64,000 nucleotides of DNA from a virus. Both the position numbers and the translations under genes were made by a program. Positions 1-64,000 of the stretch are shown here, in pieces. The notes under the pieces were generated by a model that was not told the DNA's origin, made no database searches, and saw only the letters and a list, made by a program, of their open reading frames with translations. Positions within the stretch are counted from its first letter, which is position 1, and each line of letters begins with the position of its first letter. The stretch lies in the IMG/VR virus record IMGVR_UViG_3300036863_000086, positions 1 through 64,000 of that record; one strand, given 5' to 3'.

Positions 1-54
1 CTGGCCTAAACTTGAAGTCAAGACCATCAAAGCATTCTCCACTGAGGAGTCAAC

Positions 55-933
55 ATGACGAACGATAGCGCCATAAAGGCCCAAGATGTAGACGGCAACG
101 AATTGGCGGTCGAATGGATTCTTGTTGACCTAGACACGGCGCAGGAGCTATTAAAGAGCGCAAATCAAGACAGGAACCGTGCCGAAGACAAAACCAGGGT
201 GGAAGTGTACAGCGGCGGCATGCTTCGCAATGAATGGTCCTGGTTGGGAATGCTGATTTTCGACCTCAACAACCAGCGAATTGACGGGTATCACCGCCTC
301 ACTGCGTTTGTCCGAGCAGCAACGGATAAGCCAGAATTAACATTGCAAGCGCTGATTGTGCGTGGATTGCCAGAGCGCGCAATCAAGTATATCGATGTTG
401 GTAAAACACGAACTCTCAAGGACTGGTTGGAAATACGCGGTGAGCCCAAGGCAGTCGCCGGGACGCTAGGAGCTGCCTTAACAACGCTTTGGGCACTCAA
501 ATCAACCGTCGAGCAGAATGGTAACTTCCGTTCACTGCGCCCGACAAGAGACCAAACCGATCATCTGCTGGATGAAAACCCGGAAATTCGCGATAGTATT
601 TTGGTCGCGAAGAGCATCCGAAAGCGCGTTCCACTTATGCCAGGGCCAGGAGCAGCACTACATTACTACCTGGGGACACTCGACAGGCATAGGACAAACG
701 AATTCTTTGATCAATTGGCAAACGGCGTCGAAGACGATGCAGCACCATCTGAAGTTCTTGCACAGTATCTTCAAAAACTTCGTGGTAAGAAAACCACGAG
801 AGAAGAGGTCTGCGCATCTGTCATCAACGCCTGGAATCTTGCTGTCCGTGGTGTAGACGGAACCAAGAGAAGCATTGAGTGGTCGGCCACAGGCGGGAAG
901 CCATTCCCAAAGCCAACACTTCCACAACAATAA
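55..933 (+). CDS. ParB/Srx-like N-terminal domain protein (DGxHR family)
   Basis: Pattern N..NR...Y...M....W...G.LIFD....IDGYHRL.A...IVRG......ID.G..R; GAGGAG RBS upstream. Confidence 0.65.
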   Translation: MTNDSAIKAQDVDGNELAVEWILVDLDTAQELLKSANQDRNRAEDKTRVEVYSGGMLRNEWSWLGMLIFDLNNQRIDGYHRLTAFVRAATDKPELTLQALIVRGLPERAIKYIDVGKTRTLKDWLEIRGEPKAVAGTLGAALTTLWALKSTVEQNGNFRSLRPTRDQTDHLLDENPEIRDSILVAKSIRKRVPLMPGPGAALHYYLGTLDRHRTNEFFDQLANGVEDDAAPSEVLAQYLQKLRGKKTTREEVCASVINAWNLAVRGVDGTKRSIEWSATGGKPFPKPTLPQQ

Positions 934-956
934 GGCCAAATCGCGGGGGCATTGTG

Positions 957-1439
957 ATGGCAGTGCCCCCGCGCCTTAAGGAAAATGAAGGAGAAAGCTC
1001 ATTGGGAATAAGCAACCAAGATAGGGAAGCAGTGACCCAGCGAGTTAATGAATTGATCGTTCAGATCGAGTCCGTAAAATCATTTGCTGAGTCCATCCGT
1101 TCTTCTATTGCACAACTTCCACAACACCGAGCAGCTCATCAACCAAACGATTCTCCAAGACAGGAGAAAGGCAACGGCAACGTAAGAAACGAAGCACGAG
1201 GAAAAAAGTTCAAGTTCGAACTTACAAGCGCACCACGGTATGGACTTGCCCGCAAGGCAACACAATCATGTATTTATTGTGAAACAACCGGAGATGCCAC
1301 GCAAATCGTCCAAGGGACGCAATGCGTGTTCATTGACGTTAGGAAAATAATTGGTGATTGGGATTTCGTAGGTGCTGCCTGCGAAGAGCACCATGACGAT
1401 CTAGCAAAGATATTCGCAAGCTCAGAACGATTCATTTAA
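957..1439 (+). CDS. hypothetical protein, C-terminal CxxC...CxxH possible Zn finger
   Basis: ORF between ParB-like gene and polymerase; start chosen at ATG 957. Confidence 0.5.
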   Translation: MAVPPRLKENEGESSLGISNQDREAVTQRVNELIVQIESVKSFAESIRSSIAQLPQHRAAHQPNDSPRQEKGNGNVRNEARGKKFKFELTSAPRYGLARKATQSCIYCETTGDATQIVQGTQCVFIDVRKIIGDWDFVGAACEEHHDDLAKIFASSERFI

Positions 1440-1518
1440 ATGACAACGTACTGACTTACTATACACGGCCCACGAGCCCACGATAGTAAATCTGTAGGTT
1501 GCCATTGAAGGGACAACC

Positions 1519-3804
1519 ATGCAGAAGGCTCCCGGCGCGCAATGTGACGAGTGTCCATTGCGCGCCGAACCTTTCGTAGGAACATACGGCCCACTAGACG
1601 CCAAAATCGCTGCAATTGGCGAAGGCCCTGGGCTCCAAGAAGTCGTGTACAAAAAGCCATTCGTCGGAAATTCTGGTAAGCTACTGAAATCAGTCCTGAA
1701 GCACGCTGGGATCGATCCAGAAAAAGAGGTATGGTACACGAATGTCGTCCTCTGCCGACCGCCCGACAATGCAACCCCAACAAAAGAGGCGATTTATTGT
1801 TGCTCGGGGCGGCTTGAAAACGAACTGCAACAAAGGGCACCAGAGAAAATTCTCGCTCTGGGTGGCACTGCCGCAAAAGCGCTGCTTAACACTTCGACTG
1901 GAATCATGGCGCTCCGGCCTGGCCCACCAAGACCGCTGGCTGCGCACAACTGTGAAATTATCCCGACAGTTCACCCGGCAGCATGCCTTCGGAGTGGAGA
2001 CTACTTTCCATTTCTTGTTACCGACATCGGCAAAATCAATTTCGAACCATCAAGCTGGACGCCACCTCGATACCTCGTACCCCACTCGGAAAGGACGGCT
2101 TTATTCGCCATCCGATGGCTCAGCAAATTCAACGAACTCTCAGTAGACATCGAGGTAGCAGTTGAGAAAGACCTGGCATTCGAACACCCATCCAAATACA
2201 GCATTCTCTGCATTGGGATCGCTCCATCAGAGTCTGCTGCGATTGTTCTTCCGAGCAGCGTTCTTTGGTTTCAAACTGTTATTCAAGCTCTTCGAGGGCT
2301 CCTCAAGAAATCGAAGATAATTGCGCAGAACGGGAAGTTCGATATCCCTGGTCTCTCAAGGATCGGGGATTTTGAACTTTACGCAGATACTATGTTAATG
2401 CACTACGCTTCGGATGAGCGTGGTGGAATCCACGGCTTGAAAGTGATGGCTCGTGAGTATCTCGGAGCACCCGACTACAGTGCAAGAATTAAACAATACA
2501 CAAAAGGTTTGGACGGTTTCGCGGGTATACCGCGTGACCTCCTGCATGAATATAATGCCTACGATGCCACACTCACGTTCGGACTATACAGAATTTTTGA
2601 ACGGCAACTACATCATTCAGGTCTGTCCAGTCTGCATGCATTCTTGGTTCAAGCAAGCAATGCCCTAATCCAAGTAGAAACCGAGGGGGTGCTTGTCAAT
2701 GAGGACTATCTGCAAGAACTTGATCGGGACTATCAGGATCGACTTTCGTCACAGGAGAGCGCACTTCAGAAATGGGTACAGAACCCTCGGTCCACTCTTC
2801 AAGTTCGATCCGCTCTCGCTGAACTTGGAGTTGAAACGGCATCAACAGATGTGTCCCATTTGCAGGCTATACACGCATCCATGGGACAATACGAGGGTTC
2901 ACCCGAAGCAGCAGCAGTCAGCGAATTTGTTTCGGCTTTATTAAAATATCGAAAGGACCAGAAGGTACATGGAACCTACATCAAGGGCATCGCCAAAAGG
3001 CTCTACAACGGACGTTGCTATCCTACGTATCTTCTACATGGAACTACCACAGGGCGCCTCTCGTGTAGAAATCCAAACCTTCAGAACATTCCGCGCGGAT
3101 CGGCGATACGCAGACTTTTTGTTGCAAGTCCTGAAAATAGTCTGGTTCAAGCCGATTATAAGCAGGGAGAGCTGCGAGTCATTGCTTGCCTTAGTCGGGA
3201 GCAGTTTCTCGCTGATATTTTCAACGAAAAGCGTGACCTACTCAGCGAAATTGCTCGACGATTCTATGGTCCTAACTTTACAAAAGAGCAGCGAGTAAGA
3301 GCAAAGAACCTCGCGTACGGAAGCTGCTACGGGGCAGAGCCTCTTCGGCTCACAGCATATGAGGGCGTTACCCTTCAAGAAGCTGCTAAGTTTCAATATG
3401 AATTCTTTGAATTCATGCCAAACGTACGACGTTGGCAAGTTGATACACGAGAGCAAGTCTTGAAAGGCAACGACCTCATCACGGCATTCGGGCGCCACCG
3501 ACGGTACACGCTGATCACGAGAGAGAATAAAAAGGATATACTGAATGAATGCCTTGCTTTTGTCCCGCAGAGTACGCTTAGTGATATCTGTTTGTCTAGT
3601 CTTATCCGTCTGGTACATGAGGGGTTTCACCCCCGCATTACTGTCCATGATAGTATTGTGGTTGAGTGCCACAATAGCCAGGTTGCACATACAAGTGAAG
3701 CTCTTTCGCAGATTCTCCCGCAAGTAGCCAAAGAAACTTTCGACGACTATGTTCCATTCCCTGTCGACGTAAAAGCTGGAAGGAGTTGGGGTGACCTTGA
3801 GTGA
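1519..3804 (+). CDS. polA: DNA polymerase family A with N-terminal family-4 uracil-DNA glycosylase domain and 3'-5' exonuclease
   Basis: UDG4 motifs CDECPL, GEGPG, PFVG.SG, TNVVLCRPP, HPA; exo DIE/NGKFD/YNAYD; pol motifs TGRLS..PNLQNIPR, QADYKQGELR, RAKNLAYG..YG, VHDS. Confidence 0.95.
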   Translation: MQKAPGAQCDECPLRAEPFVGTYGPLDAKIAAIGEGPGLQEVVYKKPFVGNSGKLLKSVLKHAGIDPEKEVWYTNVVLCRPPDNATPTKEAIYCCSGRLENELQQRAPEKILALGGTAAKALLNTSTGIMALRPGPPRPLAAHNCEIIPTVHPAACLRSGDYFPFLVTDIGKINFEPSSWTPPRYLVPHSERTALFAIRWLSKFNELSVDIEVAVEKDLAFEHPSKYSILCIGIAPSESAAIVLPSSVLWFQTVIQALRGLLKKSKIIAQNGKFDIPGLSRIGDFELYADTMLMHYASDERGGIHGLKVMAREYLGAPDYSARIKQYTKGLDGFAGIPRDLLHEYNAYDATLTFGLYRIFERQLHHSGLSSLHAFLVQASNALIQVETEGVLVNEDYLQELDRDYQDRLSSQESALQKWVQNPRSTLQVRSALAELGVETASTDVSHLQAIHASMGQYEGSPEAAAVSEFVSALLKYRKDQKVHGTYIKGIAKRLYNGRCYPTYLLHGTTTGRLSCRNPNLQNIPRGSAIRRLFVASPENSLVQADYKQGELRVIACLSREQFLADIFNEKRDLLSEIARRFYGPNFTKEQRVRAKNLAYGSCYGAEPLRLTAYEGVTLQEAAKFQYEFFEFMPNVRRWQVDTREQVLKGNDLITAFGRHRRYTLITRENKKDILNECLAFVPQSTLSDICLSSLIRLVHEGFHPRITVHDSIVVECHNSQVAHTSEALSQILPQVAKETFDDYVPFPVDVKAGRSWGDLE

Positions 3805-4144
3805 CAACGACGCCACGACAGAGTTCCCGCACAATGACAAGACAGAAGTCATCCCACCAGTCGAGGCAATCACGGAAGAAAGCCTAGAACGAATCAGAAG
3901 CTCAGAAGGCTACAAGTACGCACACACCATCGCTGACGACACCGAGATTGTCTTCAAAGGCCGTGCCAGAGAAGACCCTGTGGTCGTAGTGTTTCATGAA
4001 ATTCAAAAAGCAATCACTTCAGCGGACAGGCTCTTCCCACAGGACTTCCCGCATGAGCACCAAATTCATGTGCTCTCGGCGCTCATGATCGCGCGTGCTG
4101 AGATCAGAAACTTTCTGGAACAACAGCACGAAGAGGAAGAATGA
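3791..4144 (+). CDS. hypothetical protein
   Basis: AGGAG RBS, coupled to neighbours. Confidence 0.6.
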   Translation: MTLSDNDATTEFPHNDKTEVIPPVEAITEESLERIRSSEGYKYAHTIADDTEIVFKGRAREDPVVVVFHEIQKAITSADRLFPQDFPHEHQIHVLSALMIARAEIRNFLEQQHEEEE

Positions 4145-4419
4145 GTCGACTTCGAATTCTCCAAGATATTAACCGAGAACGACAGCGGCAGATCGAGCTT
4201 GGAAAATCCGATAATCATCCTGATATCTGGTGGTTTCCAATTCTCAGTTATCAGCTCGGCTTGATCTCTCAACTGATTTCGCAATCCGTCCTCGTACAAG
4301 AGAGCCTAGCAACAATTCCTGGCGGCGACGACGTTGAGATCGACCACGACGCCCTTCGCGTAGGACTTATTCGTCTCTGCGCTGTTGCAATAGCATGGGT
4401 AGAACAGATCGATGAGTGA
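4141..4419 (+). CDS. MazG-like NTP pyrophosphohydrolase fold protein, acidic motifs lost
   Basis: ERQRQ...H...W..IL....G...LR..LI...AVAIAW.E.ID pattern. Confidence 0.5.
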   Translation: MSRLRILQDINRERQRQIELGKSDNHPDIWWFPILSYQLGLISQLISQSVLVQESLATIPGGDDVEIDHDALRVGLIRLCAVAIAWVEQIDE

Positions 4420-4579
4420 CCGGCATCCGACGTGGATGGTTATCGTCCCACAGTGGCACTCGGTCACAACTGGAAAAATAGTTCTCACAAAGAGAATCTT
4501 CAGTAGCCTCAACAACGCACAACGATACATTGCGCACCTCGGACTCGACGACGAATATATACTTGTCGGACTCGATTAA
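4412..4579 (+). CDS. small hypothetical protein (55 aa, MSDRHPTW...)
   Basis: Read manually; fills the gap and overlaps the upstream stop; below the ORF track cutoff. Confidence 0.5.
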   Translation: MSDRHPTWMVIVPQWHSVTTGKIVLTKRIFSSLNNAQRYIAHLGLDDEYILVGLD

Positions 4580-4592
4580 ACGAGGTGCGCAA

Positions 4593-4961
4593 GTGGGAAA
4601 TCGGCCAGGGCTCCCAGAAGGGACGATTAGGGAATGGAACGGGTATAGCACTATCAAGCAAAACGGTGGATGGCGCTATACTCATCACGTGATCGCCGAG
4701 GAACAGATCCTGCATCGGCCACTGAATCATAACGAGCTGGTGTGCTTTCGGGATAATGATCGAACAAACCTCAACCCGTCGAACTTAGAGATAAAGATCA
4801 AGCGTCCAAACCGCATCATGAAGAAGCGTCTTCGACTTCGGCAGCAGATCCGCGAAGCTAAACTAAAACTTGAGAATCTCGAAGCCGAACTTCGGACAAT
4901 CGACGCAATCACCGATCAGTCTCGTAAAGTGCCAACTCAAAGTGCAGAAGTGACTGAGTAG
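4593..4961 (+). CDS. HNH-like (degenerate) domain plus coiled coil
   Basis: NGY...W...H.VIAE...L.RPL...E.V.F.DNDRTNL.PSNL; GAGG RBS before GTG 4593. Confidence 0.6.
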   Translation: MGNRPGLPEGTIREWNGYSTIKQNGGWRYTHHVIAEEQILHRPLNHNELVCFRDNDRTNLNPSNLEIKIKRPNRIMKKRLRLRQQIREAKLKLENLEAELRTIDAITDQSRKVPTQSAEVTE

Positions 4962-5066
4962 ATCCTAGTAAGAGATGCCATCCAAGGGGCAAGCCGTACC
5001 CAGCAAGCTCGACGAAGCGACGACTCGACGATATCCGGTCCCAGCCAGACGGAGGGCATATGGTAA

Positions 5067-5555
5067 TTGAATCAATTTGTGCGACATCGGCCGAAACAAG
5101 CGAGTGACCAAACAAGTGAAATTTCACAACGTTTGATCCTTGGAATCGATCCTGGTAACACCTGCGGTATTGCAGCACGAGAGCCCATGGGCTGGTGGAC
5201 AATCGGGCAAGTGACAACACTAAGTGCCCTGTGGGACGTGTTACAGCGGACAACGCCTGAGATCATTGTTTGCGAACGATTTACCCCACAGCCTAGGCAA
5301 AAGATTGTCGCTACCGCGATAGAATTCATTGGCGTCGCAAAGTTATACAGCGAGCTAAACGACGTGCCCTTTGAACCGCAGACGCCGTCACAAGCAAAAA
5401 ATTTTGTAGGAGACAGGTTGCTTCGTCATAGCGATCTTTGGATCAAAGGAATGCAACACGGCCGAGACGCCATCCGCCACGTGCTTTATTACCAGATAAA
5501 GCACGGCGAAAGTTCCTATATTGAACACCTCAAACCTCAAGGTGAAACCCATTGA
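5067..5555 (+). CDS. RuvC-like Holliday junction resolvase
   Basis: ILGIDPG..CG, IVCERF, QTPSQAK, HGRDAIRH; start uncertain. Confidence 0.8.
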   Translation: MNQFVRHRPKQASDQTSEISQRLILGIDPGNTCGIAAREPMGWWTIGQVTTLSALWDVLQRTTPEIIVCERFTPQPRQKIVATAIEFIGVAKLYSELNDVPFEPQTPSQAKNFVGDRLLRHSDLWIKGMQHGRDAIRHVLYYQIKHGESSYIEHLKPQGETH

Positions 5556-5788
5556 AAGCAATTGTTCGCTGTATTAGCCGCAACGAGTTTATTGAAGAGA
5601 GCGGCAAGGTTAAGCGCACCATCGAGCTTGTCGTGCTCACTGATGCACAAATCGAGATCATCAACGATGAGTCGTTGGAGAACTCGCATTTCGAGCACGA
5701 CTACGACGCACGCTTTCATGTTCTGTGTGACCCGTCACAGTTCGCGTCTGTTGAGCTGACCAAGACATACTCGCTGATTATCGAATGA
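5552..5788 (+). CDS. hypothetical protein
   Basis: Overlapping ORF with AAGG RBS. Confidence 0.55.
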   Translation: MKAIVRCISRNEFIEESGKVKRTIELVVLTDAQIEIINDESLENSHFEHDYDARFHVLCDPSQFASVELTKTYSLIIE

Positions 5789-5919
5789 ACTTCACCGTGG
5801 TTCACGTCGCCTGGCCACCAGCCAGTGCTGAACGGTTTGCCGTAAAATATGTTCGGGCCTCGCCCTGAAGGGACACCACACATGACGGCCATGTGGAAGG
5901 GCAAGGCCCGAACTCATAC

Positions 5920-5992
5920 GCCCGCATAGCTCAGTCGGCAGAGCCCAACTATGGTAAAGTTGAGGTCGTCGGTTCGATTCCGACTGCGGGCT
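5920..5992 (+). tRNA. tRNA-Thr(GGT)
   Basis: Acceptor GCCCGCA/TGCGGGC, anticodon arm CAACT-ATGGTAA-AGTTG, T loop GTTCGATTC. Confidence 0.9.
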
Positions 5993-5996
5993 CAAA

Positions 5997-6194
5997 ATGA
6001 AAACTAACAAATGCTGGTGCTGCAATCGCCCTGACCATATCATTGACTACGATAAATATAACATACGAGTGTTTCTCTGTAAGCAATGTAACGTTGCTTG
6101 GGCACAGCCATCGCCCTTGGCATTCAGCGACCAACTCATTAATGAGTTACTAACATTAAATGCAATTTATACGCTTGATCGTATGCCGGCGTAG
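5997..6194 (+). CDS. small Zn-ribbon protein
   Basis: CWCC...CKQC; 3' end overlaps the next tRNA. Confidence 0.45.
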   Translation: MKTNKCWCCNRPDHIIDYDKYNIRVFLCKQCNVAWAQPSPLAFSDQLINELLTLNAIYTLDRMPA

Positions 6195-6259
6195 CACAAT
6201 CTGGTTACTGCCACCGCCTTGTAAGCGGAAGATTCCCAGTTCGAATCTGGGCGCCGGCT
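6185..6259 (+). tRNA. tRNA-Thr(TGT)
   Basis: Acceptor GCCGGCG/CGCCGGC, loop CTTGTAA, T loop GTTCGAATC. Confidence 0.85.
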
Positions 6260-6481
6260 CTATTTCTTTGCTGGTACAAGCGGCGTGCCATCATTCGCCT
6301 TGGGGTTATTTACTGGTGTGGTAAAGAACCTGTGGACAACAGCGCTAGAGACAACCAGAACGCCAGTTGCAATTTCTGCTGACGTTGTTGGCGAAAGGTC
6401 AAACCCAAAGCGAGTAGCAAGCCCAGTCACAAGAACGAGCACCAGTTGTGTAAGAACTGGGTTATTCTTTACTGTGTTCAT
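6260..6481 (-). CDS. holin-like membrane protein
   Basis: 73 aa, two hydrophobic helices, C-terminal TPV.NP motif. Confidence 0.65.
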   Translation of the reverse strand: MNTVKNNPVLTQLVLVLVTGLATRFGFDLSPTTSAEIATGVLVVSSAVVHRFFTTPVNNPKANDGTPLVPAKK

Positions 6482-6490
6482 TCTAGCCTC

Positions 6491-6829
6491 CTAGACCATA
6501 TACACAACTGCGTTGTTGCTCTCGACAAGTGCAATGTTGAGCGAGTCACCAGTGCCATCCAGCTTATAAATGTCCGCAAGGTACCGACCATACTTCTCGG
6601 TCTTGTCCTTGTATGTACGAATACGAACGGTGTTCGCAAGTGTGTTTGCTGCAAGCCAGTCAATCGTGAATTGCTTTGCGACCTTTCCTGCATCGGTTGA
6701 TAGCTCTGGGCTGTTGATTCCATACAGACGCAGGATCGTTTTGAAGTGAACGCGCATGCCGAGGTCAACGTCGGCATGCACCGTGTCACCGTCGATAACT
6801 GCGGTGACAATTGCTTGATACTCATACAT
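6491..6829 (-). CDS. thermonuclease (SNase-like) family nuclease
   Basis: VIDGDTV, RLYGINSPE, KYGRYLA, SLN..LV. Confidence 0.85.
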   Translation of the reverse strand: MYEYQAIVTAVIDGDTVHADVDLGMRVHFKTILRLYGINSPELSTDAGKVAKQFTIDWLAANTLANTVRIRTYKDKTEKYGRYLADIYKLDGTGDSLNIALVESNNAVVYMV

Positions 6830-6838
6830 GGCAAGCCC

Positions 6839-9163
6839 TTAACTTGGTTGATGTAATTGTCCAAGGTGTTGACCACCAGCGCTAGTACCACTCGACTTGA
6901 GCGCGACGGTCCAGCCAATGCCCAAATAACTCTGCTGATCGGCAGTAGCGACTTGTGTTCCATATGTGCCAATGGCATGCTGAGTTCCATCATCAGTTAC
7001 CGCACCAGAAACGCGGCCGTCTGTGCCAGTACCAAAGCTGCTTGCACGAATAGTATCGCCGGCTGGTGGCGTCCATGAAGCTGTTGCAGCAGTGCCAGGA
7101 TTTGTACGATCAAAGAATGCAGAGACAATGACATCATTAGCGGCAGTTGTCGTAACGTTCGGACTCGTCACGGTTGCTGAATTACTTGTCTTTGTCGAAG
7201 AGTCAAAGATATCGACAATAGCAGGATCGATACCAGAATATGCAACAAGATCAATTGACCCGTGTCCATTAACATCGGTATTCAAATTGACCACTGAGCC
7301 TGGATCTCCAGATGCAGCAGCTTTCTTATAAAGGCGACTTGCAAGCTCACCAGCGCCAGAAGAAAGTAGCCGTGGCGTAAGCGCAATCCATCCTGCTGGA
7401 GCAGTCAATACTGGAGAAACCTGTGCAGGCCCAAGCCATGTATTTCTATCGACCGCTGCGTGAACGATAAAAAGATCAAACGTCTGCGCACTGGTAGCCG
7501 TGATACCAAAAATATAGTTCACTCCAGCGCCAGCGGTCTGTGCAAATGAGGTTGAAGTACCAGAGTCAGTAAGTGTCAATCCATCGAGGTTTGCACCAGA
7601 GTAAAGTCTAACGTCAACGACGTTATTCGTTCCGTCCCAAAGCGTTTTGAACTCCACACGGTGCCAAACGTTTGCTGCTGGCACGCCGCCACCAAGCGTT
7701 AATCTTGTTGCACCACCAGAAACATCACGAACAATAATGTTCCCTGTAGTATCAATGCCTACCCCAAACGTATTCCCGGTTGTTGGGTTTTGCTGAAAGA
7801 TCCTAGTAATTTGCGTCGGCAGTGCGGTTCGATAGAAATAGAACCGACCGTAGTACGGTTGATTTGCAACCTGCGTGCCAAAGCTACTGGTCCAGCTCGT
7901 GCTTGACGATGTCCCTGCTGTCACAGCGTAATGAATGGCTGAGGTTCCGAGATGCGACTGTGCTGTTGAATACGTCGGCGGCTGTGAAACACTCACAGAG
8001 TCCCATGGATTTGAACCAACGGTATTTGAGTTTGCGACAGTAACAGTTGCAGCGTTGGTGCCTTCTCCAGCATTCTTGAGCCCAGTTCGCGTACTCGTGT
8101 GCCACAACAGCATGCCGTCACCAGCTTGTATCGCACTGGGGACCGTGATGGACTGAGCCGCTGAATTGTTAAATCCCTTCGACGTTCCAGCACGAAACAA
8201 TCCCGTCCCCACAGGGGCCGGAACGTCAGACATATCTGGGTTGTAAAACGCATCGGCTGCGAGCGCCTTGTATGCAGTGAGAGCGCTTGCCGAGGTATTG
8301 ATACACTCACCAGTACCAGCGGTTGAACCGAACCACGCAATACCCTTGATTTGCGGGTATGTTGATTTCAGTAACGTCTGCACACGGCTGATATATGTTG
8401 CCTTATTCGTATTAGTACTAACATCTACCTTGCCCCATTCGCCCCAGATCATCGGCATATCGTGGCGGCCAGGTTTCGTGTTTAGCATCCAATCGAGCAT
8501 TGGATACTTCGTGGTGATCACATAGTCTGCTGTATCAGTACTCGACGCATTTCCGTACGGGTCATAGCCGATCCAGTCGATGTAGGCGTCACCAGGGTAC
8601 AGCGTATTCATTCGGCCAATCGTAGTGGTATATCCACTCGGCTTGAATACCCACACCACATTAGTTGCACCTTGTGCCACAAAAACGTCATGCACGTGCC
8701 GCGCAGCAGATGCATACTCAGCGTCGGTGCCATAGGTGCCACCCTGGGCCGTCGAGCTGGCGTTCATCTCATTGTGGAAAACCATTAAGAACTTCTTGCC
8801 AAAGTCACGCATATTCTGCGCAGTAGGAATAACATACGTATTGTCATAGGTTCCTGCTGCAATATCGGCCCATTTGAATTGTGTTGTTGTGCCATAAATT
8901 CTTGGTACCCAATGGATCATTAAGATTCGGCCTTCATTTGCTAAGACTATCTCATCGGCGTTCGGGAACGTGCCAGTGAAATCATTCCAGTCATGGTAAG
9001 AAACGACGTAATTAAGAATGCTATTAGTGCTTGCGGTTCGGCCAACTTGCGTCTCATGATTGCGCAGTCGAGTCAGAAACGACGTGGAGGTATCACAGGT
9101 ATTACCAGGGTAGTATCCGAATAGACACCCAGAGCTTGGAACGAGCTTGTCTGATAGTGTCAT
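6839..9163 (-). CDS. virion/tail protein with N-terminal GH26-like glycoside hydrolase domain and beta-sandwich domains
   Basis: FHNEMN, GATNVVWV, YPGDAYIDWIGYDPY, MIWGEWG. Confidence 0.75.
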   Translation of the reverse strand: MTLSDKLVPSSGCLFGYYPGNTCDTSTSFLTRLRNHETQVGRTASTNSILNYVVSYHDWNDFTGTFPNADEIVLANEGRILMIHWVPRIYGTTTQFKWADIAAGTYDNTYVIPTAQNMRDFGKKFLMVFHNEMNASSTAQGGTYGTDAEYASAARHVHDVFVAQGATNVVWVFKPSGYTTTIGRMNTLYPGDAYIDWIGYDPYGNASSTDTADYVITTKYPMLDWMLNTKPGRHDMPMIWGEWGKVDVSTNTNKATYISRVQTLLKSTYPQIKGIAWFGSTAGTGECINTSASALTAYKALAADAFYNPDMSDVPAPVGTGLFRAGTSKGFNNSAAQSITVPSAIQAGDGMLLWHTSTRTGLKNAGEGTNAATVTVANSNTVGSNPWDSVSVSQPPTYSTAQSHLGTSAIHYAVTAGTSSSTSWTSSFGTQVANQPYYGRFYFYRTALPTQITRIFQQNPTTGNTFGVGIDTTGNIIVRDVSGGATRLTLGGGVPAANVWHRVEFKTLWDGTNNVVDVRLYSGANLDGLTLTDSGTSTSFAQTAGAGVNYIFGITATSAQTFDLFIVHAAVDRNTWLGPAQVSPVLTAPAGWIALTPRLLSSGAGELASRLYKKAAASGDPGSVVNLNTDVNGHGSIDLVAYSGIDPAIVDIFDSSTKTSNSATVTSPNVTTTAANDVIVSAFFDRTNPGTAATASWTPPAGDTIRASSFGTGTDGRVSGAVTDDGTQHAIGTYGTQVATADQQSYLGIGWTVALKSSGTSAGGQHLGQLHQPS

Positions 9164-9342
9164 CCGACGATCTCACTTCCTTGGTTCGGATCACGAAATG
9201 TATCGTCTGTGCGCACCAGAGTAATGCTAGCCAGAAGCGTATCCAAAATCGCCTCACGGTCATTACGGCTCGCTTCAAAACCACCAAGCTGCGAGAACTG
9301 TCGAAGCAGCCGCACGAAGTCCGTTTCAGTCATGGCAGCCAT
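9160..9342 (-). CDS. hypothetical protein
   Basis: Translationally coupled in the tail operon. Confidence 0.5.
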   Translation of the reverse strand: MAAMTETDFVRLLRQFSQLGGFEASRNDREAILDTLLASITLVRTDDTFRDPNQGSEIVG

Positions 9343-10043
9343 TACGGAACCTTGTCTTCCAATTCAACAATAACCGAAAGCTGCGCGCCACTTGATCCTT
9401 GGTCAATATTCATCGAGAGCAGGTCATCAGCAATAAGGTCAAGCGTTGAAAACGTCGTGACATTCGTGTTGATCGCCTGGCCAACAGTAATTGTTGGTTT
9501 GCTGCTGCTAATCATTGTCACGCCATTTTTACGCAGGTCAACCTGTATGGACAGTCCAGTTGATCCAACCGTGCCAAGACAACAGCGGATGCCAATCAGC
9601 GTTGCTGAGCGCTTGACACGATACTTATATGTTCCGACCGTTGGGCTTGAAACCGTATCAAACGTAAAGTTCGCTTCTCGAAATCTGCCTGGCATACCGT
9701 GGTCGTGATCGAGCCCCGAAACTTGTGGCCCAATGCCTATTATTGGAGAACGACTATATGTGCTGTTCGTGACAACTGTTATCCCAATTGATGGGCCATC
9801 TAACCAGGCACTACCACCAGCGGTCGTCGTCCCTTTGAGGAATTTGCCAATTGTTGCAGTTTGCGGCTGCCCGTCGAGGTCGTAGCCGACTTTATCTTCA
9901 AGTCCAACAGTTGCTTGCGACGTGCGATCATGAACATTCGAGTGATCAGCGTTTGGATCGGTATTCCCACCAAGCGGTTTCCCTGTAACGTCAGGGATAA
10001 TGTCCCTTTCTTGTGGATAACTTGTCTGGCCTAATGTGGCCAT
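9342..10043 (-). CDS. minor tail protein
   Basis: Position in tail operon; GGAGG RBS; beta-rich C-terminus. Confidence 0.6.
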   Translation of the reverse strand: MATLGQTSYPQERDIIPDVTGKPLGGNTDPNADHSNVHDRTSQATVGLEDKVGYDLDGQPQTATIGKFLKGTTTAGGSAWLDGPSIGITVVTNSTYSRSPIIGIGPQVSGLDHDHGMPGRFREANFTFDTVSSPTVGTYKYRVKRSATLIGIRCCLGTVGSTGLSIQVDLRKNGVTMISSSKPTITVGQAINTNVTTFSTLDLIADDLLSMNIDQGSSGAQLSVIVELEDKVP

Positions 10044-10052
10044 GGCACCCTC

Positions 10053-10301
10053 CTACGCCGGCGCAATTTGCGTGACCGTGCCAGCTCCACCACGGAACCA
10101 CAGGGCGCCGCCCTGGACGTAAAGAAACCCGCCTCCGGTTGTCGGCGAGCTACCAGGAACTTCAATTGCTTCGCCGATGTGCGCAACGCCGGTTGTCGCC
10201 GCGCCGGTACCACCCTTTTCAATATTTTTCAATCGCCTCTGGATATCCCAGGCCCATGCGCGGAAATCGTGGTACTGATCAAGTGGGCTATTAATACTCA
10301 T
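10053..10301 (-). CDS. small tail-associated protein
   Basis: RRL..IE coil followed by GGGFLYVQGGALWFRG. Confidence 0.55.
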   Translation of the reverse strand: MSINSPLDQYHDFRAWAWDIQRRLKNIEKGGTGAATTGVAHIGEAIEVPGSSPTTGGGFLYVQGGALWFRGGAGTVTQIAPA

Positions 10302-11845
10302 ACCAACTCACCTCCCTCAACATAAATGTTCACGGATTCTTCGTCATTGGTACCGACTGTTAGCTGATAACCAGTCGTCCTGAGAACTTTATCAAACTGG
10401 TCATACCCATTATCGATTCGAATTCGCGCACTGTCCCCAGGACTAAACGTTCCAATGAATGGAAGGTCACGGCCCTTCATCGTGAGCGTCGGGATCGTCG
10501 AAGACGCTTTACGCAAATTCAAATCTTTTCTCGCCTGAGTCTCGACCTGTGTACCACTTTTCGCATTTTTTGTTTCAACTTCGCCTTCCATAAGACCATA
10601 CTTAGTCATCGATTGCGCGTCGGAAACAACGCGGACAATCATCGCTTCGCCGTCGCCTGGCCCAAGACCGGCGTCGTTGTTAACAATCGTTGACGCAGCC
10701 CGTGGTAAGCTATAATCAGTGAGATTTGACTTGTACTCAAGAACTGTCGGAATAGTGTTCCCCCGTCGTGGGACGTACGTACGAAACTGGCGCGTCGTGG
10801 CGTCAATACTATAGTCAAATCCTGTCACGACATTATTCGCCAAGTTCTGAATTTCATTAAGTAGATTTGGGCGCTCCCAAAAGTTGTACGTCACAGTAAA
10901 CCCGAGTGCTGGACCATTCGTATGCTTATCAATAATGTGAAGATTGCCGAATGACTTCGCCTGTGACATTGTGATGAGTGTTCCAGCAATCGCTGGCCCA
11001 TTGGATGTAGTAGGAAACGTCATCGTCTTATCAATTCGACGAAAGTTAAAATAAGAAAGCAAGCCGTTGGCCGTCAGGTGAATAACCTTCTCAGAGGCAT
11101 TGCCACTGATTTGCCACAGGGGGCCAGCAAAGATCAGTGAGCCCTTACGCCACAACCACAGCTCATGAACACCTTCTTCAACCGTCAAACGGGAGACATT
11201 TGGATGAAAAACTGGAAGATCAACTCGTAGCTCTCCAGCATCATTCAACATGTCTTCCATTTGAATGTTGAAGTATGGAAGCTGTGCAACACGCTTTCCA
11301 AACTTTGTTCTTGTTTCAAGCACATAGACTGCCGACTGGCCAAATGGCGCACTTGTAACGAGCGTGATTTGCGTTGGAGGAGGCGGTGGCGGCGGAGCTG
11401 GGACGAATTCACCGTCGTAACCAATTGTTCCGTCATACGACGTATTGTGATCGTCATAGGAAAGTCCAGTAATAACATCAGAAGGTACAGAGGCGACCAG
11501 TCCATTAATAGTAATCTGTGCAGTAACGGCGAAAACAGTTGCACTGTTAATTGCCGCAAATGTACCAGGAAGACCATCAATTGTAATCTGAGCTGTAACA
11601 GCTACAACAGGCGTATCAGCTATTGCTTCGAGTGCATCAATCGAGATAACGGCAACAGCAGCGAGGACTGTCGCGTCACCTGCTGCAAGACCATCAATGG
11701 TAATGAGGCCAACATCAGCAGCGACCGGCGTATCTGTAACTGCGATTTGGCCATCAATAGTGATTTGGGCAACGGCAGCGTTAACAGTGGCGTCACCAGC
11801 AGATTGACGCCCTAGAAGATCGTTAACATGCTGCCAACCTGGCAC
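10298..11845 (-). CDS. minor tail/baseplate hub protein with repetitive N-terminus and poly-Pro linker
   Basis: LNDAGEL...LWLWR.G.LIFAGPLW...A.GLLSYF..R, PGD motif; ITIDG repeats. Confidence 0.7.
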   Translation of the reverse strand: MPGWQHVNDLLGRQSAGDATVNAAVAQITIDGQIAVTDTPVAADVGLITIDGLAAGDATVLAAVAVISIDALEAIADTPVVAVTAQITIDGLPGTFAAINSATVFAVTAQITINGLVASVPSDVITGLSYDDHNTSYDGTIGYDGEFVPAPPPPPPPTQITLVTSAPFGQSAVYVLETRTKFGKRVAQLPYFNIQMEDMLNDAGELRVDLPVFHPNVSRLTVEEGVHELWLWRKGSLIFAGPLWQISGNASEKVIHLTANGLLSYFNFRRIDKTMTFPTTSNGPAIAGTLITMSQAKSFGNLHIIDKHTNGPALGFTVTYNFWERPNLLNEIQNLANNVVTGFDYSIDATTRQFRTYVPRRGNTIPTVLEYKSNLTDYSLPRAASTIVNNDAGLGPGDGEAMIVRVVSDAQSMTKYGLMEGEVETKNAKSGTQVETQARKDLNLRKASSTIPTLTMKGRDLPFIGTFSPGDSARIRIDNGYDQFDKVLRTTGYQLTVGTNDEESVNIYVEGGELV

Positions 11846-12466
11846 TTACGAAAGCACCTTTCCTTTTGGAACACACATTGAAGCACTTTGCTTTTCCCTA
11901 TACTCAGGATTAGCCCAATCTTGTAGTCGGCGCCGGCTAAGCTTTTCATTCCTCTGGCTCCATGCATCACTACTACGATCCGCAACTAATCCAGCTTCGC
12001 TGAGTGTGCGTGACCTGATATTGTGCTTTCGCATAAACCTGCGAACAGCAGCGGGACTGACGCCGACCAACTCCGCAATCGCCATCTGCGTCTTATTTTC
12101 AACTAGATAGAGCCTGCGGACTTCCTCGGCCCCCAGTTTCTCCAAAGCACCAAAACCAGTTACTATTCTTATGGCTTCTACGTGTGGTAGAAGCTCAATA
12201 AGTGCTTCCCGCTTTACTAAGCAATACGGTATCAGATTGTTAATGACATAAAGGAGATCCTCTCTACGTTCAATAAGCAAGTTATGCACAGGTTTGGAAT
12301 TGGTATTGACATTTTGTTTTGTACGAATTTTCCCACACCTCATAAACTGTTGCATGGCAATTAAACTATCCAAGTGAGTATTACTCCAGGATAATGACGC
12401 TTTTCTGGCATGCCAACCTACATGACCTTCGCCATCGAAATAACCAGCAACGTAGCTCCAGTTCAT
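11846..12466 (-). CDS. free-standing LAGLIDADG homing endonuclease with HTH
   Basis: SYVAGYFDGEG motif, PY..VKR; TQMAIAELVGVSPAAV HTH; GAGG RBS. Confidence 0.8.
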   Translation of the reverse strand: MNWSYVAGYFDGEGHVGWHARKASLSWSNTHLDSLIAMQQFMRCGKIRTKQNVNTNSKPVHNLLIERREDLLYVINNLIPYCLVKREALIELLPHVEAIRIVTGFGALEKLGAEEVRRLYLVENKTQMAIAELVGVSPAAVRRFMRKHNIRSRTLSEAGLVADRSSDAWSQRNEKLSRRRLQDWANPEYREKQSASMCVPKGKVLS

Positions 12467-12473
12467 AATTACC

Positions 12474-12914
12474 TCACGATAAGATTTTCCAAGCATAACT
12501 GCGTCCCGTGCCGGACGTTTGCTTCAGCGTAAATTTGCACGAAATATCGCTGGGAACTGGCAGTGACTGCTTGATCATTGAGGACTGTGCGTTACGAATC
12601 ACCAATGGTGGATACATGAGTCGCTCAGCTCCAGCGGTCAACACGGTGTAGTACACACGAAGCTCAGTTTCATCGCCATCTGCCATGTTGGCGCAGTCAA
12701 CAAAAAGCGTGTACACCTTTGCGCCCGTCAAAGTTGCAAGGGTATGCTCGGTGCTAATTGTAGCGGCTTGCGTGCCAGATGCTTCCAGAACGACTGCTGA
12801 CATCGGCTCACCTCCTAACGCGCTGTAGAATTTTGGAAAGCTCTTGGGATACGTGCGGCCATAATTTATTGGTACTGTGTACGCTCGCGGATATCGTAGG
12901 GGATATCGAGGCAA
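12474..12914 (-). CDS. virion-associated hypothetical protein (alternative start 12803)
   Basis: YPxxYP-rich N-terminus; internal GGAGG RBS before MSAVV. Confidence 0.55.
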   Translation of the reverse strand: MPRYPLRYPRAYTVPINYGRTYPKSFPKFYSALGGEPMSAVVLEASGTQAATISTEHTLATLTGAKVYTLFVDCANMADGDETELRVYYTVLTAGAERLMYPPLVIRNAQSSMIKQSLPVPSDISCKFTLKQTSGTGRSYAWKILS

Positions 12915-13730
12915 TCATCGTAGTCCTAAAATGGCAATGTCAACAATGCGCTCGACTGCATCAGTTGTCGTTGATGATGACCTTGCAGAAAGTCGCACAC
13001 CAGATGGGATGTTGAAAAAGAATGGTCCCCAAACCTGTGGCGTCACTTGGTCTTGGCCATTGCTCTTCAATTCTAAATCTGGAATAATGATTTTCTCAGA
13101 TGCCGCCGCGCCAACGGCAACGTCCACTGCGTAGTCAGCGACCAAACTTCTGTTGGTCGCATTGTTACCAAACATTACAATAACACCGCGATAGGCAGCG
13201 GTCGTTGAAGCAATAAGTTGTGCGTACGAGCCCTTTGTGTTGGCAACGGCTCCAGCATCAATAGCAGTTCCACCAGAGTTTGCAGTACTTGTGCCAAGTG
13301 AATCAATAATTTGAAATCCAAATTCACCAAACATCGATGCGGAAAGTGCATAACACGTGGCATAAAAGCTGACAAGCGTATCTGAACCTTGCATTCGTGC
13401 GGAGATCCGCTTGCCAGATGGAATCCATACTGGAATCCAGAAATGAAACGAGAGCCCGTTCCCTCCGCCATAGATATAGATATTTGGAATAATGATTGTT
13501 TCAGAGCCAGCAGCACCAACAGCAATATCAACGAGCATATCTTGAATATTCGAACTTGCACGGAAACAAAGAATGAGTACAGATGTCTCATACGTCGTTG
13601 ACGCGATGAGCTGTGTGTACGCAGTCTTTGTATTTGCCGTTGAGCTGGGGCCAATTTGGACGCCATGCGAACTCGATGGAGCTGGCCCACGCTCCATCGA
13701 TCCGTTTTCGAGTAATGCCCAGCTCGTCAT
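12915..13730 (-). CDS. virion protein with internal duplication
   Basis: Two copies of NTK..Y.QLIASTT...VD.AVGAA.SE.IIIP...IPSG.R.SAR. Confidence 0.65.
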   Translation of the reverse strand: MTSWALLENGSMERGPAPSSSHGVQIGPSSTANTKTAYTQLIASTTYETSVLILCFRASSNIQDMLVDIAVGAAGSETIIIPNIYIYGGGNGLSFHFWIPVWIPSGKRISARMQGSDTLVSFYATCYALSASMFGEFGFQIIDSLGTSTANSGGTAIDAGAVANTKGSYAQLIASTTAAYRGVIVMFGNNATNRSLVADYAVDVAVGAAASEKIIIPDLELKSNGQDQVTPQVWGPFFFNIPSGVRLSARSSSTTTDAVERIVDIAILGLR

Positions 13731-14167
13731 GAGAATGTCGCTTGGAAGAGTCCAGCGGTTGCCCAGGTAATCGTGAAGTTCCCACCAGTTGAGCTAACGT
13801 CAACGCCAAAGTCCTGCCACATAATGAGGCGACGAGCGGTATCAACACCACCAGATAGATTGTCATATACGACAGCAAACCTTGCAGTAATCGTTGATGC
13901 TGGCCAAACAGCATCGCCACCATCGAATGCCCAAATAAAGTTTGTTGTAGTAATCTGAACTGGGGTCGGCAGCACTATGCCACCAGCCACGTAGCCAGTT
14001 CCAGTAACTTCATTCGTCACGTCAGATTTGAATTCATGAGTGTTTTGATTCGGCACATACAATGATGTGCAAAGCATCACCTTCACTTCGTTAGCTACGT
14101 CAAGATCAACATCTTTCGCAAGCAAAGTCCTCAAAAAGTTTCTATAAACATGCGCTGTAACAGCCAA
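13727..14167 (-). CDS. minor tail protein
   Basis: NEVTGTGYVAGG...STITAR.AVVY...DFG.D.SST.G.FTITW pattern of phage tail proteins. Confidence 0.65.
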   Translation of the reverse strand: MAVTAHVYRNFLRTLLAKDVDLDVANEVKVMLCTSLYVPNQNTHEFKSDVTNEVTGTGYVAGGIVLPTPVQITTTNFIWAFDGGDAVWPASTITARFAVVYDNLSGGVDTARRLIMWQDFGVDVSSTGGNFTITWATAGLFQATFS

Positions 14168-14178
14168 TGTTCACCTCC

Positions 14179-14670
14179 TCACGTGGCAACTGTAGCGCAA
14201 ATAGCCCACATATCAAACGAACTAAAAGAAGCTAATGGTATAAGCTCTGAGAACCATCCAGCGTCGTTATTCGTGCCGCCCCCAGGGCGGTCCCAAATAA
14301 CCTTCACGCTCTCATTTCCCTCATAGCCCCCTCCCAATACCTTCTTTCCAGCGGGACAGGTTGCACTAACAAGATACGACGCGCCAGGATGAAAGTCGGT
14401 AATAATGTGATTATTAACAACTTCATAGTTAGAAATACCTGGAGCGCCAGCAGGCCCCTGCGGGCCAGTCTGATTCCAATTCAACGCTGCAAAGCCGCTA
14501 GGGCACGTTGCAGCAGAGTCGATTGCAATTAGCGAGCCTTGCGCTGGATTGGTGGTTTTATAGCAACCATGGATAACACCATCAGGCCCAGGAATCGATG
14601 CATACGCAATAGCTCCAACAGTAACCACAAACGCTGCAACAATTCCTATAATTAAAGCTTTCTTAAGCAT
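14179..14670 (-). CDS. secreted/membrane protein with short collagen-like motif
   Basis: N-terminal signal peptide, GPQGPAGAPG. Confidence 0.6.
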   Translation of the reverse strand: MLKKALIIGIVAAFVVTVGAIAYASIPGPDGVIHGCYKTTNPAQGSLIAIDSAATCPSGFAALNWNQTGPQGPAGAPGISNYEVVNNHIITDFHPGASYLVSATCPAGKKVLGGGYEGNESVKVIWDRPGGGTNNDAGWFSELIPLASFSSFDMWAICATVAT

Positions 14671-14679
14671 GGCACTCCT

Positions 14680-15519
14680 TTAACCAAGAGCAAACCAACG
14701 CATAGTCATGGTCTGTGCGCTTGCAACGGTGTTACGGAATCGAAATGTTGTTGACGTATAGCTATCAGTGCCAGCGACACCGCCAGGCCCACCACCAATG
14801 CCCTGCCCTGACCATAGCGCATGGACATAAACAGGCGTGAAACCAGCACCATGCGTGACAGTCTGGTAACCGCCTGAGTCAGTGGTGAACGTTTGTGGGC
14901 CGCCAAAGTGGAATCGCAGGGTAAAGTCACCGGATTGGCTCCCAGCCAAATATTTGCTAAACGAACCGTCATTGTCGACAATTCCACCACGACGCATTGG
15001 TGCAATCGTTGGCTTGAGACTTGTGATATTGGCGTTGACAATCGTTGTCACAGCAGCGCCAACAAAGACTCGTGCAAGTTTGAGTGTCGAAATTGGCGGC
15101 GTTGGGTCAACCGGCGAGCTAGAAGGCGTACCAGTCACGACTTCCAATGCCCACAGATTGCTACCACTTGAGTCGTAGATATTGTCATAGGCGTGTGCAA
15201 CAACGAGGTCGTTTCGACCAAGTGTTGCATGAGCAGCAGCAATTCCCTTGTTCACTGTGGCGTCGTTGTAACAACGATACATTCCTTGGGTAGCAGGCGT
15301 CGTGTCGCCACGAACATACGCAACACCAGAGGCGACATTGACGGTCATGTTCGGCGTGCCATTTTGCGTCACGTTCATATCCGTGCTTGTGACAACGCCA
15401 CCGTCTGTTGCAGTACCCTCCAATCCATTGGAGTCACGCATAAAGTCGTGCCAGAACGCACGATCAGCAGTTGCGTTATAGCTGAGCGCGTCGAGAAACT
15501 GTGGCGATTGCTCTGCCAT
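14680..15519 (-). CDS. minor tail / baseplate protein
   Basis: MTVNVASGVAYVRG...R.DLVV...V.GTPS..P motif. Confidence 0.7.
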   Translation of the reverse strand: MAEQSPQFLDALSYNATADRAFWHDFMRDSNGLEGTATDGGVVTSTDMNVTQNGTPNMTVNVASGVAYVRGDTTPATQGMYRCYNDATVNKGIAAAHATLGRNDLVVAHAYDNIYDSSGSNLWALEVVTGTPSSSPVDPTPPISTLKLARVFVGAAVTTIVNANITSLKPTIAPMRRGGIVDNDGSFSKYLAGSQSGDFTLRFHFGGPQTFTTDSGGYQTVTHGAGFTPVYVHALWSGQGIGGGPGGVAGTDSYTSTTFRFRNTVASAQTMTMRWFALG

Positions 15520-15527
15520 GTCACCTC

Positions 15528-16382
15528 CTAACTATACGCATTGCGAAACAGCACTGTGACTTGTCCACCAGATGTAAAGTTTTGCGCAGTGAACACGAAA
15601 TCGTTGGCGCCAGCAGCGAGCTTGATAAAGTCAACACCCTGCAAAATGTCAATACGATCAGCGCCATTAAATTTCACAGTTCGCAATGCGGTATCAATGA
15701 CGAGCTGATCAGTTGATCCAAGTACAATGTTAAACCGCATTGTTGTGCTCAGTGTGACATTCTGCAAAATCGGAGTGGTCGCTGGGCCATCGATGAGAAT
15801 GGTTGGGAACGAATACGTATTGCCTTGGTTGGTAACGGTAAGCGTTCCTCCAGTAGAAACTGTGCCATAAGCGTGTGGATAAATCTTCGGATATGACCGC
15901 CCACCAATCGTCGAAGGCAACCCCACAGGACCGATTTTCAATGCTGATGAATCATAAATTCTCGGGTCTTCACAAAGCATCTGTGCCTGAAACGAAACAT
16001 AGCCAGCGTTAAAATCAGCGTTCAGTGGATAACGAACGCCAAGTGGATAGCCAAAGACTACACGCTGTGGTCGACCTCGTGGGCGAAAATACAGTGGAAG
16101 CGCAGTTGTGCTTGGTTGCCAATTCGCTTTGAGTGCATCGATCGTTGTAAATGGATCGCTGGGGTCAAAACGAATAAAGCCACTAATAGCAACTGATCGA
16201 GATTTCGTAAAGCCAGCGAACACATAGGAACCGTCGCTACCATCTCGGTCATTCTCAATGACGCGAAACTCGGGCATGTCAAGCCCGTCGACAGATTCAA
16301 TGTCGTACGTCAGGCCGCCGCCCATGAGCTGGCCAGTATCGCCAAGCTGAAACGTCCATTCATCCAAAGTTGGCGCGACCAT
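15528..16382 (-). CDS. distal tail protein (Dit)
   Basis: Directly after tape measure; C.DPRIY, N.G....P.I.I.GP. Confidence 0.75.
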   Translation of the reverse strand: MVAPTLDEWTFQLGDTGQLMGGGLTYDIESVDGLDMPEFRVIENDRDGSDGSYVFAGFTKSRSVAISGFIRFDPSDPFTTIDALKANWQPSTTALPLYFRPRGRPQRVVFGYPLGVRYPLNADFNAGYVSFQAQMLCEDPRIYDSSALKIGPVGLPSTIGGRSYPKIYPHAYGTVSTGGTLTVTNQGNTYSFPTILIDGPATTPILQNVTLSTTMRFNIVLGSTDQLVIDTALRTVKFNGADRIDILQGVDFIKLAAGANDFVFTAQNFTSGGQVTVLFRNAYS

Positions 16383-16384
16383 GA

Positions 16385-19300
16385 TTAACCTCTATTAGCG
16401 ATTTCCCAACCCAGCCGCTGTGCGTGGTACACAGGATTGATCTCCTGCGTCTGAATGTTAAAAATTTGCGTGACGCCACTCTTGTCGGGCGGCAGCACGC
16501 GCTCTGGTTTTCCAGTACGATTCACGGCAATGGAAACGCCAGGTGGCAAGTAGCCGCCCCGGTCGTACCAGTTATGTGCAACCTCGTGCGCCCATGCGCC
16601 CGCAGGAGTGCCATACCGCCCACGGATATATTGAATCATCCAAGCAAGTTGCGCGAATGCGGCGGTCATGACATCGGAGCTAAACGCTGCCCTCGGAAGT
16701 TTCGATGCAGGAAGCGCTTGAGGAATGCCGTAAGCGCCGGAGCTTGGGTTGGTCGCATGAACGTTATAACCAGCTTCACGCATTTCTAGAAGATCAAATG
16801 GTCGCCACTGACTAATACCAAATGCCTGGACGATCATTTGATATGCTAGATCCTTGACTGACTTAAACTTCTGATTAATACCAAAGGCAATACCAACTCC
16901 CTGCGTGATACTGCCAAGTTTTTGCTCTGCCGCGCCTGCTATCGCAGAAATAAACTTGTGCGCAAGCCACGATATTAGTCGATGAACAACATCTCCGCCA
17001 GGAAGACGATGCAACGCGACATTAACTGCGGTCCCAATTGGGTCAGTAACTGCCCCAACAATGCCACCACTAGCAAACTGATTCGCGTTAATAGCTTCAA
17101 GTAGTTGTCGATGTCGTGATGTTGCCGCTGCGTTGACAACGAACTCTCCGTTCGAAAGCCAGGCGTTAATGAGGTCAGCTCGCGGCCCGCCTAGTCCTCG
17201 GACCATGCCGCCAGCAGCAACTCTCCTGCCAGAACCTGACGTTCCCCGTTGTGTGCCGCCGCCACCAAGAAGTGGAATCTCTGGAATGTTGAGGCCAACG
17301 CCAAGTTTTTTGGAGATACGGTCGAGCGTTCGGATAAACGGGTTCAAGACATGGCTAATAACCCAGTTCACTGGGCCTGAGAATATGCCCTTAATGCTAT
17401 TCCAAATAATTCGAAATGATTCAACTAGATTCTTCCAGATCGTCTTGAATGGTGTAAGCTGATTCTTAAAGAAGTCCATAATGAGCTTCCAGGCGCCCTT
17501 CACAAGACGAGAAATGGTACCCCAGCCTTGCTTAGCCAAAATCCTGAAAGACTCCCAAAGGTTCTTCCACAGCGTCTTAATAATGTCCCATTGAGATGTA
17601 AAGAATGTCTTGATCTGGCCCCAAACGAAGCGGAACGCGGTGTTGATCGCACGCCAAAACGCCATGCCAACGATCCTAAACGATTCCCAAAGGTTCTTCC
17701 AAAGCACGACAAACACAGCCCACTGGTCAAGGAAGAACCTCTTGATTTGTAGCCAGACGAATCTGAATGAAGTATTGATCGCACGCCAGAACGCCGCGCC
17801 GATGATCTTGAACGATTCCCACAGGTTCCTCCACAGCACCACGGCGACTGCCCACTGGGCCTTAAAGAAGTCTGCAATAATCTTCCAAACCAGTTTGAGC
17901 GTTGCAACGAAACTATGCCAAGCGGCCGTCAATTGCTTCCCGAAAACTGACCAAAGCGTCGTCCATGGGAGAAGCAGCAACGCGAGGAACACCGCGAACG
18001 CAATACGAATGATCTTCCAAACGGCTTTTAGAAATCCAAGAACCGCGTTCCAAGCATCGACAGTTGTCTTCTTTGCAAATTCCCAGCGGTCCTTCAAGAA
18101 GCTAACAATAGAGTTCCAAACGCCCTCGGCGATGTCCTGTGCCGAGTGCCAGAGGTCCGTAAAGAACTTCGCAACGTCATCCCAAATTCGAACGGCAAAC
18201 GTTGCGATATCGTTCCAGATGCGAATGAAGAATGTCTTGATATCGTTCCAGATGCGAATGACAAACGTCACGATGTCACGCCAGATTCGGACCATGAACG
18301 CCCAAATCGCTTTGTGATATTTAATGATCACAATTGTCAAGGCGATAATGGCAATAATGACGACAACAGTCAAACCAGCGACAATGGCAATCGCGCCAGC
18401 AAGCCCAGCGCCGATAGAACCAATAACGACCGCAATCGAGCCAACGAGCATCGCAAAGACACCAATGATCGTTAGCATGATCCCGCCGACAATAGCCATA
18501 ACCGACGCGAACAACAGGAAGTAGCCAATAAGCTTCTTCGTGTGTGGTGAGAGGTTCACAAACCACTGCACAACTTTGGTCAGTTGGGTAATAAATCTAG
18601 AAAGAATTGGAATCAGCTCGTTGCCAAGCTCAATCTTAAGAATTTGCCAGTTGTTCTTTAAGAGTTGCGACTTTGCAGCAAACGTTTGCGCCATTGTGGT
18701 ATAGGCTTTTTTCGTCGCTCCAGCAGAATTACCAACATCCCTGATGAATTGGTTAAGCTGCTTGGTGTGGTCAATCGCAAGGTCGAAGAATCGGCGTGCT
18801 TGAATCGTTCCTTGCGCCCCAAAGACGTCCTTGAACAGTCCAGCTCGCGCAGGCGCTTGCAGTTTCGCAAATGCCGGCGCCATTTCTGTGAGCAGTGTGT
18901 TGATTGGCCTCATCTTGCCGTGTGCATCGAGCAAGTTAATACTAAAGCCCTTGAGCCACTTTATCGTGTCTGGAGCTAGTTTTTGCCCAATAAACTTCGC
19001 TGCCTTAATGGCTTCCTTGCCGATATCTTTAAGTCCTTGCACAGTATCAGCTCTTCGGAACATATCGGAAAGTCGAGCAATACCAACGGCAGCCATCGCA
19101 ACAGATTGGCCGCGCCGTGTGAGGAACGCCATGGTGCCAGCAAGAAATTCGAAGCTCTGGCCAGTCGCACGCACCGATGGAATTGCACGGCCAAGGACGC
19201 CAGCAAACTGCTTGTATGTTCCGACACCCAACTGCACCATCTTGAACTGTACGTCGAAGATATGTGTCAAACTCGATAGTGGCAAGTCCCATGAGTTCAA

Positions 19301-19810
19301 AATAGCAATTGCAGTTCGACCAACACTAATGATGTCATCTTGGCCAGCAACAGCCGCGCGCGAGAATTGCAACAGAACTTTCGCGGAGTCCTTGACCTTA
19401 ATGTCAGTCGAAGAGAAGATGTCGAACAGCGCGGCGTTCAGCGACTCAATTGGAACAGGGATCACTTTGGCAACGTTGATGGAGATTTGTTCAAGCTGCT
19501 TGACAGATACCTGGCCATTGTGAACCTGTGTCGCAGCAAGCGCAGCGCTCTTCTCAAATTCCATCGAAGCATCGGCCAGCTTCTTGATACCAATAAGACC
19601 GCCGATACCAAGTGCAGTAATACCAATACCTGCGGTGGTAGCAATTCGTCCGACCTGTTCAAGCCGCTGCCCAACTGCGTAAAATTGCCTGTCAAGTCTT
19701 GTGGCATGCCTGCCTAGTCCGCCAAACTGCTTCCCAACGCCAATGAGCGTTTGAGAAGTCAGGTCTCGCGCACGAAGGATAATCCACAGGTCACGCGAAT
19801 TAAACGGCAT
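16385..19810 (-). CDS. tape measure protein with C-terminal lytic transglycosylase domain
   Basis: About 1140 aa with W/F-periodic repeats; REAGYN..ATNPSSGAYGIPQALP...YIRGRYG. Confidence 0.92.
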   Translation of the reverse strand: MPFNSRDLWIILRARDLTSQTLIGVGKQFGGLGRHATRLDRQFYAVGQRLEQVGRIATTAGIGITALGIGGLIGIKKLADASMEFEKSAALAATQVHNGQVSVKQLEQISINVAKVIPVPIESLNAALFDIFSSTDIKVKDSAKVLLQFSRAAVAGQDDIISVGRTAIAILNSWDLPLSSLTHIFDVQFKMVQLGVGTYKQFAGVLGRAIPSVRATGQSFEFLAGTMAFLTRRGQSVAMAAVGIARLSDMFRRADTVQGLKDIGKEAIKAAKFIGQKLAPDTIKWLKGFSINLLDAHGKMRPINTLLTEMAPAFAKLQAPARAGLFKDVFGAQGTIQARRFFDLAIDHTKQLNQFIRDVGNSAGATKKAYTTMAQTFAAKSQLLKNNWQILKIELGNELIPILSRFITQLTKVVQWFVNLSPHTKKLIGYFLLFASVMAIVGGIMLTIIGVFAMLVGSIAVVIGSIGAGLAGAIAIVAGLTVVVIIAIIALTIVIIKYHKAIWAFMVRIWRDIVTFVIRIWNDIKTFFIRIWNDIATFAVRIWDDVAKFFTDLWHSAQDIAEGVWNSIVSFLKDRWEFAKKTTVDAWNAVLGFLKAVWKIIRIAFAVFLALLLLPWTTLWSVFGKQLTAAWHSFVATLKLVWKIIADFFKAQWAVAVVLWRNLWESFKIIGAAFWRAINTSFRFVWLQIKRFFLDQWAVFVVLWKNLWESFRIVGMAFWRAINTAFRFVWGQIKTFFTSQWDIIKTLWKNLWESFRILAKQGWGTISRLVKGAWKLIMDFFKNQLTPFKTIWKNLVESFRIIWNSIKGIFSGPVNWVISHVLNPFIRTLDRISKKLGVGLNIPEIPLLGGGGTQRGTSGSGRRVAAGGMVRGLGGPRADLINAWLSNGEFVVNAAATSRHRQLLEAINANQFASGGIVGAVTDPIGTAVNVALHRLPGGDVVHRLISWLAHKFISAIAGAAEQKLGSITQGVGIAFGINQKFKSVKDLAYQMIVQAFGISQWRPFDLLEMREAGYNVHATNPSSGAYGIPQALPASKLPRAAFSSDVMTAAFAQLAWMIQYIRGRYGTPAGAWAHEVAHNWYDRGGYLPPGVSIAVNRTGKPERVLPPDKSGVTQIFNIQTQEINPVYHAQRLGWEIANRG

Positions 19811-19811
19811 G

Positions 19812-20431
19812 CTACCTCGACTGGCGCTTCGCCTTCGCTTCCATTTCAGCAGCTTCTTTTTCTTGGCGCTTCTGGTCAAGCTCGATAATTATTGCGAGTT
19901 GATTGACATATTTCCAGTCTTGATCGAGAAGCCCACCATCACGTGGAAGGCAGCGCATTGCTTGGCACATGCGCGTTAGCTTGACAGTTACAAGAACCTC
20001 ATCATCGAATTTCGATGTATCAGGTGCGCTCTTGACAATTAGCTGTTCTGCTTGGCGGAAAAATTTTCCTGCTCATCTTCCTGCCACTCATGCCGCTTGT
20101 TGATCAGCTCGCCAAGCTCATTGCCGACCTTCGGATGCAAGTCAGCAAGATCCTTGGGATTCGAAAAGTTATACTTACGGCCAGTCGCGTCTTCCAAGTT
20201 ATGGTCGATAATGCAATGCTCAAACTCAAACTTAGCAAGATCCTGGTTGTTCATCGTCAGGCTTGCCATGTTCTGCCTGCCACGCCCAGCCATTTCAAGT
20301 TGTACGGACATGACAATGTCCTGACGCTTCTGCCATTCACCAAAGGTCATGGTGCGCAGCTCGACGAATGCGCCAGGACAAGATTTCAGCTCAATGCGCT
20401 CGGTGTCCCGAGATGCTGATGCATTTGGCAT
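19812..20431 (-). CDS. tail assembly chaperone G/GT with programmed -1 frameshift (G = 20039..20431)
   Basis: In-frame slippery heptamer A AAT TTT at 20066-20060; -1 frame open to TAG 19812 encoding LPRDGGLLDQ. Confidence 0.85.
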
Positions 20432-20458
20432 GTTAGCTCCCTTCTAGCCTGCCAAATT

Positions 20459-21793
20459 TTATGGGTACAAAACCTCTTGTGTTTTCACCACCACGTTGTA
20501 GGAAGTTCCTGATCCCTGACTGAACATGACCATAAGTTCTTGGCTTGCGCGAACAAGATCGCCCTGGCTGCCAAGGCTGACTTCGTAGGTGTCGCGCACG
20601 TTGCTTGGCATCACAAATGAGAATCCGTTGATTGTACTGGAGAATGGGAATGTCCTGGCCGCAGTAATCGTCGTGCTTGTTGCTGTCACACTCTTGAAGT
20701 TGTCGTACTCTGTGCGATCTGGGAAGTCACGCTCGAAGCTAAGTTTTGCATCGCGCTGGCCGAACTTAATGTACTGCGCGCCACGTCCTGTGTTCTTCAA
20801 ACGGAACTGCGGTTCAGCGTTGTCTTCCACAGAGAAGTCAAAACCGTCAACATCGAAAATCTGTGTCGCTGTAGGAATTTCAAAGCTCCACGTTCCAGCG
20901 CCATAGGGAACCGAGGTTGTCGAGTAGGTTGGCGTTGGCAAGGTCTGCACTGCCTCGTCACTACCAACAACTGAGGCTTTGAACATCAGTTGTCCATCAG
21001 TAACGGTAAACGACCAGGAGCCGGTCACACAACCAACGTACCCAAAGACCACGTTATTTCGAACCACCGTGATGCTGAGTGTTCGGCCAGAAGATCCTGT
21101 GGCAGTTGGCGTTCCAGTATAGACCAAGTTCGGCGCAGTTCCAGACTTCACAAGCGTCATACGGCCACACATTAGGAAGTACGGCACCACATCGTCAAGT
21201 GCCTCAATTTCGAGGTCGCCTTCAACGAAGGTGTTTCCTGCCACAGCACCAAAGATGTCAACGAGCTGGCGAAGACCGCGACGATAAACGGTTGCTTGCG
21301 TGGTCTTCATATTCTCGCTCTGGAGTGGGAAAAACTTCGTTGGTGCAGTATAGACATTCGGCGTGCTTGCAGTATTCGATGTTGGAAACGCGCCTGATGG
21401 GGTACCAGGAGTCGTGTCAATGTCGGTGGTCACGGCGCCAACTGTTTTATACAGCAGCTCAGTTCCCGAGGCACCGCCAGCCGCCGTTTTGTAAAGTTTG
21501 TAGCCAGTCGCGCCAACCACCGCAGTCCAAGTGACCGTGACGGTCGATGTCGAGCCGGTCGTAACAATTGACCGCTCGTAGAAGGTACCACCAGACGTGC
21601 CGCCGTTATCGGCAATACCATGCGATTCGCCATTCGCGTTAATTGCCGTGATGAGATACCGATAGGTACCAGCAGCAATGGTACCACCAGTGCTAGCAGT
21701 AGCAATTGTTGATTGCAGTGGTGGGCTAAGCTGCTCAACAGCAATGCCAACGATACCGCCGCCGCCAATGCCATACGTAACGATTAGGACCAC
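20459..21793 (-). CDS. major tail (tube) protein with FN3/Ig-like insertion
   Basis: GIGGGGIVGIAVE start, SITVVRN..VFGYVGC; position before the chaperones; start codon uncertain. Confidence 0.8.
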   Translation of the reverse strand: MVLIVTYGIGGGGIVGIAVEQLSPPLQSTIATASTGGTIAAGTYRYLITAINANGESHGIADNGGTSGGTFYERSIVTTGSTSTVTVTWTAVVGATGYKLYKTAAGGASGTELLYKTVGAVTTDIDTTPGTPSGAFPTSNTASTPNVYTAPTKFFPLQSENMKTTQATVYRRGLRQLVDIFGAVAGNTFVEGDLEIEALDDVVPYFLMCGRMTLVKSGTAPNLVYTGTPTATGSSGRTLSITVVRNNVVFGYVGCVTGSWSFTVTDGQLMFKASVVGSDEAVQTLPTPTYSTTSVPYGAGTWSFEIPTATQIFDVDGFDFSVEDNAEPQFRLKNTGRGAQYIKFGQRDAKLSFERDFPDRTEYDNFKSVTATSTTITAARTFPFSSTINGFSFVMPSNVRDTYEVSLGSQGDLVRASQELMVMFSQGSGTSYNVVVKTQEVLYP

Positions 21794-22242
21794 CTCCTAA
21801 CACGAGTCTTCTCAAATTCCTTTGAGGTGGCTGCCCGACACGTTTTGCATCCACGGCGCCCATCTGGACGCCAATATGTATTTGCATCGTCAAACGGATG
21901 CTCACGCTTGCATGACGTGTCGTTCCGCTTGTTAATCCAAGTACCAACGCCACGCTTGAGATTTTCTTCCCAAGTCACAGGCTCAAGATGGTCGGGGCGA
22001 ACACAAAGCCGATTTCGGCAAAGGTGATCGAGTTCCATGCCATTCGGAATCGGCCCAGTCCAAAGTTCATATGCATAACGATGGGCCATATATTTCGTAG
22101 CGGAGTTAACAGCAAAGCGCCCATAACCGCCACGAGCCTGCCCACCTCGCCATTCCCAGCATTCATTACCAGCAGTCGGAAACGGCACGTAGTTCATAAA
22201 CCGGCGATCAACATCAGTGTATCCGCCGGTGGCCATAGGCAT
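21784..22242 (-). CDS. HNH homing endonuclease
   Basis: CWEWRG..GYGRF..AHR.AY...DHLCRNRLCVRPDHLEPVT..EN; C-terminal CKREH..CKTC. Confidence 0.9.
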   Translation of the reverse strand: MPMATGGYTDVDRRFMNYVPFPTAGNECWEWRGGQARGGYGRFAVNSATKYMAHRYAYELWTGPIPNGMELDHLCRNRLCVRPDHLEPVTWEENLKRGVGTWINKRNDTSCKREHPFDDANTYWRPDGRRGCKTCRAATSKEFEKTRVRRWS

Positions 22243-22515
22243 CTACTCTTTCACCTCCTTCGCTGGCTCGGTGGCGTCAGCCTTCGCTTTTGCCTTGAGC
22301 TTCGGAGCTTCAACTTTTTTCTCAGCAACCGTGATGAGCGAATCATGCTCGAACGCATCAAGCAGCGACCGTCCGTGGAATGCTTGGAATACGATCTGCG
22401 CATCATCACTGACATCAATTGACCCGCCGTTTTTCACAACGCCGAGCCCAGAGATTTCGACCTCCTCGCCGAGAGGGCGGCCTGGAAGATTCAGACTCAC
22501 AACCAAATCGGGCAC
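22243..22515 (-). CDS. hypothetical virion morphogenesis protein
   Basis: ORF in neck/tail region with RBS. Confidence 0.55.
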   Translation of the reverse strand: MPDLVVSLNLPGRPLGEEVEISGLGVVKNGGSIDVSDDAQIVFQAFHGRSLLDAFEHDSLITVAEKKVEAPKLKAKAKADATEPAKEVKE

Positions 22516-22531
22516 GTTCCCTCACCGCCCT

Positions 22532-22960
22532 TCATATCATTGCCTTCGACAAGCCTTCCCACGTCAGCCTATGCGCACGAAGTTTGGCTCCAGACCGACG
22601 AGCAACGCCTGGCTCCATTCGCGTCACATTGCCATGAATAATAATGCCGTTCAACGTTTTGTTTTGATGAATAGCATCACGTACCTGCTGCGCGTAAAGA
22701 TCGGAATCCTTCTTGAGCTGTGACTGATCGACGATCTGCGCGTAGTAGACCATGATGGCGATATTGAATCGGTGTTCAAGGTAGAAGTTTGAAACTGGGT
22801 TCTGAATGTCAGTGGGAGCTGCCTCGACTGTTGTACATGGTGTGAATGGAATCCGATCCTGGTCGCCGTAGTAGACTTCTTTAAGGTTCAACGACACGTC
22901 TGCCTTGAGCAGGTCGATAATCGCCTGGCAAACTTCGGATGGATCTTTTGTTAACGCCAT
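22532..22960 (-). CDS. tail terminator
   Basis: Size, position, VYYGDQ..IP..P. Confidence 0.6.
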   Translation of the reverse strand: MALTKDPSEVCQAIIDLLKADVSLNLKEVYYGDQDRIPFTPCTTVEAAPTDIQNPVSNFYLEHRFNIAIMVYYAQIVDQSQLKKDSDLYAQQVRDAIHQNKTLNGIIIHGNVTRMEPGVARRSGAKLRAHRLTWEGLSKAMI

Positions 22961-23478
22961 CAGATCCCTGCGCTCCGTTTGTTCCAGTTCACAATAATAA
23001 TGCCTTCAACCCATGCAGAGAAAATCGCTTCAATCCGCACTTGATCGTCGCGTTGCATGACAGCAAACGGACGCGCGGGGAAGTCGACATTGAAGAAATC
23101 CCTGCCGCCCTGATGAAGCATTCCGTACCATGCTGCGTTTGGTAGATTTGAAATAGATGCCTCATGGCCAGTGATCGTCCATCGAGCACGATGGCTCATC
23201 GCACCGAACAGTTGGCCAGATTCGACAAGAATGTCGCTCCCAAAGAGCCCACCCATCGTGCCCTGGCGCTCGCGTCGTGCGATCGTTTCCTCAGAAAGCG
23301 GCTGCCACGGAGGCCGGCCGCCTTCTTCAAAATTCTGTAAAATTGATGGAATAAGAACTCGGTCAACTGCCTTCGTCAGTGGCACTCTAAAGGTTCGAAA
23401 GCCTGCCGCGAGTTTCGCAAGATCAAACTCAAGCACCGCAAGCGGTGGAACGTAGTCGATCTTGAACTCAGTTGGCAT
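22960..23478 (-). CDS. virion morphogenesis (Mu gpG-like neck) protein
   Basis: NF..GGRP.W.PLS..T...IL..SG.L...Y...HQ.G...PARPF. Confidence 0.8.
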   Translation of the reverse strand: MPTEFKIDYVPPLAVLEFDLAKLAAGFRTFRVPLTKAVDRVLIPSILQNFEEGGRPPWQPLSEETIARRERQGTMGGLFGSDILVESGQLFGAMSHRARWTITGHEASISNLPNAAWYGMLHQGGRDFFNVDFPARPFAVMQRDDQVRIEAIFSAWVEGIIIVNWNKRSAGI

Positions 23479-23490
23479 ACAGGCTCCGTT

Positions 23491-23910
23491 TCAGAATGTT
23501 CCTGTCAGAGTTTCTGTCACGCCGTTCGTCGTATCAGTGATGGTCACGTCAGAGAAGACAACTGTCATTGGCGGCGAGCAGGATGGCTGGAAGACTGCTG
23601 TCACCGACAGCTCGAAGTCAGCCTTGCCGTTCTGGACAGGAAAATCACCAGCAGCATTCAATGACTCTTTGTTTGCTGCCTGTGGGTGGTTGTCACCAGG
23701 ATTGATACAACTTGCAGTTGCGCTGAGAACAATGTGAACCTGCGCTTCGTCGCCAAGGCCAGCTTCTTTGCCACTTACTGTCAACGTATTATCTGAACGA
23801 GCAACGCTGAGCTGGTCATCAACAAAATGCGGACTTCCTGCCAATGCGGCAGTCGTCGAACCGATTACCATAACTGCTGCCAATGCAAGTGCTGTAAAGA
23901 AACGTTTCAC
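23491..23910 (-). CDS. secreted protein (signal peptide) inserted in neck region
   Basis: MKRFFTALALAAV...ALA signal; two Cys. Confidence 0.6.
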   Translation of the reverse strand: MKRFFTALALAAVMVIGSTTAALAGSPHFVDDQLSVARSDNTLTVSGKEAGLGDEAQVHIVLSATASCINPGDNHPQAANKESLNAAGDFPVQNGKADFELSVTAVFQPSCSPPMTVVFSDVTITDTTNGVTETLTGTF

Positions 23911-23919
23911 AAACTCTCC

Positions 23920-24399
23920 CTAATAACGGTCGCCCATGCGGAACTTGATATCTTCCGAACCTGCACCAGCTCCAACAATAAAACCAAGCGCGTCGACAAT
24001 TGTATCGCTGCCAGTTAAATCGTTCGGATAGTATGCAGGGTCATTCGCTGTGATCGGCGTTGGATAATCAACAAGAACAATCGTGCCGTTCAGTAGCGCC
24101 GTAATAATGCTCTCTGCCCATACTTCGAGCTTGTTGGCGTATTTATTTCCAGCATCGTCCTCTTCGGAGTACAGCTTGTTGTAGCGGTTCGCTGCAACCT
24201 TCGCGGAAATAACTACGCGAACAAGATTCGGCGTCGTGGCGTTATCAACCCAAGTTGCGACATTGTAGATTTGGCCCAGTTTCGCCAGGACATATGTCGA
24301 GACGTTGAATTCCTCTGGCAGCGTATCAGTTGCAGGCAGCTCAAGTTTCCCGGCGTCAAGCCAGGATTGAACTTCCGCAATCGTGACATGCAGCGCCAC
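23920..24399 (-). CDS. head-to-tail adaptor
   Basis: Position after capsid; size and helical pattern. Confidence 0.6.
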   Translation of the reverse strand: MALHVTIAEVQSWLDAGKLELPATDTLPEEFNVSTYVLAKLGQIYNVATWVDNATTPNLVRVVISAKVAANRYNKLYSEEDDAGNKYANKLEVWAESIITALLNGTIVLVDYPTPITANDPAYYPNDLTGSDTIVDALGFIVGAGAGSEDIKFRMGDRY

Positions 24400-24402
24400 G
24401 AA

Positions 24403-24918
24403 TTATTCCTTTGTACCAGAGGTCTTCGCTCGAACTTGTGGTCCTGACTTTGGCTCAGCTTTTGGTGGTTCAGTTTTTGGTGGTTCTGCCTTCGGTGGTT
24501 CTGCCTTCGGTGGCTCAGTTTTTGGCGCAGCAGGTGTTTCAACCACAGGCTCTGGTTCGGTCTGCCCGACTTCCTGTGGCAGCAGCGCTGTCTGCGACTT
24601 GGGTGGTGCCGCATTCAGCGCCTTCTGCTGTGCTTCAAGAACGGCGCGCTGCGGGGATGACGCAAGTCGGACCTGCTGTTGCTGTGCTTCCACAGTTGCA
24701 GCTTCTTGAGCTGCTTGTGCTTCAGCAAGCGCAGTTTCTGCGCCATTTAGCGCATCCCAAACGTTCTTCGGAACCGCTGAGCCAATCTGGCGAAGAGTAA
24801 GAACCTCGTCATCGCTCATTTCAGATGGAAGCTCATCGCCTGACTCAAGCCAAAACTTACTCCCGTCCTTCGCTCCATAGCTAATGGGGAATCTGGCAAC
24901 AAACAGCTCCTTGGCCAT
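24403..24918 (-). CDS. head-associated protein with EPPK(A/T) repeats
   Basis: ORF after major capsid gene. Confidence 0.6.
   Translation of the reverse strand: MAKELFVARFPISYGAKDGSKFWLESGDELPSEMSDDEVLTLRQIGSAVPKNVWDALNGAETALAEAQAAQEAATVEAQQQQVRLASSPQRAVLEAQQKALNAAPPKSQTALLPQEVGQTEPEPVVETPAAPKTEPPKAEPPKAEPPKTEPPKAEPKSGPQVRAKTSGTKE
24452..24526 (-). repeat. 15-bp coding tandem repeat (K[T/A]EPP, about 5 copies)
   Basis: Visible GGTGGTTCTGCCTTC-type units. Confidence 0.7.
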
Positions 24919-24935
24919 AGCCCAATCCCTTCTTA

Positions 24936-25919
24936 TTAGGCGACGGCAGCTTTGATCAGGTAACCAGCAATAATTTTTCCAGATGCGTCCTGTGCAGGGG
25001 TTTTCAAGTCATAGCGCCGAGAAACACGAATAATGTCTGACTTACGGTTATTCTCGCGCCAGCGGTCTGCAACCTGTGGTGTTCCACCGCCGTAGCCCCA
25101 GACAATTTCGTAGGCGAATGCCGGGATTTTCAGCCCAGGGTTTGGTGGCACCCAAGCAACCACAACGTCCTTACCCCACAGGTAGCCGAGAACTGGGGTT
25201 TGGCCCATTGCTGCGGTGTTCTGCCCTGCCATCGGGATGATGATGTTGGGAATTCCCAAAATCGAACCAATGATGTCAGGCGTCATCACGCCACGCTCGG
25301 AATACTTGATGCGCTCGATGAAGTCAGGGTGGTCTTCGAGAATCGAGATGACCTGATAGGGAACGACAGCGGTGTTTGGGTCAGAGAAAAGGTTCGAGTT
25401 AATCGCACGAATTGCCGTGCGGAAGTCAGAAATCGGGTTGGAGTTCACGTAGTCCGACCACTGGCTTGTACCAGACAGTGTGACCGTCATCGTTGTACCA
25501 GTTGTTGAATAGTTTGCCGCAGTCGTGACGAGGTTCTTCATGAGCACTTCGCGGCCCAAAAGGACTTTCTGGGTCACAAGGTAGGTGCCGTCCTCGTCTG
25601 GCGAGAATGGCGAATCGGCGTTGTCGCGCTCCTCGTCAGTCACGGCAATTTGCAGCGAGTGCTCGACCGCAAAGTAGCTGTCGGTCGAGACGACGTAACC
25701 GGGAATTTCGTTCGCCTCGGTGCCAGGCGCACGAACGTCGAGGTGGGTGGACCATGCTTCGCGGCCGAAGATGTAGTACTTGTTCGACTGCTTCTGGACG
25801 GTCACCTGTGGAAAGAGGCGGTTCCCAACGAATTCGTTGTTTGGGAAGCCGACTGAAATCTTGGTAAGCGCAACATCGATGTGGATGTTGCCGCCACCCC
25901 TTGGGTCATAAACGGCCAT
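24936..25919 (-). CDS. major capsid protein
   Basis: HIDVALT.ISV...LFP.V.V...RAPG, WSDY.NSNP; 327 aa after scaffold/decoration genes. Confidence 0.88.
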   Translation of the reverse strand: MAVYDPRGGGNIHIDVALTKISVGFPNNEFVGNRLFPQVTVQKQSNKYYIFGREAWSTHLDVRAPGTEANEIPGYVVSTDSYFAVEHSLQIAVTDEERDNADSPFSPDEDGTYLVTQKVLLGREVLMKNLVTTAANYSTTGTTMTVTLSGTSQWSDYVNSNPISDFRTAIRAINSNLFSDPNTAVVPYQVISILEDHPDFIERIKYSERGVMTPDIIGSILGIPNIIIPMAGQNTAAMGQTPVLGYLWGKDVVVAWVPPNPGLKIPAFAYEIVWGYGGGTPQVADRWRENNRKSDIIRVSRRYDLKTPAQDASGKIIAGYLIKAAVA

Positions 25920-25941
25920 TTAGTTGCTTTCGCCTCCTTCC

Positions 25942-26325
25942 TTAGATCGTTGCGCCAGGTGTCAGCAGCACGTCGATGATGTCGTTGACAACGCCACCAG
26001 AAACTGCAATGCCAACGACCTTGTCAAGCGCTGTGGTGGTTGTTATCACTTTGCCTGTAGCATCGACTTTGACCTTGTCACCGACAGCAACAGTTCCACC
26101 GCAAACCGCTTTGCTGATGCCAAGGATGCGAACATCCGCAACCTGCTTTGCGAGGTCAGCCGTTGCAACTGGCTGCTGAATAATGCCGATGGCAAGATCA
26201 GTCAGGCCAGTAACCGGTGTTACCTGCTCTGGCTGGCCAGCAACCTGCTTCACAGCTTGAAACTGTGTTGCCGCAGTTGTGACGACAGTAAAACCTTTGT
26301 CGAGCACATAGTTTGGCCCGGGCAA
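25942..26325 (-). CDS. capsid decoration/cement protein (DUF2190-like)
   Basis: G.V.VGD.V..DATGK...VG.A....DII.VLL. Confidence 0.75.
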   Translation of the reverse strand: MPGPNYVLDKGFTVVTTAATQFQAVKQVAGQPEQVTPVTGLTDLAIGIIQQPVATADLAKQVADVRILGISKAVCGGTVAVGDKVKVDATGKVITTTTALDKVVGIAVSGGVVNDIIDVLLTPGATI

Positions 26326-26961
26326 TTACTTCACCTCGCCTTCAATGAACGTGGCGTTCCTGTAGGCGGTGTAAAGCGACGGGTTGTCGCGCGAAAGCTG
26401 CCGAACAGCATCGGCGTAGGAAAGCTGGTTTTCTGCCATCCGACGCTGCACACCAATGTTGAACTGCTGCACCGGGTCGTCAATGTGCTGCAACTCGAAA
26501 TCAGTGTCGGTACGGCCGCGCTCGCCAAGCTCGACGAGGCCCTTTTCCTTCACCTCAGCAAACAGCTTGATGATGTCATCAGCAAGCGGCTTCGGCGACT
26601 TAATGAGAAGCTGAAGCAGCTTTTCCTGAGCTGGCACCGGCAGTACATAGCCCTTGCCCTCGGAAAGTTGCTGCACCGCAGCATTTGCCTCGGACAGACG
26701 AAGCGATGCTTCGAGCTTGTCGTTGTGCTCACGAAGCGTCTTCACGACATCGTTCATCTTTTCGAGCTGCGCAGCCTCGTCCTGCTCGCGCAGGCCCTTA
26801 ATGACGGCGTCCAGCCCTTCAAGCGTTGGGTCGCCGCCATTATTGCCGTTGTTGCCATTGCCTGGCGGAGTAATTCGCTCCGACAGCTTCTGTGCAACGT
26901 CGTCTTCAGTCGCGTCGTCAGAAAGTCCAAAGGACTTCTTCAGAACGTCAACAAGCGACAT
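26326..26961 (-). CDS. scaffold protein
   Basis: GLSDDATEDDV, coiled coil, SYADA. Confidence 0.7.
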   Translation of the reverse strand: MSLVDVLKKSFGLSDDATEDDVAQKLSERITPPGNGNNGNNGGDPTLEGLDAVIKGLREQDEAAQLEKMNDVVKTLREHNDKLEASLRLSEANAAVQQLSEGKGYVLPVPAQEKLLQLLIKSPKPLADDIIKLFAEVKEKGLVELGERGRTDTDFELQHIDDPVQQFNIGVQRRMAENQLSYADAVRQLSRDNPSLYTAYRNATFIEGEVK

Positions 26962-27600
26962 CTATTTCCTCCCCTCAAGTTGAGAAGTGAAAAGCCGGCC
27001 GATCCATTGCTCGTCCTTAGCGAGGCGTTCGACCAGCAGTTTGTGTTCCTCACGTAGCACTTTCACTTCGTCGCTGAGGGTTATAAGAGCGTCGTCTGGT
27101 TCATGATCTAAAGGTGCCACCAGTAGCGGCGTGATTTCTGCCATCGTGATCGGGAGGAGATCCTTCAGAAATGGACGGTTTGTGAGTGCTGCGCCAAAGA
27201 GCACGTCCTTATGCGTCTCACCTGTCCTTTCGTGGGTCCACTCATCCCGATATTCAGGCGAGAGATATTTGTACTCGCCATCTTTAACGGCTTTCTCGCC
27301 TTCTGGCGTGAACTCCACAGCAATCCACAGGCCATTAGAGCGTAGGTCAGCATCCTTGATCCAGCCCGCAGCCTTGCTGCCCTTGGCCGGGTCATTCTTG
27401 TGCTCGTAGTCAATATCCAGCTCAACGCCACGCACCTTACTCTTAATATTCTGGGCGAATTGGCGGAGCCGATCAAACGTAAAGTCGATCTTTCCCCACG
27501 TCGGATGGTTGTACGTGCCGACCGTCATCGCGTGCAACCAAGTTCGCCCGCCATCGGCGAGCTGAGTAGAAGAAAGATCGATAGTGTAGGAGAAATCCAC
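26962..27600 (-). CDS. Mu-like prohead protease (protein I)
   Basis: IDYEH, AAGWI, EYKYLSPE, GAALTNRPF. Confidence 0.9.
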   Translation of the reverse strand: MDFSYTIDLSSTQLADGGRTWLHAMTVGTYNHPTWGKIDFTFDRLRQFAQNIKSKVRGVELDIDYEHKNDPAKGSKAAGWIKDADLRSNGLWIAVEFTPEGEKAVKDGEYKYLSPEYRDEWTHERTGETHKDVLFGAALTNRPFLKDLLPITMAEITPLLVAPLDHEPDDALITLSDEVKVLREEHKLLVERLAKDEQWIGRLFTSQLEGRK

Positions 27601-27623
27601 GCGCGAATTCCTTTCTGATTGAC

Positions 27624-27653
27624 AGTGTGTCAGATTGCGCGTCGGCTTTGCAA
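27624..27653 (-). promoter_or_regulatory. possible promoter for head genes
   Basis: TTGCAA-N18-(TGA)CACACT in the only gap upstream of the protease. Confidence 0.3.
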
Positions 27654-27672
27654 GTTAGAGCTAATGATATAG

Positions 27673-28302
27673 CTAAACGCCAACCGAATGAATCACCCAG
27701 CCGTTTGGCGTCACGGTAATTAAGCTGTATGCCAATTCTGGTGCAGCGCCACCTCGGCCATCAACAATGAGTGGACCCCAAGGTGCGAACTGAACCGTAA
27801 AGCCATGATAATGACCAGCAAACATTGCATCCGCACGGTCTTTTAATGTTTCAACTAGCCAATCCGCGTCAGGGTTTTCGCCGCCTTCGACCATACCATG
27901 ACGGTTTTCATTGCCATCTGGTAGCACAATTGGACACGGAGGCATGTGAGCAAAGACGAATTCATATGGCGTTGTCTTTGGCACACCAAGATAGGACTTT
28001 CCCGTCTCTGTCAATCTGCCCGTAGAGTTATCTAACCCAATCAGCATCGTAAGCCCATCCGATGTCTGGTATTTCCACTCTCTCGCGCAGCCAATCGAGT
28101 CATACTCAGCATCGTGGTTGCCAGGAACGGGAAAAAACTTGTACCCAGAGGTAAGCACTCGTGAGCGAACTTGCTCATACGCTGGCATGAGATCGCCCAC
28201 CTGGACAACATAATCACAGGCAATAAGCGCGCTATCAAGGACGGCGGAGAGCCGTGCAGGATCTCCACCAGAAAGATCGCCAACTACGCCGATTTTTGTC
28301 AT
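27673..28302 (-). CDS. calcineurin-like metallophosphoesterase
   Basis: VGD, QVGDL, PGNHD, HMPP, GHYH. Confidence 0.85.
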   Translation of the reverse strand: MTKIGVVGDLSGGDPARLSAVLDSALIACDYVVQVGDLMPAYEQVRSRVLTSGYKFFPVPGNHDAEYDSIGCAREWKYQTSDGLTMLIGLDNSTGRLTETGKSYLGVPKTTPYEFVFAHMPPCPIVLPDGNENRHGMVEGGENPDADWLVETLKDRADAMFAGHYHGFTVQFAPWGPLIVDGRGGAAPELAYSLITVTPNGWVIHSVGV

Positions 28303-28303
28303 T

Positions 28304-28636
28304 TCACACATTCTCCACAATGAAATCGCCGTGCTGCAATGTTTGCGGATGTGCTGCAATGACGGAATTGATCTTGTACCAATAGACGCCAGGATTTGCT
28401 GTCGCGGCAGTTGTGACCTGGACGGTAAACTTCCCATTTGGTGCATCGGTGATCGTCGCTGTGATCGTTGCCATCGCTGAGCCATCAGCGGTATTTTTCG
28501 TCGCCTTGACGTACATGGTCACGGCTGACCCAGTAAGATCGAAGGGACTTGTACTGCCATCTGGATTCCGCTTTTGCGCGGTAATCGTCAGGAGTGGCTC
28601 GTTCCCCTCTTGGACCTTTAGTGGTATAAGGCTCAC
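28304..28636 (-). CDS. BppU-like beta-sandwich virion protein
   Basis: PFDLTG..V...ITDA.NGKF...PG.Y.Y...G.F.V. Confidence 0.55.
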   Translation of the reverse strand: MSLIPLKVQEGNEPLLTITAQKRNPDGSTSPFDLTGSAVTMYVKATKNTADGSAMATITATITDAPNGKFTVQVTTAATANPGVYWYKINSVIAAHPQTLQHGDFIVENV

Positions 28637-29835
28637 ACGCCCACTCCCGTCAAGAATTGCTCGGCTGAGATATCGGCAATATCGCCGTCTTCTGCAACAG
28701 TCGTGAAGTTGTACGATAGCATTGATGCCATGAAGCCGTTTTCAACAATCGCTGTGAACACGTTGGCAGAGACGTAAGTCGTGAGTCGAATCTCAATACC
28801 AGCAGCAACAACGATGGTGAAGACGGGAAGCCCAAAACCTTCTTCTGTACGAATCCCCGTCGCTGAAATCGTCTGTGCTGATGGAATCGAGACACTCGCA
28901 AAACCAAATCGTTCTTCGCTTCGAACGCCGGTGGGCGTGACGAACAGCGTCGATGTGTTGGCACCGAATGTTTCGCTGCTCGGAATTCCTGTCGGTGCAA
29001 TCGTAGCACTTGCTGACGTTGTCGTGGCACCAAAGCGTTCTGCCGATTGAATGCCAGTTGGATTAATCGCCACAACGACAGTCGCCGTGACAGAGTTGTT
29101 AACCTGTTCTGATGGAATTCCTGTTGGCGTAATGAAAAGTGTTGTAGTAGTTGCGCCCTCGCGCTCAGCAGATTGGATGCCAGTTGCTGCAATCGTCGCA
29201 GTTGAAGAAACTGTTACTGCACCAAACCGTTCTTCGCTTTGAATGCTTGCTGGATTAATTGCGGTAACGACTGTTGCAGTAATGGAGTTGTTGATTTGCT
29301 CCGATGGAATTCCGGTCGGCGCAATGAAGACCGTAGTCGTCGTCGCGCCAAACGTTTGTGCCGACTGGATGCCTGTTGCAGAAATCGTCGCTGTCGAACT
29401 AATTGCTGCTGCACCAGAGCGTTCTTCTGACTGAATTCCTGTCGGGTTGATTGCCGTAACGACAGTTGCGACAATCGTACCTTCGAGTTCCGCTGACTGA
29501 ATACCAGTCGTAGAAATTACTGACGTGACAGACGGTTCACCAGATCGTTCTGCTGATTGAATACCTGTCGTGAAAATCGTTGTCGTCGACGTAAGAACTG
29601 AAGCGCCAAGGCGTTCTTCAGACTGGATACCAGTCGCGGAGATTGCCTGGTTGAGCTGCGATGCACCAGATCGTTCCTCTGACAGAATACCAATCGCAGT
29701 AATGAAGACCGTCGAAGTTGTTACGCCAAGGCGCTCTTCGGATTGAATGCCTGTTGCGTTAACTGTCTGGTCAGCAGCAGCAGTAATAACCGGGACGAAC
29801 TCCCGGTAAACGTTTCCGCTGCCGCGTAGTGGCAT
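28633..29835 (-). CDS. repeat-rich virion protein (about 15 copies of I.xTGIQSxExxG)
   Basis: About 21-22 aa tandem repeats. Confidence 0.7.
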   Translation of the reverse strand: MPLRGSGNVYREFVPVITAAADQTVNATGIQSEERLGVTTSTVFITAIGILSEERSGASQLNQAISATGIQSEERLGASVLTSTTTIFTTGIQSAERSGEPSVTSVISTTGIQSAELEGTIVATVVTAINPTGIQSEERSGAAAISSTATISATGIQSAQTFGATTTTVFIAPTGIPSEQINNSITATVVTAINPASIQSEERFGAVTVSSTATIAATGIQSAEREGATTTTLFITPTGIPSEQVNNSVTATVVVAINPTGIQSAERFGATTTSASATIAPTGIPSSETFGANTSTLFVTPTGVRSEERFGFASVSIPSAQTISATGIRTEEGFGLPVFTIVVAAGIEIRLTTYVSANVFTAIVENGFMASMLSYNFTTVAEDGDIADISAEQFLTGVGV

Positions 29836-29843
29836 TCGTTACC

Positions 29844-30353
29844 TCAAATAGACGGCTCAGCCCAAACGATCCAAGGGAGCACGTTAACGCCCGCTGGAGC
29901 CTTGCAGCGAATGCGTAATATCGTATTGACGGGCACTCTTGGTTGAATTCGCACCTCTGGAAACCACACACCATAACCAGATTGTGGATGCACGTGCTGT
30001 GAGTCCAACAGGCGAGCTGCTGTAATGGTACCCTCAACACTCGCATTGTAGCCAGTCGCACTCACGCCACCAACACAAAGACTTAGTGGCGCAAGTGGGT
30101 TTCCCCAATTATCGGGTGTCAACGACGTAACCGTTGCAGCAACGGTTCCGGTATCAATTAAATGTGCAATAACTGGCACACCAGTTCCTGATGTTCCATC
30201 AAATGAGACGCCCCAACCAAGTATTCGAATATCCATTGTCGTTGTTGGTGTTGCTACTTGTAACACCGTTTTTGTTGTTGCTGCGGTGAGCGCAACAACA
30301 ATCGGCTCGAATGGAGCTGCAACCGCACGAGGACTGGCAATATATTCAGACAC
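29844..30353 (-). CDS. virion-associated hypothetical protein
   Basis: GGAGG RBS, beta-rich. Confidence 0.6.
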   Translation of the reverse strand: MSEYIASPRAVAAPFEPIVVALTAATTKTVLQVATPTTTMDIRILGWGVSFDGTSGTGVPVIAHLIDTGTVAATVTSLTPDNWGNPLAPLSLCVGGVSATGYNASVEGTITAARLLDSQHVHPQSGYGVWFPEVRIQPRVPVNTILRIRCKAPAGVNVLPWIVWAEPSI

Positions 30354-30356
30354 AAA

Positions 30357-31259
30357 TCACCTCCCATACATTCCTGTCGTTGCTTGCACGACCGGCCGCA
30401 CTAATTGCTGCCGTCGTAACTGAGGTACTCCCAAACCAGTAGGTTGACTTGTAGTTTCCCGAATCCGCAGCACCGCGCCGACCCCGGTTTGTGTGGCGGC
30501 GGCGGTGGTGGCAGTCAGCACTGGCGCGGCCGAGGACGTTCCCGCTGTACACGCCATCGTGGCGACAATTCGGCGAGCACCAAACCCGCTACTGGTTGAA
30601 GCGTCCTCCTGTTCGGTCATCGTGCCGAAGGTGCAACCGGTGGCGGTGATCGCTTCGACCGAAAATGTGGAGGTAGGGCTAACGGAGCCGCCAGCCAGCC
30701 ACAGCAGCAAATCGTTGGCCTGAATACCCGGGTCGCTCCCACAAGTGACTGACCAGGCTGTATCTGCGATAACGTCCGAGCCGCTGGCAAACCCGGTAAC
30801 CACGGTAGAGCCCGAGGTGGCGCGTTGGACCCCGTGGATGTTGCCGTACACCATCGACGAGTTGGCCGGGTTAACCACGCTGACGGACGTGCCATTTTCC
30901 GAACCGTCCGCATCGGTGGTTTTCCGCCAAACGGAGAGCTTGACGGGGCCAGTGTCAATTCCGGCAGTGCCGGTGCCTCCCCACGCCTCAAACAGTTTCG
31001 TGAACCCGGTCGGGTCGGCAATTGTCGGCGGCTCACCAGTCCCGCTGGATGCTTTGCTGACAACGATCAAGATCGGGATGTCGCCGGCCAGCACACCGGA
31101 CGCCGGATAAGGAATTACAGCGGTGCTGGTGCTGGCAGTCGAGGTGCCCTTCCACACCCAGATAGGCGGTCCAACGGCGAGGATTGGACGAATAATTCGT
31201 GATCCACGAATGATCCGCCTGGCAGGTGGCTTAAGGACATTACGAATTGCCGCTGGCAT
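30357..31259 (-). CDS. T/A/G-rich virion-associated protein
   Basis: Long ORF; domain resembles the C-terminus of 6839..9163 and 31749..32477. Confidence 0.6.
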   Translation of the reverse strand: MPAAIRNVLKPPARRIIRGSRIIRPILAVGPPIWVWKGTSTASTSTAVIPYPASGVLAGDIPILIVVSKASSGTGEPPTIADPTGFTKLFEAWGGTGTAGIDTGPVKLSVWRKTTDADGSENGTSVSVVNPANSSMVYGNIHGVQRATSGSTVVTGFASGSDVIADTAWSVTCGSDPGIQANDLLLWLAGGSVSPTSTFSVEAITATGCTFGTMTEQEDASTSSGFGARRIVATMACTAGTSSAAPVLTATTAAATQTGVGAVLRIRETTSQPTGLGVPQLRRQQLVRPVVQATTGMYGR

Positions 31260-31278
31260 TTATGCGCCCCAATACCAC

Positions 31279-31728
31279 TTACGAGTCCCAGCTAAAATAC
31301 ACGTCGCAAATCTGGCCAGTACCGGTAATTGGGATCAGTCCAACCCCATTGGCGGTCCCCGATGGGATATACAGACCACGCCCACCGAACGTCCAAATAA
31401 CTCCTGATCCAATTGACGCACCAATGCTCGCGCGTCGCAATTCACCGGCGACTGCGGTTGGAGCGGTGCCGGTGTGGGTGTCGGCGGCGATACCCTTGGT
31501 GGTGACGTTAACTTCCTGCTCCTCATAACCCACGCCGGGGACGACCGCGCCAACAGTTCCCAAAGATGAGAACCGCTTGAGGGAAATCGCAAGTGCGAGC
31601 GCAGTGGTATTGAATACACCAACTTCAACAAGCCACAACGCACCGGTCGCCTGCGCGTACACCGACGCCATCGGCAGGGTGGCAGAACCTGCCCCGGCGG
31701 TGCGCCATGCGGCAGCGTAGCGTGCCAT
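31279..31728 (-). CDS. virion-associated hypothetical protein
   Basis: GGAGG RBS. Confidence 0.6.
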   Translation of the reverse strand: MARYAAAWRTAGAGSATLPMASVYAQATGALWLVEVGVFNTTALALAISLKRFSSLGTVGAVVPGVGYEEQEVNVTTKGIAADTHTGTAPTAVAGELRRASIGASIGSGVIWTFGGRGLYIPSGTANGVGLIPITGTGQICDVYFSWDS

Positions 31729-31748
31729 CTATAAATTCACCTCCATCC

Positions 31749-32477
31749 CTAATTTATAGGGCGATAAACGAGACGCTCAGAAGTCACCTGGCGTCCAGCA
31801 ATAAGTACCTGCGGTGCGCCGGCGGTGGCGAGTTTGAATGCCACGGTCATTAGCGCCTTACTGCTCGCGTTCGTTAAAGTCGCGGCGGACTGGCCAGTCG
31901 CCCCAGCGGTCGCCTTCGTCGCCGTGACCATCCCGATCCCACCACCGTTCCCGGCGATTACCCAGTTGTCCATTTGCTCGACAATGTTGGAATACGTAGC
32001 ATTGGTGAGCGCGCCGAGGTTTGCGGTGGAAGCCACATCGGTACCAGTGGCGATGATCTCTAAAATCAGTGTGTCTGCAATGGTGGTGGTCACCCCCGGC
32101 CACGTCGCCGATGTGTCCGAGGTTGCTTCGACCGCGCTCGCGGCGACATCCCACGGGTTGGCGGTGGTCGGGCAGCCACGAATGGCAATCATCCGGCCGA
32201 TGTTATGGTCCCCTGAGTCGCCCAGCGACGGGGCGGTGAACACGCCGTCGTAGCGCGCCCAGATTACCCACAACCTCGTGTTGGTGCCCTCCTGAATTGG
32301 CGACCCAGTGATATGCGCCCACCCGCTTGGCAGCGTGTAGGCGCCGGGGGCGGTGACCCCCTCACATTCCGCAACGGTGACCAGAATGTCGCTGGCGACG
32401 ATGCTGGCCGGAAACGCAGGGGTGATCGCGGCGGTTCCCGACGCAACCGCGCCGACGTTCACAACGGTGGGGGGCAT
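31749..32477 (-). CDS. T/A/G-rich virion-associated protein
   Basis: Coupled ORF; PASIVASDIL, PSGW motifs. Confidence 0.6.
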   Translation of the reverse strand: MPPTVVNVGAVASGTAAITPAFPASIVASDILVTVAECEGVTAPGAYTLPSGWAHITGSPIQEGTNTRLWVIWARYDGVFTAPSLGDSGDHNIGRMIAIRGCPTTANPWDVAASAVEATSDTSATWPGVTTTIADTLILEIIATGTDVASTANLGALTNATYSNIVEQMDNWVIAGNGGGIGMVTATKATAGATGQSAATLTNASSKALMTVAFKLATAGAPQVLIAGRQVTSERLVYRPIN

Positions 32478-34588
32478 CAGGTATCCGCGACACCTTCAGG
32501 GTCAGAATAAATTGCCACATAGTTGGTGGTCGGCGCGTCGGCCGCGTCGAGGATCTGTGTATCGGTGCTGGCCTGCGGGACAGCCACATCGGTCGGGATG
32601 CCGGAAAGCTCGTAATGCAATGTCGCAGACTTCCCCTCGACCGTGGTGGTGGCCAGGCTGCGGGTCCCGAGCGTGTTGGGGTTGACGGCGGCAGTCACGG
32701 TCACGTCCCCAACGGTGCCCAACATCGGCTGTGTGGTGGCCTTGCGGACCGCGTATTCCAGGTACACCGCGTGGACGCCCATGTCGGGGGCCGCGTCGGT
32801 GGAGAAACCGACCCGGATCGCAGCGGCGCCCAGCTTGGCGACTGTCCACCCATTGGCGGATGGCCAGGTCGCGCACTGCCAGCGCGGCTCAGTGGAGGAG
32901 ACCGCTGTCGGGCTGGCCGCATCGTAGGAAACACTGGTGTCGACCAGGACCGTTTCAGCGGTCCCGTCAAAGCCACGAATTCCCAATGTGCCGGTGCCCG
33001 CCCCGGTGCCACCCCAGGCGGGCACCAACATCCGCACTCCGGTCACCACCTCGCCGGCGGCCACCGTCGGAGCGGCCATGGGGAACTCCATGTAATCGGA
33101 ACTGGCGGTGGCGGTTTGGACCACCCCATCGGCGCTGGCGGAGATGGTCGGGGGGACCTCATCCAACGCGTTGCGCGCGTTGGTGGCATTCCACGCGCCC
33201 AAGGTTCCGTTAGCAGTAAATACGCTGAAGTTACTGCTGGTGCCAAACACGGTGGGAGTGCCAGCCAAATCCACCGTGAGCAGCCGGATCTCATGGGGGC
33301 CGAGCGGGTAGGCGGAATAGTTTTGGGACAGCACCGCATCATCATAATCAGCCGTCATCGTTTGCGAGCCCGAGGCGCCAAGTTCCAGCATGACCATGGA
33401 AGTCGCAGACTGCCCTGTCAGGTCCGCGCCGGTCTGGTCGGTATAAGTGCCAGCGGCAGTTTCAAGCCGCCAGTCAACATGCCACGTCGAGGTAGTTGTC
33501 TTGGCGCGCAGGTCAACCCACACCCAGGTATTCGTAGCGGTAGTGCCAGGCTGCCAGGAAACGGTGCCAGTAGTGCCGCAGCGTGCTCCAAATTTGGCAT
33601 TGGTCGCGTCATACAGCAGCTCGGTAAGATGAGTGCCGGTGTTAGCAGTCAACGATGCGACCACGACCGTGCCGGTGGCGGAAACAATTCGGACGTTGAA
33701 TCCAGCCGCTGCGGCCTTGGTGTTCATGTTTCCCGTTCGGACATACCCAGCGGCGGCAGACTGCACCACTTGCAGCCCATAGACGGAGGTACGGGCAGAA
33801 CCAGCCTGAATAAAATAGCTGGTCCCCCAAGTCCCGCCGGTGGTGGCAAACGGCGCGCCCAGCAGAGATGAGGAGCCGGTGTGGGAGTTAATCCCGCCGT
33901 GGGTGCCCTGCTCGAATCCAGCGAGGATATGGAGCGGCGCGACGATCACGGAGTCGGCAGCGGCGTAGGCGATCGTAATCGCGTCAACGCTGGCCGGGCT
34001 GCCAGAGGTAGCAAATACCGCCGTGGTGTTGAACTGGCCGGTCTGACCGGTGACGAACCGTCTGGCCACCGCGAGCGTCCTCGCCGTGTTCGGGTCGCTT
34101 ATGTCGGCGACCTCGGCGAAGTTGTCGGTCCAGCCGCTCCACGACTGCACATCGCCGGCTGTAACCGTCGCGCTGACCACACCAAACACGACCGTATCCA
34201 GCGCGGCGGTTAGTGGGGTTGTCGGCAAGGTGGCTGTGTTGCCGTTCGAGACCAGACCAGTGGAACCGGCCGAGGCGTCCACGGCGACGGCAGGTTCAAT
34301 GTTGGTCATCTCGCAGACATACCAGGAAAACAGCGTGGCAGTTGCAGTCGTGAACGTCCAAGACGACTCGCCGGCAGTGACCTCGGACTTGTGCGAGGCG
34401 ATCACCGTGCCAACGGCGCGGTCGGTGACGAACCCGGCCGGGCCGACGGCCTCAAGCCCACCAGTGATGATGACCACCACGGTATTGCCAGCGGTGGTCC
34501 CTAACGGCAGGGTCACGCTGACGCTGGTGCTGGTCGTGGTCGTGAACCCGGTGTTCTCCTGGATCACGTTCACGTCGCTCAACGGCAT
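32477..34588 (-). CDS. large beta-rich virion/receptor-binding candidate
   Basis: 703 aa, AGGAG RBS, LamG-like central region. Confidence 0.6.
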   Translation of the reverse strand: MPLSDVNVIQENTGFTTTTSTSVSVTLPLGTTAGNTVVVIITGGLEAVGPAGFVTDRAVGTVIASHKSEVTAGESSWTFTTATATLFSWYVCEMTNIEPAVAVDASAGSTGLVSNGNTATLPTTPLTAALDTVVFGVVSATVTAGDVQSWSGWTDNFAEVADISDPNTARTLAVARRFVTGQTGQFNTTAVFATSGSPASVDAITIAYAAADSVIVAPLHILAGFEQGTHGGINSHTGSSSLLGAPFATTGGTWGTSYFIQAGSARTSVYGLQVVQSAAAGYVRTGNMNTKAAAAGFNVRIVSATGTVVVASLTANTGTHLTELLYDATNAKFGARCGTTGTVSWQPGTTATNTWVWVDLRAKTTTSTWHVDWRLETAAGTYTDQTGADLTGQSATSMVMLELGASGSQTMTADYDDAVLSQNYSAYPLGPHEIRLLTVDLAGTPTVFGTSSNFSVFTANGTLGAWNATNARNALDEVPPTISASADGVVQTATASSDYMEFPMAAPTVAAGEVVTGVRMLVPAWGGTGAGTGTLGIRGFDGTAETVLVDTSVSYDAASPTAVSSTEPRWQCATWPSANGWTVAKLGAAAIRVGFSTDAAPDMGVHAVYLEYAVRKATTQPMLGTVGDVTVTAAVNPNTLGTRSLATTTVEGKSATLHYELSGIPTDVAVPQASTDTQILDAADAPTTNYVAIYSDPEGVADT

Positions 34589-34606
34589 GACTGCTCCTTT
34601 TGGTTG

Positions 34607-35485
34607 CTAAAGCTTAAAAATCCTGTTCGTACCAGAGTCAAATGCAATGACGATGTTGCCGCCGTTTGGCGTCACTGGAAGCCCAGAGCCAGCAAGTACA
34701 ATAAGTCCTTGATTACCGGCAGCAATTGCGCCAGGCAGTGCTGTGCAGGTAAGGTTGCGGTTTCCTGCTGTTCCAGCAACTGTTGATGCCGTAACGCCAT
34801 TCGAGAAAACAACTGTCTGTGACGACACAGTTGCCGGAAGTGGCTTGTCCACCCAAATGGTTGTTGCTGAAGATGCCGCATCGGCAGCAACAACACCAAG
34901 GAATTTTCCAGTAATCAATGCGACCAATTCCGAAGTTGATGCAACAGCGGTGTCACGAATAATCACGACAGCTTCCACAGAGGAGCCAGAAACAGCCGTA
35001 AACGTCACGTCGTCAGCATCCGCGACACCGGCTGCCTTCGTCTTGTTGGCAAGTGCTGGTGATAGCGCACCGACAATGCCACCATCAAGGTCATCCCAAA
35101 AGTCACCAACCGTGCCAGCAGTCTGCCCAAGATCGACGCAATAGCCAGTTGCACCGCCAACACCACTGCCAACGGAGTTCGTACCGTCATAATATCGCGT
35201 TAGCGAAAACACCGAACCCGATGCAGCAGTAATCTTCCACAGGCCATTTGCTGCGACGTTCGTCGTATGGTCGCTAATATACACGGTATCGCCAGTTGCA
35301 AATCCGTGTGCCACTGCGGTTGTTACGACAATTGGCGTTGCGTTTGTGGAGCTGGAAATTTGGCGAACGCCAACATCGCTCGTGCCTGTCAAGTGAACAA
35401 GCGCAGCCTTAAAGGTCTGCGCATCCCAGTCCAAGTCCGCACCAAGGAATTTCTCCCTGGCCAGCTCAAATAGAGCATTTACCAT
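34607..35485 (-). CDS. virion protein with FCCH-like beta domain insertion
   Basis: ISSSTNATPIVVTT..AHGF.TGD.V.I; GLPVTPNGG.I...D.G.N.IF.L. Confidence 0.65.
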   Translation of the reverse strand: MVNALFELAREKFLGADLDWDAQTFKAALVHLTGTSDVGVRQISSSTNATPIVVTTAVAHGFATGDTVYISDHTTNVAANGLWKITAASGSVFSLTRYYDGTNSVGSGVGGATGYCVDLGQTAGTVGDFWDDLDGGIVGALSPALANKTKAAGVADADDVTFTAVSGSSVEAVVIIRDTAVASTSELVALITGKFLGVVAADAASSATTIWVDKPLPATVSSQTVVFSNGVTASTVAGTAGNRNLTCTALPGAIAAGNQGLIVLAGSGLPVTPNGGNIVIAFDSGTNRIFKL

Positions 35486-35494
35486 TGATCCCCC

Positions 35495-35686
35495 TTACTT
35501 TTCCTTCGGATTGGCCTCACGGCCACGCTGCGTAATCCAGCCAAACCGTGAGGATGTTTCTCCCTTGTTTTCCTGTTGCAGCGTCGAGGAGGCTCGTGTG
35601 CCACCGCGCTCAACTTGGTCACGCATGCGTTCTTCTCGCGCTGGGTTATCATCCTTATGACCAAACAAATTACCAAAAAATCCCAA
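35495..35686 (-). CDS. hypothetical protein
   Basis: GGAGG RBS before TTG. Confidence 0.5.
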   Translation of the reverse strand: MGFFGNLFGHKDDNPAREERMRDQVERGGTRASSTLQQENKGETSSRFGWITQRGREANPKEK

Positions 35687-35697
35687 GTTAGTCCCTC

Positions 35698-35865
35698 CTA
35701 TCCATGACGGTTATTCCTCCAGCTTGGAAGTCCAAGCACAAAGCTGACGGCCATGCCAAGCGCCCAGAATCCAAGTCCAAGCGCCAGCATGTTCACGTTG
35801 CCAAGATGCCCACCGAGCGACCACACAAAGAAGATAATCGCAGCGACCAGAATGAAAATGTTCAC
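35698..35865 (-). CDS. small membrane protein (55 aa, MNIFILVAAII...)
   Basis: Read manually; two hydrophobic segments; GGAGG RBS; GTGA overlap. Confidence 0.55.
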   Translation of the reverse strand: MNIFILVAAIIFFVWSLGGHLGNVNMLALGLGFWALGMAVSFVLGLPSWRNNRHG

Positions 35866-36296
35866 GGACTCCCTCCTGCCTGGAGTTTCTTTAACACATC
35901 GAGAATCTCCTGCGTATCAACCTTTCCATTGCCATTACCGTCGATGATCTTTTTGAGAATGTCATTCGTCTGCGCCTGCTGCCGCTTATGACATTTGCCA
36001 TCAGGGCGAATACAGTCGTCGATCTCAAAAATCGCCGCTCTGGCACTAGTACCCTGTGAGAGAAACTCATTATTTCTGCTTACCTGCTTGAAGAGCAATG
36101 TGCCAATAACGAGCCCACTAATAACAAGTACCACAATAATGCCTGTCAGCGTCGCTGCCATGCGCCGCAAAAGTCGAACCTGTTGAGACGCAATATCAAA
36201 GCGCTTAGCAAGTTCAGCAACAACGCTCGTTAGATCAGCAGCCTCCTCTCGGAGGTCCTTAACATCTTTTTGAGCCTGGGGATCTACCGGCATCAT
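35862..36296 (-). CDS. membrane protein of lysis cassette (EF-hand-like DGNGNGKVD)
   Basis: One TM helix; downstream of lysin. Confidence 0.6.
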   Translation of the reverse strand: MMPVDPQAQKDVKDLREEAADLTSVVAELAKRFDIASQQVRLLRRMAATLTGIIVVLVISGLVIGTLLFKQVSRNNEFLSQGTSARAAIFEIDDCIRPDGKCHKRQQAQTNDILKKIIDGNGNGKVDTQEILDVLKKLQAGGSP

Positions 36297-36483
36297 TCCC
36301 CCGTTCAATATGCCGTTCAATCATTGGCAAAATCTCATCTGCCGCCTGCTCAAAGCGAGTCGCAACCTCTTCCAATCTCCCAATCATCTTACCGATTTTT
36401 ACAAAATCATTCTCAGTCTTTTTTTCAACCTTGTCTGTAATACTCTCACGCTCACTTCCCCTACCCAAAAACGTGAAGCGCAT
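36259..36483 (-). CDS. hypothetical protein of lysis cassette
   Basis: ATG 36483, coiled-coil-like. Confidence 0.5.
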   Translation of the reverse strand: MRFTFLGRGSERESITDKVEKKTENDFVKIGKMIGRLEEVATRFEQAADEILPMIERHIERGNDAGRSPGSKRC

Positions 36484-36490
36484 AACAGCA

Positions 36491-36814
36491 TCACAGCTTC
36501 CTATCGATGAGCGGAGCAAGTTGTTCGAGAATTTGCGTGCTTCTGACAAGTGCGGGAATTGCCTTTTCCACAAGTCCTGCCTGCAAGGAAGATATCTGCC
36601 CATCCTTTTGCTCGATGATCTTATCTTTCATGGCTAAACGAACTTCGAGACTTGCAACTTCCTTCTCAGTACGCACTTTGCCAATGATGAACATGATTAG
36701 CCAAATACCTGCGACCCCAATGTTCGTAAGCCAGGTGATAGGGTCATTTAGTGGCTCTGTTGCAGCAATAACAATAATTGTTGCTGTTGCTGCAATTGGC
36801 AAGGTAAACGTCAA
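36491..36814 (-). CDS. holin-like membrane protein
   Basis: TM helix plus coil directly after endolysin; start uncertain. Confidence 0.5.
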   Translation of the reverse strand: MTFTLPIAATATIIVIAATEPLNDPITWLTNIGVAGIWLIMFIIGKVRTEKEVASLEVRLAMKDKIIEQKDGQISSLQAGLVEKAIPALVRSTQILEQLAPLIDRKL

Positions 36815-36815
36815 A

Positions 36816-37904
36816 TTACTGTGCCTTAAAGACAAGTCCCTGCAAAACTGCAAGGAAATCTGTTTTTAGCTGTTCATGGTCGATGGTCACATCAATAGGT
36901 ACGCCCTGATTCTCTAGCGCAGTCACAACCGCCTGCGCGAGAATTGCCGGGTCAGTTGTCGATGCAGTCAAAGCTGCCAAAATCTTTGACTCATCGTCAG
37001 ACAACGTACTTGTTAGGCCATTAATCTTTGCCTCAATGCTCTGTAGTCGGCTAGCAAGGATCGAGAACGCTCGAACATTATTACTCTGGCCAAACTGAAT
37101 GATGTCCATAGCGCCGCTGATACGAAACAGCTCACTAACACCAGCTTTAACCTGAGCCTTGACATTATCCAAGTCAGTTGTATCGAGTGGCATATCTCCT
37201 CCTACAGGCCACTGACCGTAATCAGCTTTAACCGATCGATCGATATCACACTGTATACCGTCGATTGTCACGTGAAACTTGCCGCTCGCACCATCTGGGA
37301 ACTGCTGAATGTGTGTTGCTGAATGCCATTGTTTGTCTGACCAGGCATACGTCTGCCAAAACCACTTTGCTACTCCATCACCAACTGCCCAATCAACGAC
37401 ATAATACGAGCCGTACACACCAACTCGATCTACTCCCAAAACGCTAACAGCACCCTGAAGGAAACTACGAGCCAGCTTATAAGTATCGAAAGTATTAAAG
37501 TCCACAGAGTCAGCACTAAAGTAAATCGGCCGATCGTCTGGTAACCCGCAGAGCTTTGCCATTGTAAGCGAGTTCCTAGCCGCTTCCACACCGCGTGAAT
37601 ACCCACTCGTCATCGCCGTCGCACTAGTTTCCCAATTTGTAAACATCTGAATGCCAGCATCGATGTACGCTTGGACCTCCTTTGGCCGTAAGCACTTTGT
37701 TGGCCATGTTGATGGATCAGTTAATGTAACTGGACTTGTCCATCTATCAGCAATGTAATGACTACAAAATTTCACTCCCGCCGCTACTAAGGCAGATGCC
37801 GAAGGCGGCGGTCGTGATGACTGGTCAATCCCAAACATAAACATTGCTCCATCATAGTTGAGGACAGTGTCGTCGTATATTATAGGAGCATCGTAAACAG
37901 TCAT
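36816..37904 (-). CDS. endolysin, DUF1906/GH25-like glycoside hydrolase
   Basis: G..A...A...G.P.DRPIYFS.D, GVYG.Y, WQTYAWS, D.D....DYGQW. Confidence 0.85.
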   Translation of the reverse strand: MTVYDAPIIYDDTVLNYDGAMFMFGIDQSSRPPPSASALVAAGVKFCSHYIADRWTSPVTLTDPSTWPTKCLRPKEVQAYIDAGIQMFTNWETSATAMTSGYSRGVEAARNSLTMAKLCGLPDDRPIYFSADSVDFNTFDTYKLARSFLQGAVSVLGVDRVGVYGSYYVVDWAVGDGVAKWFWQTYAWSDKQWHSATHIQQFPDGASGKFHVTIDGIQCDIDRSVKADYGQWPVGGDMPLDTTDLDNVKAQVKAGVSELFRISGAMDIIQFGQSNNVRAFSILASRLQSIEAKINGLTSTLSDDESKILAALTASTTDPAILAQAVVTALENQGVPIDVTIDHEQLKTDFLAVLQGLVFKAQ

Positions 37905-38677
37905 CGGACAATAAACTGTTTGAGGTCGACACCAGTTAACTGCTCGTATGTCCGCATGCGCATACGGAAGTAGCCACTCTCGCCCCAACCCGTTCCCCAT
38001 GAGTTCGCAAAAACAATCGTCGATGAGTAGAAGTTAACCTCATCGACTTCGATCGCAAGTGCCTCAACTTCATGGCCACCAGCAATGCCAGAAGATTGCC
38101 ATTTCGGATCGGCGTCAATGTAGCTGTTTCGCTCTAGGTAAAAGAATGCGTTATACCAAGGCATGCCAACAAGCACTGGGCCATCTTGCAGAAGCCTCGC
38201 AAAGCCATGTGGCGTTCTCGCCCAACGATAGCCAGTAATTGTTTTGCGCGTCTTTAGTACCTTGCAAACGGCAAGGCCAGAACTACCAGTATCATCGGGC
38301 GGATAGTAGCCAGCATACGGATCTCGATTTGTTGCGTCTGAATAGAGCCGCACCGCAAAATCCTCAGTCAGCTCGTCAAGGCCAAACTGCCCAAGTGTAT
38401 TTTCGGCAAGCAGCTTTGTCGCAAATGGCTCCGTTCCTAATGTGCCAGTGCCCGCGTTACCAGTGCATGAGCCAAGATTGCCTTGATCGAGAATCGAAAC
38501 TTTGCGCTCCCAATGAATCGACTTCAACGGCTGTCCGAACATCGCTTCAGTGTCGTTCTCAACCATGTACGCAAGTGAGCGTGCATCGAGCCAAAGATTT
38601 CGACCAAGCCGACGTGTTGTTGTCTCAATGCCTCGATCGAAAATCTGGTAGAGCATTCCCTGACTGAGCAGCGACAT
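37901..38677 (-). CDS. papain-like (C1) cysteine peptidase
   Basis: DQGNLGSCTG, GGHEV, NSWGTGWGESGYF. Confidence 0.9.
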   Translation of the reverse strand: MSLLSQGMLYQIFDRGIETTTRRLGRNLWLDARSLAYMVENDTEAMFGQPLKSIHWERKVSILDQGNLGSCTGNAGTGTLGTEPFATKLLAENTLGQFGLDELTEDFAVRLYSDATNRDPYAGYYPPDDTGSSGLAVCKVLKTRKTITGYRWARTPHGFARLLQDGPVLVGMPWYNAFFYLERNSYIDADPKWQSSGIAGGHEVEALAIEVDEVNFYSSTIVFANSWGTGWGESGYFRMRMRTYEQLTGVDLKQFIVR

Positions 38678-38687
38678 TCGCTATCCT

Positions 38688-40208
38688 TTATGCGCTGTTG
38701 TTCGTTGGTCCACCAACCCGCTTTCCGCCAGGTCCAATCGGCGGGCTTGGTGACTGTCGTGGCAAGCCAGGTTGCGCACCACTTGATTTTGTCGTTGCTG
38801 GAACGTTCGGCATTTGACCAGGCGTTTGCTGTTGCTGCATCTTCTGCGCTTCACGCTTCGCTTCCTCGACCCTGTCGGTCTTCTCATCTTTCGTCGGCAA
38901 GTCCATTTCATCACGGACCCAATCTTCCAGCTTGTCATCAGGATGGAGGACATTCGCACCAATGAAGTTGCGGATCGCAAAGCTCATCGTGCGCCAGTCA
39001 GTTGTTTCGCCAACGCGACGAACCTTGAGCTGCGGGTAGCCGTTCGCGGTATACGTGAAGTTGAAATCCACAAGCTGTGGAACGGCGTACTTGTTGATCG
39101 TGTCACGAACCACATCAGCAATGTAACGACTGCTCTTCAAGAAAAGGTCAGCATCCGTTTCGACATTCCCAGCCCTTTTATCGAGGAACTGGCCAAGAAT
39201 GTTCGACATAATCATCAAGTTGTGATGCTGAATCGAGACAATTGCATCAACTGGTTGTCCTTCCAGCTTTGCAAACGCAATATCCCACATTGGAGGCAGC
39301 ACAACGTGGGCCTTTTCGTTTACACGCAAGTTGCGACCAATCTCATCAGCGAGCCGTCGGTCAGTTTCGCTGAAGTTTGGCGGCAACTTGATGATCGGGA
39401 TGCCAATCCCATGCCGTTCCTTCTGAATGGCATCAATCTTGTAAAGGTTATCCTTGAAATACCAGTGCTTGTAGGCTGAGCGCAGCGCAGAAATGCCAGT
39501 AATGACACCAGCTTCCTTGTCGTTCGTAAAGACAAGGAGCTTGTCGATTGGAATGAACACCGAGTTTGTCTGCGTGAAGCTGTAGTCATACATCGTGACG
39601 CCACGTGGTCCGCCGTTTTCGTCCCACCACCACTGCGTCACATCGAGCGGGTGGCGCGGCGCAAGTTTTTTCCACACCACACGCTGTTCGCCGTCGACCA
39701 CTCGGTTGTCAAAGACCTTTTCAAACATAAAGTAGCCAAAGTCGAGCATCAACAGCGCTTGCGTAAGTAGGTCCATCCAAGAAATCGACATGTACTCCGT
39801 CAAGCACTTCCAAACGAAGTTTGCGATTTTCTCGTCGCGTGCAGAGCTTGACGCTGGCTGCACAAACCAGCGACCAGCAAGCACCGGAGTTTTCAGTAGG
39901 CGAAGGCTTGAGCGAATCGCAGCATCGCTGCGGCGCATCTCGTCAAATCGCCGAAGACCAGCTTGTCCTCGCAGCGCTGGGTTATACTCATCCCGAAGAA
40001 AATGGCCATACATCGTCGAGCCAGTTGACCCAAGTTCATAACCAGGGTCGGGTGGCGGTTCTTTGAACATACGCTGCTGCACAATAATGTAGCCGTCATT
40101 CGAAACAGAGATCGGCTCATATTGCTCGAACAATGCTTCGAGCGTTGTCGTCTCCACAGGAGACTGTGGAGTGCTTGGGCGAAACTCTTGCAGCGGTGTG
40201 CCCATCAA
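38688..40208 (-). CDS. portal protein (DUF935/Mu gp29-like)
   Basis: EMRRSD, GYFMFEKV, G.S.LR.AY..WYFK, ER.G.GIP; follows TerL. Confidence 0.9.
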   Translation of the reverse strand: MMGTPLQEFRPSTPQSPVETTTLEALFEQYEPISVSNDGYIIVQQRMFKEPPPDPGYELGSTGSTMYGHFLRDEYNPALRGQAGLRRFDEMRRSDAAIRSSLRLLKTPVLAGRWFVQPASSSARDEKIANFVWKCLTEYMSISWMDLLTQALLMLDFGYFMFEKVFDNRVVDGEQRVVWKKLAPRHPLDVTQWWWDENGGPRGVTMYDYSFTQTNSVFIPIDKLLVFTNDKEAGVITGISALRSAYKHWYFKDNLYKIDAIQKERHGIGIPIIKLPPNFSETDRRLADEIGRNLRVNEKAHVVLPPMWDIAFAKLEGQPVDAIVSIQHHNLMIMSNILGQFLDKRAGNVETDADLFLKSSRYIADVVRDTINKYAVPQLVDFNFTYTANGYPQLKVRRVGETTDWRTMSFAIRNFIGANVLHPDDKLEDWVRDEMDLPTKDEKTDRVEEAKREAQKMQQQQTPGQMPNVPATTKSSGAQPGLPRQSPSPPIGPGGKRVGGPTNNSA

Positions 40209-41653
40209 AACACTGGCTCCTTACTGAAATCGAAAATCGTTCCACCAGTGCTGCCAGTAAATATATCTGGGTCTTCACTCTTCGTATGACTCGGCGAAAG
40301 CAAGCTGTGGTAGCTGTTCACCGAAATGACCTCGTCGAGGTGACGCCCGCAGCCCAGGTCATAAAGGTGAACAAGCGCGTACCGCAGCGCATCCAATCCG
40401 TGGTCATCGCGCTTAAACGGTTTATCGGCAGGATCAGCACCAGAGCTTGGCATCGCCATCGACCGATAATTCGAGAATTCCTTGATGAGGTTCTTGCAGG
40501 AATGATCGATGAGCAGCTTTGGCCGAAGAATTGGCCTGCCATACTCATCGTAGAGCCCAGTATCAACCTTCGTGAGGAAACTCTTCACGCGGTCAATGCC
40601 TTGGCGAAGGTTCTTCTTGGCCTCTGGCAGTCCATACGTACCGATGAACCGTTGAGAAAGAACGTCCACAGCCTCCGGGTCGGCTGCATCACCAAAACCG
40701 ACATCAAGGTGGTAGCCGCGTGGCTGTGGACGCGCCTGGAGCACACTAATATGATCGTCAATGCTCAAGCCGGCAGCAAAATACTCACGCCAAACTCTGA
40801 TTTCATCCTGCGGCGTGACCTGAAACTCAATTGCAGCGAACGGATTCGACCAGCCAAAGTCGAAGGCGATGTAGCTTGGCAGCATTGGATCGAATTCAAC
40901 TTGCGCAACATGAGTCTCTTCTTCAAACTCCTGGTAAATTTTTCCGACAAACGCCGTGAACTCTGCTGCGTACTCCTGAAGGAACCACTCAGTTGCCGTG
41001 GTGTTCTCAACATCGACAATTTCTGGGTCGTTGCGACCTTCTGGGAACACAGCCGTATTAGACCAAGAGGGAAATCGCCAGCTTTCCCAATCAGGAAACG
41101 TTGGGTCTTGGCCCTGCTGCCACAGGCCATGGAACCAGTTGCTCGTTCCTTCTGGCGTGCTCACAAAGTCAGCAGTACCGCGCTTGTCGGAAAGCGCTGG
41201 CCGCAGGTATTTCTGCCAGATGTCAGCGCGCTGCTTGGCAGCTTCCGACATAATGACCCAATCGAGACCTTCACCAACGAGGCTGTCGGGGTGGTCAGCG
41301 GAGCGAACCTCAACTCTCGCCTGCCATGGCAGCTCGATATACATATTGCCCTGCTTAACGGCATAGCCACTCTTAATGCGCTTATCTTGGCCGAATTTCT
41401 GCGAGATGATGAGATCATCCCACAGGACGCGAAACTCCTTCTCCCCAAGGTCGTAGGTTGGACCGACAATCCAACCTCTCGTCCGTGGCGCGAGAAGTGT
41501 CGCTTCCTTATCACGCGCAGCCATGAGGCTCTTACCAAATCGGCGTCCGCAGCATGCAACGCGAAATCGAGCCGTCGAGCTGTGGTAGAGTTGCTGCGCA
41601 GGGTGTGGCTGATAGCCAAGTTCGGCAAAGAGCCTATTCCTTGAAATTGCCAC
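40205..41653 (-). CDS. terL: terminase large subunit
   Basis: Walker A GRRFGKS, Walker B VIMSEAA, STPEG.NWF, DFG, DDHGLDALRY. Confidence 0.93.
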   Translation of the reverse strand: MAISRNRLFAELGYQPHPAQQLYHSSTARFRVACCGRRFGKSLMAARDKEATLLAPRTRGWIVGPTYDLGEKEFRVLWDDLIISQKFGQDKRIKSGYAVKQGNMYIELPWQARVEVRSADHPDSLVGEGLDWVIMSEAAKQRADIWQKYLRPALSDKRGTADFVSTPEGTSNWFHGLWQQGQDPTFPDWESWRFPSWSNTAVFPEGRNDPEIVDVENTTATEWFLQEYAAEFTAFVGKIYQEFEEETHVAQVEFDPMLPSYIAFDFGWSNPFAAIEFQVTPQDEIRVWREYFAAGLSIDDHISVLQARPQPRGYHLDVGFGDAADPEAVDVLSQRFIGTYGLPEAKKNLRQGIDRVKSFLTKVDTGLYDEYGRPILRPKLLIDHSCKNLIKEFSNYRSMAMPSSGADPADKPFKRDDHGLDALRYALVHLYDLGCGRHLDEVISVNSYHSLLSPSHTKSEDPDIFTGSTGGTIFDFSKEPVF

Positions 41654-41663
41654 ACTGACCTAC

Positions 41664-42074
41664 TTACTTTGGGGTCCACACGTTCACATCGCTGGCATTG
41701 ACCTTTTTCGCAATAGTGGTGAACGTTGACGCTCGTCGAATTCGTAGGTTCACGCTCGTCGCTTGTAACGAAACAACGGTTCCAGAGTTGTGTGCGAACT
41801 TCATTGCTGGAACAGTGAGGGAGAAGGGGCCAGCACCACCTACTGCGGAGACGACGCGCATTTCTGAGTTGACGCCGTCGCTGACAATTATTGTCTGGTT
41901 AACTGCTGCCGTCGCAACAGTACTAAGAGTTGTCGCCCCAACAATCGAAGCGCTTGAGAGTGTTGTTGACCCTGCGCCGTTGAGTGCCGTGACAACCGCT
42001 GGCCTCGGCTTTTGGCCAGTAGTCGCCAAATACGTGACGACGCGATTGACCTTGACGGGAAAGGGCCTCGACAT
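41664..42074 (-). CDS. hypothetical protein
   Basis: AGGAG RBS. Confidence 0.6.
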   Translation of the reverse strand: MSRPFPVKVNRVVTYLATTGQKPRPAVVTALNGAGSTTLSSASIVGATTLSTVATAAVNQTIIVSDGVNSEMRVVSAVGGAGPFSLTVPAMKFAHNSGTVVSLQATSVNLRIRRASTFTTIAKKVNASDVNVWTPK

Positions 42075-42082
42075 CAGGGCTC

Positions 42083-42319
42083 CTAGGCTTCTGCATTGAC
42101 AGGAAGCTCATGGCGAGCAATTGCTGCATTTGCCCACATCATCGCGTCTTCAAGACTGGTCACAGCGAGACTCTTCTCACGGCAATCACCAATTTCTTCG
42201 TTCAGCCATAGTGCGAATTCTAAAAGTTTTGCGCGCACGTGTTCATGGACTATCTTCTTTTGGTCATCTGGCACATGGTACTTAAACCGATTTTTCAAGT
42301 CGACAAGTTCCATCGCCAC
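42083..42319 (-). CDS. Acb2/Tad1-like helical hairpin protein (candidate anti-defence sponge)
   Basis: RF.YH.P...R......A........REKSLA.T.LE.AMMWANAAIAR. Confidence 0.6.
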   Translation of the reverse strand: MAMELVDLKNRFKYHVPDDQKKIVHEHVRAKLLEFALWLNEEIGDCREKSLAVTSLEDAMMWANAAIARHELPVNAEA

Positions 42320-42865
42320 TTACTCCGATGCAGAAATCTGCGCCCCATACCGCTTCAGCGCAGCACGAATACGACCCTTAATAGCTCCAAGCTGGCTGGA
42401 GCTGTACTTGCTGGCGTTTTTCGGCATGTTAATGTAGCTCCATGCCGAGCGGCAGTGGTCCTCGCTGTCAAGCGGATAGCGAGCTTTGCCATCCGACTGA
42501 TAGCCAGGATCGGCATACGTCACATTGCCATATGGCTTTTTCGGTGTTGACGATGAAAGCCACTTTGAATACGGGAAATCAGCCCAGCGCTGTGTACCCA
42601 GCTCATTTGCCATTTCGCTCATTTGTGCCTCCGGCACGTTCGCATACAATGCGCGAAGGTGTGCCACTGCTTCAGCTCGCGTGCCATGGCACTTCACCAC
42701 TGCGCCAACGGTTCCATCTGAATTTTTCTTATGCACACAGTTGCCGTTCAACATATATGGCATCTTGTTGTAATCACCCCAATTCCTTGGCGCCGCCTGG
42801 TTCTCCTGGCGGTTGCCAGAAATTGCGACAAGTGGTGCATTTCCAATGGGGTCCCAAACGGCCAT
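42320..42865 (-). CDS. DUF6582-like domain protein
   Basis: YADPG...RYPLD...R.AWSYI.......Y.......I..RI..A...G. Confidence 0.6.
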   Translation of the reverse strand: MAVWDPIGNAPLVAISGNRQENQAAPRNWGDYNKMPYMLNGNCVHKKNSDGTVGAVVKCHGTRAEAVAHLRALYANVPEAQMSEMANELGTQRWADFPYSKWLSSSTPKKPYGNVTYADPGYQSDGKARYPLDSEDHCRSAWSYINMPKNASKYSSSQLGAIKGRIRAALKRYGAQISASE

Positions 42866-43128
42866 TATTGCGCTCGCTTCTTCGCCTTCTTCTGTTCATC
42901 GAGCAATTCTACAACACGACGAGCAACTGCCTCAGAGTGATCATGGCAGCAATGATGTTGCTCGATTGGCGGGCTGTGACAGATATGTGTCTGCCATGCG
43001 AAGTAGTAGGAATTGCAGCGTGAGCAATAATAGGTCCAACCCGGGTAGGTCGACGTTGTTGCTCCAGTATTGACTGAACCAGTTGTGAATTCCCAGTTCC
43101 CATTAATGTCAGCCATCATTAACCCCAC
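42865..43128 (-). CDS. small Cys/His-rich protein
   Basis: CSRC...HIC; coupled ORF. Confidence 0.45.
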   Translation of the reverse strand: MGLMMADINGNWEFTTGSVNTGATTSTYPGWTYYCSRCNSYYFAWQTHICHSPPIEQHHCCHDHSEAVARRVVELLDEQKKAKKRAQ

Positions 43129-43682
43129 GGGAGCAAAATATTCGTTCCAGGCTTTGGCAGCATTCCAACAGCCAAGTTGGTCTTCACGGAGTTTGCCCCA
43201 CCAGATGGTCCCTGCCGTAGCGACGGAATGATCACATTAAACGACGCTCCAGTTGCAGCAGCCGGAGCTGTTGCTCCAGTCGGCGCCACGATGTTTTTGT
43301 CGTCATACGTTGTCGTCGTGGTTGAGCCGAGGAATTTATACGCATCCCCTGCCAAGCGCCCATACACGTTGTACTGCACTGCCCCAGTCACTGCGGTCAG
43401 CGTCAGCCGATTGAAGTTCGTGCCATCCAAAACAGCATTCCCAGTTGCGAATGCTGCATTTGCAGCAGATGCAATACTCTCACCGGTCGCATTCACCGCA
43501 GTATATTTGTAGGTATAGGTTGTGGTCCCTGCCGCACCCACAGATGCCACGGTCGGCGCCACTGGCGTTGCAAGCGCTGTTGCACCTGTAATTTTGGCCG
43601 GCAGCAACTGCCCGTCCACACTCCGATAGGTGGTATTCTGAAAACCACTCTCACCCTTCGCCCTGCGCATCTTTTGAGCCAT
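43119..43682 (-). CDS. FN3-like virion protein (domain shared with tail tube insertion)
   Basis: TY.Y..TAVNATGES...LTAVTGA..YNVYGR versus tail tube TYRY.ITAINANGES...WTAVVGATGYKLY. Confidence 0.6.
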   Translation of the reverse strand: MAQKMRRAKGESGFQNTTYRSVDGQLLPAKITGATALATPVAPTVASVGAAGTTTYTYKYTAVNATGESIASAANAAFATGNAVLDGTNFNRLTLTAVTGAVQYNVYGRLAGDAYKFLGSTTTTTYDDKNIVAPTGATAPAAATGASFNVIIPSLRQGPSGGANSVKTNLAVGMLPKPGTNILLPWG

Positions 43683-44023
43683 TACTTTCCCCCTTCCGGC
43701 TTGTAGGTGCTGTTGGTATTTGCGAAGTCGCTCACTTCAGTAATGAACTTGAGCAGTGGGTCGCCGCCCTTTGCCGATTCCATTTCATTGACCTTGTCAA
43801 TCACATACATCGCGTACTGACCGCGAACACGTTCGTTCGCGGCGTGCAGCGCAAGGTTAATCACGGAACGGCAAGCAGCAGGATACGCTTCGCGCAAATC
43901 CTTGTTACCCAATTCAATCAGTGTCTCTTCTGGCTTGAGGGTCCGTTCGACCTCCAAGTCAGCCAGCGCCACCACGCCGGACCAATCCACCGGGACTCGG
44001 TCGCTGAGCTTGTCCATCACCAC
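43682..44023 (-). CDS. first late gene, possible terminase small subunit
   Basis: Helical 113 aa at operon start, GGGAGGG RBS; function inferred from position only. Confidence 0.45.
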   Translation of the reverse strand: MVMDKLSDRVPVDWSGVVALADLEVERTLKPEETLIELGNKDLREAYPAACRSVINLALHAANERVRGQYAMYVIDKVNEMESAKGGDPLLKFITEVSDFANTNSTYKPEGGK

Positions 44024-44153
44024 GGGGTTCCCTCCCTTCTATTTGTAAAGCGCAAAACTCGCTTCTACTCTTCAACTTCCAGAGCGTCCCACCTTCCCAG
44101 TTATACTGCCATACGTCGTGCGATCTGGCGAGTTACTGTTCCTTATATAGCAA

Positions 44154-44744
44154 AGCCTGGCCGGAGATGAAATCCGTACACTGCGTGCGAGCCATCATAG
44201 AAGTGAAAACCATGGCACCGAGTGCGAGCCATTGGCTGTGTGAATTCCCATTTGCATCGTGCGAGCCATTTAGAACGTGAAATCCAAGCATATCGTGCGA
44301 GCCAAGATAATTGCGAAATCCATCCATCTCGTGCGAGCCAAGGTAATATGTGCAACCCAAATCATGCGTGCGAGTCATTGAGCGAATGCAACCCATCGCC
44401 TAGCGTACGAGCCATTGCTTACTGTGAAACCCAGGTGTAGCGTGCGAGCCAAGGTATGTATGAAACCCAAGCTAAAGGTGCGAGCCAGTATCGTTGGTGC
44501 AACCCCAAGTGTAGCGTGCGAGCCAAGGTAATGTGTGAAACCCAAGTGTAGCGTGCGTTAGCCGCAAGAACGATGAAATCCGTCCATCTCGTGCGAGCCA
44601 AACAGAGCGTGAAATCCAAGTTTACCGTGCGAGCCATTGGATCGTGTGAAGCCCTAAGCAATGGTGCGAGCCGTTATACCCGTGAAAACCAAATGGAGGT
44701 GCGAGTCAAAGATAAAGTGAAGCCCAGAATCAAGGTACGAGCCA
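44154..44744 (+). repeat. TIGR-like dual-repeat guide array 1 (about 16 units of 36-37 nt)
   Basis: Alternating TGCGAGCCA and TGAAAYCCA repeats separated by variable 9(-10) nt spacers. Confidence 0.9.
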
Positions 44745-44761
44745 AACTCCAAGGAGTTGCA

Positions 44762-45592
44762 GTGACGACAACAGAGCAAGGAATTGTCGTTCCAACGTTG
44801 CCAGAGATCGAAACGCTGGAGCGGAAAATTCGCACAACAGCAGCACAGCTTCCGCCAGAGGAAGCACGACTGCTGGTGCTGCTGTACTACCAATTGCAAG
44901 AACACCGGATCGCCACCGGTAACCAGGCAAAAAGCGGTGGTGACAACCCAATCCTGATGCACTATCACCAGCAGCTCTCTTCACTGGAACGCAGCCTACC
45001 GCCGCTGCTCGGCAAATGGGCACAGTCCCAAACTGCTGGACAGTGGTCCCTGTCACAGGTCGGCGTCGGTCCTGTTATGGCCGCAGGTCTGCTCGCGCAT
45101 ATCGACATTGTCAAATTCCCTTCGGTGTCACACCTGTGGTCATTCGCTGGCCAGAACCCACTTGCAAAATGGGGGAAAGGCCAGAAGCGGCCGTGGAACG
45201 CACAACTCAAGGTGCTGGTCTGGAAAATCGGCGACTCATTTGTCAAGCTCAACAAGCACCCTGACTGCTACTACGGTCATATCTACGCGAATCGCAAGGC
45301 GATCGAAGTCTCTCGCAATGAGCACGGTGCGTTTGCGGAGCAGGCAGCAGAGATTCTTGAGGTTCGTAAAATCAAGGACGAGCGGACGCTGTCCTTCTAC
45401 AAGGCCGGCAAGCTGCCACCGGGGCACATCGATATGCGCGCTCGGCGTTACGCTTCCAAGCGGTTCCTCTCACACTATTTCGTCGTTGCGTATGAGGCAG
45501 CGCACGGCGAGCCTGCTCCTCGTCCATATGTAGAAACAGTGCTCGGGCACACCGACATCGACGCACCGCCAAACTGGCCATTGACCAAGTAG
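44762..45592 (+). CDS. tasA: TasA-like Nop-domain / IS110 C-terminal-like RNA-binding protein, no nuclease domain (276 aa)
   Basis: YYQLQEHRIATGNQ coiled coil, GVGPVMAAGLLAHID...SHLWSFAG, WNAQLK..W.IG.SF.K, Y..IY...K, HIDMRARRY..K.FL; AAGGAG RBS before GTG 44762; flanked by dual-repeat arrays. Confidence 0.8.
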   Translation: MTTTEQGIVVPTLPEIETLERKIRTTAAQLPPEEARLLVLLYYQLQEHRIATGNQAKSGGDNPILMHYHQQLSSLERSLPPLLGKWAQSQTAGQWSLSQVGVGPVMAAGLLAHIDIVKFPSVSHLWSFAGQNPLAKWGKGQKRPWNAQLKVLVWKIGDSFVKLNKHPDCYYGHIYANRKAIEVSRNEHGAFAEQAAEILEVRKIKDERTLSFYKAGKLPPGHIDMRARRYASKRFLSHYFVVAYEAAHGEPAPRPYVETVLGHTDIDAPPNWPLTK

Positions 45593-45604
45593 CAATTAAT
45601 TACT

Positions 45605-46295
45605 TGCCAAATGGTGATCGTGAAACCCATATCCTTCGTGCGAGCCAAGAACGTAATGAAACCCAAATCGTAGGTGCGAGCCTCTATAAGGGTGAAACCC
45701 ATAATTCCTGTGCGAGCCATGTCGCGCTGAAACCCGAGCGGTATGTGCGAGCCCGTCTGATCGTGAAACCCATATCATGCGTGCGAGCCATAGCAGCTAT
45801 GAAACCCATGCCCTTTGTGCGAGCCTCTATGAGGGTGAAATCCGCAATCACTGTGCGAGCCACCAGCAAAGTGCAAATCCGTACTTCATGTGCGAGCTAC
45901 AGGTTTTAGTGCAACCCAATATAGTCGTGCGAGCCACTACAGAGGCGAAACCCATACTCCAGGTGCGAGCCATTGCAGTCATGAAACCCATGCCTCTTGT
46001 GCGAGCCACCGTGGTTCGGTGAAATCCGTACGTCGAGTGCAAGCCAAGACGTGTATGAAACCCTGATGTAGCGTGCGAGCCGGAACACAGGTGAAACCCT
46101 ATGGCTCAGTGCGAGCCATACTTTCTGTGAATCCCAATCCATGCGTGCGAGCCATTGTCTTCGTGAAGCCCAAGCATTCAGTGCGAGCCATCAACAGTAA
46201 TGAAACCCAAATTAGGCGTGCGAGTCCAAGCATAGGGTGAAGTCCGTAGCCTTGGTGCGAGCCAAATTCTCAGTGAAACCCATAATGTTCGTGCG
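45605..46295 (+). repeat. TIGR-like dual-repeat guide array 2 (about 19 units)
   Basis: Same 36-nt architecture; ends exactly at TGCG. Confidence 0.9.
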
Positions 46296-46338
46296 TTTTC
46301 ACCCAAAACATGCCCAAATTCGTCGAAACTAGGAGGAA

Positions 46339-46557
46339 ATGTCACTATTTGCTGACCTAACATACCTGCGTCGCAGCCGACATATTTTCGTCGACATGCG
46401 TGGCGGGACATCGCACACCTACTTCGGCGAGGTTTCCCAGGAGCGCGGGCTTCTTGTTATAACAACTCGAACAGGGTTCTTTGGGCTACGACGGCAAATT
46501 ACAAAAATCCCACACACCTCCATCGAATCCTGGTCCTACTGGACCACCCCGTATTGA
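46339..46557 (+). CDS. hypothetical protein (inter-array cargo)
   Basis: AGGAGG RBS. Confidence 0.65.
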   Translation: MSLFADLTYLRRSRHIFVDMRGGTSHTYFGEVSQERGLLVITTRTGFFGLRRQITKIPHTSIESWSYWTTPY

Positions 46558-46569
46558 GGAGGAGGAGAA

Positions 46570-46794
46570 GTGTTCGAAGGCCCAATCAAGAAATTGGAAA
46601 CAATACTCGACAAAACATCGAAAGAGATCAACGAGGGAAAATACTGGGAATATATCGTTGATACCATAGGGCGCCCAGAAGCTCTCCAACCACTCCTCAC
46701 CTCACGCGGTAAGGATCGTTGGGAACTTGTCAGCGCGGTCAACGACACACTGTTTTTCAAGCGCCCAATGCAAAAAGGGGCAAAGAATTCATGA
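46570..46794 (+). CDS. DUF4177-like small protein
   Basis: WEY.......L...G...WELVS......FFKRP; GGAGG RBS. Confidence 0.6.
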   Translation: MFEGPIKKLETILDKTSKEINEGKYWEYIVDTIGRPEALQPLLTSRGKDRWELVSAVNDTLFFKRPMQKGAKNS

Positions 46795-47036
46795 CCACAG
46801 GCACCATGAAGACGATGGATCAGTCTGGTGACACCGAAATCAAGTGGGACCGCAGCGATCCAGACTCAATTGCAATCGCTCGGGAAGCATTTAATGAGGC
46901 TACTCAGCGCCGTTCGGAAGGCGGCAAGGGCTATCTGGCGTATCGCGTTGAGCGTGGTGGTAAGGGTGCAGTCATTCGTGACTTCGATCCTGCCGCCGAG
47001 CGGATCATCCTTGCGCCGCCTATGGCCGGTGGTTAA
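46791..47036 (+). CDS. 81-aa protein ending in C-terminal diglycine (PPMAGG)
   Basis: ATGA overlap; MD.SGD...WD...GYLAY...FDP.A..IIL.PP.AGG. Confidence 0.7.
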   Translation: MTTGTMKTMDQSGDTEIKWDRSDPDSIAIAREAFNEATQRRSEGGKGYLAYRVERGGKGAVIRDFDPAAERIILAPPMAGG

Positions 47037-47049
47037 TTCAGAGGAATAT

Positions 47050-47610
47050 ATGCCGTACCGCGTCTATGCTTCCGAAGCGACAGCCACCACAATTAACATG
47101 AGCGCAACAACAAACACCACCACAGATCCTGGCAACTATTACATCTACTTCAATACCGGCTATCGATACCCGAGCGCCGAGGAACTACGTCGTCTGCAAC
47201 CACAAGCATACGAATTTGCCAACGCCACGCAACAGTACCGGCGTTGGCAACAGCAACAGACAGCGCATGAACGACAGGCAGCACGTGAACATGAGAAGGA
47301 AGCACAGGAAGCACAAAAGCGTGCAGAAGTGCTCCTGCTCTCCGTTCTCGACGCAAGGCAAGCTGAACAGTGGGCAACGACCCACGAAGTCGACGTGGTC
47401 GGCTCAGAAGGGCACAACTACCGTCTGACTCGCGCTCGTCAAGGTGGCGTATTCCGCCTTGGGTCACGAAACCGTCGTACGCATTCGCTGTGTATCCACC
47501 ACGACTACGCAATTCCTATTGAGGACCAAATCGCAGCGCAGAAGCTCCAGATCGAAACGGACGAAGCCGAATTCTGCCGTATCGCAAATGAGAGCCCAGT
47601 ACTCGCGTAA
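47050..47610 (+). CDS. hypothetical protein, partner of the diglycine protein
   Basis: GAGGA RBS; V.GS.G..YR...LCIH...P..D...AQKL.IETDE..F...AN. Confidence 0.7.
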   Translation: MPYRVYASEATATTINMSATTNTTTDPGNYYIYFNTGYRYPSAEELRRLQPQAYEFANATQQYRRWQQQQTAHERQAAREHEKEAQEAQKRAEVLLLSVLDARQAEQWATTHEVDVVGSEGHNYRLTRARQGGVFRLGSRNRRTHSLCIHHDYAIPIEDQIAAQKLQIETDEAEFCRIANESPVLA

Positions 47611-47616
47611 CAACTT

Positions 47617-49578
47617 AGCCATTGCTAGCGGTGAAGCCCATGCCTTTTGTGCGAGCCACTAGCCCATGTTAAGCACATACCGTGCGTGCGAGCTATAGGT
47701 AGCTGTGAAGCCCATGTCTTTTGTGCGAGCCACCATCCTAGTTAATAACAAAGTGTACGTGCGAGCCACCACGAGCGTCAAATCCCATAGGGGCCATGCG
47801 AGCCAATAATGCGTGTGAAATCCGTCGACAAAGTGCGAGCCAAGATACTTATGAAACCCGTACCATCTGTGCAAGCCTCTGAATGCGGTTGAAACCATAC
47901 CATCTGTGCGAGCCGTACCCTTAGTGAAATCCTCTTCGGCGGTGCGAGCCACACTCATTTGTGAAACCCCAGTACAACGTGCGAGCTACAAATGGTGTGA
48001 AACCCAAATTTCCCGTGCGAGCCACTCCCCGTTGTGCAAGCCCGAGATGTGAATGCGAGCCATTGAAACGGTAAAATCCAATTCCTTGGTGCGAGCCATT
48101 GAACCCGTAAAATCCGTATCTCTCGTGAAGTCCGGGTTGCATGTGCGAGCCACAAGTTCAGTGAAATCCATGTAGTACGTGCGAGCCACTCCCTGTTGTG
48201 CAACCCGGAGGTGCAGTGCGAGCCACGGCAATGCATGTAACCCAAATTTCCAGTGCGAGCCATATCGTTTGTGCAACCCAATAGAACCGTGCGAGCCATT
48301 GAATCTGAGAAACCCAATTCCTTGGTGCGAGCCATGTTCAGTGCGAAATCCAAGTGCAACGTGCGCGCCAGTCTGCGTGTGAAACCCATACCATGTGTGC
48401 GAGCCATTACAGTGAGTAAAATCCACTATCTTGGTGCGAGTCATTACAGTGAGTGAACCCCAATGGATCTGTGCGAGCCATTATTCCCGTGAAATCCAAT
48501 ATCTCAGTGCGGGCCAAGATGCTTGCGAAACCCATAAAGTCAGTGCGAGCCATTGCCGTCATGAAATCCATTGACTCAGTGCGAGCCATTACTTCCGTGA
48601 AATCCGTACGTAGCGTGCGAGCCATCCCAGTCGTGAAGTCCATAGTTGGTCTGCGAGTCAAGCTAAGCGTGCAACCCAACATGGCCGTGCGAGCCATTGT
48701 CGTCATGAAAACCAGGGTTAACGTGCGAGCCATTGAAACAGTGAAACCAGTCCTTAACGCGCATCCCATTACGTAAGCCAACAGCCGCGTGACATCCATA
48801 CTACTCGTGCGAGCCAGCTCCTAAGTGAAAACCGTACCCCTTGTGCGCACGCCTATAGTGAAACCCTGTTCGATGTGCGAGCCGTTGTTATGGTGAAATC
48901 CCTACCACATGTGCGAGCCAAAGCAATTGTGCAACCCAATGTCGGTCTGCGAGCCAAAAGCAAGGTGAAAACCGTGCCCTATAGTGCGAGCCATGTCTGA
49001 AATGAAATCCACAGGGGTCTGTGCGAGCCACAGGCAATGGTGCAAACCGAAGTCGAAGTGCGAGCCCCGCGCGACAGTGAAATCCATATAAGCGGTGCGA
49101 GCCGTACCATTAGTGAAATCCCATTCGTCCGATGCGAGCCATGCGATATGCGAAACCCATAGCAGGCATGCGAGCCAACGGCAGGGCGAAAACCGTACCC
49201 CATAGTGCGTGCATAAGCCATGTCTTCTCTGAAATCCAGGGATCTCGTGCGGGCCAAGGTGTGTGATGAAACCGACCCCAACGTGCGAGCCATTAGCAAG
49301 GTGAAACCCGTACTCCTGGTGCGAGCCATTACTTCCGTGAAATCCTCCGTCCTTGGTGCGAGCCATCGTCAAGGTGAACTCCATTCCAATTGTGCAAGCC
49401 ATTCAAGCAGTGAAAACCCACCCCAAGAGTGCGAGCCATATTGCGCGTGAAACCCGCCGCCCTTCGTGCGAGCCACATCGTCGGTGAAACCCAAGCATAT
49501 TGTGCGAGCCAACGAGCGTCTGCAATCCATATTGCGGGTGCGAGCCAGTCACAACGTTCAACCCGTGGGCATTGTGCG
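47617..49578 (+). repeat. TIGR-like dual-repeat guide array 3 (about 53 units)
   Basis: Starts AGCCA, ends TGCG; 36-nt period with a few irregular units. Confidence 0.9.
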
Positions 49579-49621
49579 TCCATCAATCCAAAAACAGCGT
49601 TCGAAAGGGCTACAAGTTAAA

Positions 49622-49981
49622 ATGGTTGACTCCACCGCCCAACACCTCCTTGCCACCGCCGTTGGCAAGCTCCCATCGTCCCAACTCTACCTCGAAGCCT
49701 TTCTCCTCGACCGTAAAGTTGTCGGTGACCAATACTCGCGCTCCCGCTGTCCCATCGCCAACTACCTTGCATCGGAACTCCGCATTTCTCCCCGAGAACG
49801 AGTTTGGGTTGGTTGGAGCACCGTTTGCATCGTCCGTCGCCGTCCCTTCCTCCCCGCAAAAACCATCGCGCTCGTGAACCTCACGCTCGGCCACAGGGTC
49901 TTCATCCGCAACTTTGATGGTGGTTTCTACCCGTCGCTCATTGCCACGTCCCGTACCGCGTACCCACGAATCCCACAGTAA
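49622..49981 (+). CDS. hypothetical protein (paralog of 50769..51110)
   Basis: FL....V.G......CPIA.YL..EL...FI..FD.G.YP.L. Confidence 0.6.
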   Translation: MVDSTAQHLLATAVGKLPSSQLYLEAFLLDRKVVGDQYSRSRCPIANYLASELRISPRERVWVGWSTVCIVRRRPFLPAKTIALVNLTLGHRVFIRNFDGGFYPSLIATSRTAYPRIPQ

Positions 49982-49996
49982 CTAAACGAAGGAACC

Positions 49997-50734
49997 ATGG
50001 TCGTTGCTGCCAGAAATTGGGAGACGAATGCTGCCTTCTGGATTCGTATCATTCGAGAAAGGCTTGATCCCTACCGCACAGAACTGACTGATGATGCCGT
50101 GCTCAACGAGGTTGGTCCTGCCGAGGGACGGAGAATTCTCGATGCAGGCTGCGGTGAGGGATATATGTCGCGGCTGCTCGCACATCGAGGTGCCAGTGTT
50201 GTAGGAATCGATTCTTGCCAAGCATTGGTTCATGCAGCCCAAGATCACACCACAGAAGGTTTGAGTATTAGCTACGAGGTGGGCGACGTTGGAGCACTGC
50301 CACTAGCTAATACTCAATTCGATATTATCGTATGCAATCACCTCATCAACGACCTTCCCGATCCAGCTATCCCGTTCCAAGAGTTTGCTCGCGTCCTAAA
50401 ACCACGCGGGCGGCTTGTTATCCTTATGCTTCACCCGTGCTTCTCTATCCCCAGATCGACGGAACAGCGATCCAATGGAGGACTGATCAGTTCGGAGTAC
50501 TTTAGGGTGCGACGGATTGAAAAGCACTTCGAAATTGGCGGGGTTACATCGCCCACAACGGTCGTTGTATGGATAAGATCCATAGAGTCTTATAGTGAGC
50601 TGTTGTTCGGTGCCGGCTTCACTATAACTGGACTGCAAGAGCCACGCCCAACAGAGCAGTTACTGCAAGACCCTTGGTGGCGTGTGAGCTTCTCCCAACC
50701 TCGTTTTTTGTTGATAACTGCCAAGAGACGTTGA
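49997..50734 (+). CDS. class I SAM-dependent methyltransferase
   Basis: ILDAGCGEG, GID, FDII, E..RVLKPRGRL; AAGGA RBS. Confidence 0.9.
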   Translation: MVVAARNWETNAAFWIRIIRERLDPYRTELTDDAVLNEVGPAEGRRILDAGCGEGYMSRLLAHRGASVVGIDSCQALVHAAQDHTTEGLSISYEVGDVGALPLANTQFDIIVCNHLINDLPDPAIPFQEFARVLKPRGRLVILMLHPCFSIPRSTEQRSNGGLISSEYFRVRRIEKHFEIGGVTSPTTVVVWIRSIESYSELLFGAGFTITGLQEPRPTEQLLQDPWWRVSFSQPRFLLITAKRR

Positions 50735-50768
50735 CCAGCCCTCGAACTTCGACCACAGGAGAACACTC

Positions 50769-51110
50769 GTGCTCCCGAATCAGGATCTTCTCGAAAAGAC
50801 CATCGGCCTTCTCCCAAAGGAGGGTGCCACCGAAATCGCCAAATTCCTTGAGGCCCAAGGAGTCAAAGGAATCAAAGAAAACGCCACCCAGTGCCCCGTC
50901 GCTCGATGGCTCCAACGCGAACTTGGCGTCGACACCGATGCGCGCGAAACAGTCATCGTCACAGGCCGCATCTCCGCAGCAGTCAACGGTCCCAAAGCAA
51001 TCAACATCGTTGACAGCGTCGCCACCCCACCGAGCGTCCAACACTTCATCCAGAAGTTCGACCTTGGGGACTTCCCCAAGCTGGAGCTTCCTAGGCCACC
51101 AAGCGAATGA
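50769..51110 (+). CDS. hypothetical protein (paralog of 49622..49981)
   Basis: FL...GV.G......CPVA.WL..EL...FI..FD.G.FP.L; AGGAG RBS. Confidence 0.65.
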   Translation: MLPNQDLLEKTIGLLPKEGATEIAKFLEAQGVKGIKENATQCPVARWLQRELGVDTDARETVIVTGRISAAVNGPKAINIVDSVATPPSVQHFIQKFDLGDFPKLELPRPPSE

Positions 51111-51408
51111 CCTTCTATCGCGTTCTCCCAGTTCCTACTCTCGCCCAGGTATCCCAGGACACTGACGAACGTCGGCCAGCAAAAAAGTTGACCGTTCAAG
51201 AACCTGCCAAACAGCAATAGGGAGAGCCCGTCCGTCACGTTTGCGCGATTTGACGGAATTTTCTAATATAGTTACTTTGAGCTATTTGACAGCTTTGCGA
51301 ACTTCGTCGAAAAAGAGAGTCTTGAAGGAATTGAGCTCTTTGGCCTGAATGTAGGACTCGAGGATCTTGCACACTTTGACAAGATTGCGAGATATCGAAG
51401 AAATTGAT

Positions 51409-51437
51409 TGGACGGTGTAGGTACACCATGATAGTCT
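51409..51437 (+). promoter_or_regulatory. sigma70-type promoter with palindromic operator in spacer
   Basis: TGGACG-N17-TAGTCT; GGTGTA-GG-TACACC at 51414-51427. Confidence 0.5.
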
Positions 51438-51488
51438 GATCACAGCTCGGACCAGGCCGAGCGGTGCAACTCGGACAAGGAGGACGGC

Positions 51489-51638
51489 ATGCGCAAGACA
51501 GCCAAGGGCTTCATTGAGGCCATAAGGGACGAGACGGGCGTAGAGGACGGATGCCCCGTGTGCACCGGACACCTCGAAGACGACGAATGTGTGGATTGTG
51601 GTACGAACTTCGCAGATGAGGCGGAGATCGACTACTGA
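51489..51638 (+). CDS. small Zn-ribbon protein (49 aa)
   Basis: Read manually; AAGGAGG RBS; CPVC...CVDC. Confidence 0.6.
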   Translation: MRKTAKGFIEAIRDETGVEDGCPVCTGHLEDDECVDCGTNFADEAEIDY

Positions 51639-51653
51639 GACAAGGAGGATGGC

Positions 51654-51764
51654 ATGGACATGTTTCCCAAACTGCTTCACATGCTCGTGACGGTCGGGTC
51701 GGGCGGATGGCTCACTCTGACCGTGTGGGGCGAGTACGCCAGACTGTGGATCTCGGCTAGGTAG
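51654..51764 (+). CDS. small hydrophobic peptide (36 aa)
   Basis: Read manually; AAGGAGG RBS. Confidence 0.45.
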   Translation: MDMFPKLLHMLVTVGSGGWLTLTVWGEYARLWISAR

Positions 51765-51780
51765 GACAAGGCGCCTATAC

Positions 51781-51814
51781 CGGGCAGGCCGGGCAGGCCG
51801 GGCAGGCCGGGCAG
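51781..51814. repeat. 9-bp tandem repeat (CGGGCAGGC) x3.8
   Basis: Directly visible. Confidence 0.85.
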
Positions 51815-51890
51815 AGGGTTCGATCCCCTCGATAGGCACGAGCAGGACCGCGACGGCCGACCCGTCGCGGAGTCGGACAAGGAGGTCGAA

Positions 51891-52028
51891 GTGGACAGTA
51901 TCGACAGGGAGGTCATTCGGCGCAGGAAGGCCAGGCGTGCCAAGCTGGCCAAGCGTGTCGAACGCACCATGCAGACCAAGCGGCCCAGAGGACGCGGAAG
52001 CGATTTCGCGGACTTCCTGAGGAAGTAG
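51891..52028 (+). CDS. small basic protein (45 aa)
   Basis: Read manually; AAGGAGG RBS before GTG. Confidence 0.55.
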   Translation: MDSIDREVIRRRKARRAKLAKRVERTMQTKRPRGRGSDFADFLRK

Positions 52029-52034
52029 GACATA

Positions 52035-52415
52035 ATGGCCAAGTCAGCTTTCGAGGACGCAATGGGCGCAACGGAAAAAGCGTACGCTCACCTCGTTGCG
52101 CCCAAGCGCCCCAAGGGTACCCCTCTTCGCAATATCCGCATCTCGGACGAGCTCTGGGCGGCGGCCGGGAAAGTGGCCAAAGCGACCGATCAGGACATAT
52201 CGAGCATGATCCGCGGACTGCTCGTCGAGTACATCGGGGAGTTCGAGGACGAAGAGGAGCTACGTCGTAACCTCGCCGAAACGGTCGAGATGATCGAGAT
52301 CGCCAAGCCGGACGAAGAGGTCGAGCCCGACGAGCGAGTCAAAGCGTGGAGAATCCGCCAAGCCGACTTTGACGCTAAGCTCCGCGAAGAGGCCAAACTG
52401 GCCAAGCGTCGCTAA
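52035..52415 (+). CDS. ribbon-helix-helix DNA-binding protein
   Basis: TPLRNIRISDELW.AA...A......S.MIR.LL..Y. Confidence 0.75.
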   Translation: MAKSAFEDAMGATEKAYAHLVAPKRPKGTPLRNIRISDELWAAAGKVAKATDQDISSMIRGLLVEYIGEFEDEEELRRNLAETVEMIEIAKPDEEVEPDERVKAWRIRQADFDAKLREEAKLAKRR

Positions 52416-52426
52416 CCTCCCAGATC

Positions 52427-52460
52427 GGAAAAAGCCCCTCCCGAGGGGGCTTTTTCCTTT
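52427..52460. terminator. bidirectional intrinsic terminator
   Basis: AAAAAGCCCCTC-CCGA-GGGGGCTTTTT between convergent genes. Confidence 0.85.
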
Positions 52461-52506
52461 TTGTCCATCTTGCGACGGCCGGCCCGTCGCAAGACCGGAT
52501 TGTCCG

Positions 52507-52965
52507 TTACGAGAGCTGATCGTGGTGTGTCTCGTATGGGCAGCTCGAGTCTTGTATGCAGTCTGTTCCTCTTGGGCAACATACGCCGTTTCGGCAACAT
52601 AGCTTGTCTCGGATACTTGCGCGGTATACACGCTCTCGTGCTGATATGTCTGATAACTTCACAATATCGTATGTGGAGAGATCGTACCAAAGGTTCAACC
52701 AGCGCTCTCTGCGCCACTTGCTCTCATTGCCTGGATGACGAAACTTTTCAGGTTCGTGCGTATCTTCCGCTAAGTTCGCATCGCGCAGCCAATCAGAAAA
52801 GACTATATAGTGCCATTTCTGAGGGCTGCTACGTTTGCTAGGATTGGGAAACATACCCCTTCTGCGCCAGTCTCGGAGGGTATAGTCGCTTATGCAAAGA
52901 GCGTCGCATATGTCATCAATTGTGAGGAATGTGTTGCCAACGCGCTCTGGCTCTTTTGCGAACAT
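52507..52965 (-). CDS. MerR/excisionase-like HTH DNA-binding protein
   Basis: LTIDDICDALCISDYTLRDWRRRGMFPNP; GAGGA RBS. Confidence 0.65.
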   Translation of the reverse strand: MFAKEPERVGNTFLTIDDICDALCISDYTLRDWRRRGMFPNPSKRSSPQKWHYIVFSDWLRDANLAEDTHEPEKFRHPGNESKWRRERWLNLWYDLSTYDIVKLSDISARERVYRASIRDKLCCRNGVCCPRGTDCIQDSSCPYETHHDQLS

Positions 52966-53079
52966 TCTGGCCGTTCCTCTCTATGAAGATTAGACGATGA
53001 GAGCGCACTTTAGACGATTACCGCTCTCTGACAGTCTACCATAGGTTCGGCGGTTCGGTTGTTTGTGATGGGCCTGTTA

Positions 53080-53205
53080 ACAACACGTATTATAACTGGT
53101 TTAGAACTACAACTACTACTTTACCACCTATAATATGCCCTGTACTATATATATACTAATAGTATAGTATAGTAGTATAGGTACATAATTGAGTAGAATA
53201 TTGGT
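53080..53205. other. AT-rich low-complexity tract (candidate origin or terminus)
   Basis: TACTATATATATACTAATAGTATAGTATAGTAGTATA in a mid-GC genome. Confidence 0.45.
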
Positions 53206-53436
53206 CAGAACATGCCATTCGCGGAAAATAAAGGACACTCATATGCTCGTATCGGCATATTGGCTTGTCAAAGGCTTGTCAAAGTGTATGCACTTGCAGA
53301 AGACGCCATGACTGGTCACAGCAGGCCATATGTGGTCACCCGTCTCCCTATTGCCACTCATCACTGTCATTAGTTGACATGAGCGGTCAATTTTCGTCAA
53401 GACGCACCTTAGATCACATATGTCTGAATAGACCCG

Positions 53437-53466
53437 TTGCGCTCTGAGCGCCAGCTCTGGGACAAT
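53437..53466 (+). promoter_or_regulatory. putative early promoter
   Basis: TTGCGC-N18-(TGG)GACAAT immediately before the structured leader. Confidence 0.45.
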
Positions 53467-53471
53467 GGACT

Positions 53472-54215
53472 CTCCGGGCGGAGTATGCCCGGAGCGGTCC
53501 TTTGAGAACTACAGAGCGAGCGAGACCGGCTCTCCCGAGGGTTCCCTTGGGGAGCTGGGCGACCACCAGTCCCTTTCAGGGGAGCAGGAGGCCGAGACCA
53601 TCCGGGGAAGAGTGCATCCCTGGCAGGCCCAGCACGACCGTCAACGACGGATCAGGGAACCGCCAGGACACGCCGGAGCCGAAAGTTTCGCGGCATGTCG
53701 GATCACGCGCCTGGATTTTCCGACCAGGGAATGCCGACCATGCGACAGGGTTTCGATTAGGTTTCTCGCTCGCAACGTTCATTGAGAACTAAATAGACGA
53801 GAAAAGAGTAGCCGGAGAAATTGGCTTTGTGGTTTGCGCTTGATGAATACGTCGCGCAAACAGAAATCGGAATCAGTTTGTAGTTCTCGGAATTCTGGAC
53901 AAAGCTAAAAGTACCCTTGAGTTTGAGGCAAAAGCGCGAGCGTAGTGAAAACTTTAAAAGACCGAATTGCGATGATGTTCCTTAGCTGATTGATGTTGTG
54001 AGTCTCAGCGAAAGATTGAAATAGGGAATGAGCGAGGGTTGTCTGCGCGAAGACCGTTCGAGAGTCAATGACGTGCAATTCGTCATTGCTAGCGCAGTAG
54101 GAATAACCCTACTGTGGCATAGGCCACGATAAACTGACAAAGGCTACTCGCCACGTTTCAATAAGCCAAAGCTACAGCCGATTCACAATAGGCCGTAAAA
54201 CTAGGCGAAAGTGGA
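53472..54215 (+). ncRNA. long structured leader / candidate large ncRNA with two boxA-like motifs
   Basis: No credible ORF; stems 53516-25/53764-73, 53806-13/54142-49, 53501-15/53877-91; TTGAGAACTA at 53502 and 53782. Confidence 0.5.
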
Positions 54216-54321
54216 AATGCACATAGGCGCGTATTGACTGGCCATTTCGAGCAGTGAAAACCAAAGCATCAATTACTTATGGTAATGGTGCAAAGCTCGA
54301 AAAAAGAAAAGAGAAACCGAA

Positions 54322-54630
54322 ATGGCTGTTGAGATCAGGTACACGGACGACGAGGGCAACCTGCTGTTCACCACGCGGGACATGACTGTGGTGGAGAACT
54401 TCCAGAAGGCCGAGAAGAAGGTCGCGGCGCTGGCGGAGGCCGAGAAGATCCTGGCGCGGCGTGAGCGCCTGGTCAGGGAAGCGCTCGACACGCTGGCCAA
54501 GCTGCGGAAGGACGTCACCGAGGGCCTGCCGGACGGCGCGCGGGTTGCCAAGTCTGGCGACACCTACGCGATCACGTTCGAGCCGGAGGACAGCGCCAGC
54601 GCGCCGAGCGAGAACGGCGCGGCCAGCTAG
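54322..54630 (+). CDS. early hypothetical protein
   Basis: High-GC codon bias; enclosed by IR pair. Confidence 0.75.
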   Translation: MAVEIRYTDDEGNLLFTTRDMTVVENFQKAEKKVAALAEAEKILARRERLVREALDTLAKLRKDVTEGLPDGARVAKSGDTYAITFEPEDSASAPSENGAAS

Positions 54631-54796
54631 AACGCCGAGATCGGCGACAACTTCATACCGGGCGGCCGGCCCCAGCACCACGTAACACCGTAGCAACCGC
54701 AACAAAGCGAAATGGCCAGCCAATTCGCGCCTATGTGCAAAGTACGCGAGTTTTTGAAACGTGGATACATGCTTCCTAAGCAGGAAAAGCGATTTT

Positions 54797-54816
54797 GCCG
54801 CGCAAGCGGCTTTTTT
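54797..54816 (+). terminator. intrinsic terminator
   Basis: GCCGC-GCAA-GCGGC-TTTTTT. Confidence 0.7.
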
Positions 54817-54903
54817 GCTTTTCCAAGGGAAAGCAGGGAATTGAGAGTTTCTCGCGTCCACTCCAACAAAAAACAACTCCAATTGGTAAGTGGAGTGATC
54901 CAG

Positions 54904-55080
54904 ATGCGAAAAACCCTGTCCGACCTGTTTCTGTGGGCTGGTTGGACACTGGCCGATAAGGCCAGCCCAACAGAAACTCCAGCTTCCATGGACTACAGGG
55001 AAATGCTGCCGTTGTCCGAGCGGCATTTCTACGTCCAGCCGGTCGGGTTCCAGCCAAGCAAAAAGCGGGTGTCGGCATGA
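54904..55080 (+). CDS. early hypothetical protein
   Basis: GGAG RBS, ATG 54904. Confidence 0.55.
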   Translation: MRKTLSDLFLWAGWTLADKASPTETPASMDYREMLPLSERHFYVQPVGFQPSKKRVSA

Positions 55081-55295
55081 GACTCGCGGTTGCTGTGGTT
55101 GTGGTCGGTTGGTTGCTCGTGTTCGGCGCGATCGCGCTGCACACGGACTGGTCGGAAACGTCGGCTCCAGCAACGCCAACGTACGTCGTCCAGAACAACG
55201 AGGTCCAGACTCCTGTGGGAATGTGCCGAACGGAAGATTCCTGTTCGGTCGATTTCCACGGTGGTCAGTACACGATCCGGCAGGTGACGCCATGA
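55077..55295 (+). CDS. small membrane/secreted protein
   Basis: N-terminal TM helix; ATGA overlap. Confidence 0.6.
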   Translation: MRLAVAVVVVGWLLVFGAIALHTDWSETSAPATPTYVVQNNEVQTPVGMCRTEDSCSVDFHGGQYTIRQVTP

Positions 55296-55390
55296 CGCCG
55301 GAACAGCAGATTTTCGGGATTTACCTGATCCTGGTGATCGTGATACTCCAGCGGAAACTCTGGCATGACTTTGGCAAGCACGACACCTAG
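55292..55390 (+). CDS. small membrane peptide (32 aa)
   Basis: ATGA overlap; hydrophobic core. Confidence 0.45.
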   Translation: MTPEQQIFGIYLILVIVILQRKLWHDFGKHDT

Positions 55391-55506
55391 AGAGACCAAC
55401 AACGTGAGGAACTTTCAATTCCCTGCTTTCCCACGCTTGGGAGCATGTTTTGGCGAGTCATTTCCAACCTCTGGAAGAAATTCCAGGGAAAAAAGGAAGT
55501 GACAAG

Positions 55507-55962
55507 ATGAAAGCCAAGTGGTTTTACGACGTGGAGGTCGTGACCAATGGTGCTGTTTCGTCGCACCAGACGTTCACCTCCGACTGCTTCGACGGGGAAA
55601 CAGACCCGATGGCGGAATTCATCGCGGACGTGGAACACTTCACGAGCGGGTCCAGCAAGCCAACGGAGGTTTTCGTCCAGTTCCACGAGCACGAGCCGTT
55701 TTCCGATGGCGAGGATGTCTGTGGTCAGTTTGAAACGGACGGGCACCCGACCTATTCGTGGAACATGGAAAACGACGTTTCCAAGGTTCCGCAGAAGGTT
55801 CATGTGGTCGACTGGACTGGCGAGGATTTCCCGCATGGCGAGGAATGGTCGCCAGGGTTCGCGCCGTACGTGTTTCGCTGGACGTTCGATGACGACGCGG
55901 ACGTGGGGTTTCCGTGGTTTCCGCCGTCCATGACGTTTCGGTGGGATCGGCGCCATGACTGA
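55507..55962 (+). CDS. early hypothetical protein
   Basis: AAGGA RBS before ATG 55507. Confidence 0.65.
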   Translation: MKAKWFYDVEVVTNGAVSSHQTFTSDCFDGETDPMAEFIADVEHFTSGSSKPTEVFVQFHEHEPFSDGEDVCGQFETDGHPTYSWNMENDVSKVPQKVHVVDWTGEDFPHGEEWSPGFAPYVFRWTFDDDADVGFPWFPPSMTFRWDRRHD

Positions 55963-56137
55963 ACTTTCCACCAACCTGGAAACCGGCGAAACCTACAAAG
56001 CGAGGTTTCGGCGTCCTGATGGCGAGCTGGAAACGAAAGAATTCTCCGGCGCCGATTGGGATGCGTGCTGGAAGATGGCTGTTGACCATGCAGCCGCTTC
56101 GAACAGCAAACTCCAGATGTTCAAGATCCAGAAGTAA
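55955..56137 (+). CDS. early hypothetical protein
   Basis: Coupled ORF inside IR pair. Confidence 0.6.
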   Translation: MTELSTNLETGETYKARFRRPDGELETKEFSGADWDACWKMAVDHAAASNSKLQMFKIQK

Positions 56138-56241
56138 CGACGACGGTAACGATGCGAAATGACCCGCCAAAACATGCTCTCAAGTTTGCTTGGAAGCCTC
56201 TTGAATGAGCTGCTGCGCGAAATTCCAAGAAGGAGAACGAC

Positions 56242-56637
56242 ATGGGAATTTCCGCAAGGATGATGCCCGACGTGTTTTCCGAGAACGGGAAAACCTACCA
56301 CGAGCACCTTGTTTCGGTGCATGCGAGCGAGCGGTCCAACTACGAAATCCGGTGTTCTTGTGGGCACTTGGGTTTCGTCGCGTCGGTGTCCGACGTGTTC
56401 GCGGCAAACTGCGCCCTTGACCACGTCAAGGAAATGCAGCCGGACTCCGGCTATCAGGAAGCCGTTCGATCTGCTGTAACCGAGTATCACGCCAGGAAAG
56501 ACTTCGAGCAGGACTTTTCGGAGAAGATGATCCTCCTGAACAGAGGACTCCACCCCTGCAAGAAAGTTGCAGATGGCCAGCACTATTTTTCGGTGGTGAC
56601 TGGCATCTGCCACGCCTGCGGCGCGCTGGAGAAGTAA
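56242..56637 (+). CDS. early hypothetical protein with Cys/His motifs
   Basis: AAGGAG RBS; CSCG..H, CHACG. Confidence 0.7.
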   Translation: MGISARMMPDVFSENGKTYHEHLVSVHASERSNYEIRCSCGHLGFVASVSDVFAANCALDHVKEMQPDSGYQEAVRSAVTEYHARKDFEQDFSEKMILLNRGLHPCKKVADGQHYFSVVTGICHACGALEK

Positions 56638-56748
56638 CTCCAAACGCGCAGTAACTCATTCATGAGGGTTCCAAGCGTTGCTTAGGAAGCTGTAGAAAGC
56701 TGGAAATGAGGGTTTCTCGCTCCAACTGGTAACGATGCAAAGGAATGC

Positions 56749-56922
56749 ATGATGGCCGAGAACCCTGAGAACCCCAAGGATGGTTTGGCGTCGATTGTCG
56801 ACGTGAAGAACTTCTTCGAGTACGAGAACATCTCGAAGTTCCGCGCCGACTGGCAGAAGTTGTCCGACGTTGACAAGGTGCAGCTCCGGCTGGGCATCGG
56901 CGAGGGTACCCTGACCTACTGA
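56749..56922 (+). CDS. early hypothetical protein (57 aa)
   Basis: Read manually; AAGGA RBS; ...DVKNFF...FRADW..LSD.DK.QLR.GI..GTLTY. Confidence 0.65.
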   Translation: MMAENPENPKDGLASIVDVKNFFEYENISKFRADWQKLSDVDKVQLRLGIGEGTLTY

Positions 56923-57054
56923 GTTTTTCCACGCGAGGAACCTTCATTTCCAGCTTTCTACTGCTCAAGTAGCAAGTTAACGGGATTGTCAGTGTGCGGG
57001 ATACATGCATTGGTTGGCTCCTCCACGAACAACGAACAACGAGGAGAACAGCCA

Positions 57055-58461
57055 ATGGCAAACCTACTATTTCCCCGCAGCAAGCCTCCGTCATTTTCTC
57101 GTGCCAACCCAACCACGATGGACCTCGAAAGGATCATCGAAGAAATCGCGGACGATCCTTTCCAGATGGACACCGGCATGCGGATCATGATGAAGCGGAA
57201 GAAGGAGTTCAACAACGAGCTGGCCGCAAAACTGACCGGGATCGCGCTCAACCCCGTTTCCAAGGCGTACCTGGAAAACCGCCTCGACGATATCTGGTCC
57301 GCGTCGTCAGGGAGGATCGTCCTTGGCAATGCCGGAACCACGACCATGCCGGAAGTCATCATCGGCAGCGGTTTCCACGCTGCCGTGTACGCCGCGATCC
57401 GGGTCCAGGCGGGATTTCCCAAGCCATTCGTGCTCGAACGAGGAAAGCGCGCTGGCGGCGTGTTTGCCGTTCCTGGGCCAGCGTTCTTCCTGAATTCGCG
57501 GAACCGCCCAGGCGGAATCGGGCTGGCAGGAGATTCCGGCGCAAACCCAAACTACCTGCCCGGCGCACCGATCCAGACCGCGAACATCTCCAGCGGCGAC
57601 TACCAGACCAACGCGGACATGGCGCTCGTGATCCGGCTGACACTCGCCAAGTACGCGAACGTGCTCACGGAGTTTCCTGTCAGCGAAGTCGATTACTTCG
57701 CCGAGCGATACACACTCCTTTCGACAGGTGGTCGGAAACTCCAAGCGTCTCGAATCATCGACGCGCGCGGACTCGGCGACCCGCTCGGCAAGACCACGGC
57801 GAACGGAACAACCATCCTGACGTTTCCGCAGTTCATGGAAAGGATGGGCAGCGAAACCTGGCCGCTGCGGGATATTCGTCGTGCGGCAGTGCTCGGCAGC
57901 GGCGATGCTGCGCGGTGTTCGCTGGAAGCGTTGCTCGGAATTGGTCCACTTCCGGCAATGTCCATTCCTGCGCTCGACATGGTCGATCGGGTCGACGCCT
58001 ACGGGGAACTTCCCGACACGATGGAATCATGGTGCGACCGGGAACGTGGCCGGTACAACAAAATCGGCCGATTCCTCCGGCCGGATCGGTTCGGCATCAA
58101 GCGGTTGAACGTGTACGCGGATGGCGAGCGGCCGTCGCCAGTTTCCATCCCGAACGAAACGGTGCTGGTGAACGGCCGCAGCTACGACCTCGTCATTCTC
58201 GCAACCGGAAATCGTGAGGAGTCCGTTCCCGGCCTGGGAACGTCCAGCGACTTCGAACGCTACAACGTTAGCGACGTTGCAGTCGCCACGCGGAGTTACT
58301 ACTCCGGTGGCGACCTTTTCCGAGTTGGACCGCACGCGCGGCTCGGGTTTTCTCGGCTGGAGCGGAATGCCGGCGTCGCGGAAATCCCCAACAACGCGGT
58401 CTCGATGTTCCGGCTGGCCAGCAAAACCGCCACGCTCGCAGCAACACTTCCCGGCATCTGA
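57055..58461 (+). CDS. FAD/NAD(P)-dependent oxidoreductase (two Rossmann motifs, monooxygenase-like)
   Basis: VIIGSGFHAA...VLER...GG; AVLGSGDAA; YDLVILATG; GAGGAG RBS. Confidence 0.7.
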   Translation: MANLLFPRSKPPSFSRANPTTMDLERIIEEIADDPFQMDTGMRIMMKRKKEFNNELAAKLTGIALNPVSKAYLENRLDDIWSASSGRIVLGNAGTTTMPEVIIGSGFHAAVYAAIRVQAGFPKPFVLERGKRAGGVFAVPGPAFFLNSRNRPGGIGLAGDSGANPNYLPGAPIQTANISSGDYQTNADMALVIRLTLAKYANVLTEFPVSEVDYFAERYTLLSTGGRKLQASRIIDARGLGDPLGKTTANGTTILTFPQFMERMGSETWPLRDIRRAAVLGSGDAARCSLEALLGIGPLPAMSIPALDMVDRVDAYGELPDTMESWCDRERGRYNKIGRFLRPDRFGIKRLNVYADGERPSPVSIPNETVLVNGRSYDLVILATGNREESVPGLGTSSDFERYNVSDVAVATRSYYSGGDLFRVGPHARLGFSRLERNAGVAEIPNNAVSMFRLASKTATLAATLPGI

Positions 58462-58740
58462 ATCACTACCGGGTAACTGGTGCCAGCCAATGCTTGCATC
58501 CTTCACAACGACAGTCCCGTTTACTTGCTACTTGAGCGCTGGACTTTTCAGATGGACCACAGAACAACGCGATATGTGCTGCGCTCTGCGTTTGAGGAAC
58601 GTCAAGGTTGGAGCAACCATAAAAGACACTCCACTTGCCAAGGTTCCCGTTCTGTGGTCCTTTTGAGAAGTCCAGCTTGTTGTTTGGCGTTTGAAAGTGG
58701 ATTGTTTCGTCCGATGGTAAGAACAACAAAGGATGGAACA

Positions 58741-58941
58741 ATGAGCGAGTACCAGCGAAAGATTTCGGTCGATGACCTGCATGTCGGGACGTTCGTGAAA
58801 GTGCGCGACAACTTCGGCGGCTTGTGGTCGGCGGAAGTCATCGGATTCACCAGGAACGGAACGATCGAGTTCATCGTTTCTGGTGACGACAAGGTTCGTC
58901 GTGGCACGCTGACCACGATTGCAGAAATCGTGCAGCCATGA
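58741..58941 (+). CDS. small SH3-like beta protein
   Basis: AAGGA RBS; DL.VG..V.V. Confidence 0.55.
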   Translation: MSEYQRKISVDDLHVGTFVKVRDNFGGLWSAEVIGFTRNGTIEFIVSGDDKVRRGTLTTIAEIVQP

Positions 58942-59180
58942 CCACCATGCTGCATCGTAGGGTCGCTATGCAGAGCGTAGCGATCAAGGCGATGTTTTCC
59001 AAGGCCGAGATGCTCGAACTTCCACGGCGCGCGTTACTGGCGATGTTGAACGAGAACCTTCCGCTCGTTGATCCGAGCGATAGCAAGAAAGTTCGACTCG
59101 CTCGGATCGCCACCATTCAGGATCGAGTGAACCTCGCGCGATACCGCGCTGGCCTGAAAAGGTGGGAGCAACCACGATGA
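58938..59180 (+). CDS. hypothetical protein (tandem paralog 1)
   Basis: MFSKAEMLELPRRALLAMLNEN...QDR...LARY. Confidence 0.6.
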   Translation: MTTMLHRRVAMQSVAIKAMFSKAEMLELPRRALLAMLNENLPLVDPSDSKKVRLARIATIQDRVNLARYRAGLKRWEQPR

Positions 59181-59425
59181 TGCTCGTCGAAGAATTCCTC
59201 AAGTTGCTCGACGAGAAGATCGCCGAGCAGGACGTGAAGATTTTTTGGATGTTTTCCAAGGCCGAGATTTTCGAGCTGAATCGGCGTGAGCTGCTGGCGC
59301 TGTTGAACGAAAACGATCCAAAAGCGGAAGTCCAGGCTGTCCTGCAAGATCGGCTGGATGACGTGGCCGGCCGGGCGGATCTCGCGCGATATCTCGCCGA
59401 GCGAAAAGAAGCTGGTGCGGCATGA
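59177..59425 (+). CDS. hypothetical protein (tandem paralog 2)
   Basis: MFSKAEIFELNRRELLALLNEN...QDR...LARY. Confidence 0.6.
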   Translation: MMLVEEFLKLLDEKIAEQDVKIFWMFSKAEIFELNRRELLALLNENDPKAEVQAVLQDRLDDVAGRADLARYLAERKEAGAA

Positions 59426-59578
59426 TGCTGCCAGTCGCAGTCATCAAGGAAATCGAGTCCACCTACGCACTGCTCTGGGCTGACTGAATCAACCTCGAAA
59501 CAATCCACTTCCACGCGCCAAACAACAATCCAAAAGTATGTTGGCGGGTTTTTCCATGTCTGGTAAGGGAAGTGCGAC

Positions 59579-60061
59579 ATGGAGTTTCGCAAGGGTCCAA
59601 CACTGGACGAATTCTGTGAAATCGTCCAGAAGATTTCCGACGAGCGCTACGACAGCAACGTGATCGTCGGCGACTCGGAAACACTGTCCAAGAACGGAAC
59701 AACCTTCCGGGCGACGTTGCGCGTCAAGGATTCCAAGAAATTCGGCGCGAGAACATCATCGCGCGGCCGGCACACGCCAGCGGCAAGCTGGGAAGCGTTC
59801 CGCGATGTTCTCCGCGAGGTGTTCGACCGCTGGCCGAACACCTACGTTTCTTCGATGCTCGTGTTCATGCTGGGACTGTACGATCCCTGCGAGCATCGCA
59901 AGGCGAGCGGCGAACCGTATCGGCGCCACAAGGAACGGCATCGCCGGCGCGGCTACAACGGAAAAGCACAATTCGAGGAAATGTACCCTGAGACGGCCGC
60001 CGTCAATTGGGGTTCCCAGATATATTGGGCATGCCTCCCTGATCTTTCCATCGAGCGGTGA
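59579..60061 (+). CDS. early hypothetical protein
   Basis: AAGGGA RBS; inside IR pair. Confidence 0.65.
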   Translation: MEFRKGPTLDEFCEIVQKISDERYDSNVIVGDSETLSKNGTTFRATLRVKDSKKFGARTSSRGRHTPAASWEAFRDVLREVFDRWPNTYVSSMLVFMLGLYDPCEHRKASGEPYRRHKERHRRRGYNGKAQFEEMYPETAAVNWGSQIYWACLPDLSIER

Positions 60062-60065
60062 CACG

Positions 60066-60398
60066 ATGCCGGCTATCGTGACCACAGTGAGGGAAATCCC
60101 AACCGCGCCGTACTACGTTCTATCCAACGACAGATTCATGAGCGGTTGGGGCCGGGCGCATACATCGGGCGCGTTTGGAAATCCGTATCCCGACAGAGGG
60201 GCGTTGACCAACACCATCATCCTGCCGTGCGAAAACTGGACGGAAGCGCTGATTGTCAAGGAAAACGCCGAACGTCGTACCGATCAGACGAGAGTTCGGA
60301 TCGTCGTGAACAAACCGCGACTCCGTTCTGAGCACGTCTATTCGCTCCTGACAAGACTAACCGCAGAGTGGTGGTTCCAGCCGGGGGCGTTCAAGTAA
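60066..60398 (+). CDS. early hypothetical protein
   Basis: YYV..D.FMSGWG.A motif; ATG 60066. Confidence 0.65.
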   Translation: MPAIVTTVREIPTAPYYVLSNDRFMSGWGRAHTSGAFGNPYPDRGALTNTIILPCENWTEALIVKENAERRTDQTRVRIVVNKPRLRSEHVYSLLTRLTAEWWFQPGAFK

Positions 60399-60440
60399 CC
60401 AACGAAAAACCCGCCAACTTACTTTTGGAAGATCCGAGTA

Positions 60441-60947
60441 TCGTGCAATTAATTGGGAACAGTAACGGCGAGAATCACGATAGCTGAGAGCCCGTAAAAG
60501 GGAATATACCAATATCGTGATTAGGGCACGATCGCCCTGGGCCGGTCGGTTCAATCCGGCTGGATCGCAACCAAACAGCGGAAGAACAGAGCCAGCTTAA
60601 CCGCTGGCATCCGGTTACTGTTCCCAATTGATTGTACGACAAATTAGAATTGAGATAGGGAACGCACCCGGACGGCATAACCCTGCTAGGTTTGCTAAGG
60701 GTCCGCCGTAGCAGCGGAAACGGGATATAGAGGGACCGCCCTATCTCAAAACCACGCGCCTAGCTGCAAAACGGCCTCGGGCCGGATCTGGTTCTCAGCG
60801 TGGGTTCTAGGGAAGCACGAATAGGAGCTGGTAATAAGGCTTCCCAGCTAACTTTCGCAGGATCTAAGGACCACAGGGATGCAGGTCTACAACCGCATTT
60901 CGACAAAACCCAAATGGTGAGGTTTCGTCGTTATCCCTGTGGTCCTT
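60441..60947 (+). ncRNA. cluster of multi-branched structured non-coding elements
   Basis: Closing stems 60441-66/60614-39, 60650-60/60739-49, 60866-80/60933-47; T-loop-like GGTTCAATCC. Confidence 0.6.
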
Positions 60948-60983
60948 TGATTCTACGACGAGACAACGAACAAGGGTAAACAG

Positions 60984-61196
60984 ATGGATTTCTACCCGAT
61001 TTGGGGAGAACGGCTTTATGAGTCGTCCGATGGACGATACCGGCTTTCCAGAGATTCTCATGGGCGCTGGTGGATTCTCCGCGTCCGGCAGTTCAACTCC
61101 GGTCCAAAGACGATGCTGGTTCCCTATTCGTTCCGAACGCTCGATAACGCAATCGAAGCGTTCGATGATGGAACCGTCAAAATTTGGGAACGATGA
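60984..61196 (+). CDS. hypothetical protein
   Basis: AAGGG RBS. Confidence 0.55.
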   Translation: MDFYPIWGERLYESSDGRYRLSRDSHGRWWILRVRQFNSGPKTMLVPYSFRTLDNAIEAFDDGTVKIWER

Positions 61197-61203
61197 CTCT
61201 GCG

Positions 61204-61275
61204 GCGCCTGTACCTTAATGGAAAGAGGGATAGTTTCCTAAACTATTTGTGCAGGTTCGATTCCTGCCAGGCGCG
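61204..61275 (+). tRNA. tRNA-Arg(CCT)
   Basis: GCGCCTG/CAGGCGC; ATAGT-TTCCTAA-ACTAT; GTTCGATTC. Confidence 0.85.
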
Positions 61276-61276
61276 C

Positions 61277-61419
61277 AAGAAACTTGGGCTAGCCGCGTAC
61301 TCCACTACGGTAATGGGAGAGCTATACGAAAGTGCCCGGCAACCTGAAAGCGCCTTACGGTGTATCCACCTTACGGTGCATCCATGTCGACGCCGGTAAG
61401 CCTTCCGCCCAAGTTTCTT
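61277..61419 (+). ncRNA. structured non-coding element between tRNAs
   Basis: 13-bp closing stem AAGAAACTTGGGC/GCCCAAGTTTCTT. Confidence 0.45.
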
Positions 61420-61425
61420 TTTCAT

Positions 61426-61503
61426 GGCGAGAGTAGCTTAATTAGGTAAAGCGCTTGCTTGTGGCGCAAGTTATTGCCGGTTCAAATCCGGTCTCTCGCC
61501 CCA
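61426..61503 (+). tRNA. tRNA-His(GTG) with G-1 and encoded CCA
   Basis: CTTGC-TTGTGGC-GCAAG; 8-bp acceptor. Confidence 0.9.
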
Positions 61504-61504
61504 A

Positions 61505-61582
61505 TGGTCGGTAGCTTAATTCACTCGGCAAAGCAGCGGTCTCCAAAACCGCGAGATGGGGGTTCGAGTCCCTTCCGACCAG
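61505..61582 (+). tRNA. tRNA-Trp(CCA)
   Basis: GCGGT-CTCCAAA-ACCGC; GTTCGAGTC. Confidence 0.9.
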
Positions 61583-61586
61583 CTAC

Positions 61587-61661
61587 GGCGTGGTAGCTCA
61601 GTTTGGTTAGAGTGCTGCCCTGTCAAGGCAGAGGTCGCGGGTCCAAATCCCGTCCACGCCG
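61587..61661 (+). tRNA. tRNA-Asp(GTC)
   Basis: CTGCC-CTGTCAA-GGCAG; variant T loop TCCAAAT. Confidence 0.88.
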
Positions 61662-61684
61662 CAATTGTGGGGAAAGGACAATCA

Positions 61685-61876
61685 GTGTCAAAGCTAAAAG
61701 TTACTGTAACTGGAATTCTAGATGTTCCAGAAGATCAGCTAGAACCGGCATACGAAGCATCCTCAATCCAAGAAGCCGCCAAAAACTTAGTCGCCTGGTA
61801 TAAAGATGGCTCAGCAGACCTTTTTGCTGACCTATCCGTGGTGGATGAGTTGAAGGTAACTGTCGAGCCGGTATAA
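61685..61876 (+). CDS. hypothetical protein (63 aa)
   Basis: GAAAGGA RBS before GTG 61685. Confidence 0.6.
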   Translation: MSKLKVTVTGILDVPEDQLEPAYEASSIQEAAKNLVAWYKDGSADLFADLSVVDELKVTVEPV

Positions 61877-61977
61877 TTCGGAGTTGCCAGACCCGAGTCT
61901 CCATACCTGCGTACGAGGATTTCTGGAGATAAGCCGAAAACCTAAAGCGCTACGGGAAAGTAGGCATCTGGCACCAA

Positions 61978-62051
61978 GCGCCATTCTGCTAAACGGATGA
62001 GGCTACCACTCTCTCACGGTGGAGGTAGGAGTTCGAATCTCCTATGGCGCG
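61978..62051 (+). tRNA. tRNA-Glu(CTC)
   Basis: CCACT-CTCTCAC-GGTGG; GTTCGAATC. Confidence 0.85.
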
Positions 62052-62082
62052 CGAAATTGTTGGACTGGAAGGAAGTTGAACA

Positions 62083-62214
62083 ATGGATAAGATAGTGCAA
62101 ATCGAGATCGAATATGACGACGGCAGTACGGCTTTCTGGACAATCAAGGAAGACGACGAACGGCTGGCAAAAGTCGAGGAAATCCTCGGAACGCCAGATC
62201 AGCAGAATCTCTAG
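62083..62214 (+). CDS. small acidic protein (43 aa)
   Basis: Read manually; AAGGA RBS. Confidence 0.55.
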   Translation: MDKIVQIEIEYDDGSTAFWTIKEDDERLAKVEEILGTPDQQNL

Positions 62215-62220
62215 CAACAT

Positions 62221-62293
62221 GCGCGGTTCGGCTAATGGTTTAGGCTATCAGACTTTCAATCTGATGATGCGGGTTCGAATCCCGTACTGCGCA
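62221..62293 (+). tRNA. tRNA-Glu(TTC)
   Basis: TCAGA-CTTTCAA-TCTGA; GTTCGAATC. Confidence 0.9.
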
Positions 62294-62650
62294 CAATGGG
62301 GCCGGACGACCGGATAAGCATAGGAACGAGCGCGCTAAAGTTTTGGGTCGGTTGGGCGCGAACGTGAGATCGTCATTCCTATCGCCCCAGATTTTTGCTG
62401 AGAACACAGGCCCGCCGGGTACGCGCAACGCCAGTGTGGTTCAACGGTTGCATTCTGGAACGATGGACGTGGTTAGGGACCGACATCGTGCCGATTGGTC
62501 GCGTACTGCGCCCCCTTTACGGAAACTTCTAGATCCATATCCGCGCGGATTTAGAAAGTCCATGAAGGACCGAGCCTTATCATGGGAGGGTTAAATCGAG
62601 ATGGCGGCATAACTCCCTCCCACCCTTTTCGGAAACCCAAGGATAGCGAA

Positions 62651-62926
62651 GTGCAGATCATGTTTCACTACATGGATAAGCGACGGAACCACGAAATCGC
62701 CGACGCTCCATGGCGAAAGTTGGACTTCGTTCCCAACAACATGCTGCGCGATCTTGACCATTGGCACGATGCAGAAACATTTCCATTCTACGACCCGGAC
62801 CTAGATGCCAGAGACATCGCCGACGTGCCACATGGTCATTGGATCGCGCACAAGCACGGCAGATACCAAGAACACGCGCATTACGTTCTCTGCACGGAAG
62901 ACCATGAAAGTGAAGGAGCTAAATGA
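62651..62926 (+). CDS. His/Asp-rich hypothetical protein
   Basis: AAGGA RBS; start 62651 or 62660. Confidence 0.55.
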   Translation: MQIMFHYMDKRRNHEIADAPWRKLDFVPNNMLRDLDHWHDAETFPFYDPDLDARDIADVPHGHWIAHKHGRYQEHAHYVLCTEDHESEGAK

Positions 62927-63014
62927 ATTACGATCCGTACGATGACGACGAGCCAATTGACAGCGGCGACGAAGTTGGTCCATAGCCATCACGAAAGTTT
63001 TTAAAAGGTGAGTG

Positions 63015-63320
63015 ATGGCGACTGTTCGAATCAGCGAAAAGGATCTCCGAGATCCAAGATTCAAGCGCCTGCGAAACATGGTCAAAGAAGCAGGCGGGCT
63101 TGATGATGAGAATGACGAGGTTGTCGACAAGGAAGAATTTGGCGATCGACTTGTCCCACGAGAACTGACACTTTCGGAGCGCATCGAAAGCATTACGTTT
63201 GTGAAGCAATTCTCGGGCTACAGCAAAGAGCAAGTTGATGCGTTTCTCGATGATGTCGGTCGGCACGTCGAAAAGATGGAAAAAGAAATCCGTCGGCTTC
63301 GTCGGCGACTCGGAAGGTAA
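63015..63320 (+). CDS. DivIVA-domain-containing protein
   Basis: ITFVKQFSGYSKEQVDAFLDDV...E...LR matches DivIVA N-terminal F....GY...EVD.FLD. Confidence 0.7.
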   Translation: MATVRISEKDLRDPRFKRLRNMVKEAGGLDDENDEVVDKEEFGDRLVPRELTLSERIESITFVKQFSGYSKEQVDAFLDDVGRHVEKMEKEIRRLRRRLGR

Positions 63321-63325
63321 CAAAA

Positions 63326-63397
63326 CCGGGTGTCATTCAACGGTTAGGATCTCTGCCTTCCAAGCAGATGATGCGGGTTCGATTCCCGTCACCCGGT
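63326..63397 (+). tRNA. tRNA-Gly(TCC)
   Basis: TCTGC-CTTCCAA-GCAGA; GTTCGATTC. Confidence 0.9.
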
Positions 63398-63430
63398 CTA
63401 CGTTTTTCCGTAACCGAAACGAGGGTAAGG

Positions 63431-63586
63431 ATGCTCAGGCTAAGTAAGAAACTCGGTACGTGGTTCGTGACCCCAAACGATTGCGAACTGTACGAACTTC
63501 CCATGGTCATCGACCGCGAGGAATTTGCCCTGGCGTTGGAACTTGGCGACCGTGCCAGCCAGGCGCTAAATCTGCGCTGGCAGTAG
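63431..63586 (+). CDS. small hypothetical protein
   Basis: GAGGG RBS, ATG 63431. Confidence 0.55.
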   Translation: MLRLSKKLGTWFVTPNDCELYELPMVIDREEFALALELGDRASQALNLRWQ

Positions 63587-63602
63587 AGAAAACGAGGTAA
63601 GG

Positions 63603-63761
63603 ATGCTCAGGCAATTTGAAGTTCTCGTGTCCAATTCTCTGTCCATGCGCCGTCGCTGGCGCAAAGTATGGGGATTCAATGCCGCCGATGCGCGGAACCA
63701 CTGCCCACTGCTCATTGGGTATGAGCGTACACTCGGCCCGGTCAGAGAAGTTGAAATCTGA
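63603..63761 (+). CDS. small hypothetical protein (52 aa)
   Basis: Read manually; translation-initiation region duplicated from the previous gene. Confidence 0.5.
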   Translation: MLRQFEVLVSNSLSMRRRWRKVWGFNAADARNHCPLLIGYERTLGPVREVEI

Positions 63762-63922
63762 TGCTAAGGTTCGCTGGTGTAGCGTTGCTGGTCATCGCGG
63801 TCCTCGACCTGCTTTTCACTAACGACCTTCACCACAATTTCACGCCGGATTGGATCGTCGGCGGTGCGGGGCTGGTCGCGCTAATTGTCGACCGACTCGC
63901 GCCACACGAAGATGGTGACTGA
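63761..63922 (+). CDS. small two-TM membrane protein (53 aa)
   Basis: Read manually; TGATG overlap. Confidence 0.5.
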   Translation: MLRFAGVALLVIAVLDLLFTNDLHHNFTPDWIVGGAGLVALIVDRLAPHEDGD

Positions 63923-64000
63923 AAGGAACCGAAACCAAATGCTGGAGTGCCAGGACAAGAACGTAAACTGCACTGGTGAAATCCATACCTACGACATCAC

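Follow-up and report, generated by a model that had tools for sequence, protein, structure and literature searches.

The tasA gene of an uncultured tailed soil phage lies among three arrays of short alternating repeats. The window, meaning the whole 64-kb stretch of DNA analysed, belongs to a 72.5-kb phage record whose completeness is estimated by CheckV at 82% (about 18% missing). Arrays A1, A2 and A3 carry about 88 units around tasA, all on the tasA strand (Table 1), and are flanked by the packaging module and the early region of the phage. In these arrays an edge repeat, UGCGAGCCA, alternates on the + strand with a loop repeat, UGAAAYCCA, at a period of 18+18 nt. This alternation of two 9-nt repeats, described in the first-pass annotation of the same DNA, was reproduced by both an edge-anchor parse (73 regular units of 35-38 nt, plus 8 irregular blocks) and a dynamic-programming parse with position weights. 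The latter supplies the half-unit counts and yields 16, ~19 and ~53 units, in agreement with the earlier hand count of 16, 19 and 53. The parses give a strict edge-loop-edge-loop order, and two consecutive loop repeats occur once, in A3 (48089-48143). Of 67 exact copies of the 8-mer TGCGAGCC on the window's + strand, 66 fall within 44100-49600; the - strand has none. Such arrays are far beyond chance expectation.

Table 1. Features of the tasA locus (window coordinates)
Feature	Position	Strand	Description
TIGR array A1	44154..44744	+	16 units; 32 half-units, 1/32 weak
tasA	44762..45592	+	276-aa nuclease-free Tas protein; coiled-coil hairpin (~residues 22-88) and Nop domain
TIGR array A2	45605..46295	+	~19 units; 37 half-units, 0/37 weak
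Four small ORFs between A2 and A3	46339..47610	+	46339-46557, 46570-46794, 46791-47036, 47050-47610
TIGR array A3	47617..49578	+	~53 units; 107 half-units, 7/107 weak

Dual-repeat TIGR-Tas arrays are defined by repeats that start with UG and end with CCA, by spacers of about 9 nt and by a 36-nt unit (Faure et al., Science 2025, PMC12045711). Both repeats of the phage begin with box D (UG) and end with box C (CCA). Across 71 edge repeats the successive positions hold U in 71, G in 69, C in 71, G in 71, A in 69, G in 71, C in 66, C in 68 and A in 64, and the base preceding UG, counted separately, is G in 65. Loop repeats (n=73) show U in 67 and G in 67, an A-rich core, and then C in 70, C in 72 and A in 49; about eight have the variant form UUAA(A/C/U)(C/A)ACA. 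Edge-to-edge spacing is mostly 36-37 nt, and the ~9-nt spacers and 36-nt unit of the definition are present: among the 114 well-formed edge-loop-edge guides counted genome-wide, spacers measure 9+9 nt in 57 and 10+9 or 9+10 nt in 40. The final spacer base is G in 70 of the 114 A-spacers and 82 of the 114 B-spacers, leaving about eight freely varying positions per half. The loop core is AAAY; the edge core, CGAG, permits a C-G pair by sequence, which covariation cannot support because the positions are invariant.

Truncated edge repeats stand at both ends of A2 and A3 (AGCCA at the start of A3, GUGCG at its end) and at the starts of A1 and of a distal array, A4. A simple + strand scan for terminator-like sites found none where A2 and A3 end. 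A3 includes degenerate stretches (~48757-48850 and 49188-49220), as does A4, and 16 of 256 half-units genome-wide are weak; some units may therefore be non-functional.

The earlier description of three arrays with about 88 guides holds for the part of the genome near tasA but not for the genome as a whole. About 40 further units lie past the window end in four distal arrays (A4, S1, A5 and A6), about 21-27 kb (21.6-26.6 kb) downstream of tasA, and the total of ~128 units occupies 6.5% of the phage genome. Perfect stems of 11-12 bp enclose three small distal arrays, forming cassettes of one, two and six ordinary dual-repeat units that resemble box C/D RNAs, and a stem lacking a T-run lies downstream of A4. 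The distal arrays share their part of the genome with most of the 13 tRNA genes detected by ARAGORN. Closing gene cassettes with inverted repeats may be a genome-wide habit of this phage.

The tasA ORF is intact, with a GTG start 5 nt past AAGGAG. A phmmer comparison of its product with PDB sequences matched TasR (9mty_A, E 1.2e-16) and TasH (21kl_A, E 1.5e-12), and the first residues aligned are 119 in TasR and 134 in TasH, with about 20-40 residues of TasA preceding the coiled coil. The short N-terminus and the alignment starts place the protein in the TasA form. No RuvC or HNH nuclease domain is present in TasA, and a Pfam search gave no nuclease family. The sole Pfam match is Transposase_20 over residues 101-136 (GVGP...SHLWSFAG; E 0.0014), at 19.4 bits against a cut-off of 21.3; the PHROG match is phrog_4285 (E 3.5e-42), labelled 'transposase' in that database. 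Structure prediction by AF2, proposed in the first-pass annotation, gave a model with pLDDT 89.1 and pTM 0.85 whose first helix starts at residue 14. In a Foldseek comparison with the PDB, TasH and TasR ranked first (E 3e-7 to 4e-6, TM 0.56-0.70), with 22-27% identity over the structural alignments. Among the matches listed with E <= 0.001 all are TasH or TasR chains, and the IS110-family recombinases IS621 and ISCro4 follow (E 0.007-0.04, TM 0.38-0.47). An IS110-family transposase was rejected on the partial, sub-cut-off Transposase_20 match, the absent N-terminal domain and these weaker fold matches. The first-pass annotation had recognised a 276-aa protein with a coiled coil and a Nop/IS110-like region, free of DEDD/RuvC and HNH domains, and had assigned it to the TIGR-Tas family in its TasA form. 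Sequence matches, predicted fold, the short N-terminus and the repeat features all bear this out.

Tyr256 and His263 of TasA align with Y289 and H296 of SpTasH, the catalytic residues of pre-tigRNA processing (PMC13421893). Among 37 homologous sequences H263 is invariant and Y256 occurs in at least 90%; the loop that carries them coincides with a low-confidence stretch of the AF2 model (257-264). On this alignment, TasA retains the Tyr/His pair with which TasH cuts guide precursors. A homodimer model scored 0.53 against 0.31 for the best control, at a mark reached by 20 of 30 solved one-chain pairs and 1 of 23 single chains, although this pass may reflect mere likeness to solved complexes. The modelled dimer is symmetric, with its interface on residues 22-82, at least 62% of contacts shared between runs and a partner pLDDT of at least 80.

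The four ORFs between A2 and A3 have no Pfam or PHROG match apart from a sub-threshold HEPN_Toprim_N hit (E 7e-4) on 47050-47610. ORF 49997-50734, which starts 419 nt past A3, encodes a class I SAM methyltransferase (Methyltransf_11, E 8.5e-23), and a free-standing HNH gene lies at 4530-4961. TasA might be a targeting module only, recruiting a nuclease or modifying enzyme in trans, with the methyltransferase in a fibrillarin-like part; a Nop protein and a methyltransferase are indeed paired in box C/D RNPs (PMC12045711). Against this, homologues of the methyltransferase, of the four inter-array ORFs and of ORF 49622-49981 were found in 0 of 80 related tasA loci, TasA itself being found in 80 of 80; TasA lacks the N-terminal domain by which Nop5 holds fibrillarin, and the HNH gene is 40 kb away. 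Recruitment in trans is accordingly unlikely, and the four ORFs look like a variable insert, not a component of the system. CRISPR-Cas, which has a single ~25-36 nt repeat, comparably long spacers and cas genes, was rejected, as it had been in the first-pass annotation: the locus has two alternating 9-nt repeats and 9-nt spacers, and no Cas family was found in the ORFs neighbouring the arrays.

No cleavage is expected from TasA because RuvC and HNH are absent, and the most likely function, by comparison with related systems, would be guided binding to DNA without cleavage, directed at the host or at rival elements. By analogy with those relatives, the arrays would be transcribed, and TasA dimers would bind the precursor and cut within each edge repeat (GUGCG|AGCCA) to yield 36-nt guides. 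Each guide would recognise an 18-bp DNA site, one spacer pairing with each strand, and the nuclease-free complex would stay there, blocking transcription or replication and leaving the DNA uncut. Among known proteins, the dual-repeat FpTasA binds 36-nt RNAs (PMC12045711). Two activities are described for MbTasA, repression (of a reporter and of a chromosomal gene) and binding to target DNA in EMSA (Xu et al. 2026, preprint 10.64898/2026.09.09.750476). The programmable DNA binding proposed in the first-pass annotation is in line with the tests of other TasA proteins in that preprint, where MbTasA is placed among the stem-loop results; for the dual-repeat FpTasA the reported activity is RNA binding.

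The guide search against this genome that the first-pass annotation proposed gave no self match outside the arrays of the 72.5-kb record, in either strand arrangement, whether with 104 guides at up to 2 of 18 mismatches or with 111 guides at 0 of 16 mismatches and gaps of 0-4. Self-match counts equalled those of wrong-orientation controls. Since no guide matches the phage itself, the targets are likely to lie outside it, on the host chromosome or on rival mobile elements, a reading that depends on finding nothing in a record that is 82% complete; single 18-mers are too short for searching large collections. The same result makes it very unlikely that the guides bind the phage's own genome, timing gene expression or aiding integration, even though about 18% of that genome is missing. 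Regulation of the viral life cycle is among the roles listed by the authors of earlier work (preprint 10.64898/2026.09.09.750476; PMC12045711), and the arrays do have the packaging module on one side and the early region on the other. Half-spacers of 9 nt complementary to the + strand number 78, against 57-60 +/- 8 in shuffles, but this excess is even along the genome and is gone at 8 nt (220 vs 208).

Pairing with host or phage tRNA, rRNA or mRNA in a box C/D-like manner, in place of DNA, is just as improbable. The tRNA-rich setting of the distal arrays and the box C/D-like form of the stem-closed units would suit it, but TasR is reported to be inactive on RNA substrates (PMC12045711), and 8-nt antisense spacer matches to the 13 phage tRNAs number 2 against ~3.3 expected. 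That the arrays are a decaying or selfish repeat region, maintained by duplication after loss of any guide role, is the least credible reading: the degenerate stretches in A3 and A4, the reuse of half-spacers and the lack of targets found would fit it, but the arrays fill 6.5% of a compact phage genome, keep to a single strand and are present in several soil samples. A dual-repeat TIGR-TasA system with external targets and a changing repertoire, carried by an uncultured tailed soil phage, is thus the best explanation, and quite a probable one.

Changes in the repertoire are visible between populations. Compared with the window, contigs from other soil runs skip 36 nt at 44292/44329 (X2, X3 and X4) and at 47837/47874 (X4), skip 72 nt at 46041/46114 (X2, X3 and X4), and carry extra units at 46264/46255 (X2-X4) and 44705/44694 (X3 and X4). 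In the same soil runs, tasA differs at 6 of 836 letters in X2 and 9 of 508 in X3. None of the RNA runs contains the stretch. Half-spacers are also reused at the same position with new partners, both here and in 36 other loci, which points to repeat recombination as a source of new guides. The repertoire thus appears to change as whole units and half-units are gained, lost and reshuffled in register.

A more tentative proposal, which is doubtful as it stands, is that one dual-repeat TasA serves two kinds of guide gene: long tandem arrays, cut by TasA itself through its Tyr/His pair, and stem-processed cassettes, in an arrangement intermediate between dual-repeat and stem-loop TIGR. The stem-closed cassettes would be released by the stem processing that this phage apparently also applies to its gene cassettes. 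If this is true, half-spacer reuse and unit turnover would imply growth of TIGR repertoires with no acquisition machine of the Cas1 kind: new 18-nt specificities would arise as repeats recombine in register and half-guides are shuffled.

The natural targets and spacer gain of TIGR-Tas arrays are stated as open questions in the literature (PMC12045711; preprint 10.64898/2026.09.09.750476). Whole-unit differences among soil populations, half-spacer reuse and distal stem-closed cassettes provide handles on both, and leave the class of the system unaltered. The share of the genome given to guides suggests that a broad repertoire is strongly selected for. Published surveys may undercount such repertoires, because distal stem-closed cassettes fall beyond the scanned 10-kb flanks.

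Among known systems, the IS110 recombinases (IS621, ISCro4) and the archaeal Nop5 box C/D RNPs share a Nop-type RNA-binding domain with TasA. Unlike the former, the tasA locus has no DEDD/RuvC-like catalytic domain, bridge RNA or transposon ends; unlike the latter, TasA lacks both an N-terminal domain that binds fibrillarin and a K-turn/L7Ae partner. In stem-loop TIGR (PlTasA, BlTasA, MbTasA and CsTasR; Faure 2025, Xu et al. 2026) edge repeats are replaced by palindromic stems, a likeness to the closed cassettes, whereas the stems here enclose one to six dual-repeat units and not each unit. TasA also has the Y/H loop, which is reported as absent in all stem-loop clades (preprint 10.64898/2026.09.09.750476). 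With TaTasR (PDB 9mty) and SpTasH of Salicola phage CGphi29 (PDB 9w03, 9w04, 21kl) it shares the Nop domain and coiled coil, and with SpTasH, by alignment, the Tyr/His processing pair, but unlike both it carries neither RuvC nor HNH. The repeats resemble those of TaTasR in their UG...CCA form, in the A-rich loop repeat and in an edge repeat that may contain one more C-G pair.

With FpTIGR of Flavonifractor plautii (PMC12045711) the system shares a solo Nop-domain Tas, two alternating short UG...CCA repeats, ~9-nt spacers in a 36-nt unit, same-strand arrays on either side of tas, edge repeats cut short where arrays end, and carriage by a phage. Unlike FpTIGR-type systems, the locus has ~88 units by tasA and ~128 genome-wide, against 'most often 5 to 15' (PMC12045711), and three small arrays with terminal closing stems; in the TIGRFinder survey, 4,126 dual-repeat arrays contain 65,635 guides, a mean of 15.9. 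Its four distal arrays lie beyond the 10-kb flanks scanned in both surveys. The system is a large and oddly arranged member of the published dual-repeat TIGR-TasA family (2025-2026), not a new kind.

The locus is a genuine dual-repeat TIGR-TasA system, with a protein and repeat architecture that both point to this family. The 276-aa tasA ORF has a GTG start preceded by AAGGAG. Among solved structures, the sequence of TasA matches TasR (9mty_A, E 1.2e-16) and TasH (21kl_A, E 1.5e-12), with both alignments starting past the nuclease domains of those proteins. Its AlphaFold model, built from a homologue alignment, is all-helical (pLDDT 89.1, pTM 0.85), and the top PDB fold matches are ten TasH/TasR chains (E 3e-7 to 4e-6), followed by IS110-family recombinases. 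The only Pfam match is a sub-threshold one to Transposase_20 over the GVGP...SHLWSFAG stretch, while PHROGs places the protein in a family labelled 'transposase' (E 3.5e-42). These results bear out the first-pass annotation, which had described a nuclease-free Nop/Tas-type protein sharing a stretch with IS110 recombinases and had assigned the locus to the TasA form of the dual-repeat TIGR-Tas family.

Residues Y256 and H263 of TasA are aligned opposite Y289 and H296 of TasH, which are reported to cut pre-tigRNA (PMC13421893); 37 homologues all have H263, and nearly all of them have Y256. The family comprises 2141 proteins at E <= 0.001 out of 3066 candidates, and the closest relatives are 88% and 74% identical, with all others at 62% or below. 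When TasA was modelled in two copies, the helices of residues 22-82 paired with a score of 0.53, where the best control reached 0.31; among solved one-chain pairs 20 of 30 attain this mark, and among single chains 1 of 23. Runs agreed on at least 62% of contacts, with pLDDT of at least 80. Because similar dimers have already been solved, the score would indicate likeness to them rather than binding.

Three plus-strand arrays lie around tasA within 44154-49578, in which edge and loop repeats alternate every 18-19 nt. The edge repeat is UGCGAGCCA, usually preceded by G, and the loop repeat is UGAAAYCCA, with UGCAACCCA as a minor form. Box D (UG) and box C (CCA) hardly change from repeat to repeat, and the spacers are variable. 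Most spacers end in G and start with A or U, a bias that leaves about eight free positions per half-spacer. Of the 67 copies of the exact 8-mer TGCGAGCC in the window, 66 fall inside 44100-49600; the other strand has none. With the edge repeat as anchor, 73 units were regular and 8 blocks irregular, and a weighted parse resolved 32, 37 and 107 half-units (one repeat and one spacer each) in A1, A2 and A3, of which 1, 0 and 7 are weak. This equals 16, about 19 and about 53 units, so that the 88 guides counted by hand at first reading proved right. Rfam contains no family for the arrays, and the only matches it gave were to tRNAs. No sigma-70-like site was found on the plus strand upstream of A1, a result that is uninformative as regards promoter use in the host of this phage, and no RNA runs holding a stretch of the locus are listed.

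Matching repeats continue downstream of the window in unchanged orientation, forming four further arrays at 21.6-26.6 kb from tasA. All seven arrays together contain 256 half-units, or about 128 units, and occupy 4,738 nt (6.5% of the record). Neither of the two published TIGR surveys took flanks of more than 10 kb per side (PMC12045711; 10.64898/2026.09.09.750476). Edge 9-mers with at most 1 mismatch occur at 129 sites in the phage genome, compared with 3-21 in each of 46 IMG/VR stretches with identical repeats. The commonest exact periodic 8-mer is present in 93 copies, 66 of them near tasA; by the same measure, none of 80 loci of TasA relatives, taken with 10-kb flanks, exceeds 43. The loop repeat also recurs in a second form, UUAA(A/C/U)(C/A)ACA, which is without the UG and CCA boxes. 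The edge repeat after it often has a preceding A (AUGCGAGCC) instead of the usual G, and two units of the distal array A4 that carry this form are near-duplicates of one another.

Features of the TIGR locus and its surroundings (L082, a stretch of the phage record that reaches past the window end; L082 5209 = genome 67209)
Feature	Location	Strand	Remark
tasA	44762-45592	+	
Array A1	44154-44744	+	
Array A2	45605-46295	+	
Array A3	47617-49578	+	
Array A4	genome 67209-68366 (L082 5209-6366)	+	~31 units
Array S1	genome 68735-68771; with stems 68719-68782 (L082 6719-6782)	+	1 unit
Array A5	genome 68864-69089; with stems 68852-69101 (L082 6852-7101)	+	6 units
Array A6	genome 72159-72231; with stems 72148-72242 (L082 10148-10242)	+	2 units
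Second loop-repeat form	window 47669, 47741; genome 67529, 67860, 67896, 67932, 68951, 68220		UUAA(A/C/U)(C/A)ACA
Four-ORF segment	46339-47610	+	small ORFs between A2 and A3
Class I SAM-dependent methyltransferase	49997-50734	+	PF08241, E 8.5e-23; directly after A3
Acb2/Tad1 hairpin-domain ORF	42083-42319	-	78 aa; PF24729, E 1.8e-19
tRNA genes	window 5920-6260, 51746-51839, 61204-63398; L082 2552-3514, 9468-9541	+	ARAGORN

The composition of the arrays points to exchange between units. Half-spacer reuse, counted as pairs within 1 mismatch of 8 and compared with 200 shuffles, amounted to 14 pairs for A with A (shuffle mean 3.6, maximum 10), 23 for B with B (4.3, maximum 10) and 7 for A with B (7.1, maximum 15). 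Of the 37 same-position pairs, 35 have different partner halves. Summed over 36 other loci, reuse was 17 vs 6.4 for A-A, 28 vs 6.0 for B-B and 6 vs 7.6 for A-B. Contigs of four other soil runs, with tasA 98-99% identical to that of the window, show whole-unit skips of 36, 72 and 36 nt, two inserted units and a replaced spacer at 44601-44608; one inserted unit is composed of half-spacers present elsewhere in the arrays. As these differences were read from contigs and not from reads, they describe presence and not frequency. We infer that the repertoire may turn over through recombination at the repeats that keeps the register. Among the papers searched on tigRNA/TasA in phages and on orphan tigRNA, none dealt with distal arrays or half-spacer reuse.

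The window forms the first 64 kb of a linear IMG/VR virus record of 72,476 nt, estimated to be 82% complete, and parts of the locus are present in DNA runs of soil metagenomes, seven runs in all, which come from seven studies. The genome encodes a DNA polymerase, tape measure, major head protein, portal, large terminase and endolysin. The 13 distinct tRNA genes detected by ARAGORN are all on the plus strand, and most of them cluster at 61-65.5 kb, downstream of the main arrays and upstream of the distal ones; Rfam adds a weak match at 61510-61576 and misses the gene at 51746. The structural and packaging genes, the endolysin and the tRNA genes identify a tailed phage. A scan of the 20 larger ORFs revealed no integrase. 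The identity of the major capsid protein to its counterparts in cultured phages does not exceed 31% (50,697 phage records), and only Salicola phage CGphi29 among these records carries a Tas homologue. An identical edge/loop repeat pair is present in 25 MAG stretches (loci L129-L153), whose lineages include Bacteriovoracaceae, Smithella, Planctomycetota and Patescibacteria as well as DPANN and other archaea. The sequence of the repeats is thus conserved far outside the relatives of the phage, and its spread over very distant lineages is too wide for a host to be named from it. A search for sibling phages in the 46 IMG/VR stretches with the identical repeat pair revealed no guides in common with the phage.

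Homologues of the four-ORF segment, of the ORF at 49622-49981 and of the methyltransferase were absent from all 80 related tasA loci, and an accessory role for the methyltransferase and small ORFs was rejected for this lack of linkage to tasA elsewhere. Without the 1.3-kb four-ORF segment, the end of A2 (GUGCG, 46291-46295) and the start of A3 (AGCCA, 47617-47621) would join into a single edge repeat. In run X2, one of the other soil runs, cover is zero over 46344-47465 and a loose contig end extends A2 past 46295, with no clean join across. The segment may be a variable insertion into a formerly continuous array. Separately, an Acb2/Tad1-like ORF lies 1.8 kb from A1, with weak homologues at 2 of the 80 related loci; judging from its domain match, it is likely an anti-CBASS or anti-Thoeris sponge that binds cyclic-nucleotide immune signals.

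Targets were sought with both spacer arrangements. The reported 8-nt 3' overhang (PMC12045711) favours spacerA + reverse-complement(spacerB), and both arrangements were searched since this one was only derived in the present analysis. The first-pass annotation had proposed comparing guide 18-mers with the phage genome; this search was carried out, and outside the arrays no guide matched, either at 18-nt sites with at most 2 mismatches or at 16-nt cores with gaps of 0-4, in both strand arrangements. Counts equalled those of wrong-orientation controls, and self-targeting was rejected. Targeting of the phage's own strands and tRNAs by single half-spacers was also discarded: an excess at 9 nt (78 matches vs 57-60 +/- 8) was gone at 8 nt and showed no clustering. 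Against 1.62 Mb from 126 related viral loci, no guide matched with at most 1 mismatch in 18 in either arrangement, while the controls gave one each; in large collections, single 18-mers are expected many times by chance. The function would most likely be non-cleaving, guide-directed DNA binding at external targets.

Perfect inverted repeats of 11, 12 and 11 nt frame S1, A5 and A6, adjoining their outer half-edge repeats, and at A6 the pairing can be followed over 27 nt with 85% of positions complementary. In 2,600 random array-flank pairings, the longest complementary match was 10 nt. Flanking inverted repeats of at least 9 nt were found at none of the array clusters of the 46 identical-repeat stretches, and a looser genome-wide scan for closing stems performed no better than random flank motifs. 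S1 is the least certain unit because its 5' box C is degenerate. Elsewhere in the window, at 54218-60958 in the early region, single genes or groups of genes are each bounded by back-to-back inverted repeats of 26-59 nt with 83-96% complementarity, a closed-cassette layout that possibly serves RNA processing or stability. Since the phage also closes gene cassettes in this way, the array stems may be no TIGR feature and may belong to a genome-wide RNA-processing habit.

The scale of the arrays, their distal and stem-closed members and their variation between populations bear on how TIGR arrays evolve. Published TIGR arrays contain 'most often 5 to 15' units according to one survey (PMC12045711), and dual-repeat arrays average 15.9 guides in the TIGRFinder survey. 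The lack of a conserved partner gene in the 80 related tasA loci fits the published single-protein view. Taken alone, the S1, A5 and A6 cassettes resemble stem-loop guides that a protein of the dual-repeat type would serve.

Follow-up and report, generated by a model that had tools for sequence, protein, structure and literature searches.

Half-spacer reuse with changed partners in the dual-repeat TIGR arrays of a tailed soil phage

The window, a 64,000-nucleotide stretch of a viral metagenome record, comes from a tailed soil phage and carries a TIGR-TasA locus of the dual-repeat type at 44154-49578 on the plus strand. Three dual-repeat TIGR arrays with about 88 guides in all surround tasA, each guide being split into an A and a B half-spacer. 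The locus is laid out as follows.

44154-44743, plus strand: TIGR array 1, 16 A and 16 B half-spacers; the edge repeat GTGCGAGCC(A) alternates with the loop repeat GTGAAAYCC(A) or GTGCAACCC
44762-45592, plus strand: tasA, 276 aa, GTG start 9 nt 3' of AAGGAG
45620-46295, plus strand: TIGR array 2, 18 A and 19 B half-spacers; terminal edge repeat (46291-46295) 3'-truncated to GTGCG
46339-47610, plus strand: four small ORFs of 72, 74, 81 and 186 aa in the interval between arrays 2 and 3, without family match
47617-49578, plus strand: TIGR array 3, 53 A and 53 B half-spacers and irregular units, with AGCC at the start and GTGCG at the end
48107-48142, plus strand: irregular loop-loop half unit of array 3
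48741-48806, plus strand: degenerate units of array 3
48843 and 49205, plus strand: edge repeats of array 3 with internal insertions

AGCC opens arrays 1 and 3, GTGCG closes arrays 2 and 3, and array 1 finishes with a full edge repeat immediately upstream of tasA. A simple scan found no terminators 3' of the arrays. Dual-repeat TIGR systems have two distinct repeats of 8-12 nt in alternation, spacers of about 9 nt and a 36-nt unit, and the window arrays fit this description: TRF periods are 36-37, and segments measure 9 nt in 131 of 176 cases and 10 nt in 35 of 176. The position profile has CC before the spacer in 58-69 of 61-70 units, with A as the next letter in 51/61 and 48/70, and TG after the spacer in 54-69 of 61-70 units. 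Both repeats carry box C (CCA) 5' and box D (UG) 3' of each spacer. This matches the published register as given in the accessible text of Faure 2025 (box C = CCA, box D = UG), and the spacer register of the first-pass annotation, 9 nt after CCA, agrees with it. In that register most spacers are G-terminal, as the annotation had said (66/85 A and 82/88 B half-spacers), and this near-invariant last position adds little guide diversity. The first spacer positions are compositionally biased, with an A/T-rich start and recurring ATTG prefixes.

TasA aligns with PDB chain 9mty (331 aa; E=1.2e-16), whose deposit bears an IS110-family name and which we take for Faure 2025's TasR, and with the TasH chain (21kl; E=1.5e-12), the alignments starting at residues 119 and 134 of those chains, respectively. 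It matches phrog_4285 at 3.5e-42 and has 2141 detected homologues, and Pfam PF02371 scores 19.4 bits, under the cut-off of 21.3. Dual-repeat Tas proteins have a C-terminal Y/H processing loop; Y256 and H263 of TasA are invariant in 5 homologues and lie opposite a Y and an H in the TasH chain. The Pfam nuclease families searched had no match in TasA, and by its sequence the tasA product is a Nop-domain Tas protein without the N-terminal nuclease (HNH or RuvC) that sets TasH and TasR apart from TasA. The TIGR identity of the locus rests on the period-36 alternating repeats with CCA/TG, the truncated edge halves at some array ends and the Tas homology. It would predict processing into 36-nt tigRNAs and DNA binding guided by RNA.

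As a system the locus is unexceptional and belongs to a family already published. As far as the accessible text of the two sources goes (Faure 2025, PMC12045711; Xu 2026, 10.64898/2026.09.09.750476), it shares with dual-repeat TIGR-TasA systems the nuclease-free Nop-domain Tas protein, CCA/TG spacer flanks, truncated edge halves at some array ends, arrays on either side of tas, a phage origin and the lack of an adaptation gene. Its guides are unusually many, about 88 (16, 18-19 and 53 units), whereas published arrays are described there as holding 'most often 5 to 15' units, with 65,635 tigRNAs in 4,126 dual-repeat arrays. The first-pass annotation had seen no adaptation gene, and Cas1/Cas2, integrase, reverse transcriptase and recombinase families had 0 matches among the 41 distinct ORFs scanned, a set drawn from positions up to 64000 that takes in only some of the small ORFs. 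At 48 further loci built on these repeats, the small ORFs adjacent to the arrays are missing.

Half-spacers recur in these arrays more often than chance would allow. The first-pass annotation had described five that are reused with different partners, and re-extraction confirmed that observation at all ten positions. The two registers in which they were read are given below.

44323 and 44583, plus strand: exact repeat of B half-spacer TCCATCTCG
47861 and 47898, plus strand: exact repeat of B half-spacer TACCATCTG
48081 and 48317, plus strand: B half-spacer ATTCCTTGG; the same 9-mer lies outside the arrays at 15281 and 42782
48080-48088, copy at 48316-48324, plus strand: B half-spacer AATTCCTTG; A partners ATTGAAACG and ATTGAATCT related, 2 edits apart
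48407 and 48444, plus strand: exact repeat of A 9-mer TTACAGTGAG
48406-48415, copy at 48443-48452 in the adjacent unit, plus strand: A half-spacer ATTACAGTGA; B partners ACTATCTTG and AATGGATCT differ
48589 and 49329, plus strand: exact repeat of A 9-mer TTACTTCCG
48588-48596, copy at 49328-49336, plus strand: A half-spacer ATTACTTCC; B partners unrelated, GTACGTAGC vs TCCGTCCTTG

Counted in the annotation's register (85 A and 88 B, 173 half-spacers), these five and AGTGTAGCG make six exact repeated 9-mers against a mean of 0.166 expected under a column-permutation null, and 0/3000 permutations reached six. The near-identical families it had listed are all present, and one-mismatch pairs are likewise in excess (A, 9 vs 1.15 under the null; B, 13 vs 2.5). 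A comparison between slots, allowing at most one mismatch, found 13 A pairs (1.65 expected) and 10 B pairs (1.2 expected). Same-slot pairs this similar hence number 23 vs 2.85 expected, while A-to-B pairs number 2 against a null of 2.0, without any cross-slot excess (23 vs 2, binomial against 50:50, P = 1e-5). Such slot fidelity fits in-register copying. It is unexpected under orientation-blind target capture because guides with A and B swapped are functional for cleavage, as stated in the accessible text of Faure 2025.

The partners of copied half-spacers are mostly unrelated. Among 24 same-slot pairs with an edit distance of at most 1, 19 have partners at least 4 edits apart, 4 have partners 3 edits apart and 1 has partners 2 edits apart, so the claim of different partners largely stands; the A partners of AATTCCTTG are related. 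This B half-spacer has a third A partner in strain X4. The two halves of a guide show a small but significant tendency to be inherited together (mean edit distance 4.79 vs 5.69, P = 0.003), and neighbours across the edge repeat are not (5.67 vs 5.66). Pairs within the same array are enriched (17/3217 vs 7/4181, Fisher P = 0.012), and an identical adjacent loop variant accompanies 12/77 pairs with at most 2 edits vs 453/7321 others (P = 0.003).

Strain variants of the arrays, X2, X3 and X4, capture each type of change. They are assembled contigs from three other soil metagenome studies, not single molecules of one population, and the comparison draws on the 40 of 111 substitutions and 32 of 92 pieces listed, with several variant units read by eye.

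44293-44328, plus strand: guide unit AAGATAATT / ATCCATCTC, 36 nt, missing in X2, X3 and X4
46042-46113, plus strand: two guide units, 72 nt, missing in X2, X3 and X4, edge-repeat junction
47838-47873, plus strand: guide unit AAGATACTT / GTACCATCT, missing in X4
46255-46264, plus strand: extra-unit site; X2, X3 and X4 have A = ATTGTCGTC, B = AAGCATCTC
44600-44608, plus strand: swapped A half-spacer AAACAGAGC, replaced by ACCGTGGTTCG in X2 and X3, flanks unaltered
46008-46018, plus strand: A half-spacer ACCGTGGTTCG, 11 nt, array 2; candidate donor of the 44600 swap

Whole units differ between strains by absences of 36, 72 and 36 nt and by two extra units. All five of these listed gains or losses have their junction in the edge repeat, and all are array-internal and without polarity. 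The junction of the 44293-44328 absence lies inside an edge repeat with 14 nt common to both sides, and the 47838-47873 unit holds one of two tandem TACCATCT copies. Half-units move as well. Over 44329-44743, the differences listed for X2 (6 substitutions and 2 insertions) are confined to the half-spacer at 44600-44608, where they yield the 11-nt array-2 half-spacer; a third allele occupies this site in X4. Some variant guides are chimeras of half-guides located elsewhere in the window. The extra-unit A ATTGTCGTC equals window 48696-48704, where B is another, and in one X4 guide the window's A half-spacer ATACTTTCT from array 2, followed by the loop variant GTGAATCCC unique to it, is combined with the B half-spacer ATTCGTCCG from array 3. 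Several listed variant half-spacers, e.g. AGAGTCTAT, have no match in the window.

Elsewhere in this repeat family arrays behave similarly, with 24 near-identical within-slot pairs vs 2.6 expected. The L058 and L082 arrays have one whole guide in common, followed by the next A and its loop, with B differing. The phage contigs L035 and L044 share 99.89% identity across 6536 nt, and 6 of their 7 differences fall in a single B half-spacer, for which no donor was found in either contig. L021 and L025 differ by two 72-nt unit indels, both with junctions in the edge repeat. Their shared array core is 98.9% identical and the flanks 86-92%, so the guides appear to be under selection; selection could also affect which copies persist.

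We suggest that slot-preserving short-tract exchange, together with duplication or deletion of units at repeats and point mutation, explains how the arrays change, with a probability of roughly 0.65. The 9-10-nt repeats would serve as short homology for changes at the DNA level. Unequal exchange or slippage between edge repeats could add or remove whole guides. Non-reciprocal copying, resembling gene conversion or template switching, may have its tract ends at one edge and one loop repeat and carry one half-spacer, at times along with the adjoining loop variant, into the matching slot of a different unit or array, creating guides with new A-B pairings. Point substitutions and 1-nt indels would form a third process. 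Whether recombination or template switching is the molecular mechanism, which way each event went and whether re-paired guides function are matters of inference. The first-pass annotation had proposed duplication, recombination at the loop repeat and point mutation, an interpretation that is partly supported. One-base families exist, and among the strain contigs units are gained and lost, one half-spacer is replaced by a copy from another array and guides are chimeric. The loop repeat is not the main junction, since the listed unit junctions lie in the edge repeat, and replacement of a single half-spacer requires both an edge and a loop boundary. Against the exchange reading, homology of 9-10 nt is very short for classical homologous recombination and no recombinase was recognised in the 41 scanned ORFs. 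The donorless half-spacers of L035/L044 and the strain variants imply that copying within arrays is not the whole story, and the L035/L044 replacement leaves room for an additional acquisition route for new half-spacers.

Trivial sources of the pattern are very improbable. Collapsed or misjoined repeats might be feared in a metagenome assembly with highly repetitive arrays. However, identical stretches around reused halves reach about 29 nt at most, identical unit indels appear independently in the three studies, with depths ranging from 8 to 135, and two X3 contigs from another study support 48083-48821 (741 nt; 5 other letters, 2 gaps) and 48910-49639 (730 nt; 0 other letters, 0 gaps), making such an artefact highly unlikely. 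Chance or base composition has slightly less still to recommend it. The first spacer positions are biased, and a stricter, position-specific first-order Markov null raises the expectation to 3.75 (A) and 3.1 (B) pairs at d<=1, but the 13 and 10 observed reject this explanation (P = 0.0003 and 0.004), as do the permutations without six exact pairs and the lack of a between-slot excess despite similar slot compositions.

Two biological alternatives deserve more weight. Half-spacers might be acquired independently, by unknown machinery, from targets with a common 9-bp half-site, for example paralogous sites or motifs that occur repeatedly. The apparent selection on L021/L025 guides and the donorless replacement in L035/L044 are compatible with this, as are the many false target matches that short spacers give according to the accessible text of a preprint (Xu 2026, 10.64898/2026.09.09.750476). 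We consider it unlikely, since orientation-blind capture predicts about equal numbers of within- and cross-slot pairs, rare loop-repeat variants travel with their half-spacer, the odd-length 11-nt half-spacer was copied exactly between arrays with the surrounding 415 nt unaltered, and whole-unit indel junctions sit in repeats. Neutral, minisatellite-like turnover, in which most re-paired guides are targetless and no adaptive combinatorial diversification occurs, is a possibility of more substance, albeit a doubtful one. The irregular and degenerate units and the insertions in edge repeats would be expected from it, as would the unpolarised unit indels and the outcome of a search of the phage's own genome, which gave no convincing guide target. 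Strong repeat conservation over the 84 regular guides and the conservation of the common L021/L025 guides above that of flanking DNA speak against it, neither bearing directly on chimeric guides.

Going beyond the exchange reading, the 9-nt half-guide could tentatively be viewed as a mobile cassette whose slot-preserving exchange is favoured, possibly actively promoted, and replaces Cas1-like adaptation. Phages would then draw on a stock of A and B halves and combine them into new 18-bp specificities, and the single replacements between X2/X3 and the window and between L035 and L044 would be traces left by a process dedicated to replacing half-spacers.

Minisatellites and cassette gene-conversion systems also combine unequal exchange with patchy, short-tract, non-reciprocal copying into mosaics. 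The cassettes in the window differ in being 8-9-nt guide halves between functional RNA motifs, and each new pairing sets a new 18-bp DNA specificity. CRISPR arrays are likewise tandem repeat-spacer guide-RNA arrays. CRISPR-Cas has a single repeat of 25-36 nt, similar-sized spacers and a Cas1-Cas2 adaptation module; it is ruled out here by 9-10-nt repeats of two kinds and the lack of any Cas family in the scanned ORFs. Unlike CRISPR, the window has alternating repeats and split 9-nt half-guides, its changes are array-internal rather than leader-polarised, and half a guide is exchangeable. CRISPR units can be lost through recombination between repeats, and IS110 bridge RNAs and box C/D snoRNAs are named as relatives of TIGR systems, both according to the accessible text of Faure 2025 (PMC12045711). 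Those relatives share split guide segments, box C/D-like flanks and a Nop-type binding domain, but occur as single units or dispersed genes instead of long arrays with re-assorting halves, and the window TasA has no recombinase or methyltransferase partner fused to it.

Spacer origin and array expansion are open questions in the accessible text of Faure 2025 (PMC12045711) and Xu 2026 (10.64898/2026.09.09.750476), which does not report reuse of half-spacers, fidelity to a slot or changes of units and half-units between strains. A literature search on TIGR spacer origin and array expansion found no paper addressing them, and none of the literature searched describes this pattern of array change. 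The reuse suggests how arrays change without known spacer-acquisition machinery. It resolves into countable event types, namely whole-guide indels at edge repeats, slot-keeping half-spacer transfers and point changes, which opens the question of spacer origin and array expansion to tests at the bench and across the 6,685 arrays catalogued so far. Given re-paired guides, a half-spacer match alone is weak evidence for a target. Half-spacers common to several phages may reflect exchange rather than common targets.

The TIGR arrays of the window reuse half-spacers, the two guide halves (A and B) of each unit, in combination with different partners. The first-pass annotation had located several such cases; all its coordinates were correct and the observation is confirmed, while its interpretation is partly supported. 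The features concerned are:

44154-49578, + strand: three TIGR arrays with a 36-37-nt period, numbered 1 to 3 along the window
44762-45592: tasA ORF, 276 aa, between arrays 1 and 2

Two alternating 9-nt repeats, GTGCGAGCC and GTGAAAYCC (less often GTGCAACCC), separate variable segments, most of them 9 nt (131 of 176) or 10 nt (35 of 176) long. Arrays 1 and 3 open with the half repeat AGCC, arrays 2 and 3 close with GTGCG, and in three copies of GTGCGAGCC GTGCG is immediately followed by an insertion (2 nt in 44553-44563, 2 nt in 48843-48853 and 6 nt in 49205-49219). In the terminology of Faure et al. 2025 (PMC12045711), the half repeats at array ends and these insertions identify GTGCGAGCC as the edge repeat; the repeat rich in A is the loop repeat. 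The insertion point is the same point where truncated array-end repeats break in this repeat family. In the accessible text of the same paper, CCA is termed box C and UG box D. Both motifs flank the spacers in the position profile of the window arrays, hence taking the 9 nt that follow CCA as the half-spacer, as the first-pass annotation did, equals the published register. The arrays hold 87 A half-spacers, 88 B half-spacers and one irregular segment in 16, 18-19 and 53 units (arrays 1, 2 and 3), with 84 regular guides. Loop position 7 covaried only marginally with the base that follows CC (P = 0.05), and a scan of the locus for promoters and terminators gave nothing usable.

The 276-aa ORF matches two solved Tas-type chains, 9mty (E=1.2e-16) and TasH (E=1.5e-12), in the Nop part only of both chains, which identifies it as TasA. 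The 9mty chain was deposited under an IS110-family name and is presumably the TasR of Faure 2025. Compared with dual-repeat TIGR-TasA systems, the locus is a regular member but unusually large. TasA-type proteins act as RNA-guided repressors, according to the available part of a preprint (10.64898/2026.09.09.750476). Searches by TasA or by alignment of five sequences found no relatives in viral, metagenome or genome contigs, and an exact 32-nt stretch of tasA had no match in metagenome or viral contigs.

Half-spacer reuse clearly exceeds chance. Among 173 half-spacers in the register of the first-pass annotation, six exact repeated 9-mers were found, compared to an average of 0.166 under column permutation; in 3000 permutations six was never reached. 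Pairs with at most one mismatch were similarly enriched (A: 13 vs 1.65 expected; B: 10 vs 1.2 expected), and even a position-specific Markov null that was generous by design gave P = 0.0003 for A and P = 0.004 for B. Reused halves do sit with different partners, as had been proposed. Among 26 pairs at edit distance of at most 1, 24 lie within one slot type (the A or the B position), and their partners in the same guide are unrelated (at least 4 edits) in 19 of the 24, with 3 edits in four pairs and 2 edits in one. A slight closeness of same-guide partners remains relative to background (mean 4.79 vs 5.69 edits, P = 0.003); neighbours across the edge repeat are no closer than background (5.67 vs 5.66). 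Copies are three times commoner within than between arrays (Fisher P = 0.012). The exact adjacent loop variant is shared by 12 of 77 pairs with at most 2 edits, compared to 453 of 7321 other pairs (P = 0.003).

The slots occupied by the copies bear on whether half-spacers are captured from targets. From the "C - 5" rule published for TIGR targets, together with their 3' overhangs of 8 nt, as given in Faure 2025 (PMC12045711), we derived a target geometry in which B precedes the reverse complement of A on a single strand. Swapped guides, with the A and B halves exchanged, are described there as still functional for DNA cleavage. Given both points, we infer that capture of a target half-site without regard to orientation would fill both slots about equally. 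Near-identical copies fall 23 times within a slot type (A-A or B-B) and twice between slots, where 2.0 are expected by chance; if both slots were filled equally, the binomial probability of this split would be 1e-5. The proposal that guides do not arise by Cas1-like acquisition agrees with the predicted proteins, as no recombinase, integrase, reverse transcriptase or Cas1-like protein was recognized among the 41 ORFs scanned. However, copying within arrays cannot account for half-spacers lacking a donor, such as one in the phage contig locus L044.

In strain variants of the locus, the arrays show several kinds of structural difference. Parts of the stretch are present in seven soil-metagenome runs (X1-X7), and contigs of four were compared over 44100-49650. 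The strain differences listed cover 40 of the 111 substitutions, 12 of the 17 indels and 32 of the 92 pieces, with some units read by eye, and X2 contigs cover neither 46332-47447 nor much of array 3. tasA is about 98-99% identical among strains (6 other letters in 836 nt in X2, 9 in 508 nt in X3). Among the differences listed, a 36-nt unit (44293-44328) and a 72-nt unit pair (46042-46113) are missing from X2, X3 and X4, a further 36-nt unit (47838-47873) is missing from X4, and extra units occur at the edge repeat 46255 in X2-X4 and at 44699 in X3 and X4. All five unit indels listed have their junctions in the edge repeat, at positions internal to the arrays rather than at one end, which indicates gain or loss of whole guides. 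The extra unit at 46255 carries the A half-spacer ATTGTCGTC, identical to the one at window 48696, whose B differs.

Single half-spacers change as well. Among the differences listed, X2 departs from 44329-44743 by six substitutions and two insertions, all within the A half-spacer 44600-44608. These changes turn it into ACCGTGGTTCG, an odd-length 11-nt half-spacer found at 46008 in array 2 and also retained there in X2. X3 shares this allele, and X4 has a third one. In X4, 48024-48178 is replaced by a single unit with the B half-spacer AATTCCTTG, which thereby gains a third partner. A guide of X4 joins the window array-2 A half-spacer ATACTTTCT and its unique loop variant GTGAATCCC to the window array-3 B half-spacer ATTCGTCCG. 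The same joints were seen again in three studies, with depths between 8 and 135, and the shared stretches, at most ~29 nt, are too short for assembly collapse. X3 contigs independently match the window order over 48083-48821 and 48910-49639.

Arrays with the same repeats occur in 48 IMG/VR contig stretches, or 78 with a looser pattern, and TasA homologues were found at 34 of the first 48 loci. With duplicate arrays removed, these 48 loci contain 24 near-identical pairs within slots vs 2.6 expected and 6 across slots vs 2.3 expected; 16 of the 48 have at least one pair. In a list of 30 pairs that includes duplicate loci, 12 pairs are isolated halves, one neighbour is similar in 11, both neighbours are similar in four, and three have no comparable neighbour. 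Over 6536 nt, the loci L035 and L044 share 99.89% identity; of their seven differences (6 mismatches, 1 gap), all but one fall inside a single B half-spacer (AATGACAAA vs AAGGCCGATG). A donor for the L044 half-spacer was found in neither record. Whole guides are also reordered and replaced among related arrays. Two 72-nt indels of whole units, along with changes of single bases, separate L021 from L025. The array core common to both (L021 3253-3441, L025 2250-2438) is 98.9% identical compared to 86-92% in the flanks, a sequence contrast that suggests purifying selection on the guides. L025 and L059 carry the guides ATACAAAGT|AAGGTGTCA and AAGCTCATC|ATAAGTTTC in opposite order, showing that whole units can be reordered. 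L058 and L082 have one whole guide in common, followed by a common A and loop with a different B.

In-register copying at the DNA level, with the repeats serving as short homology, would be the simplest account of array change. Whole units might be gained or lost at the edge repeat, which is well conserved, through slippage or unequal exchange. Single half-spacers might be replaced by short-tract, non-reciprocal copying between an edge and a loop repeat, sometimes carrying the loop variant along, and point mutation would be a third component. We infer this mechanism, as well as the direction of each array event and the working of re-paired guides. The earlier proposal of duplication, recombination at the loop repeat and point mutation thus holds in substance, although the loop repeat does not serve as the main junction, given that all five listed lie in the edge repeat. 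The origin of spacers and the expansion of arrays are stated as unknown in the accessible texts of Faure 2025 (PMC12045711) and the preprint 10.64898/2026.09.09.750476, and the pattern described here makes this question testable. We found no paper on duplication, spacer acquisition, expansion or gene conversion in TIGR arrays, though supplements (Fig. S4/S5 and table S1 of Faure 2025; TIGRSafari data) might hold evidence of spacer reuse. Searching a further preprint (10.64898/2026.08.11.744272) by term likewise brought up none of these subjects. As far as searched, the pattern of array evolution is new.

The phage's own 72.5-kb genome contains no guide target with 0 or 1 mismatch. Sites with 2 mismatches numbered three in the initial register (0.5-0.65 expected) and two when the published register and geometry were applied and gaps of 0-2 nt allowed (0.7 expected, P = 0.15), and they are not convincing as targets. 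Window 1347-1364 matches guide 48624 (ATCCCAGTC|ATAGTTGGT) at 16 of 18 positions in the initial register, and the X2 variant of the B half would give 17 of 18. The site was rejected because the halves would overlap by 2 nt in the published register.

The source record is a 72,476-nt IMG/VR virus contig encoding a tape-measure protein, a large terminase, a portal protein and a family A DNA polymerase. The polymerase, a 761-aa ORF (1519-3804), has a uracil-DNA-glycosylase-superfamily domain at its N-terminus and also a 3'-5' exonuclease domain. An ORF for a free-standing HNH endonuclease occupies 4530-4961, and a SAM-dependent methyltransferase is encoded (49997-50734) just 3' of array 3. Neighbouring ORFs were discarded as adaptation candidates, as they have no Pfam or PHROG family and none recurs in 48 other loci; a sub-threshold HEPN_Toprim_N match of a 186-aa ORF is the sole family signal. 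No family was assigned to the small ORFs lying between arrays 2 and 3, and they are absent beside other arrays.

Some irregularities in the arrays deserve mention. A family of A half-spacers, ATTGAAACG / ATTGAACCC / ATTGAATCT / ATTGAAACA (48062-48115, 48298-48306 and 48732-48740), resembles the loop repeat TTGAAACC, and in X4 the letters corresponding to the ATTGAAACG-type family stand in loop-repeat position. A loop-loop half unit is present at 48107-48142. There are hints of half-unit (18-nt) register shifts in the arrays. Arrays 2 and 3 flank a 1.3-kb block of four small ORFs, with GTGCG before it (46291-46295) and AGCC after it (47617-47620), and one X2 contig runs beyond 46295 into AGCC and another spacer. 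Given the complementary half edge repeats and the X2 continuation, these two arrays may represent a single array that an insertion at a mid-edge position has interrupted. tasA itself sits in a would-be spacer-A slot (44735-45628): the ribosome-binding site and tasA come after a full edge repeat (44735-44743), and the next array element after the stop codon is the loop repeat at 45620.

What the first reader, a model, noticed from the sequence alone, without database searches (positions are those of the whole stretch)
53472..54215. rRNA-leader-like boxA motifs and a roughly 750-nt structured non-coding leader
Seen: after a putative promoter come a hairpin (CTCCGGGC/GCCCGGAG), GTCCTTTGAGAACTACA (53497) and GTTCATTGAGAACTAAA (53777), and a complement TTTGTAGTTCTCGGA (53877). 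There are two closed domains (53516-53773 and 53806-54149) rich in hairpins, no credible ORF, and an intrinsic terminator downstream at 54797. Known: TTTGAGAAC resembles the boxA/processing-stalk motif of actinobacterial rrn leaders. Inference: the phage mimics an rRNA operon (Nus antitermination plus RNase III stalks) for its early transcript, and/or encodes a new large ncRNA.
Basis: partly seen in the sequence, partly recalled or inferred. Interest (0 to 1): 0.72.

Follow-up and report, generated by a model that had tools for sequence, protein, structure and literature searches.

The report
Phage leader carrying rRNA-operon antiterminator motifs
An uncultured soil phage has, ahead of its early genes, a long non-coding stretch with two copies of the signal that actinobacteria use to keep RNA polymerase going through their ribosomal RNA operons, and the same signal turns up in other actinobacterial phages, including at the head of their tRNA gene arrays.

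Summary
The sequence features are real. Copy 2 (53777-53796) matches the actinobacterial 16S-leader boxA/boxC consensus at 18 of 20 positions; 0 of 100 shuffles gave any hit. A pattern derived from copy 2 hit only Actinomycetota among the 80 genome loci listed, upstream of 16S. Copy 1 (53497-53516) resembles the pre-23S spacer version.

The stretch lies in a 1.35-kb gap with no coding signal and no Rfam match. It sits sense-upstream of a co-oriented block running to a tRNA array.

The same motif occurs, sense-oriented, in the non-coding right-end leaders of Mycobacterium and Streptomyces phages. It also occurs within tRNA arrays of PegLeg, Bongo and one uncultured phage. I found no paper describing this.

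Best reading (about 0.5): phage-borne rrn-type sites that load host Nus factors and prevent termination. A 32-nt inverted repeat, new to the finding, encloses the first ORF.

The "two closed domains / large ncRNA" part stays unsupported. Fold z-scores are modest on both strands, and no relatives were available for covariation. No promoter or RNA evidence was obtained.

The parts
52507..52965 (-). Divergent 152-aa helix-turn-helix protein (weak excisionase/MerR-like matches). It bounds the non-coding gap on the left.
   Evidence: PHROG phrog_66 E 1.1e-4. Pfam HTH_23, HTH_17 and MerR_1 all below their cut-offs.
53101..53111 (+). Extra copy of the motif core (TTAGAACTACA) in AT-rich DNA. It overlaps the -35 position of a TATAAT at 53129-53134. 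Its role is unexplained.
   Evidence: (D3). The TATAAT was read.
53472..53494 (+). Hairpin with an 8-bp G+C-rich stem and a 7-nt loop. It ends 2 nt before copy 1, the position that boxB holds in the rrn order boxB-boxA. The MFE fold extends it to 53467-53500.
53497..53516 (+). boxA-like copy 1, 16 of 20 positions matching the rrn leader consensus. It is closer to the pre-23S spacer version of Arthrobacter/Paenarthrobacter and, like that version, is followed by GCGAGC. It is single-stranded in the MFE fold.
   Evidence: (D5). Its 15-mer TTGAGAACTACAGAG occurs verbatim in 1 of 401 Actinomycetota genomes.
53516..53773 (+). G+C-rich (about 64%) predicted domain 1, closed by GCGAGCGAGA/TCTCGCTCGC. 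It shows no coding signal.
   Evidence: I15; z -2.8; opposite strand z -3.6.
53777..53796 (+). boxA/boxC-like copy 2, 18 of 20 positions matching the 16S-leader consensus. It keeps the AAUAG part.
   Evidence: 0 of 100 shuffles. Its 15-mer TTGAGAACTAAATAG occurs in 17 of 401 Actinomycetota genomes and in rrn locus L107, 65 nt before 16S.
53806..54149 (+). Predicted domain 2, closed by GAGTAGCC/GGCTACTC.
   Evidence: z -2.6; opposite strand z -3.1.
53877..53891 (+). Complement of the boxA core ('anti-boxA'). It forms 10 perfect pairs with 53504-53513, extendable with G-U pairs.
   Evidence: (I12). The duplex test gave dG -26.8, z -1.8, with 9 of 200 shuffles as good.
54151..54249 (+). 5' strands of the long-range helix that encloses the first ORF (54151-54164 and 54218-54249).
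   Evidence: I1: 32 nt, 94%; I5: 14 nt, 93%. The fold of 54140-54830 has z -9.6.
54322..54630 (+). First gene of the unit: a 102-aa protein of no known family, modelled as two beta-hairpins round a 46-residue helix.
   Evidence: Coding score. Relatives at 99% and 73% identity in soil metagenomes only. AF2 model pLDDT 81.8. No fold match with E <= 0.001.
54708..54764 (+). 3' strands of the ORF-enclosing helix (54708-54739 and 54751-54764).
   Evidence: A contig about 80% alike joins 54621 directly to 54711 and keeps 30 nt of this arm (table 5).
54783..54824 (+). Intrinsic-terminator-like hairpin: core GCCGCGCAAGCGGC plus a T run, with the stem extendable to 19 nt.
   Evidence: (I3).
61204..63397 (+). 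tRNA array (7 tRNAs) at the far end of the co-oriented block that starts at the leader.
   Evidence: All well-scoring ORFs from 54322 to 61196 are on the + strand.

Best explanation
Window 53.47-54.32 kb is the untranslated 5' part of the phage's rightward early transcription unit. It carries two sense-strand copies of the antiterminator element of actinobacterial rRNA operons: boxA plus the adjoining part that binds NusA in M. tuberculosis.

Shown:
- The motif's identity with the rrn element.
- Its non-coding setting and its orientation.
- Its recurrence in other actinophages in the same kind of place.

Inferred: on the nascent RNA the motifs recruit host NusB/NusE and NusA to RNA polymerase, without a lambda-N-like protein. 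The modified polymerase then resists Rho on about 850 nt of untranslated RNA. It reads through the terminator at 54797 and carries on through the early genes to the tRNA array about 7 kb downstream.

Also inferred: the 32-bp helix round the first ORF (54322-54630) is a leader-trailer helix of the rRNA type and a likely RNase III substrate. Its formation would be helped by the 5' RNA staying tethered to the polymerase.
For: Motif identity:
- Copy 2 matches the consensus at 18 of 20 positions, with 0 of 100 shuffles giving any hit.
All 80 listed are Actinomycetota by their titles.
- 34 of 81 instances have the 27F primer site 65-416 nt downstream. Two more have the 16S 3' end about 1.7 kb downstream.
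- A second version lies before 23S in 7 of 18 loci printed. The Arthrobacter and Paenarthrobacter version shares TTTGAGAACTACA and a following GCGAGC with copy 1.

Setting:
- Non-coding gap.
- Sense orientation ahead of a + strand block that runs to the tRNAs.
- A hairpin directly precedes copy 1, and both copies are unpaired linkers in the MFE fold.
- A terminator follows the first ORF.

Recurrence:
- An Arthrobacter rrn leader query hit 77 phage records, 52 of them actinophages by name.
- All 35 actinophage rows listed lie on the minus strand within about 1.5 kb of the right genome end. 34 of the 35 have no annotated feature.
- In PegLeg, Manuel and Scherzo the motif is sense-oriented in the unannotated right end, 350-500 nt before the first leftward gene.
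- PegLeg's second copy lies between tRNA-Trp and the tmRNA at the head of its tRNA array. Bongo is the same, and in L186 the motif lies inside an 18-tRNA array in the sense direction.
- No homology beyond the 20-23-nt motif links the window to any of these loci, so the motif itself is what is kept.

Known biology: PMC2724277 (passages read) states that boxA binds NusB/NusE and that the adjoining element is a specific NusA site in M. tuberculosis rrn, with AUA critical. Copy 2 keeps AUA.
Against: - No promoter was identified, no RNA evidence was obtained, and the host is unknown.
- Copy 1 has 4 mismatches and lacks AUA.
- The copy at 53101 lies in AT-rich DNA at a possible -35 position, and the copy at 53879 is on the other strand. 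Both are more easily read as DNA sites or pairing partners than as nut sites.
- L5, where an abundant leader RNA is documented, has no motif at up to 5 mismatches.
- The boxA/anti-boxA duplex is weak (z -1.8, against -6 to -12 in rrn).
- No other phage examined has the helix closing directly round the stretch between the two boxA copies (0-5 pairs in 4 phages).
- Near-identical strains show no variation in 53384-54293, so there is no covariation data.
Confidence: 0.5

Rival explanations
1. DNA operators. The four copies of T(T/G)AGAACTA(C/A)A are binding sites for a phage regulator, such as the divergent HTH protein or the Arc-like repressor. They would act on promoters or as roadblocks, like the stoperators of cluster A mycobacteriophages.
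For: - Four copies lie within 790 bp, in both orientations, and nowhere else in the 72-kb record.
- One copy overlaps the -35 position of a TATAAT.
- Regulator genes lie next door.
- Stoperators are described in PMC5712189 (passages read).
Against: - Copy 2 matches the rrn element outside the shared core as well (GTTC..TT and AATAG).
- The same rrn motif recurs in unrelated phages with unrelated regulators, and within tRNA arrays.
- The spacing (402, 280 and 96 bp) is unlike that of clustered operators.
Confidence: 0.15
2. Nus-factor decoy. The leader is made in large amounts as a stable RNA, and its boxA copies draw NusB/NusE/NusA away from host rrn operons, which damps host ribosome synthesis. 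This could hold together with antitermination.
For: - There are two to three boxA copies in one untranslated RNA.
- Cluster A phages make a very abundant, stable early leader RNA that is toxic to the host (PMC5712189, section 11 and passages read).
- Competition for a host factor at boxA is the title of a reference listed in PMC2724277 (reference list only).
Against: - L5 itself lacks the motif.
- Copies within tRNA arrays fit antitermination better.
- There are no abundance data for this phage.
Confidence: 0.12
3. Processing signal only. The motifs serve as strands of RNase III stalks, as in pre-rRNA, to cut the leader into pieces. They would have no effect on termination.
For: - In 18 of 18 rrn loci the leader boxA pairs with a spacer complement.
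- The window has a complement at 53877-53891.
- The window also has a strong ORF-enclosing helix.
Against: - The boxA/anti-boxA duplex is weak (z -1.8).
- I searched for a nearby complement only in the window, not in the other phages.
- The strong helix does not involve boxA.
Confidence: 0.1
4. Relic or chance. The motif is a decayed piece of host rrn DNA picked up by the phage, or the G+C-rich part is a decayed or unrecognised gene.
For: - G+C reaches 62-65% in 53400-53780, as in this phage's genes.
- ORFs of 106 and 96 aa are open there.
Against: - There is no similarity to rrn loci beyond 20-23 nt.
- There is no coding signal and there are no family hits.
- 53384-54293 is invariant in contigs from three other soil studies, while 53284-53383 has 9 changes in one of them.
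- The motif recurs in other phages.
Confidence: 0.06

Closest known systems
Actinobacterial rrn antiterminator (leader boxA with adjoining boxC; the M. tuberculosis rrn nut site)
   Same: - Sequence: 18 of 20 positions (copy 2) and 16 of 20 (copy 1).
- A hairpin precedes the motif.
- There are two versions in tandem, as before 16S and before 23S.
- A downstream complement exists.
- The motif is followed by long untranslated RNA.
   Different: - It lies in a phage and is followed by protein genes, not rRNA.
- The order of the two versions is reversed: the spacer-like one comes first.
- They are only 280 nt apart.
- The complement pairs weakly.
- Factor binding is untested.
Lambda nutL/nutR with N protein
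   Same: A phage places a boxA related to the host rrn boxA at the start of an early operon, ahead of the first gene and a terminator (PMC2724277, passages read).
   Different: - Here the order is hairpin then boxA (the rrn order), not boxA then boxB.
- The motif is close to the full host consensus.
- No N-like arginine-rich protein was found. The first ORF is acidic (my count from the sequence) and modelled as folded.
Abundant Pleft leader RNA of cluster A mycobacteriophages (L5, D29, StarStuff)
   Same: A non-coding stretch of several hundred nt sits between the early promoter and the first early gene. In those phages about 90% of transcripts end at its end and the RNA is processed (PMC5712189, section 11 read). 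Some cluster A phages (Scherzo, Ugenie5, Adzzy, Odin, Ph8s) carry the rrn motif there.
   Different: There is no sequence similarity to the window. L5 has no motif. That paper does not mention antitermination (0 occurrences).
rRNA leader-trailer helices and the rrn antitermination complex as an RNA chaperone (E. coli)
   Same: A long-range helix joins RNA before and after a large insert: 32 bp plus 14 bp round 458-586 nt, downstream of boxA.
   Different: It encloses an mRNA. Only the search listings of PMC10250234 and PMC8632103 were seen.

Membership tests
rrn-type boxA/boxC antiterminator of Actinomycetota | Sequence match to the conserved leader element GTT(G/C)TTTGAGAACTCAATAG | tested here: met
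   Copy 2 has 2 mismatches, with 0 of 100 shuffles giving a hit. Copy 1 has 4 mismatches. The consensus comes from 81 genomic instances.
rrn-type boxA/boxC antiterminator of Actinomycetota | Lies on the transcribed strand between a promoter and a long transcription unit | tested here: inconclusive
   It is sense to the + strand block 54322-63397, but no promoter was found and there are no RNA data.
rrn-type boxA/boxC antiterminator of Actinomycetota | Pairs with a downstream complement to form a leader-trailer helix | tested here: inconclusive
   rrn loci: 18 of 18, with dG -31 to -40 and z -6 to -12. Window: dG -26.8, z -1.8, with 9 of 200 shuffles as good.
rrn-type boxA/boxC antiterminator of Actinomycetota | Binds NusB/NusE and NusA, and makes RNA polymerase resistant to termination | not testable with these tools
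   This needs binding and read-through assays.
Lambda-type nut site | boxA followed by a boxB hairpin that is bound by a phage N protein with an arginine-rich motif | tested here: not met
   The hairpin precedes boxA. The first ORF has no family hit above cut-off. It is acidic (my count from the sequence) and modelled as folded.
Described structured RNAs (Rfam 15: GOLLD, ROOL, RNase P, group I/II introns and others) | Covariance-model match | tested here: not met
   No match at gathering score other than tRNAs. With E up to 10 there were only chance-level eukaryotic and sRNA rows.
Cluster A mycobacteriophage stoperators | Many asymmetric sites spread over the genome, in one orientation relative to transcription | tested here: not met
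   There are only 4 sites, all within 790 bp, and one is inverted.

The most novel reading that the evidence does not exclude
Actinobacterial phages carry self-sufficient rrn-type nut sites that need no phage protein. These sites switch the host's ribosomal antitermination complex onto phage early operons and tRNA arrays.

In this phage the mimicry goes further. A chain of modules (two non-coding domains and one mRNA) would each be closed by a leader-trailer helix. The tethered complex would fold them as it folds pre-rRNA. RNase III would then cut them into stable RNAs, which could also draw Nus factors away from the host's own rRNA operons.
Probability: 0.2. Interest if true: 0.8.

Novelty: new variant of a known kind. 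Interest (0 to 1): 0.62.

Why it matters
Processive antitermination through boxA is textbook for lambda and for rRNA operons. For the thousands of sequenced actinobacteriophages, no early antitermination signal appears in the literature I could search. A 20-nt host-derived motif that marks the start of early operons and tRNA arrays would have several uses:
- It would give a simple landmark for annotating early transcription units in these phages.
- It would offer a mechanism for how long untranslated leaders and tRNA arrays escape Rho.
- It is directly testable in laboratory hosts with isolated phages that carry the motif.
- It hints at the host phylum of uncultured phages such as this one.

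Tried and rejected
- **Rfam:** no match for the stretch at gathering score or with E up to 10.
- **blastn of 53000-54900 against phage records:** no match at E 1e-5.
- **Relatives through flanking proteins:** none in IMG/VR. The ORF alignment found none in JGI metagenome contigs.
- **Double-motif DNA patterns:** 42 IMG/VR hits, all chance by blastn. 0 hits in metagenome contigs.
- **RNA evidence:** no RNA holder is listed for this DNA.
- **Contigs of 4 soil runs laid on the stretch:** near-identical strains only, so no covariation data. Parts without cover in X5-X7 say nothing.
- **L5 right end:** no motif at up to 5 mismatches.
- **'boxA - closed domain - boxA' as a shared architecture:** not found in Manuel, L189, L191 or L213.
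- **102-aa protein:** no PDB fold match with E <= 0.001, and only a sub-threshold DUF2138 row in Pfam.
- **Host inference:** both phage 15-mers occur in Actinomycetota genomes, but no genome searched had both, so no host is proposed.
- **Papers:** PMC1276712 and PMC420393 are not held. What they show is taken from PMC2724277.
- **Supplements:** these were closed, so the alignment of cluster A right ends (Additional file 2 of PMC5712189) was not seen.

Full report
**Setting**

The window is bases 1-64000 of a 72,476-bp IMG/VR virus record, linear and estimated 82% complete. Its terminase is at most 37% identical to those of Arthrobacter and Microbacterium phages. Near-identical DNA occurs in soil metagenome runs of seven studies.

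The finding lies in a 1.35-kb gap. On the left is a leftward helix-turn-helix gene (52507-52965). On the right is a rightward 102-aa ORF (54322-54630). From that ORF to 61196 every well-scoring ORF is on the + strand, and the block ends in a tRNA array at 61204-63397.

**Checking the observation**

All the listed strings are at the stated places:
- the hairpin at 53472-53494;
- the two direct motif copies at 53497 and 53777;
- the complement at 53877;
- the terminator-like hairpin at 54797.

A fourth copy of the core lies at 53101-53111. In the whole record GAGAACTAMA occurs only at 53504(+), 53784(+) and 53879(-).

The gap has no coding signal comparable to the neighbouring gene. None of its 8 small ORFs hits Pfam or PHROGs. 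No Rfam family matches.

The promoter scan found no promoter-like site. The two 'closed domains' are reproduced by MFE folding, but three things weaken them:
- Their closing helices of 10 and 8 bp are of a length that chance supplies here; one search lists five perfect 10-bp inverted repeats.
- The fold z-scores are -2.8 and -2.6.
- The opposite strand scores as well or better, at -3.6 and -3.1.

**Is the motif the rrn element?**

I made a pattern from copy 2 with three positions left open and scanned one genome for each of 185,579 species. All 80 loci listed are Actinomycetota by their titles, which is my reading of names such as Arthrobacter, Nocardia, Mycobacterium, Corynebacterium, Brevibacterium and Kocuria.

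Of 81 instances, 63 read GTTGTTTGAGAACTCAATAG and 14 read GTTCTTTGAGAACTCAATAG. The 16S 27F primer site lies 65-416 nt downstream in 34 of the 81. Most of the others are cut by a contig or locus end. Two with long flanks (L047, L101) have the 16S 3' end about 1.7 kb downstream.

Against this consensus copy 2 has 2 mismatches, and no shuffle of the window gave any hit at up to 3 mismatches (0 of 100). Copy 1 has 4 mismatches.

The rrn operons hold a second version in the spacer before 23S, found in 7 of the 18 loci printed (four of those 18 end before the spacer). In Paenarthrobacter and Arthrobacter it reads GTTGTTTGAGAACTACATAGTGGACGCGAGCA. That shares TTTGAGAACTACA and the following GCGAGC with copy 1.

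In a sample of 401 Actinomycetota genomes, 45 hold a variant of the type TTGAGAACTA(A/C)ANAG. The 15-mer of copy 2 occurs verbatim in 17 of them and that of copy 1 in one. The reversed control pattern hit four genomes. The tally of 45 includes four unpublished genomes, and no specific claim rests on them.

In 18 of 18 rrn loci that met my criteria, the leader element pairs with a complement 105-350 nt after the 16S 3' end (dG -31 to -40 kcal/mol, z -6 to -12). The element is therefore also the 5' strand of the 16S leader-trailer helix.

The window's own complement at 53877-53891 gives dG -26.8, but z is only -1.8, and 9 of 200 shuffles were as good.

For function I rely on PMC2724277 (passages read). 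It states that boxA binds NusB and NusE. It also states that the adjoining element is a specific NusA site in M. tuberculosis rrn, with the trinucleotide AUA critical. Copy 2 keeps AAUAG; copy 1 does not. The two primary papers are not held.

**Recurrence in other phages**

A 71-nt Arthrobacter rrn leader was used as a blastn query against 50,697 phage records at E up to 10. It hit 77 records, of which 52 are actinophages by name: Mycobacterium 35, Streptomyces 14, Gordonia 2, Nocardia 1. The rest match another part of the query.

All 35 actinophage rows among the 40 listed lie on the minus strand within about 1.5 kb of the right genome end. 34 of the 35 have no annotated feature. Some rows are RefSeq and GenBank copies of one phage.

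In PegLeg, Manuel and Scherzo the motif is sense-oriented in the unannotated right end, 350-500 nt before the first leftward gene. Manuel has two copies 406 nt apart.

PegLeg's second copy lies between tRNA-Trp and the tmRNA at the head of its tRNA array, in the sense direction. Bongo (L206) is the same. In the uncultured contig L186 the motif lies inside an 18-tRNA array, also in the sense direction.

The same pattern gave 49 stretches in IMG/VR:
- About 23 are in contigs of at least 45% G+C, where the motif reads on like the rrn element (AATAG, mostly followed by T or C and G). Several of these have two copies 400-770 nt apart (L189, L191, L203, L213).
- The other 26 are low-G+C contigs where the pattern mostly lies inside long ORFs. 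I take these as unrelated.

The window shares nothing beyond the 20-23-nt motif with any of these loci.

**What the literature says**

PMC5712189 (passages and section 11 read) shows that L5, D29 and StarStuff make a very abundant, stable, processed RNA of about 500 nt from the early promoter at the right end. About 90% of transcripts end at its end, and the region is toxic to the host. The paper does not mention antitermination. L5 itself has no motif at up to 5 mismatches, so the parallel is one of position only.

Searches for boxA with mycobacteriophage, actinobacteriophage with antitermination, boxA with Actinobacteria and bacteriophage, boxA with Streptomyces phage, and the motif letters themselves found no paper on such sites in actinophages. 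Subscription journals and supplements were not searchable.

The first ORF is enclosed by a long-range helix. Arm 54218-54249 pairs with 54708-54739 (32 nt, 94%), and 54151-54164 pairs with 54751-54764. The fold of 54140-54830 has z -9.6 and ends in the terminator hairpin.

A contig about 80% alike in the ORF joins 54621 directly to 54711 and keeps 30 nt of the right arm. This is a weak hint that the arm is conserved.

The protein has relatives only in soil metagenomes, at 99% and 73% identity. Its confident model (pLDDT 81.8) has no fold match with E <= 0.001.

**Strain variation**

In contigs from three other studies, 53384-54293 shows no difference. One of those contigs has 9 differences in 53284-53383, just upstream. 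This fits constraint on the leader and a variable regulatory segment. It fits recent common descent equally well.

**Reading**

The motif identity is secure. The most likely function is that of the element it copies: loading host Nus factors on the polymerase at the start of a long, partly untranslated unit. That lets the polymerase pass Rho-sensitive RNA and the terminator at 54797. The copies within phage tRNA arrays are the best argument that the phage motifs act on RNA, in the sense direction.

The function is inferred. I put it at about 0.5. The rivals are DNA operators, a Nus-factor decoy, a processing-only role, and a relic. The claim of a new large structured RNA is left open for lack of relatives.

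**Novelty**

This is a new variant of a known kind: boxA-based antitermination, known from lambda and from rRNA operons. Here it takes near-host-consensus form in actinophages, apparently undescribed.

Noticed in passing
window 53284-53383: In one soil run a 2.3-kb contig differs from the window at 10 places. Nine of them fall in these 100 bases, and none falls in the next 1.2 kb. One change hits the TTGACA at 53374-53379. This may be a variable regulatory or immunity segment.
   Followed up: partly
window 53262-53283: A perfect tandem pair of the 11-mer GGCTTGTCAAA lies directly before the variable segment. It looks like an operator.
   Followed up: no
window 53129-53190: AT-rich (about 36% G+C) palindromic stretch with a perfect TATAAT at 53129-53134. 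A motif copy lies at its -35 position. It may be a promoter or an origin.
   Followed up: no
window 54712-55080: The listed 122-aa ORF runs across the terminator. The likely real gene starts at the ATG at 54904, behind GGAG, and encodes 58 aa.
   Followed up: partly
window 52427-52457: A strong hairpin (13 pairs) with T runs on both strands lies between the Arc-like repressor gene (52035-52415) and the end of the HTH gene. It looks like a two-way terminator.
   Followed up: no
L221 (PegLeg 54636-54650); L206 5563; L186 1837-1856: An rrn-type boxA lies within phage tRNA arrays in the sense direction. In PegLeg and Bongo it sits just after the first tRNA, at the head of the array.
   Followed up: partly
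rrn loci L047-L120 (18 loci): In all 18 actinobacterial rrn loci tested, the leader boxA 28-mer pairs with a complement in the 16S-23S spacer.
   Followed up: yes
L201 (IMG/VR contig), 2332-2380 on the minus strand: This viral contig carries a motif with flanks identical to the Arthrobacter rrn leader, next to two tRNAs. It may be host DNA at a prophage border.
   Followed up: no
window 1519-3804: The family A DNA polymerase has an N-terminal uracil-DNA-glycosylase-superfamily domain fused to it.
   Followed up: no
window 54753-54811: One run holds a second contig in which the terminator region is replaced by a diverged version (13 other letters and 11 gap letters in 119 nt).
   Followed up: no
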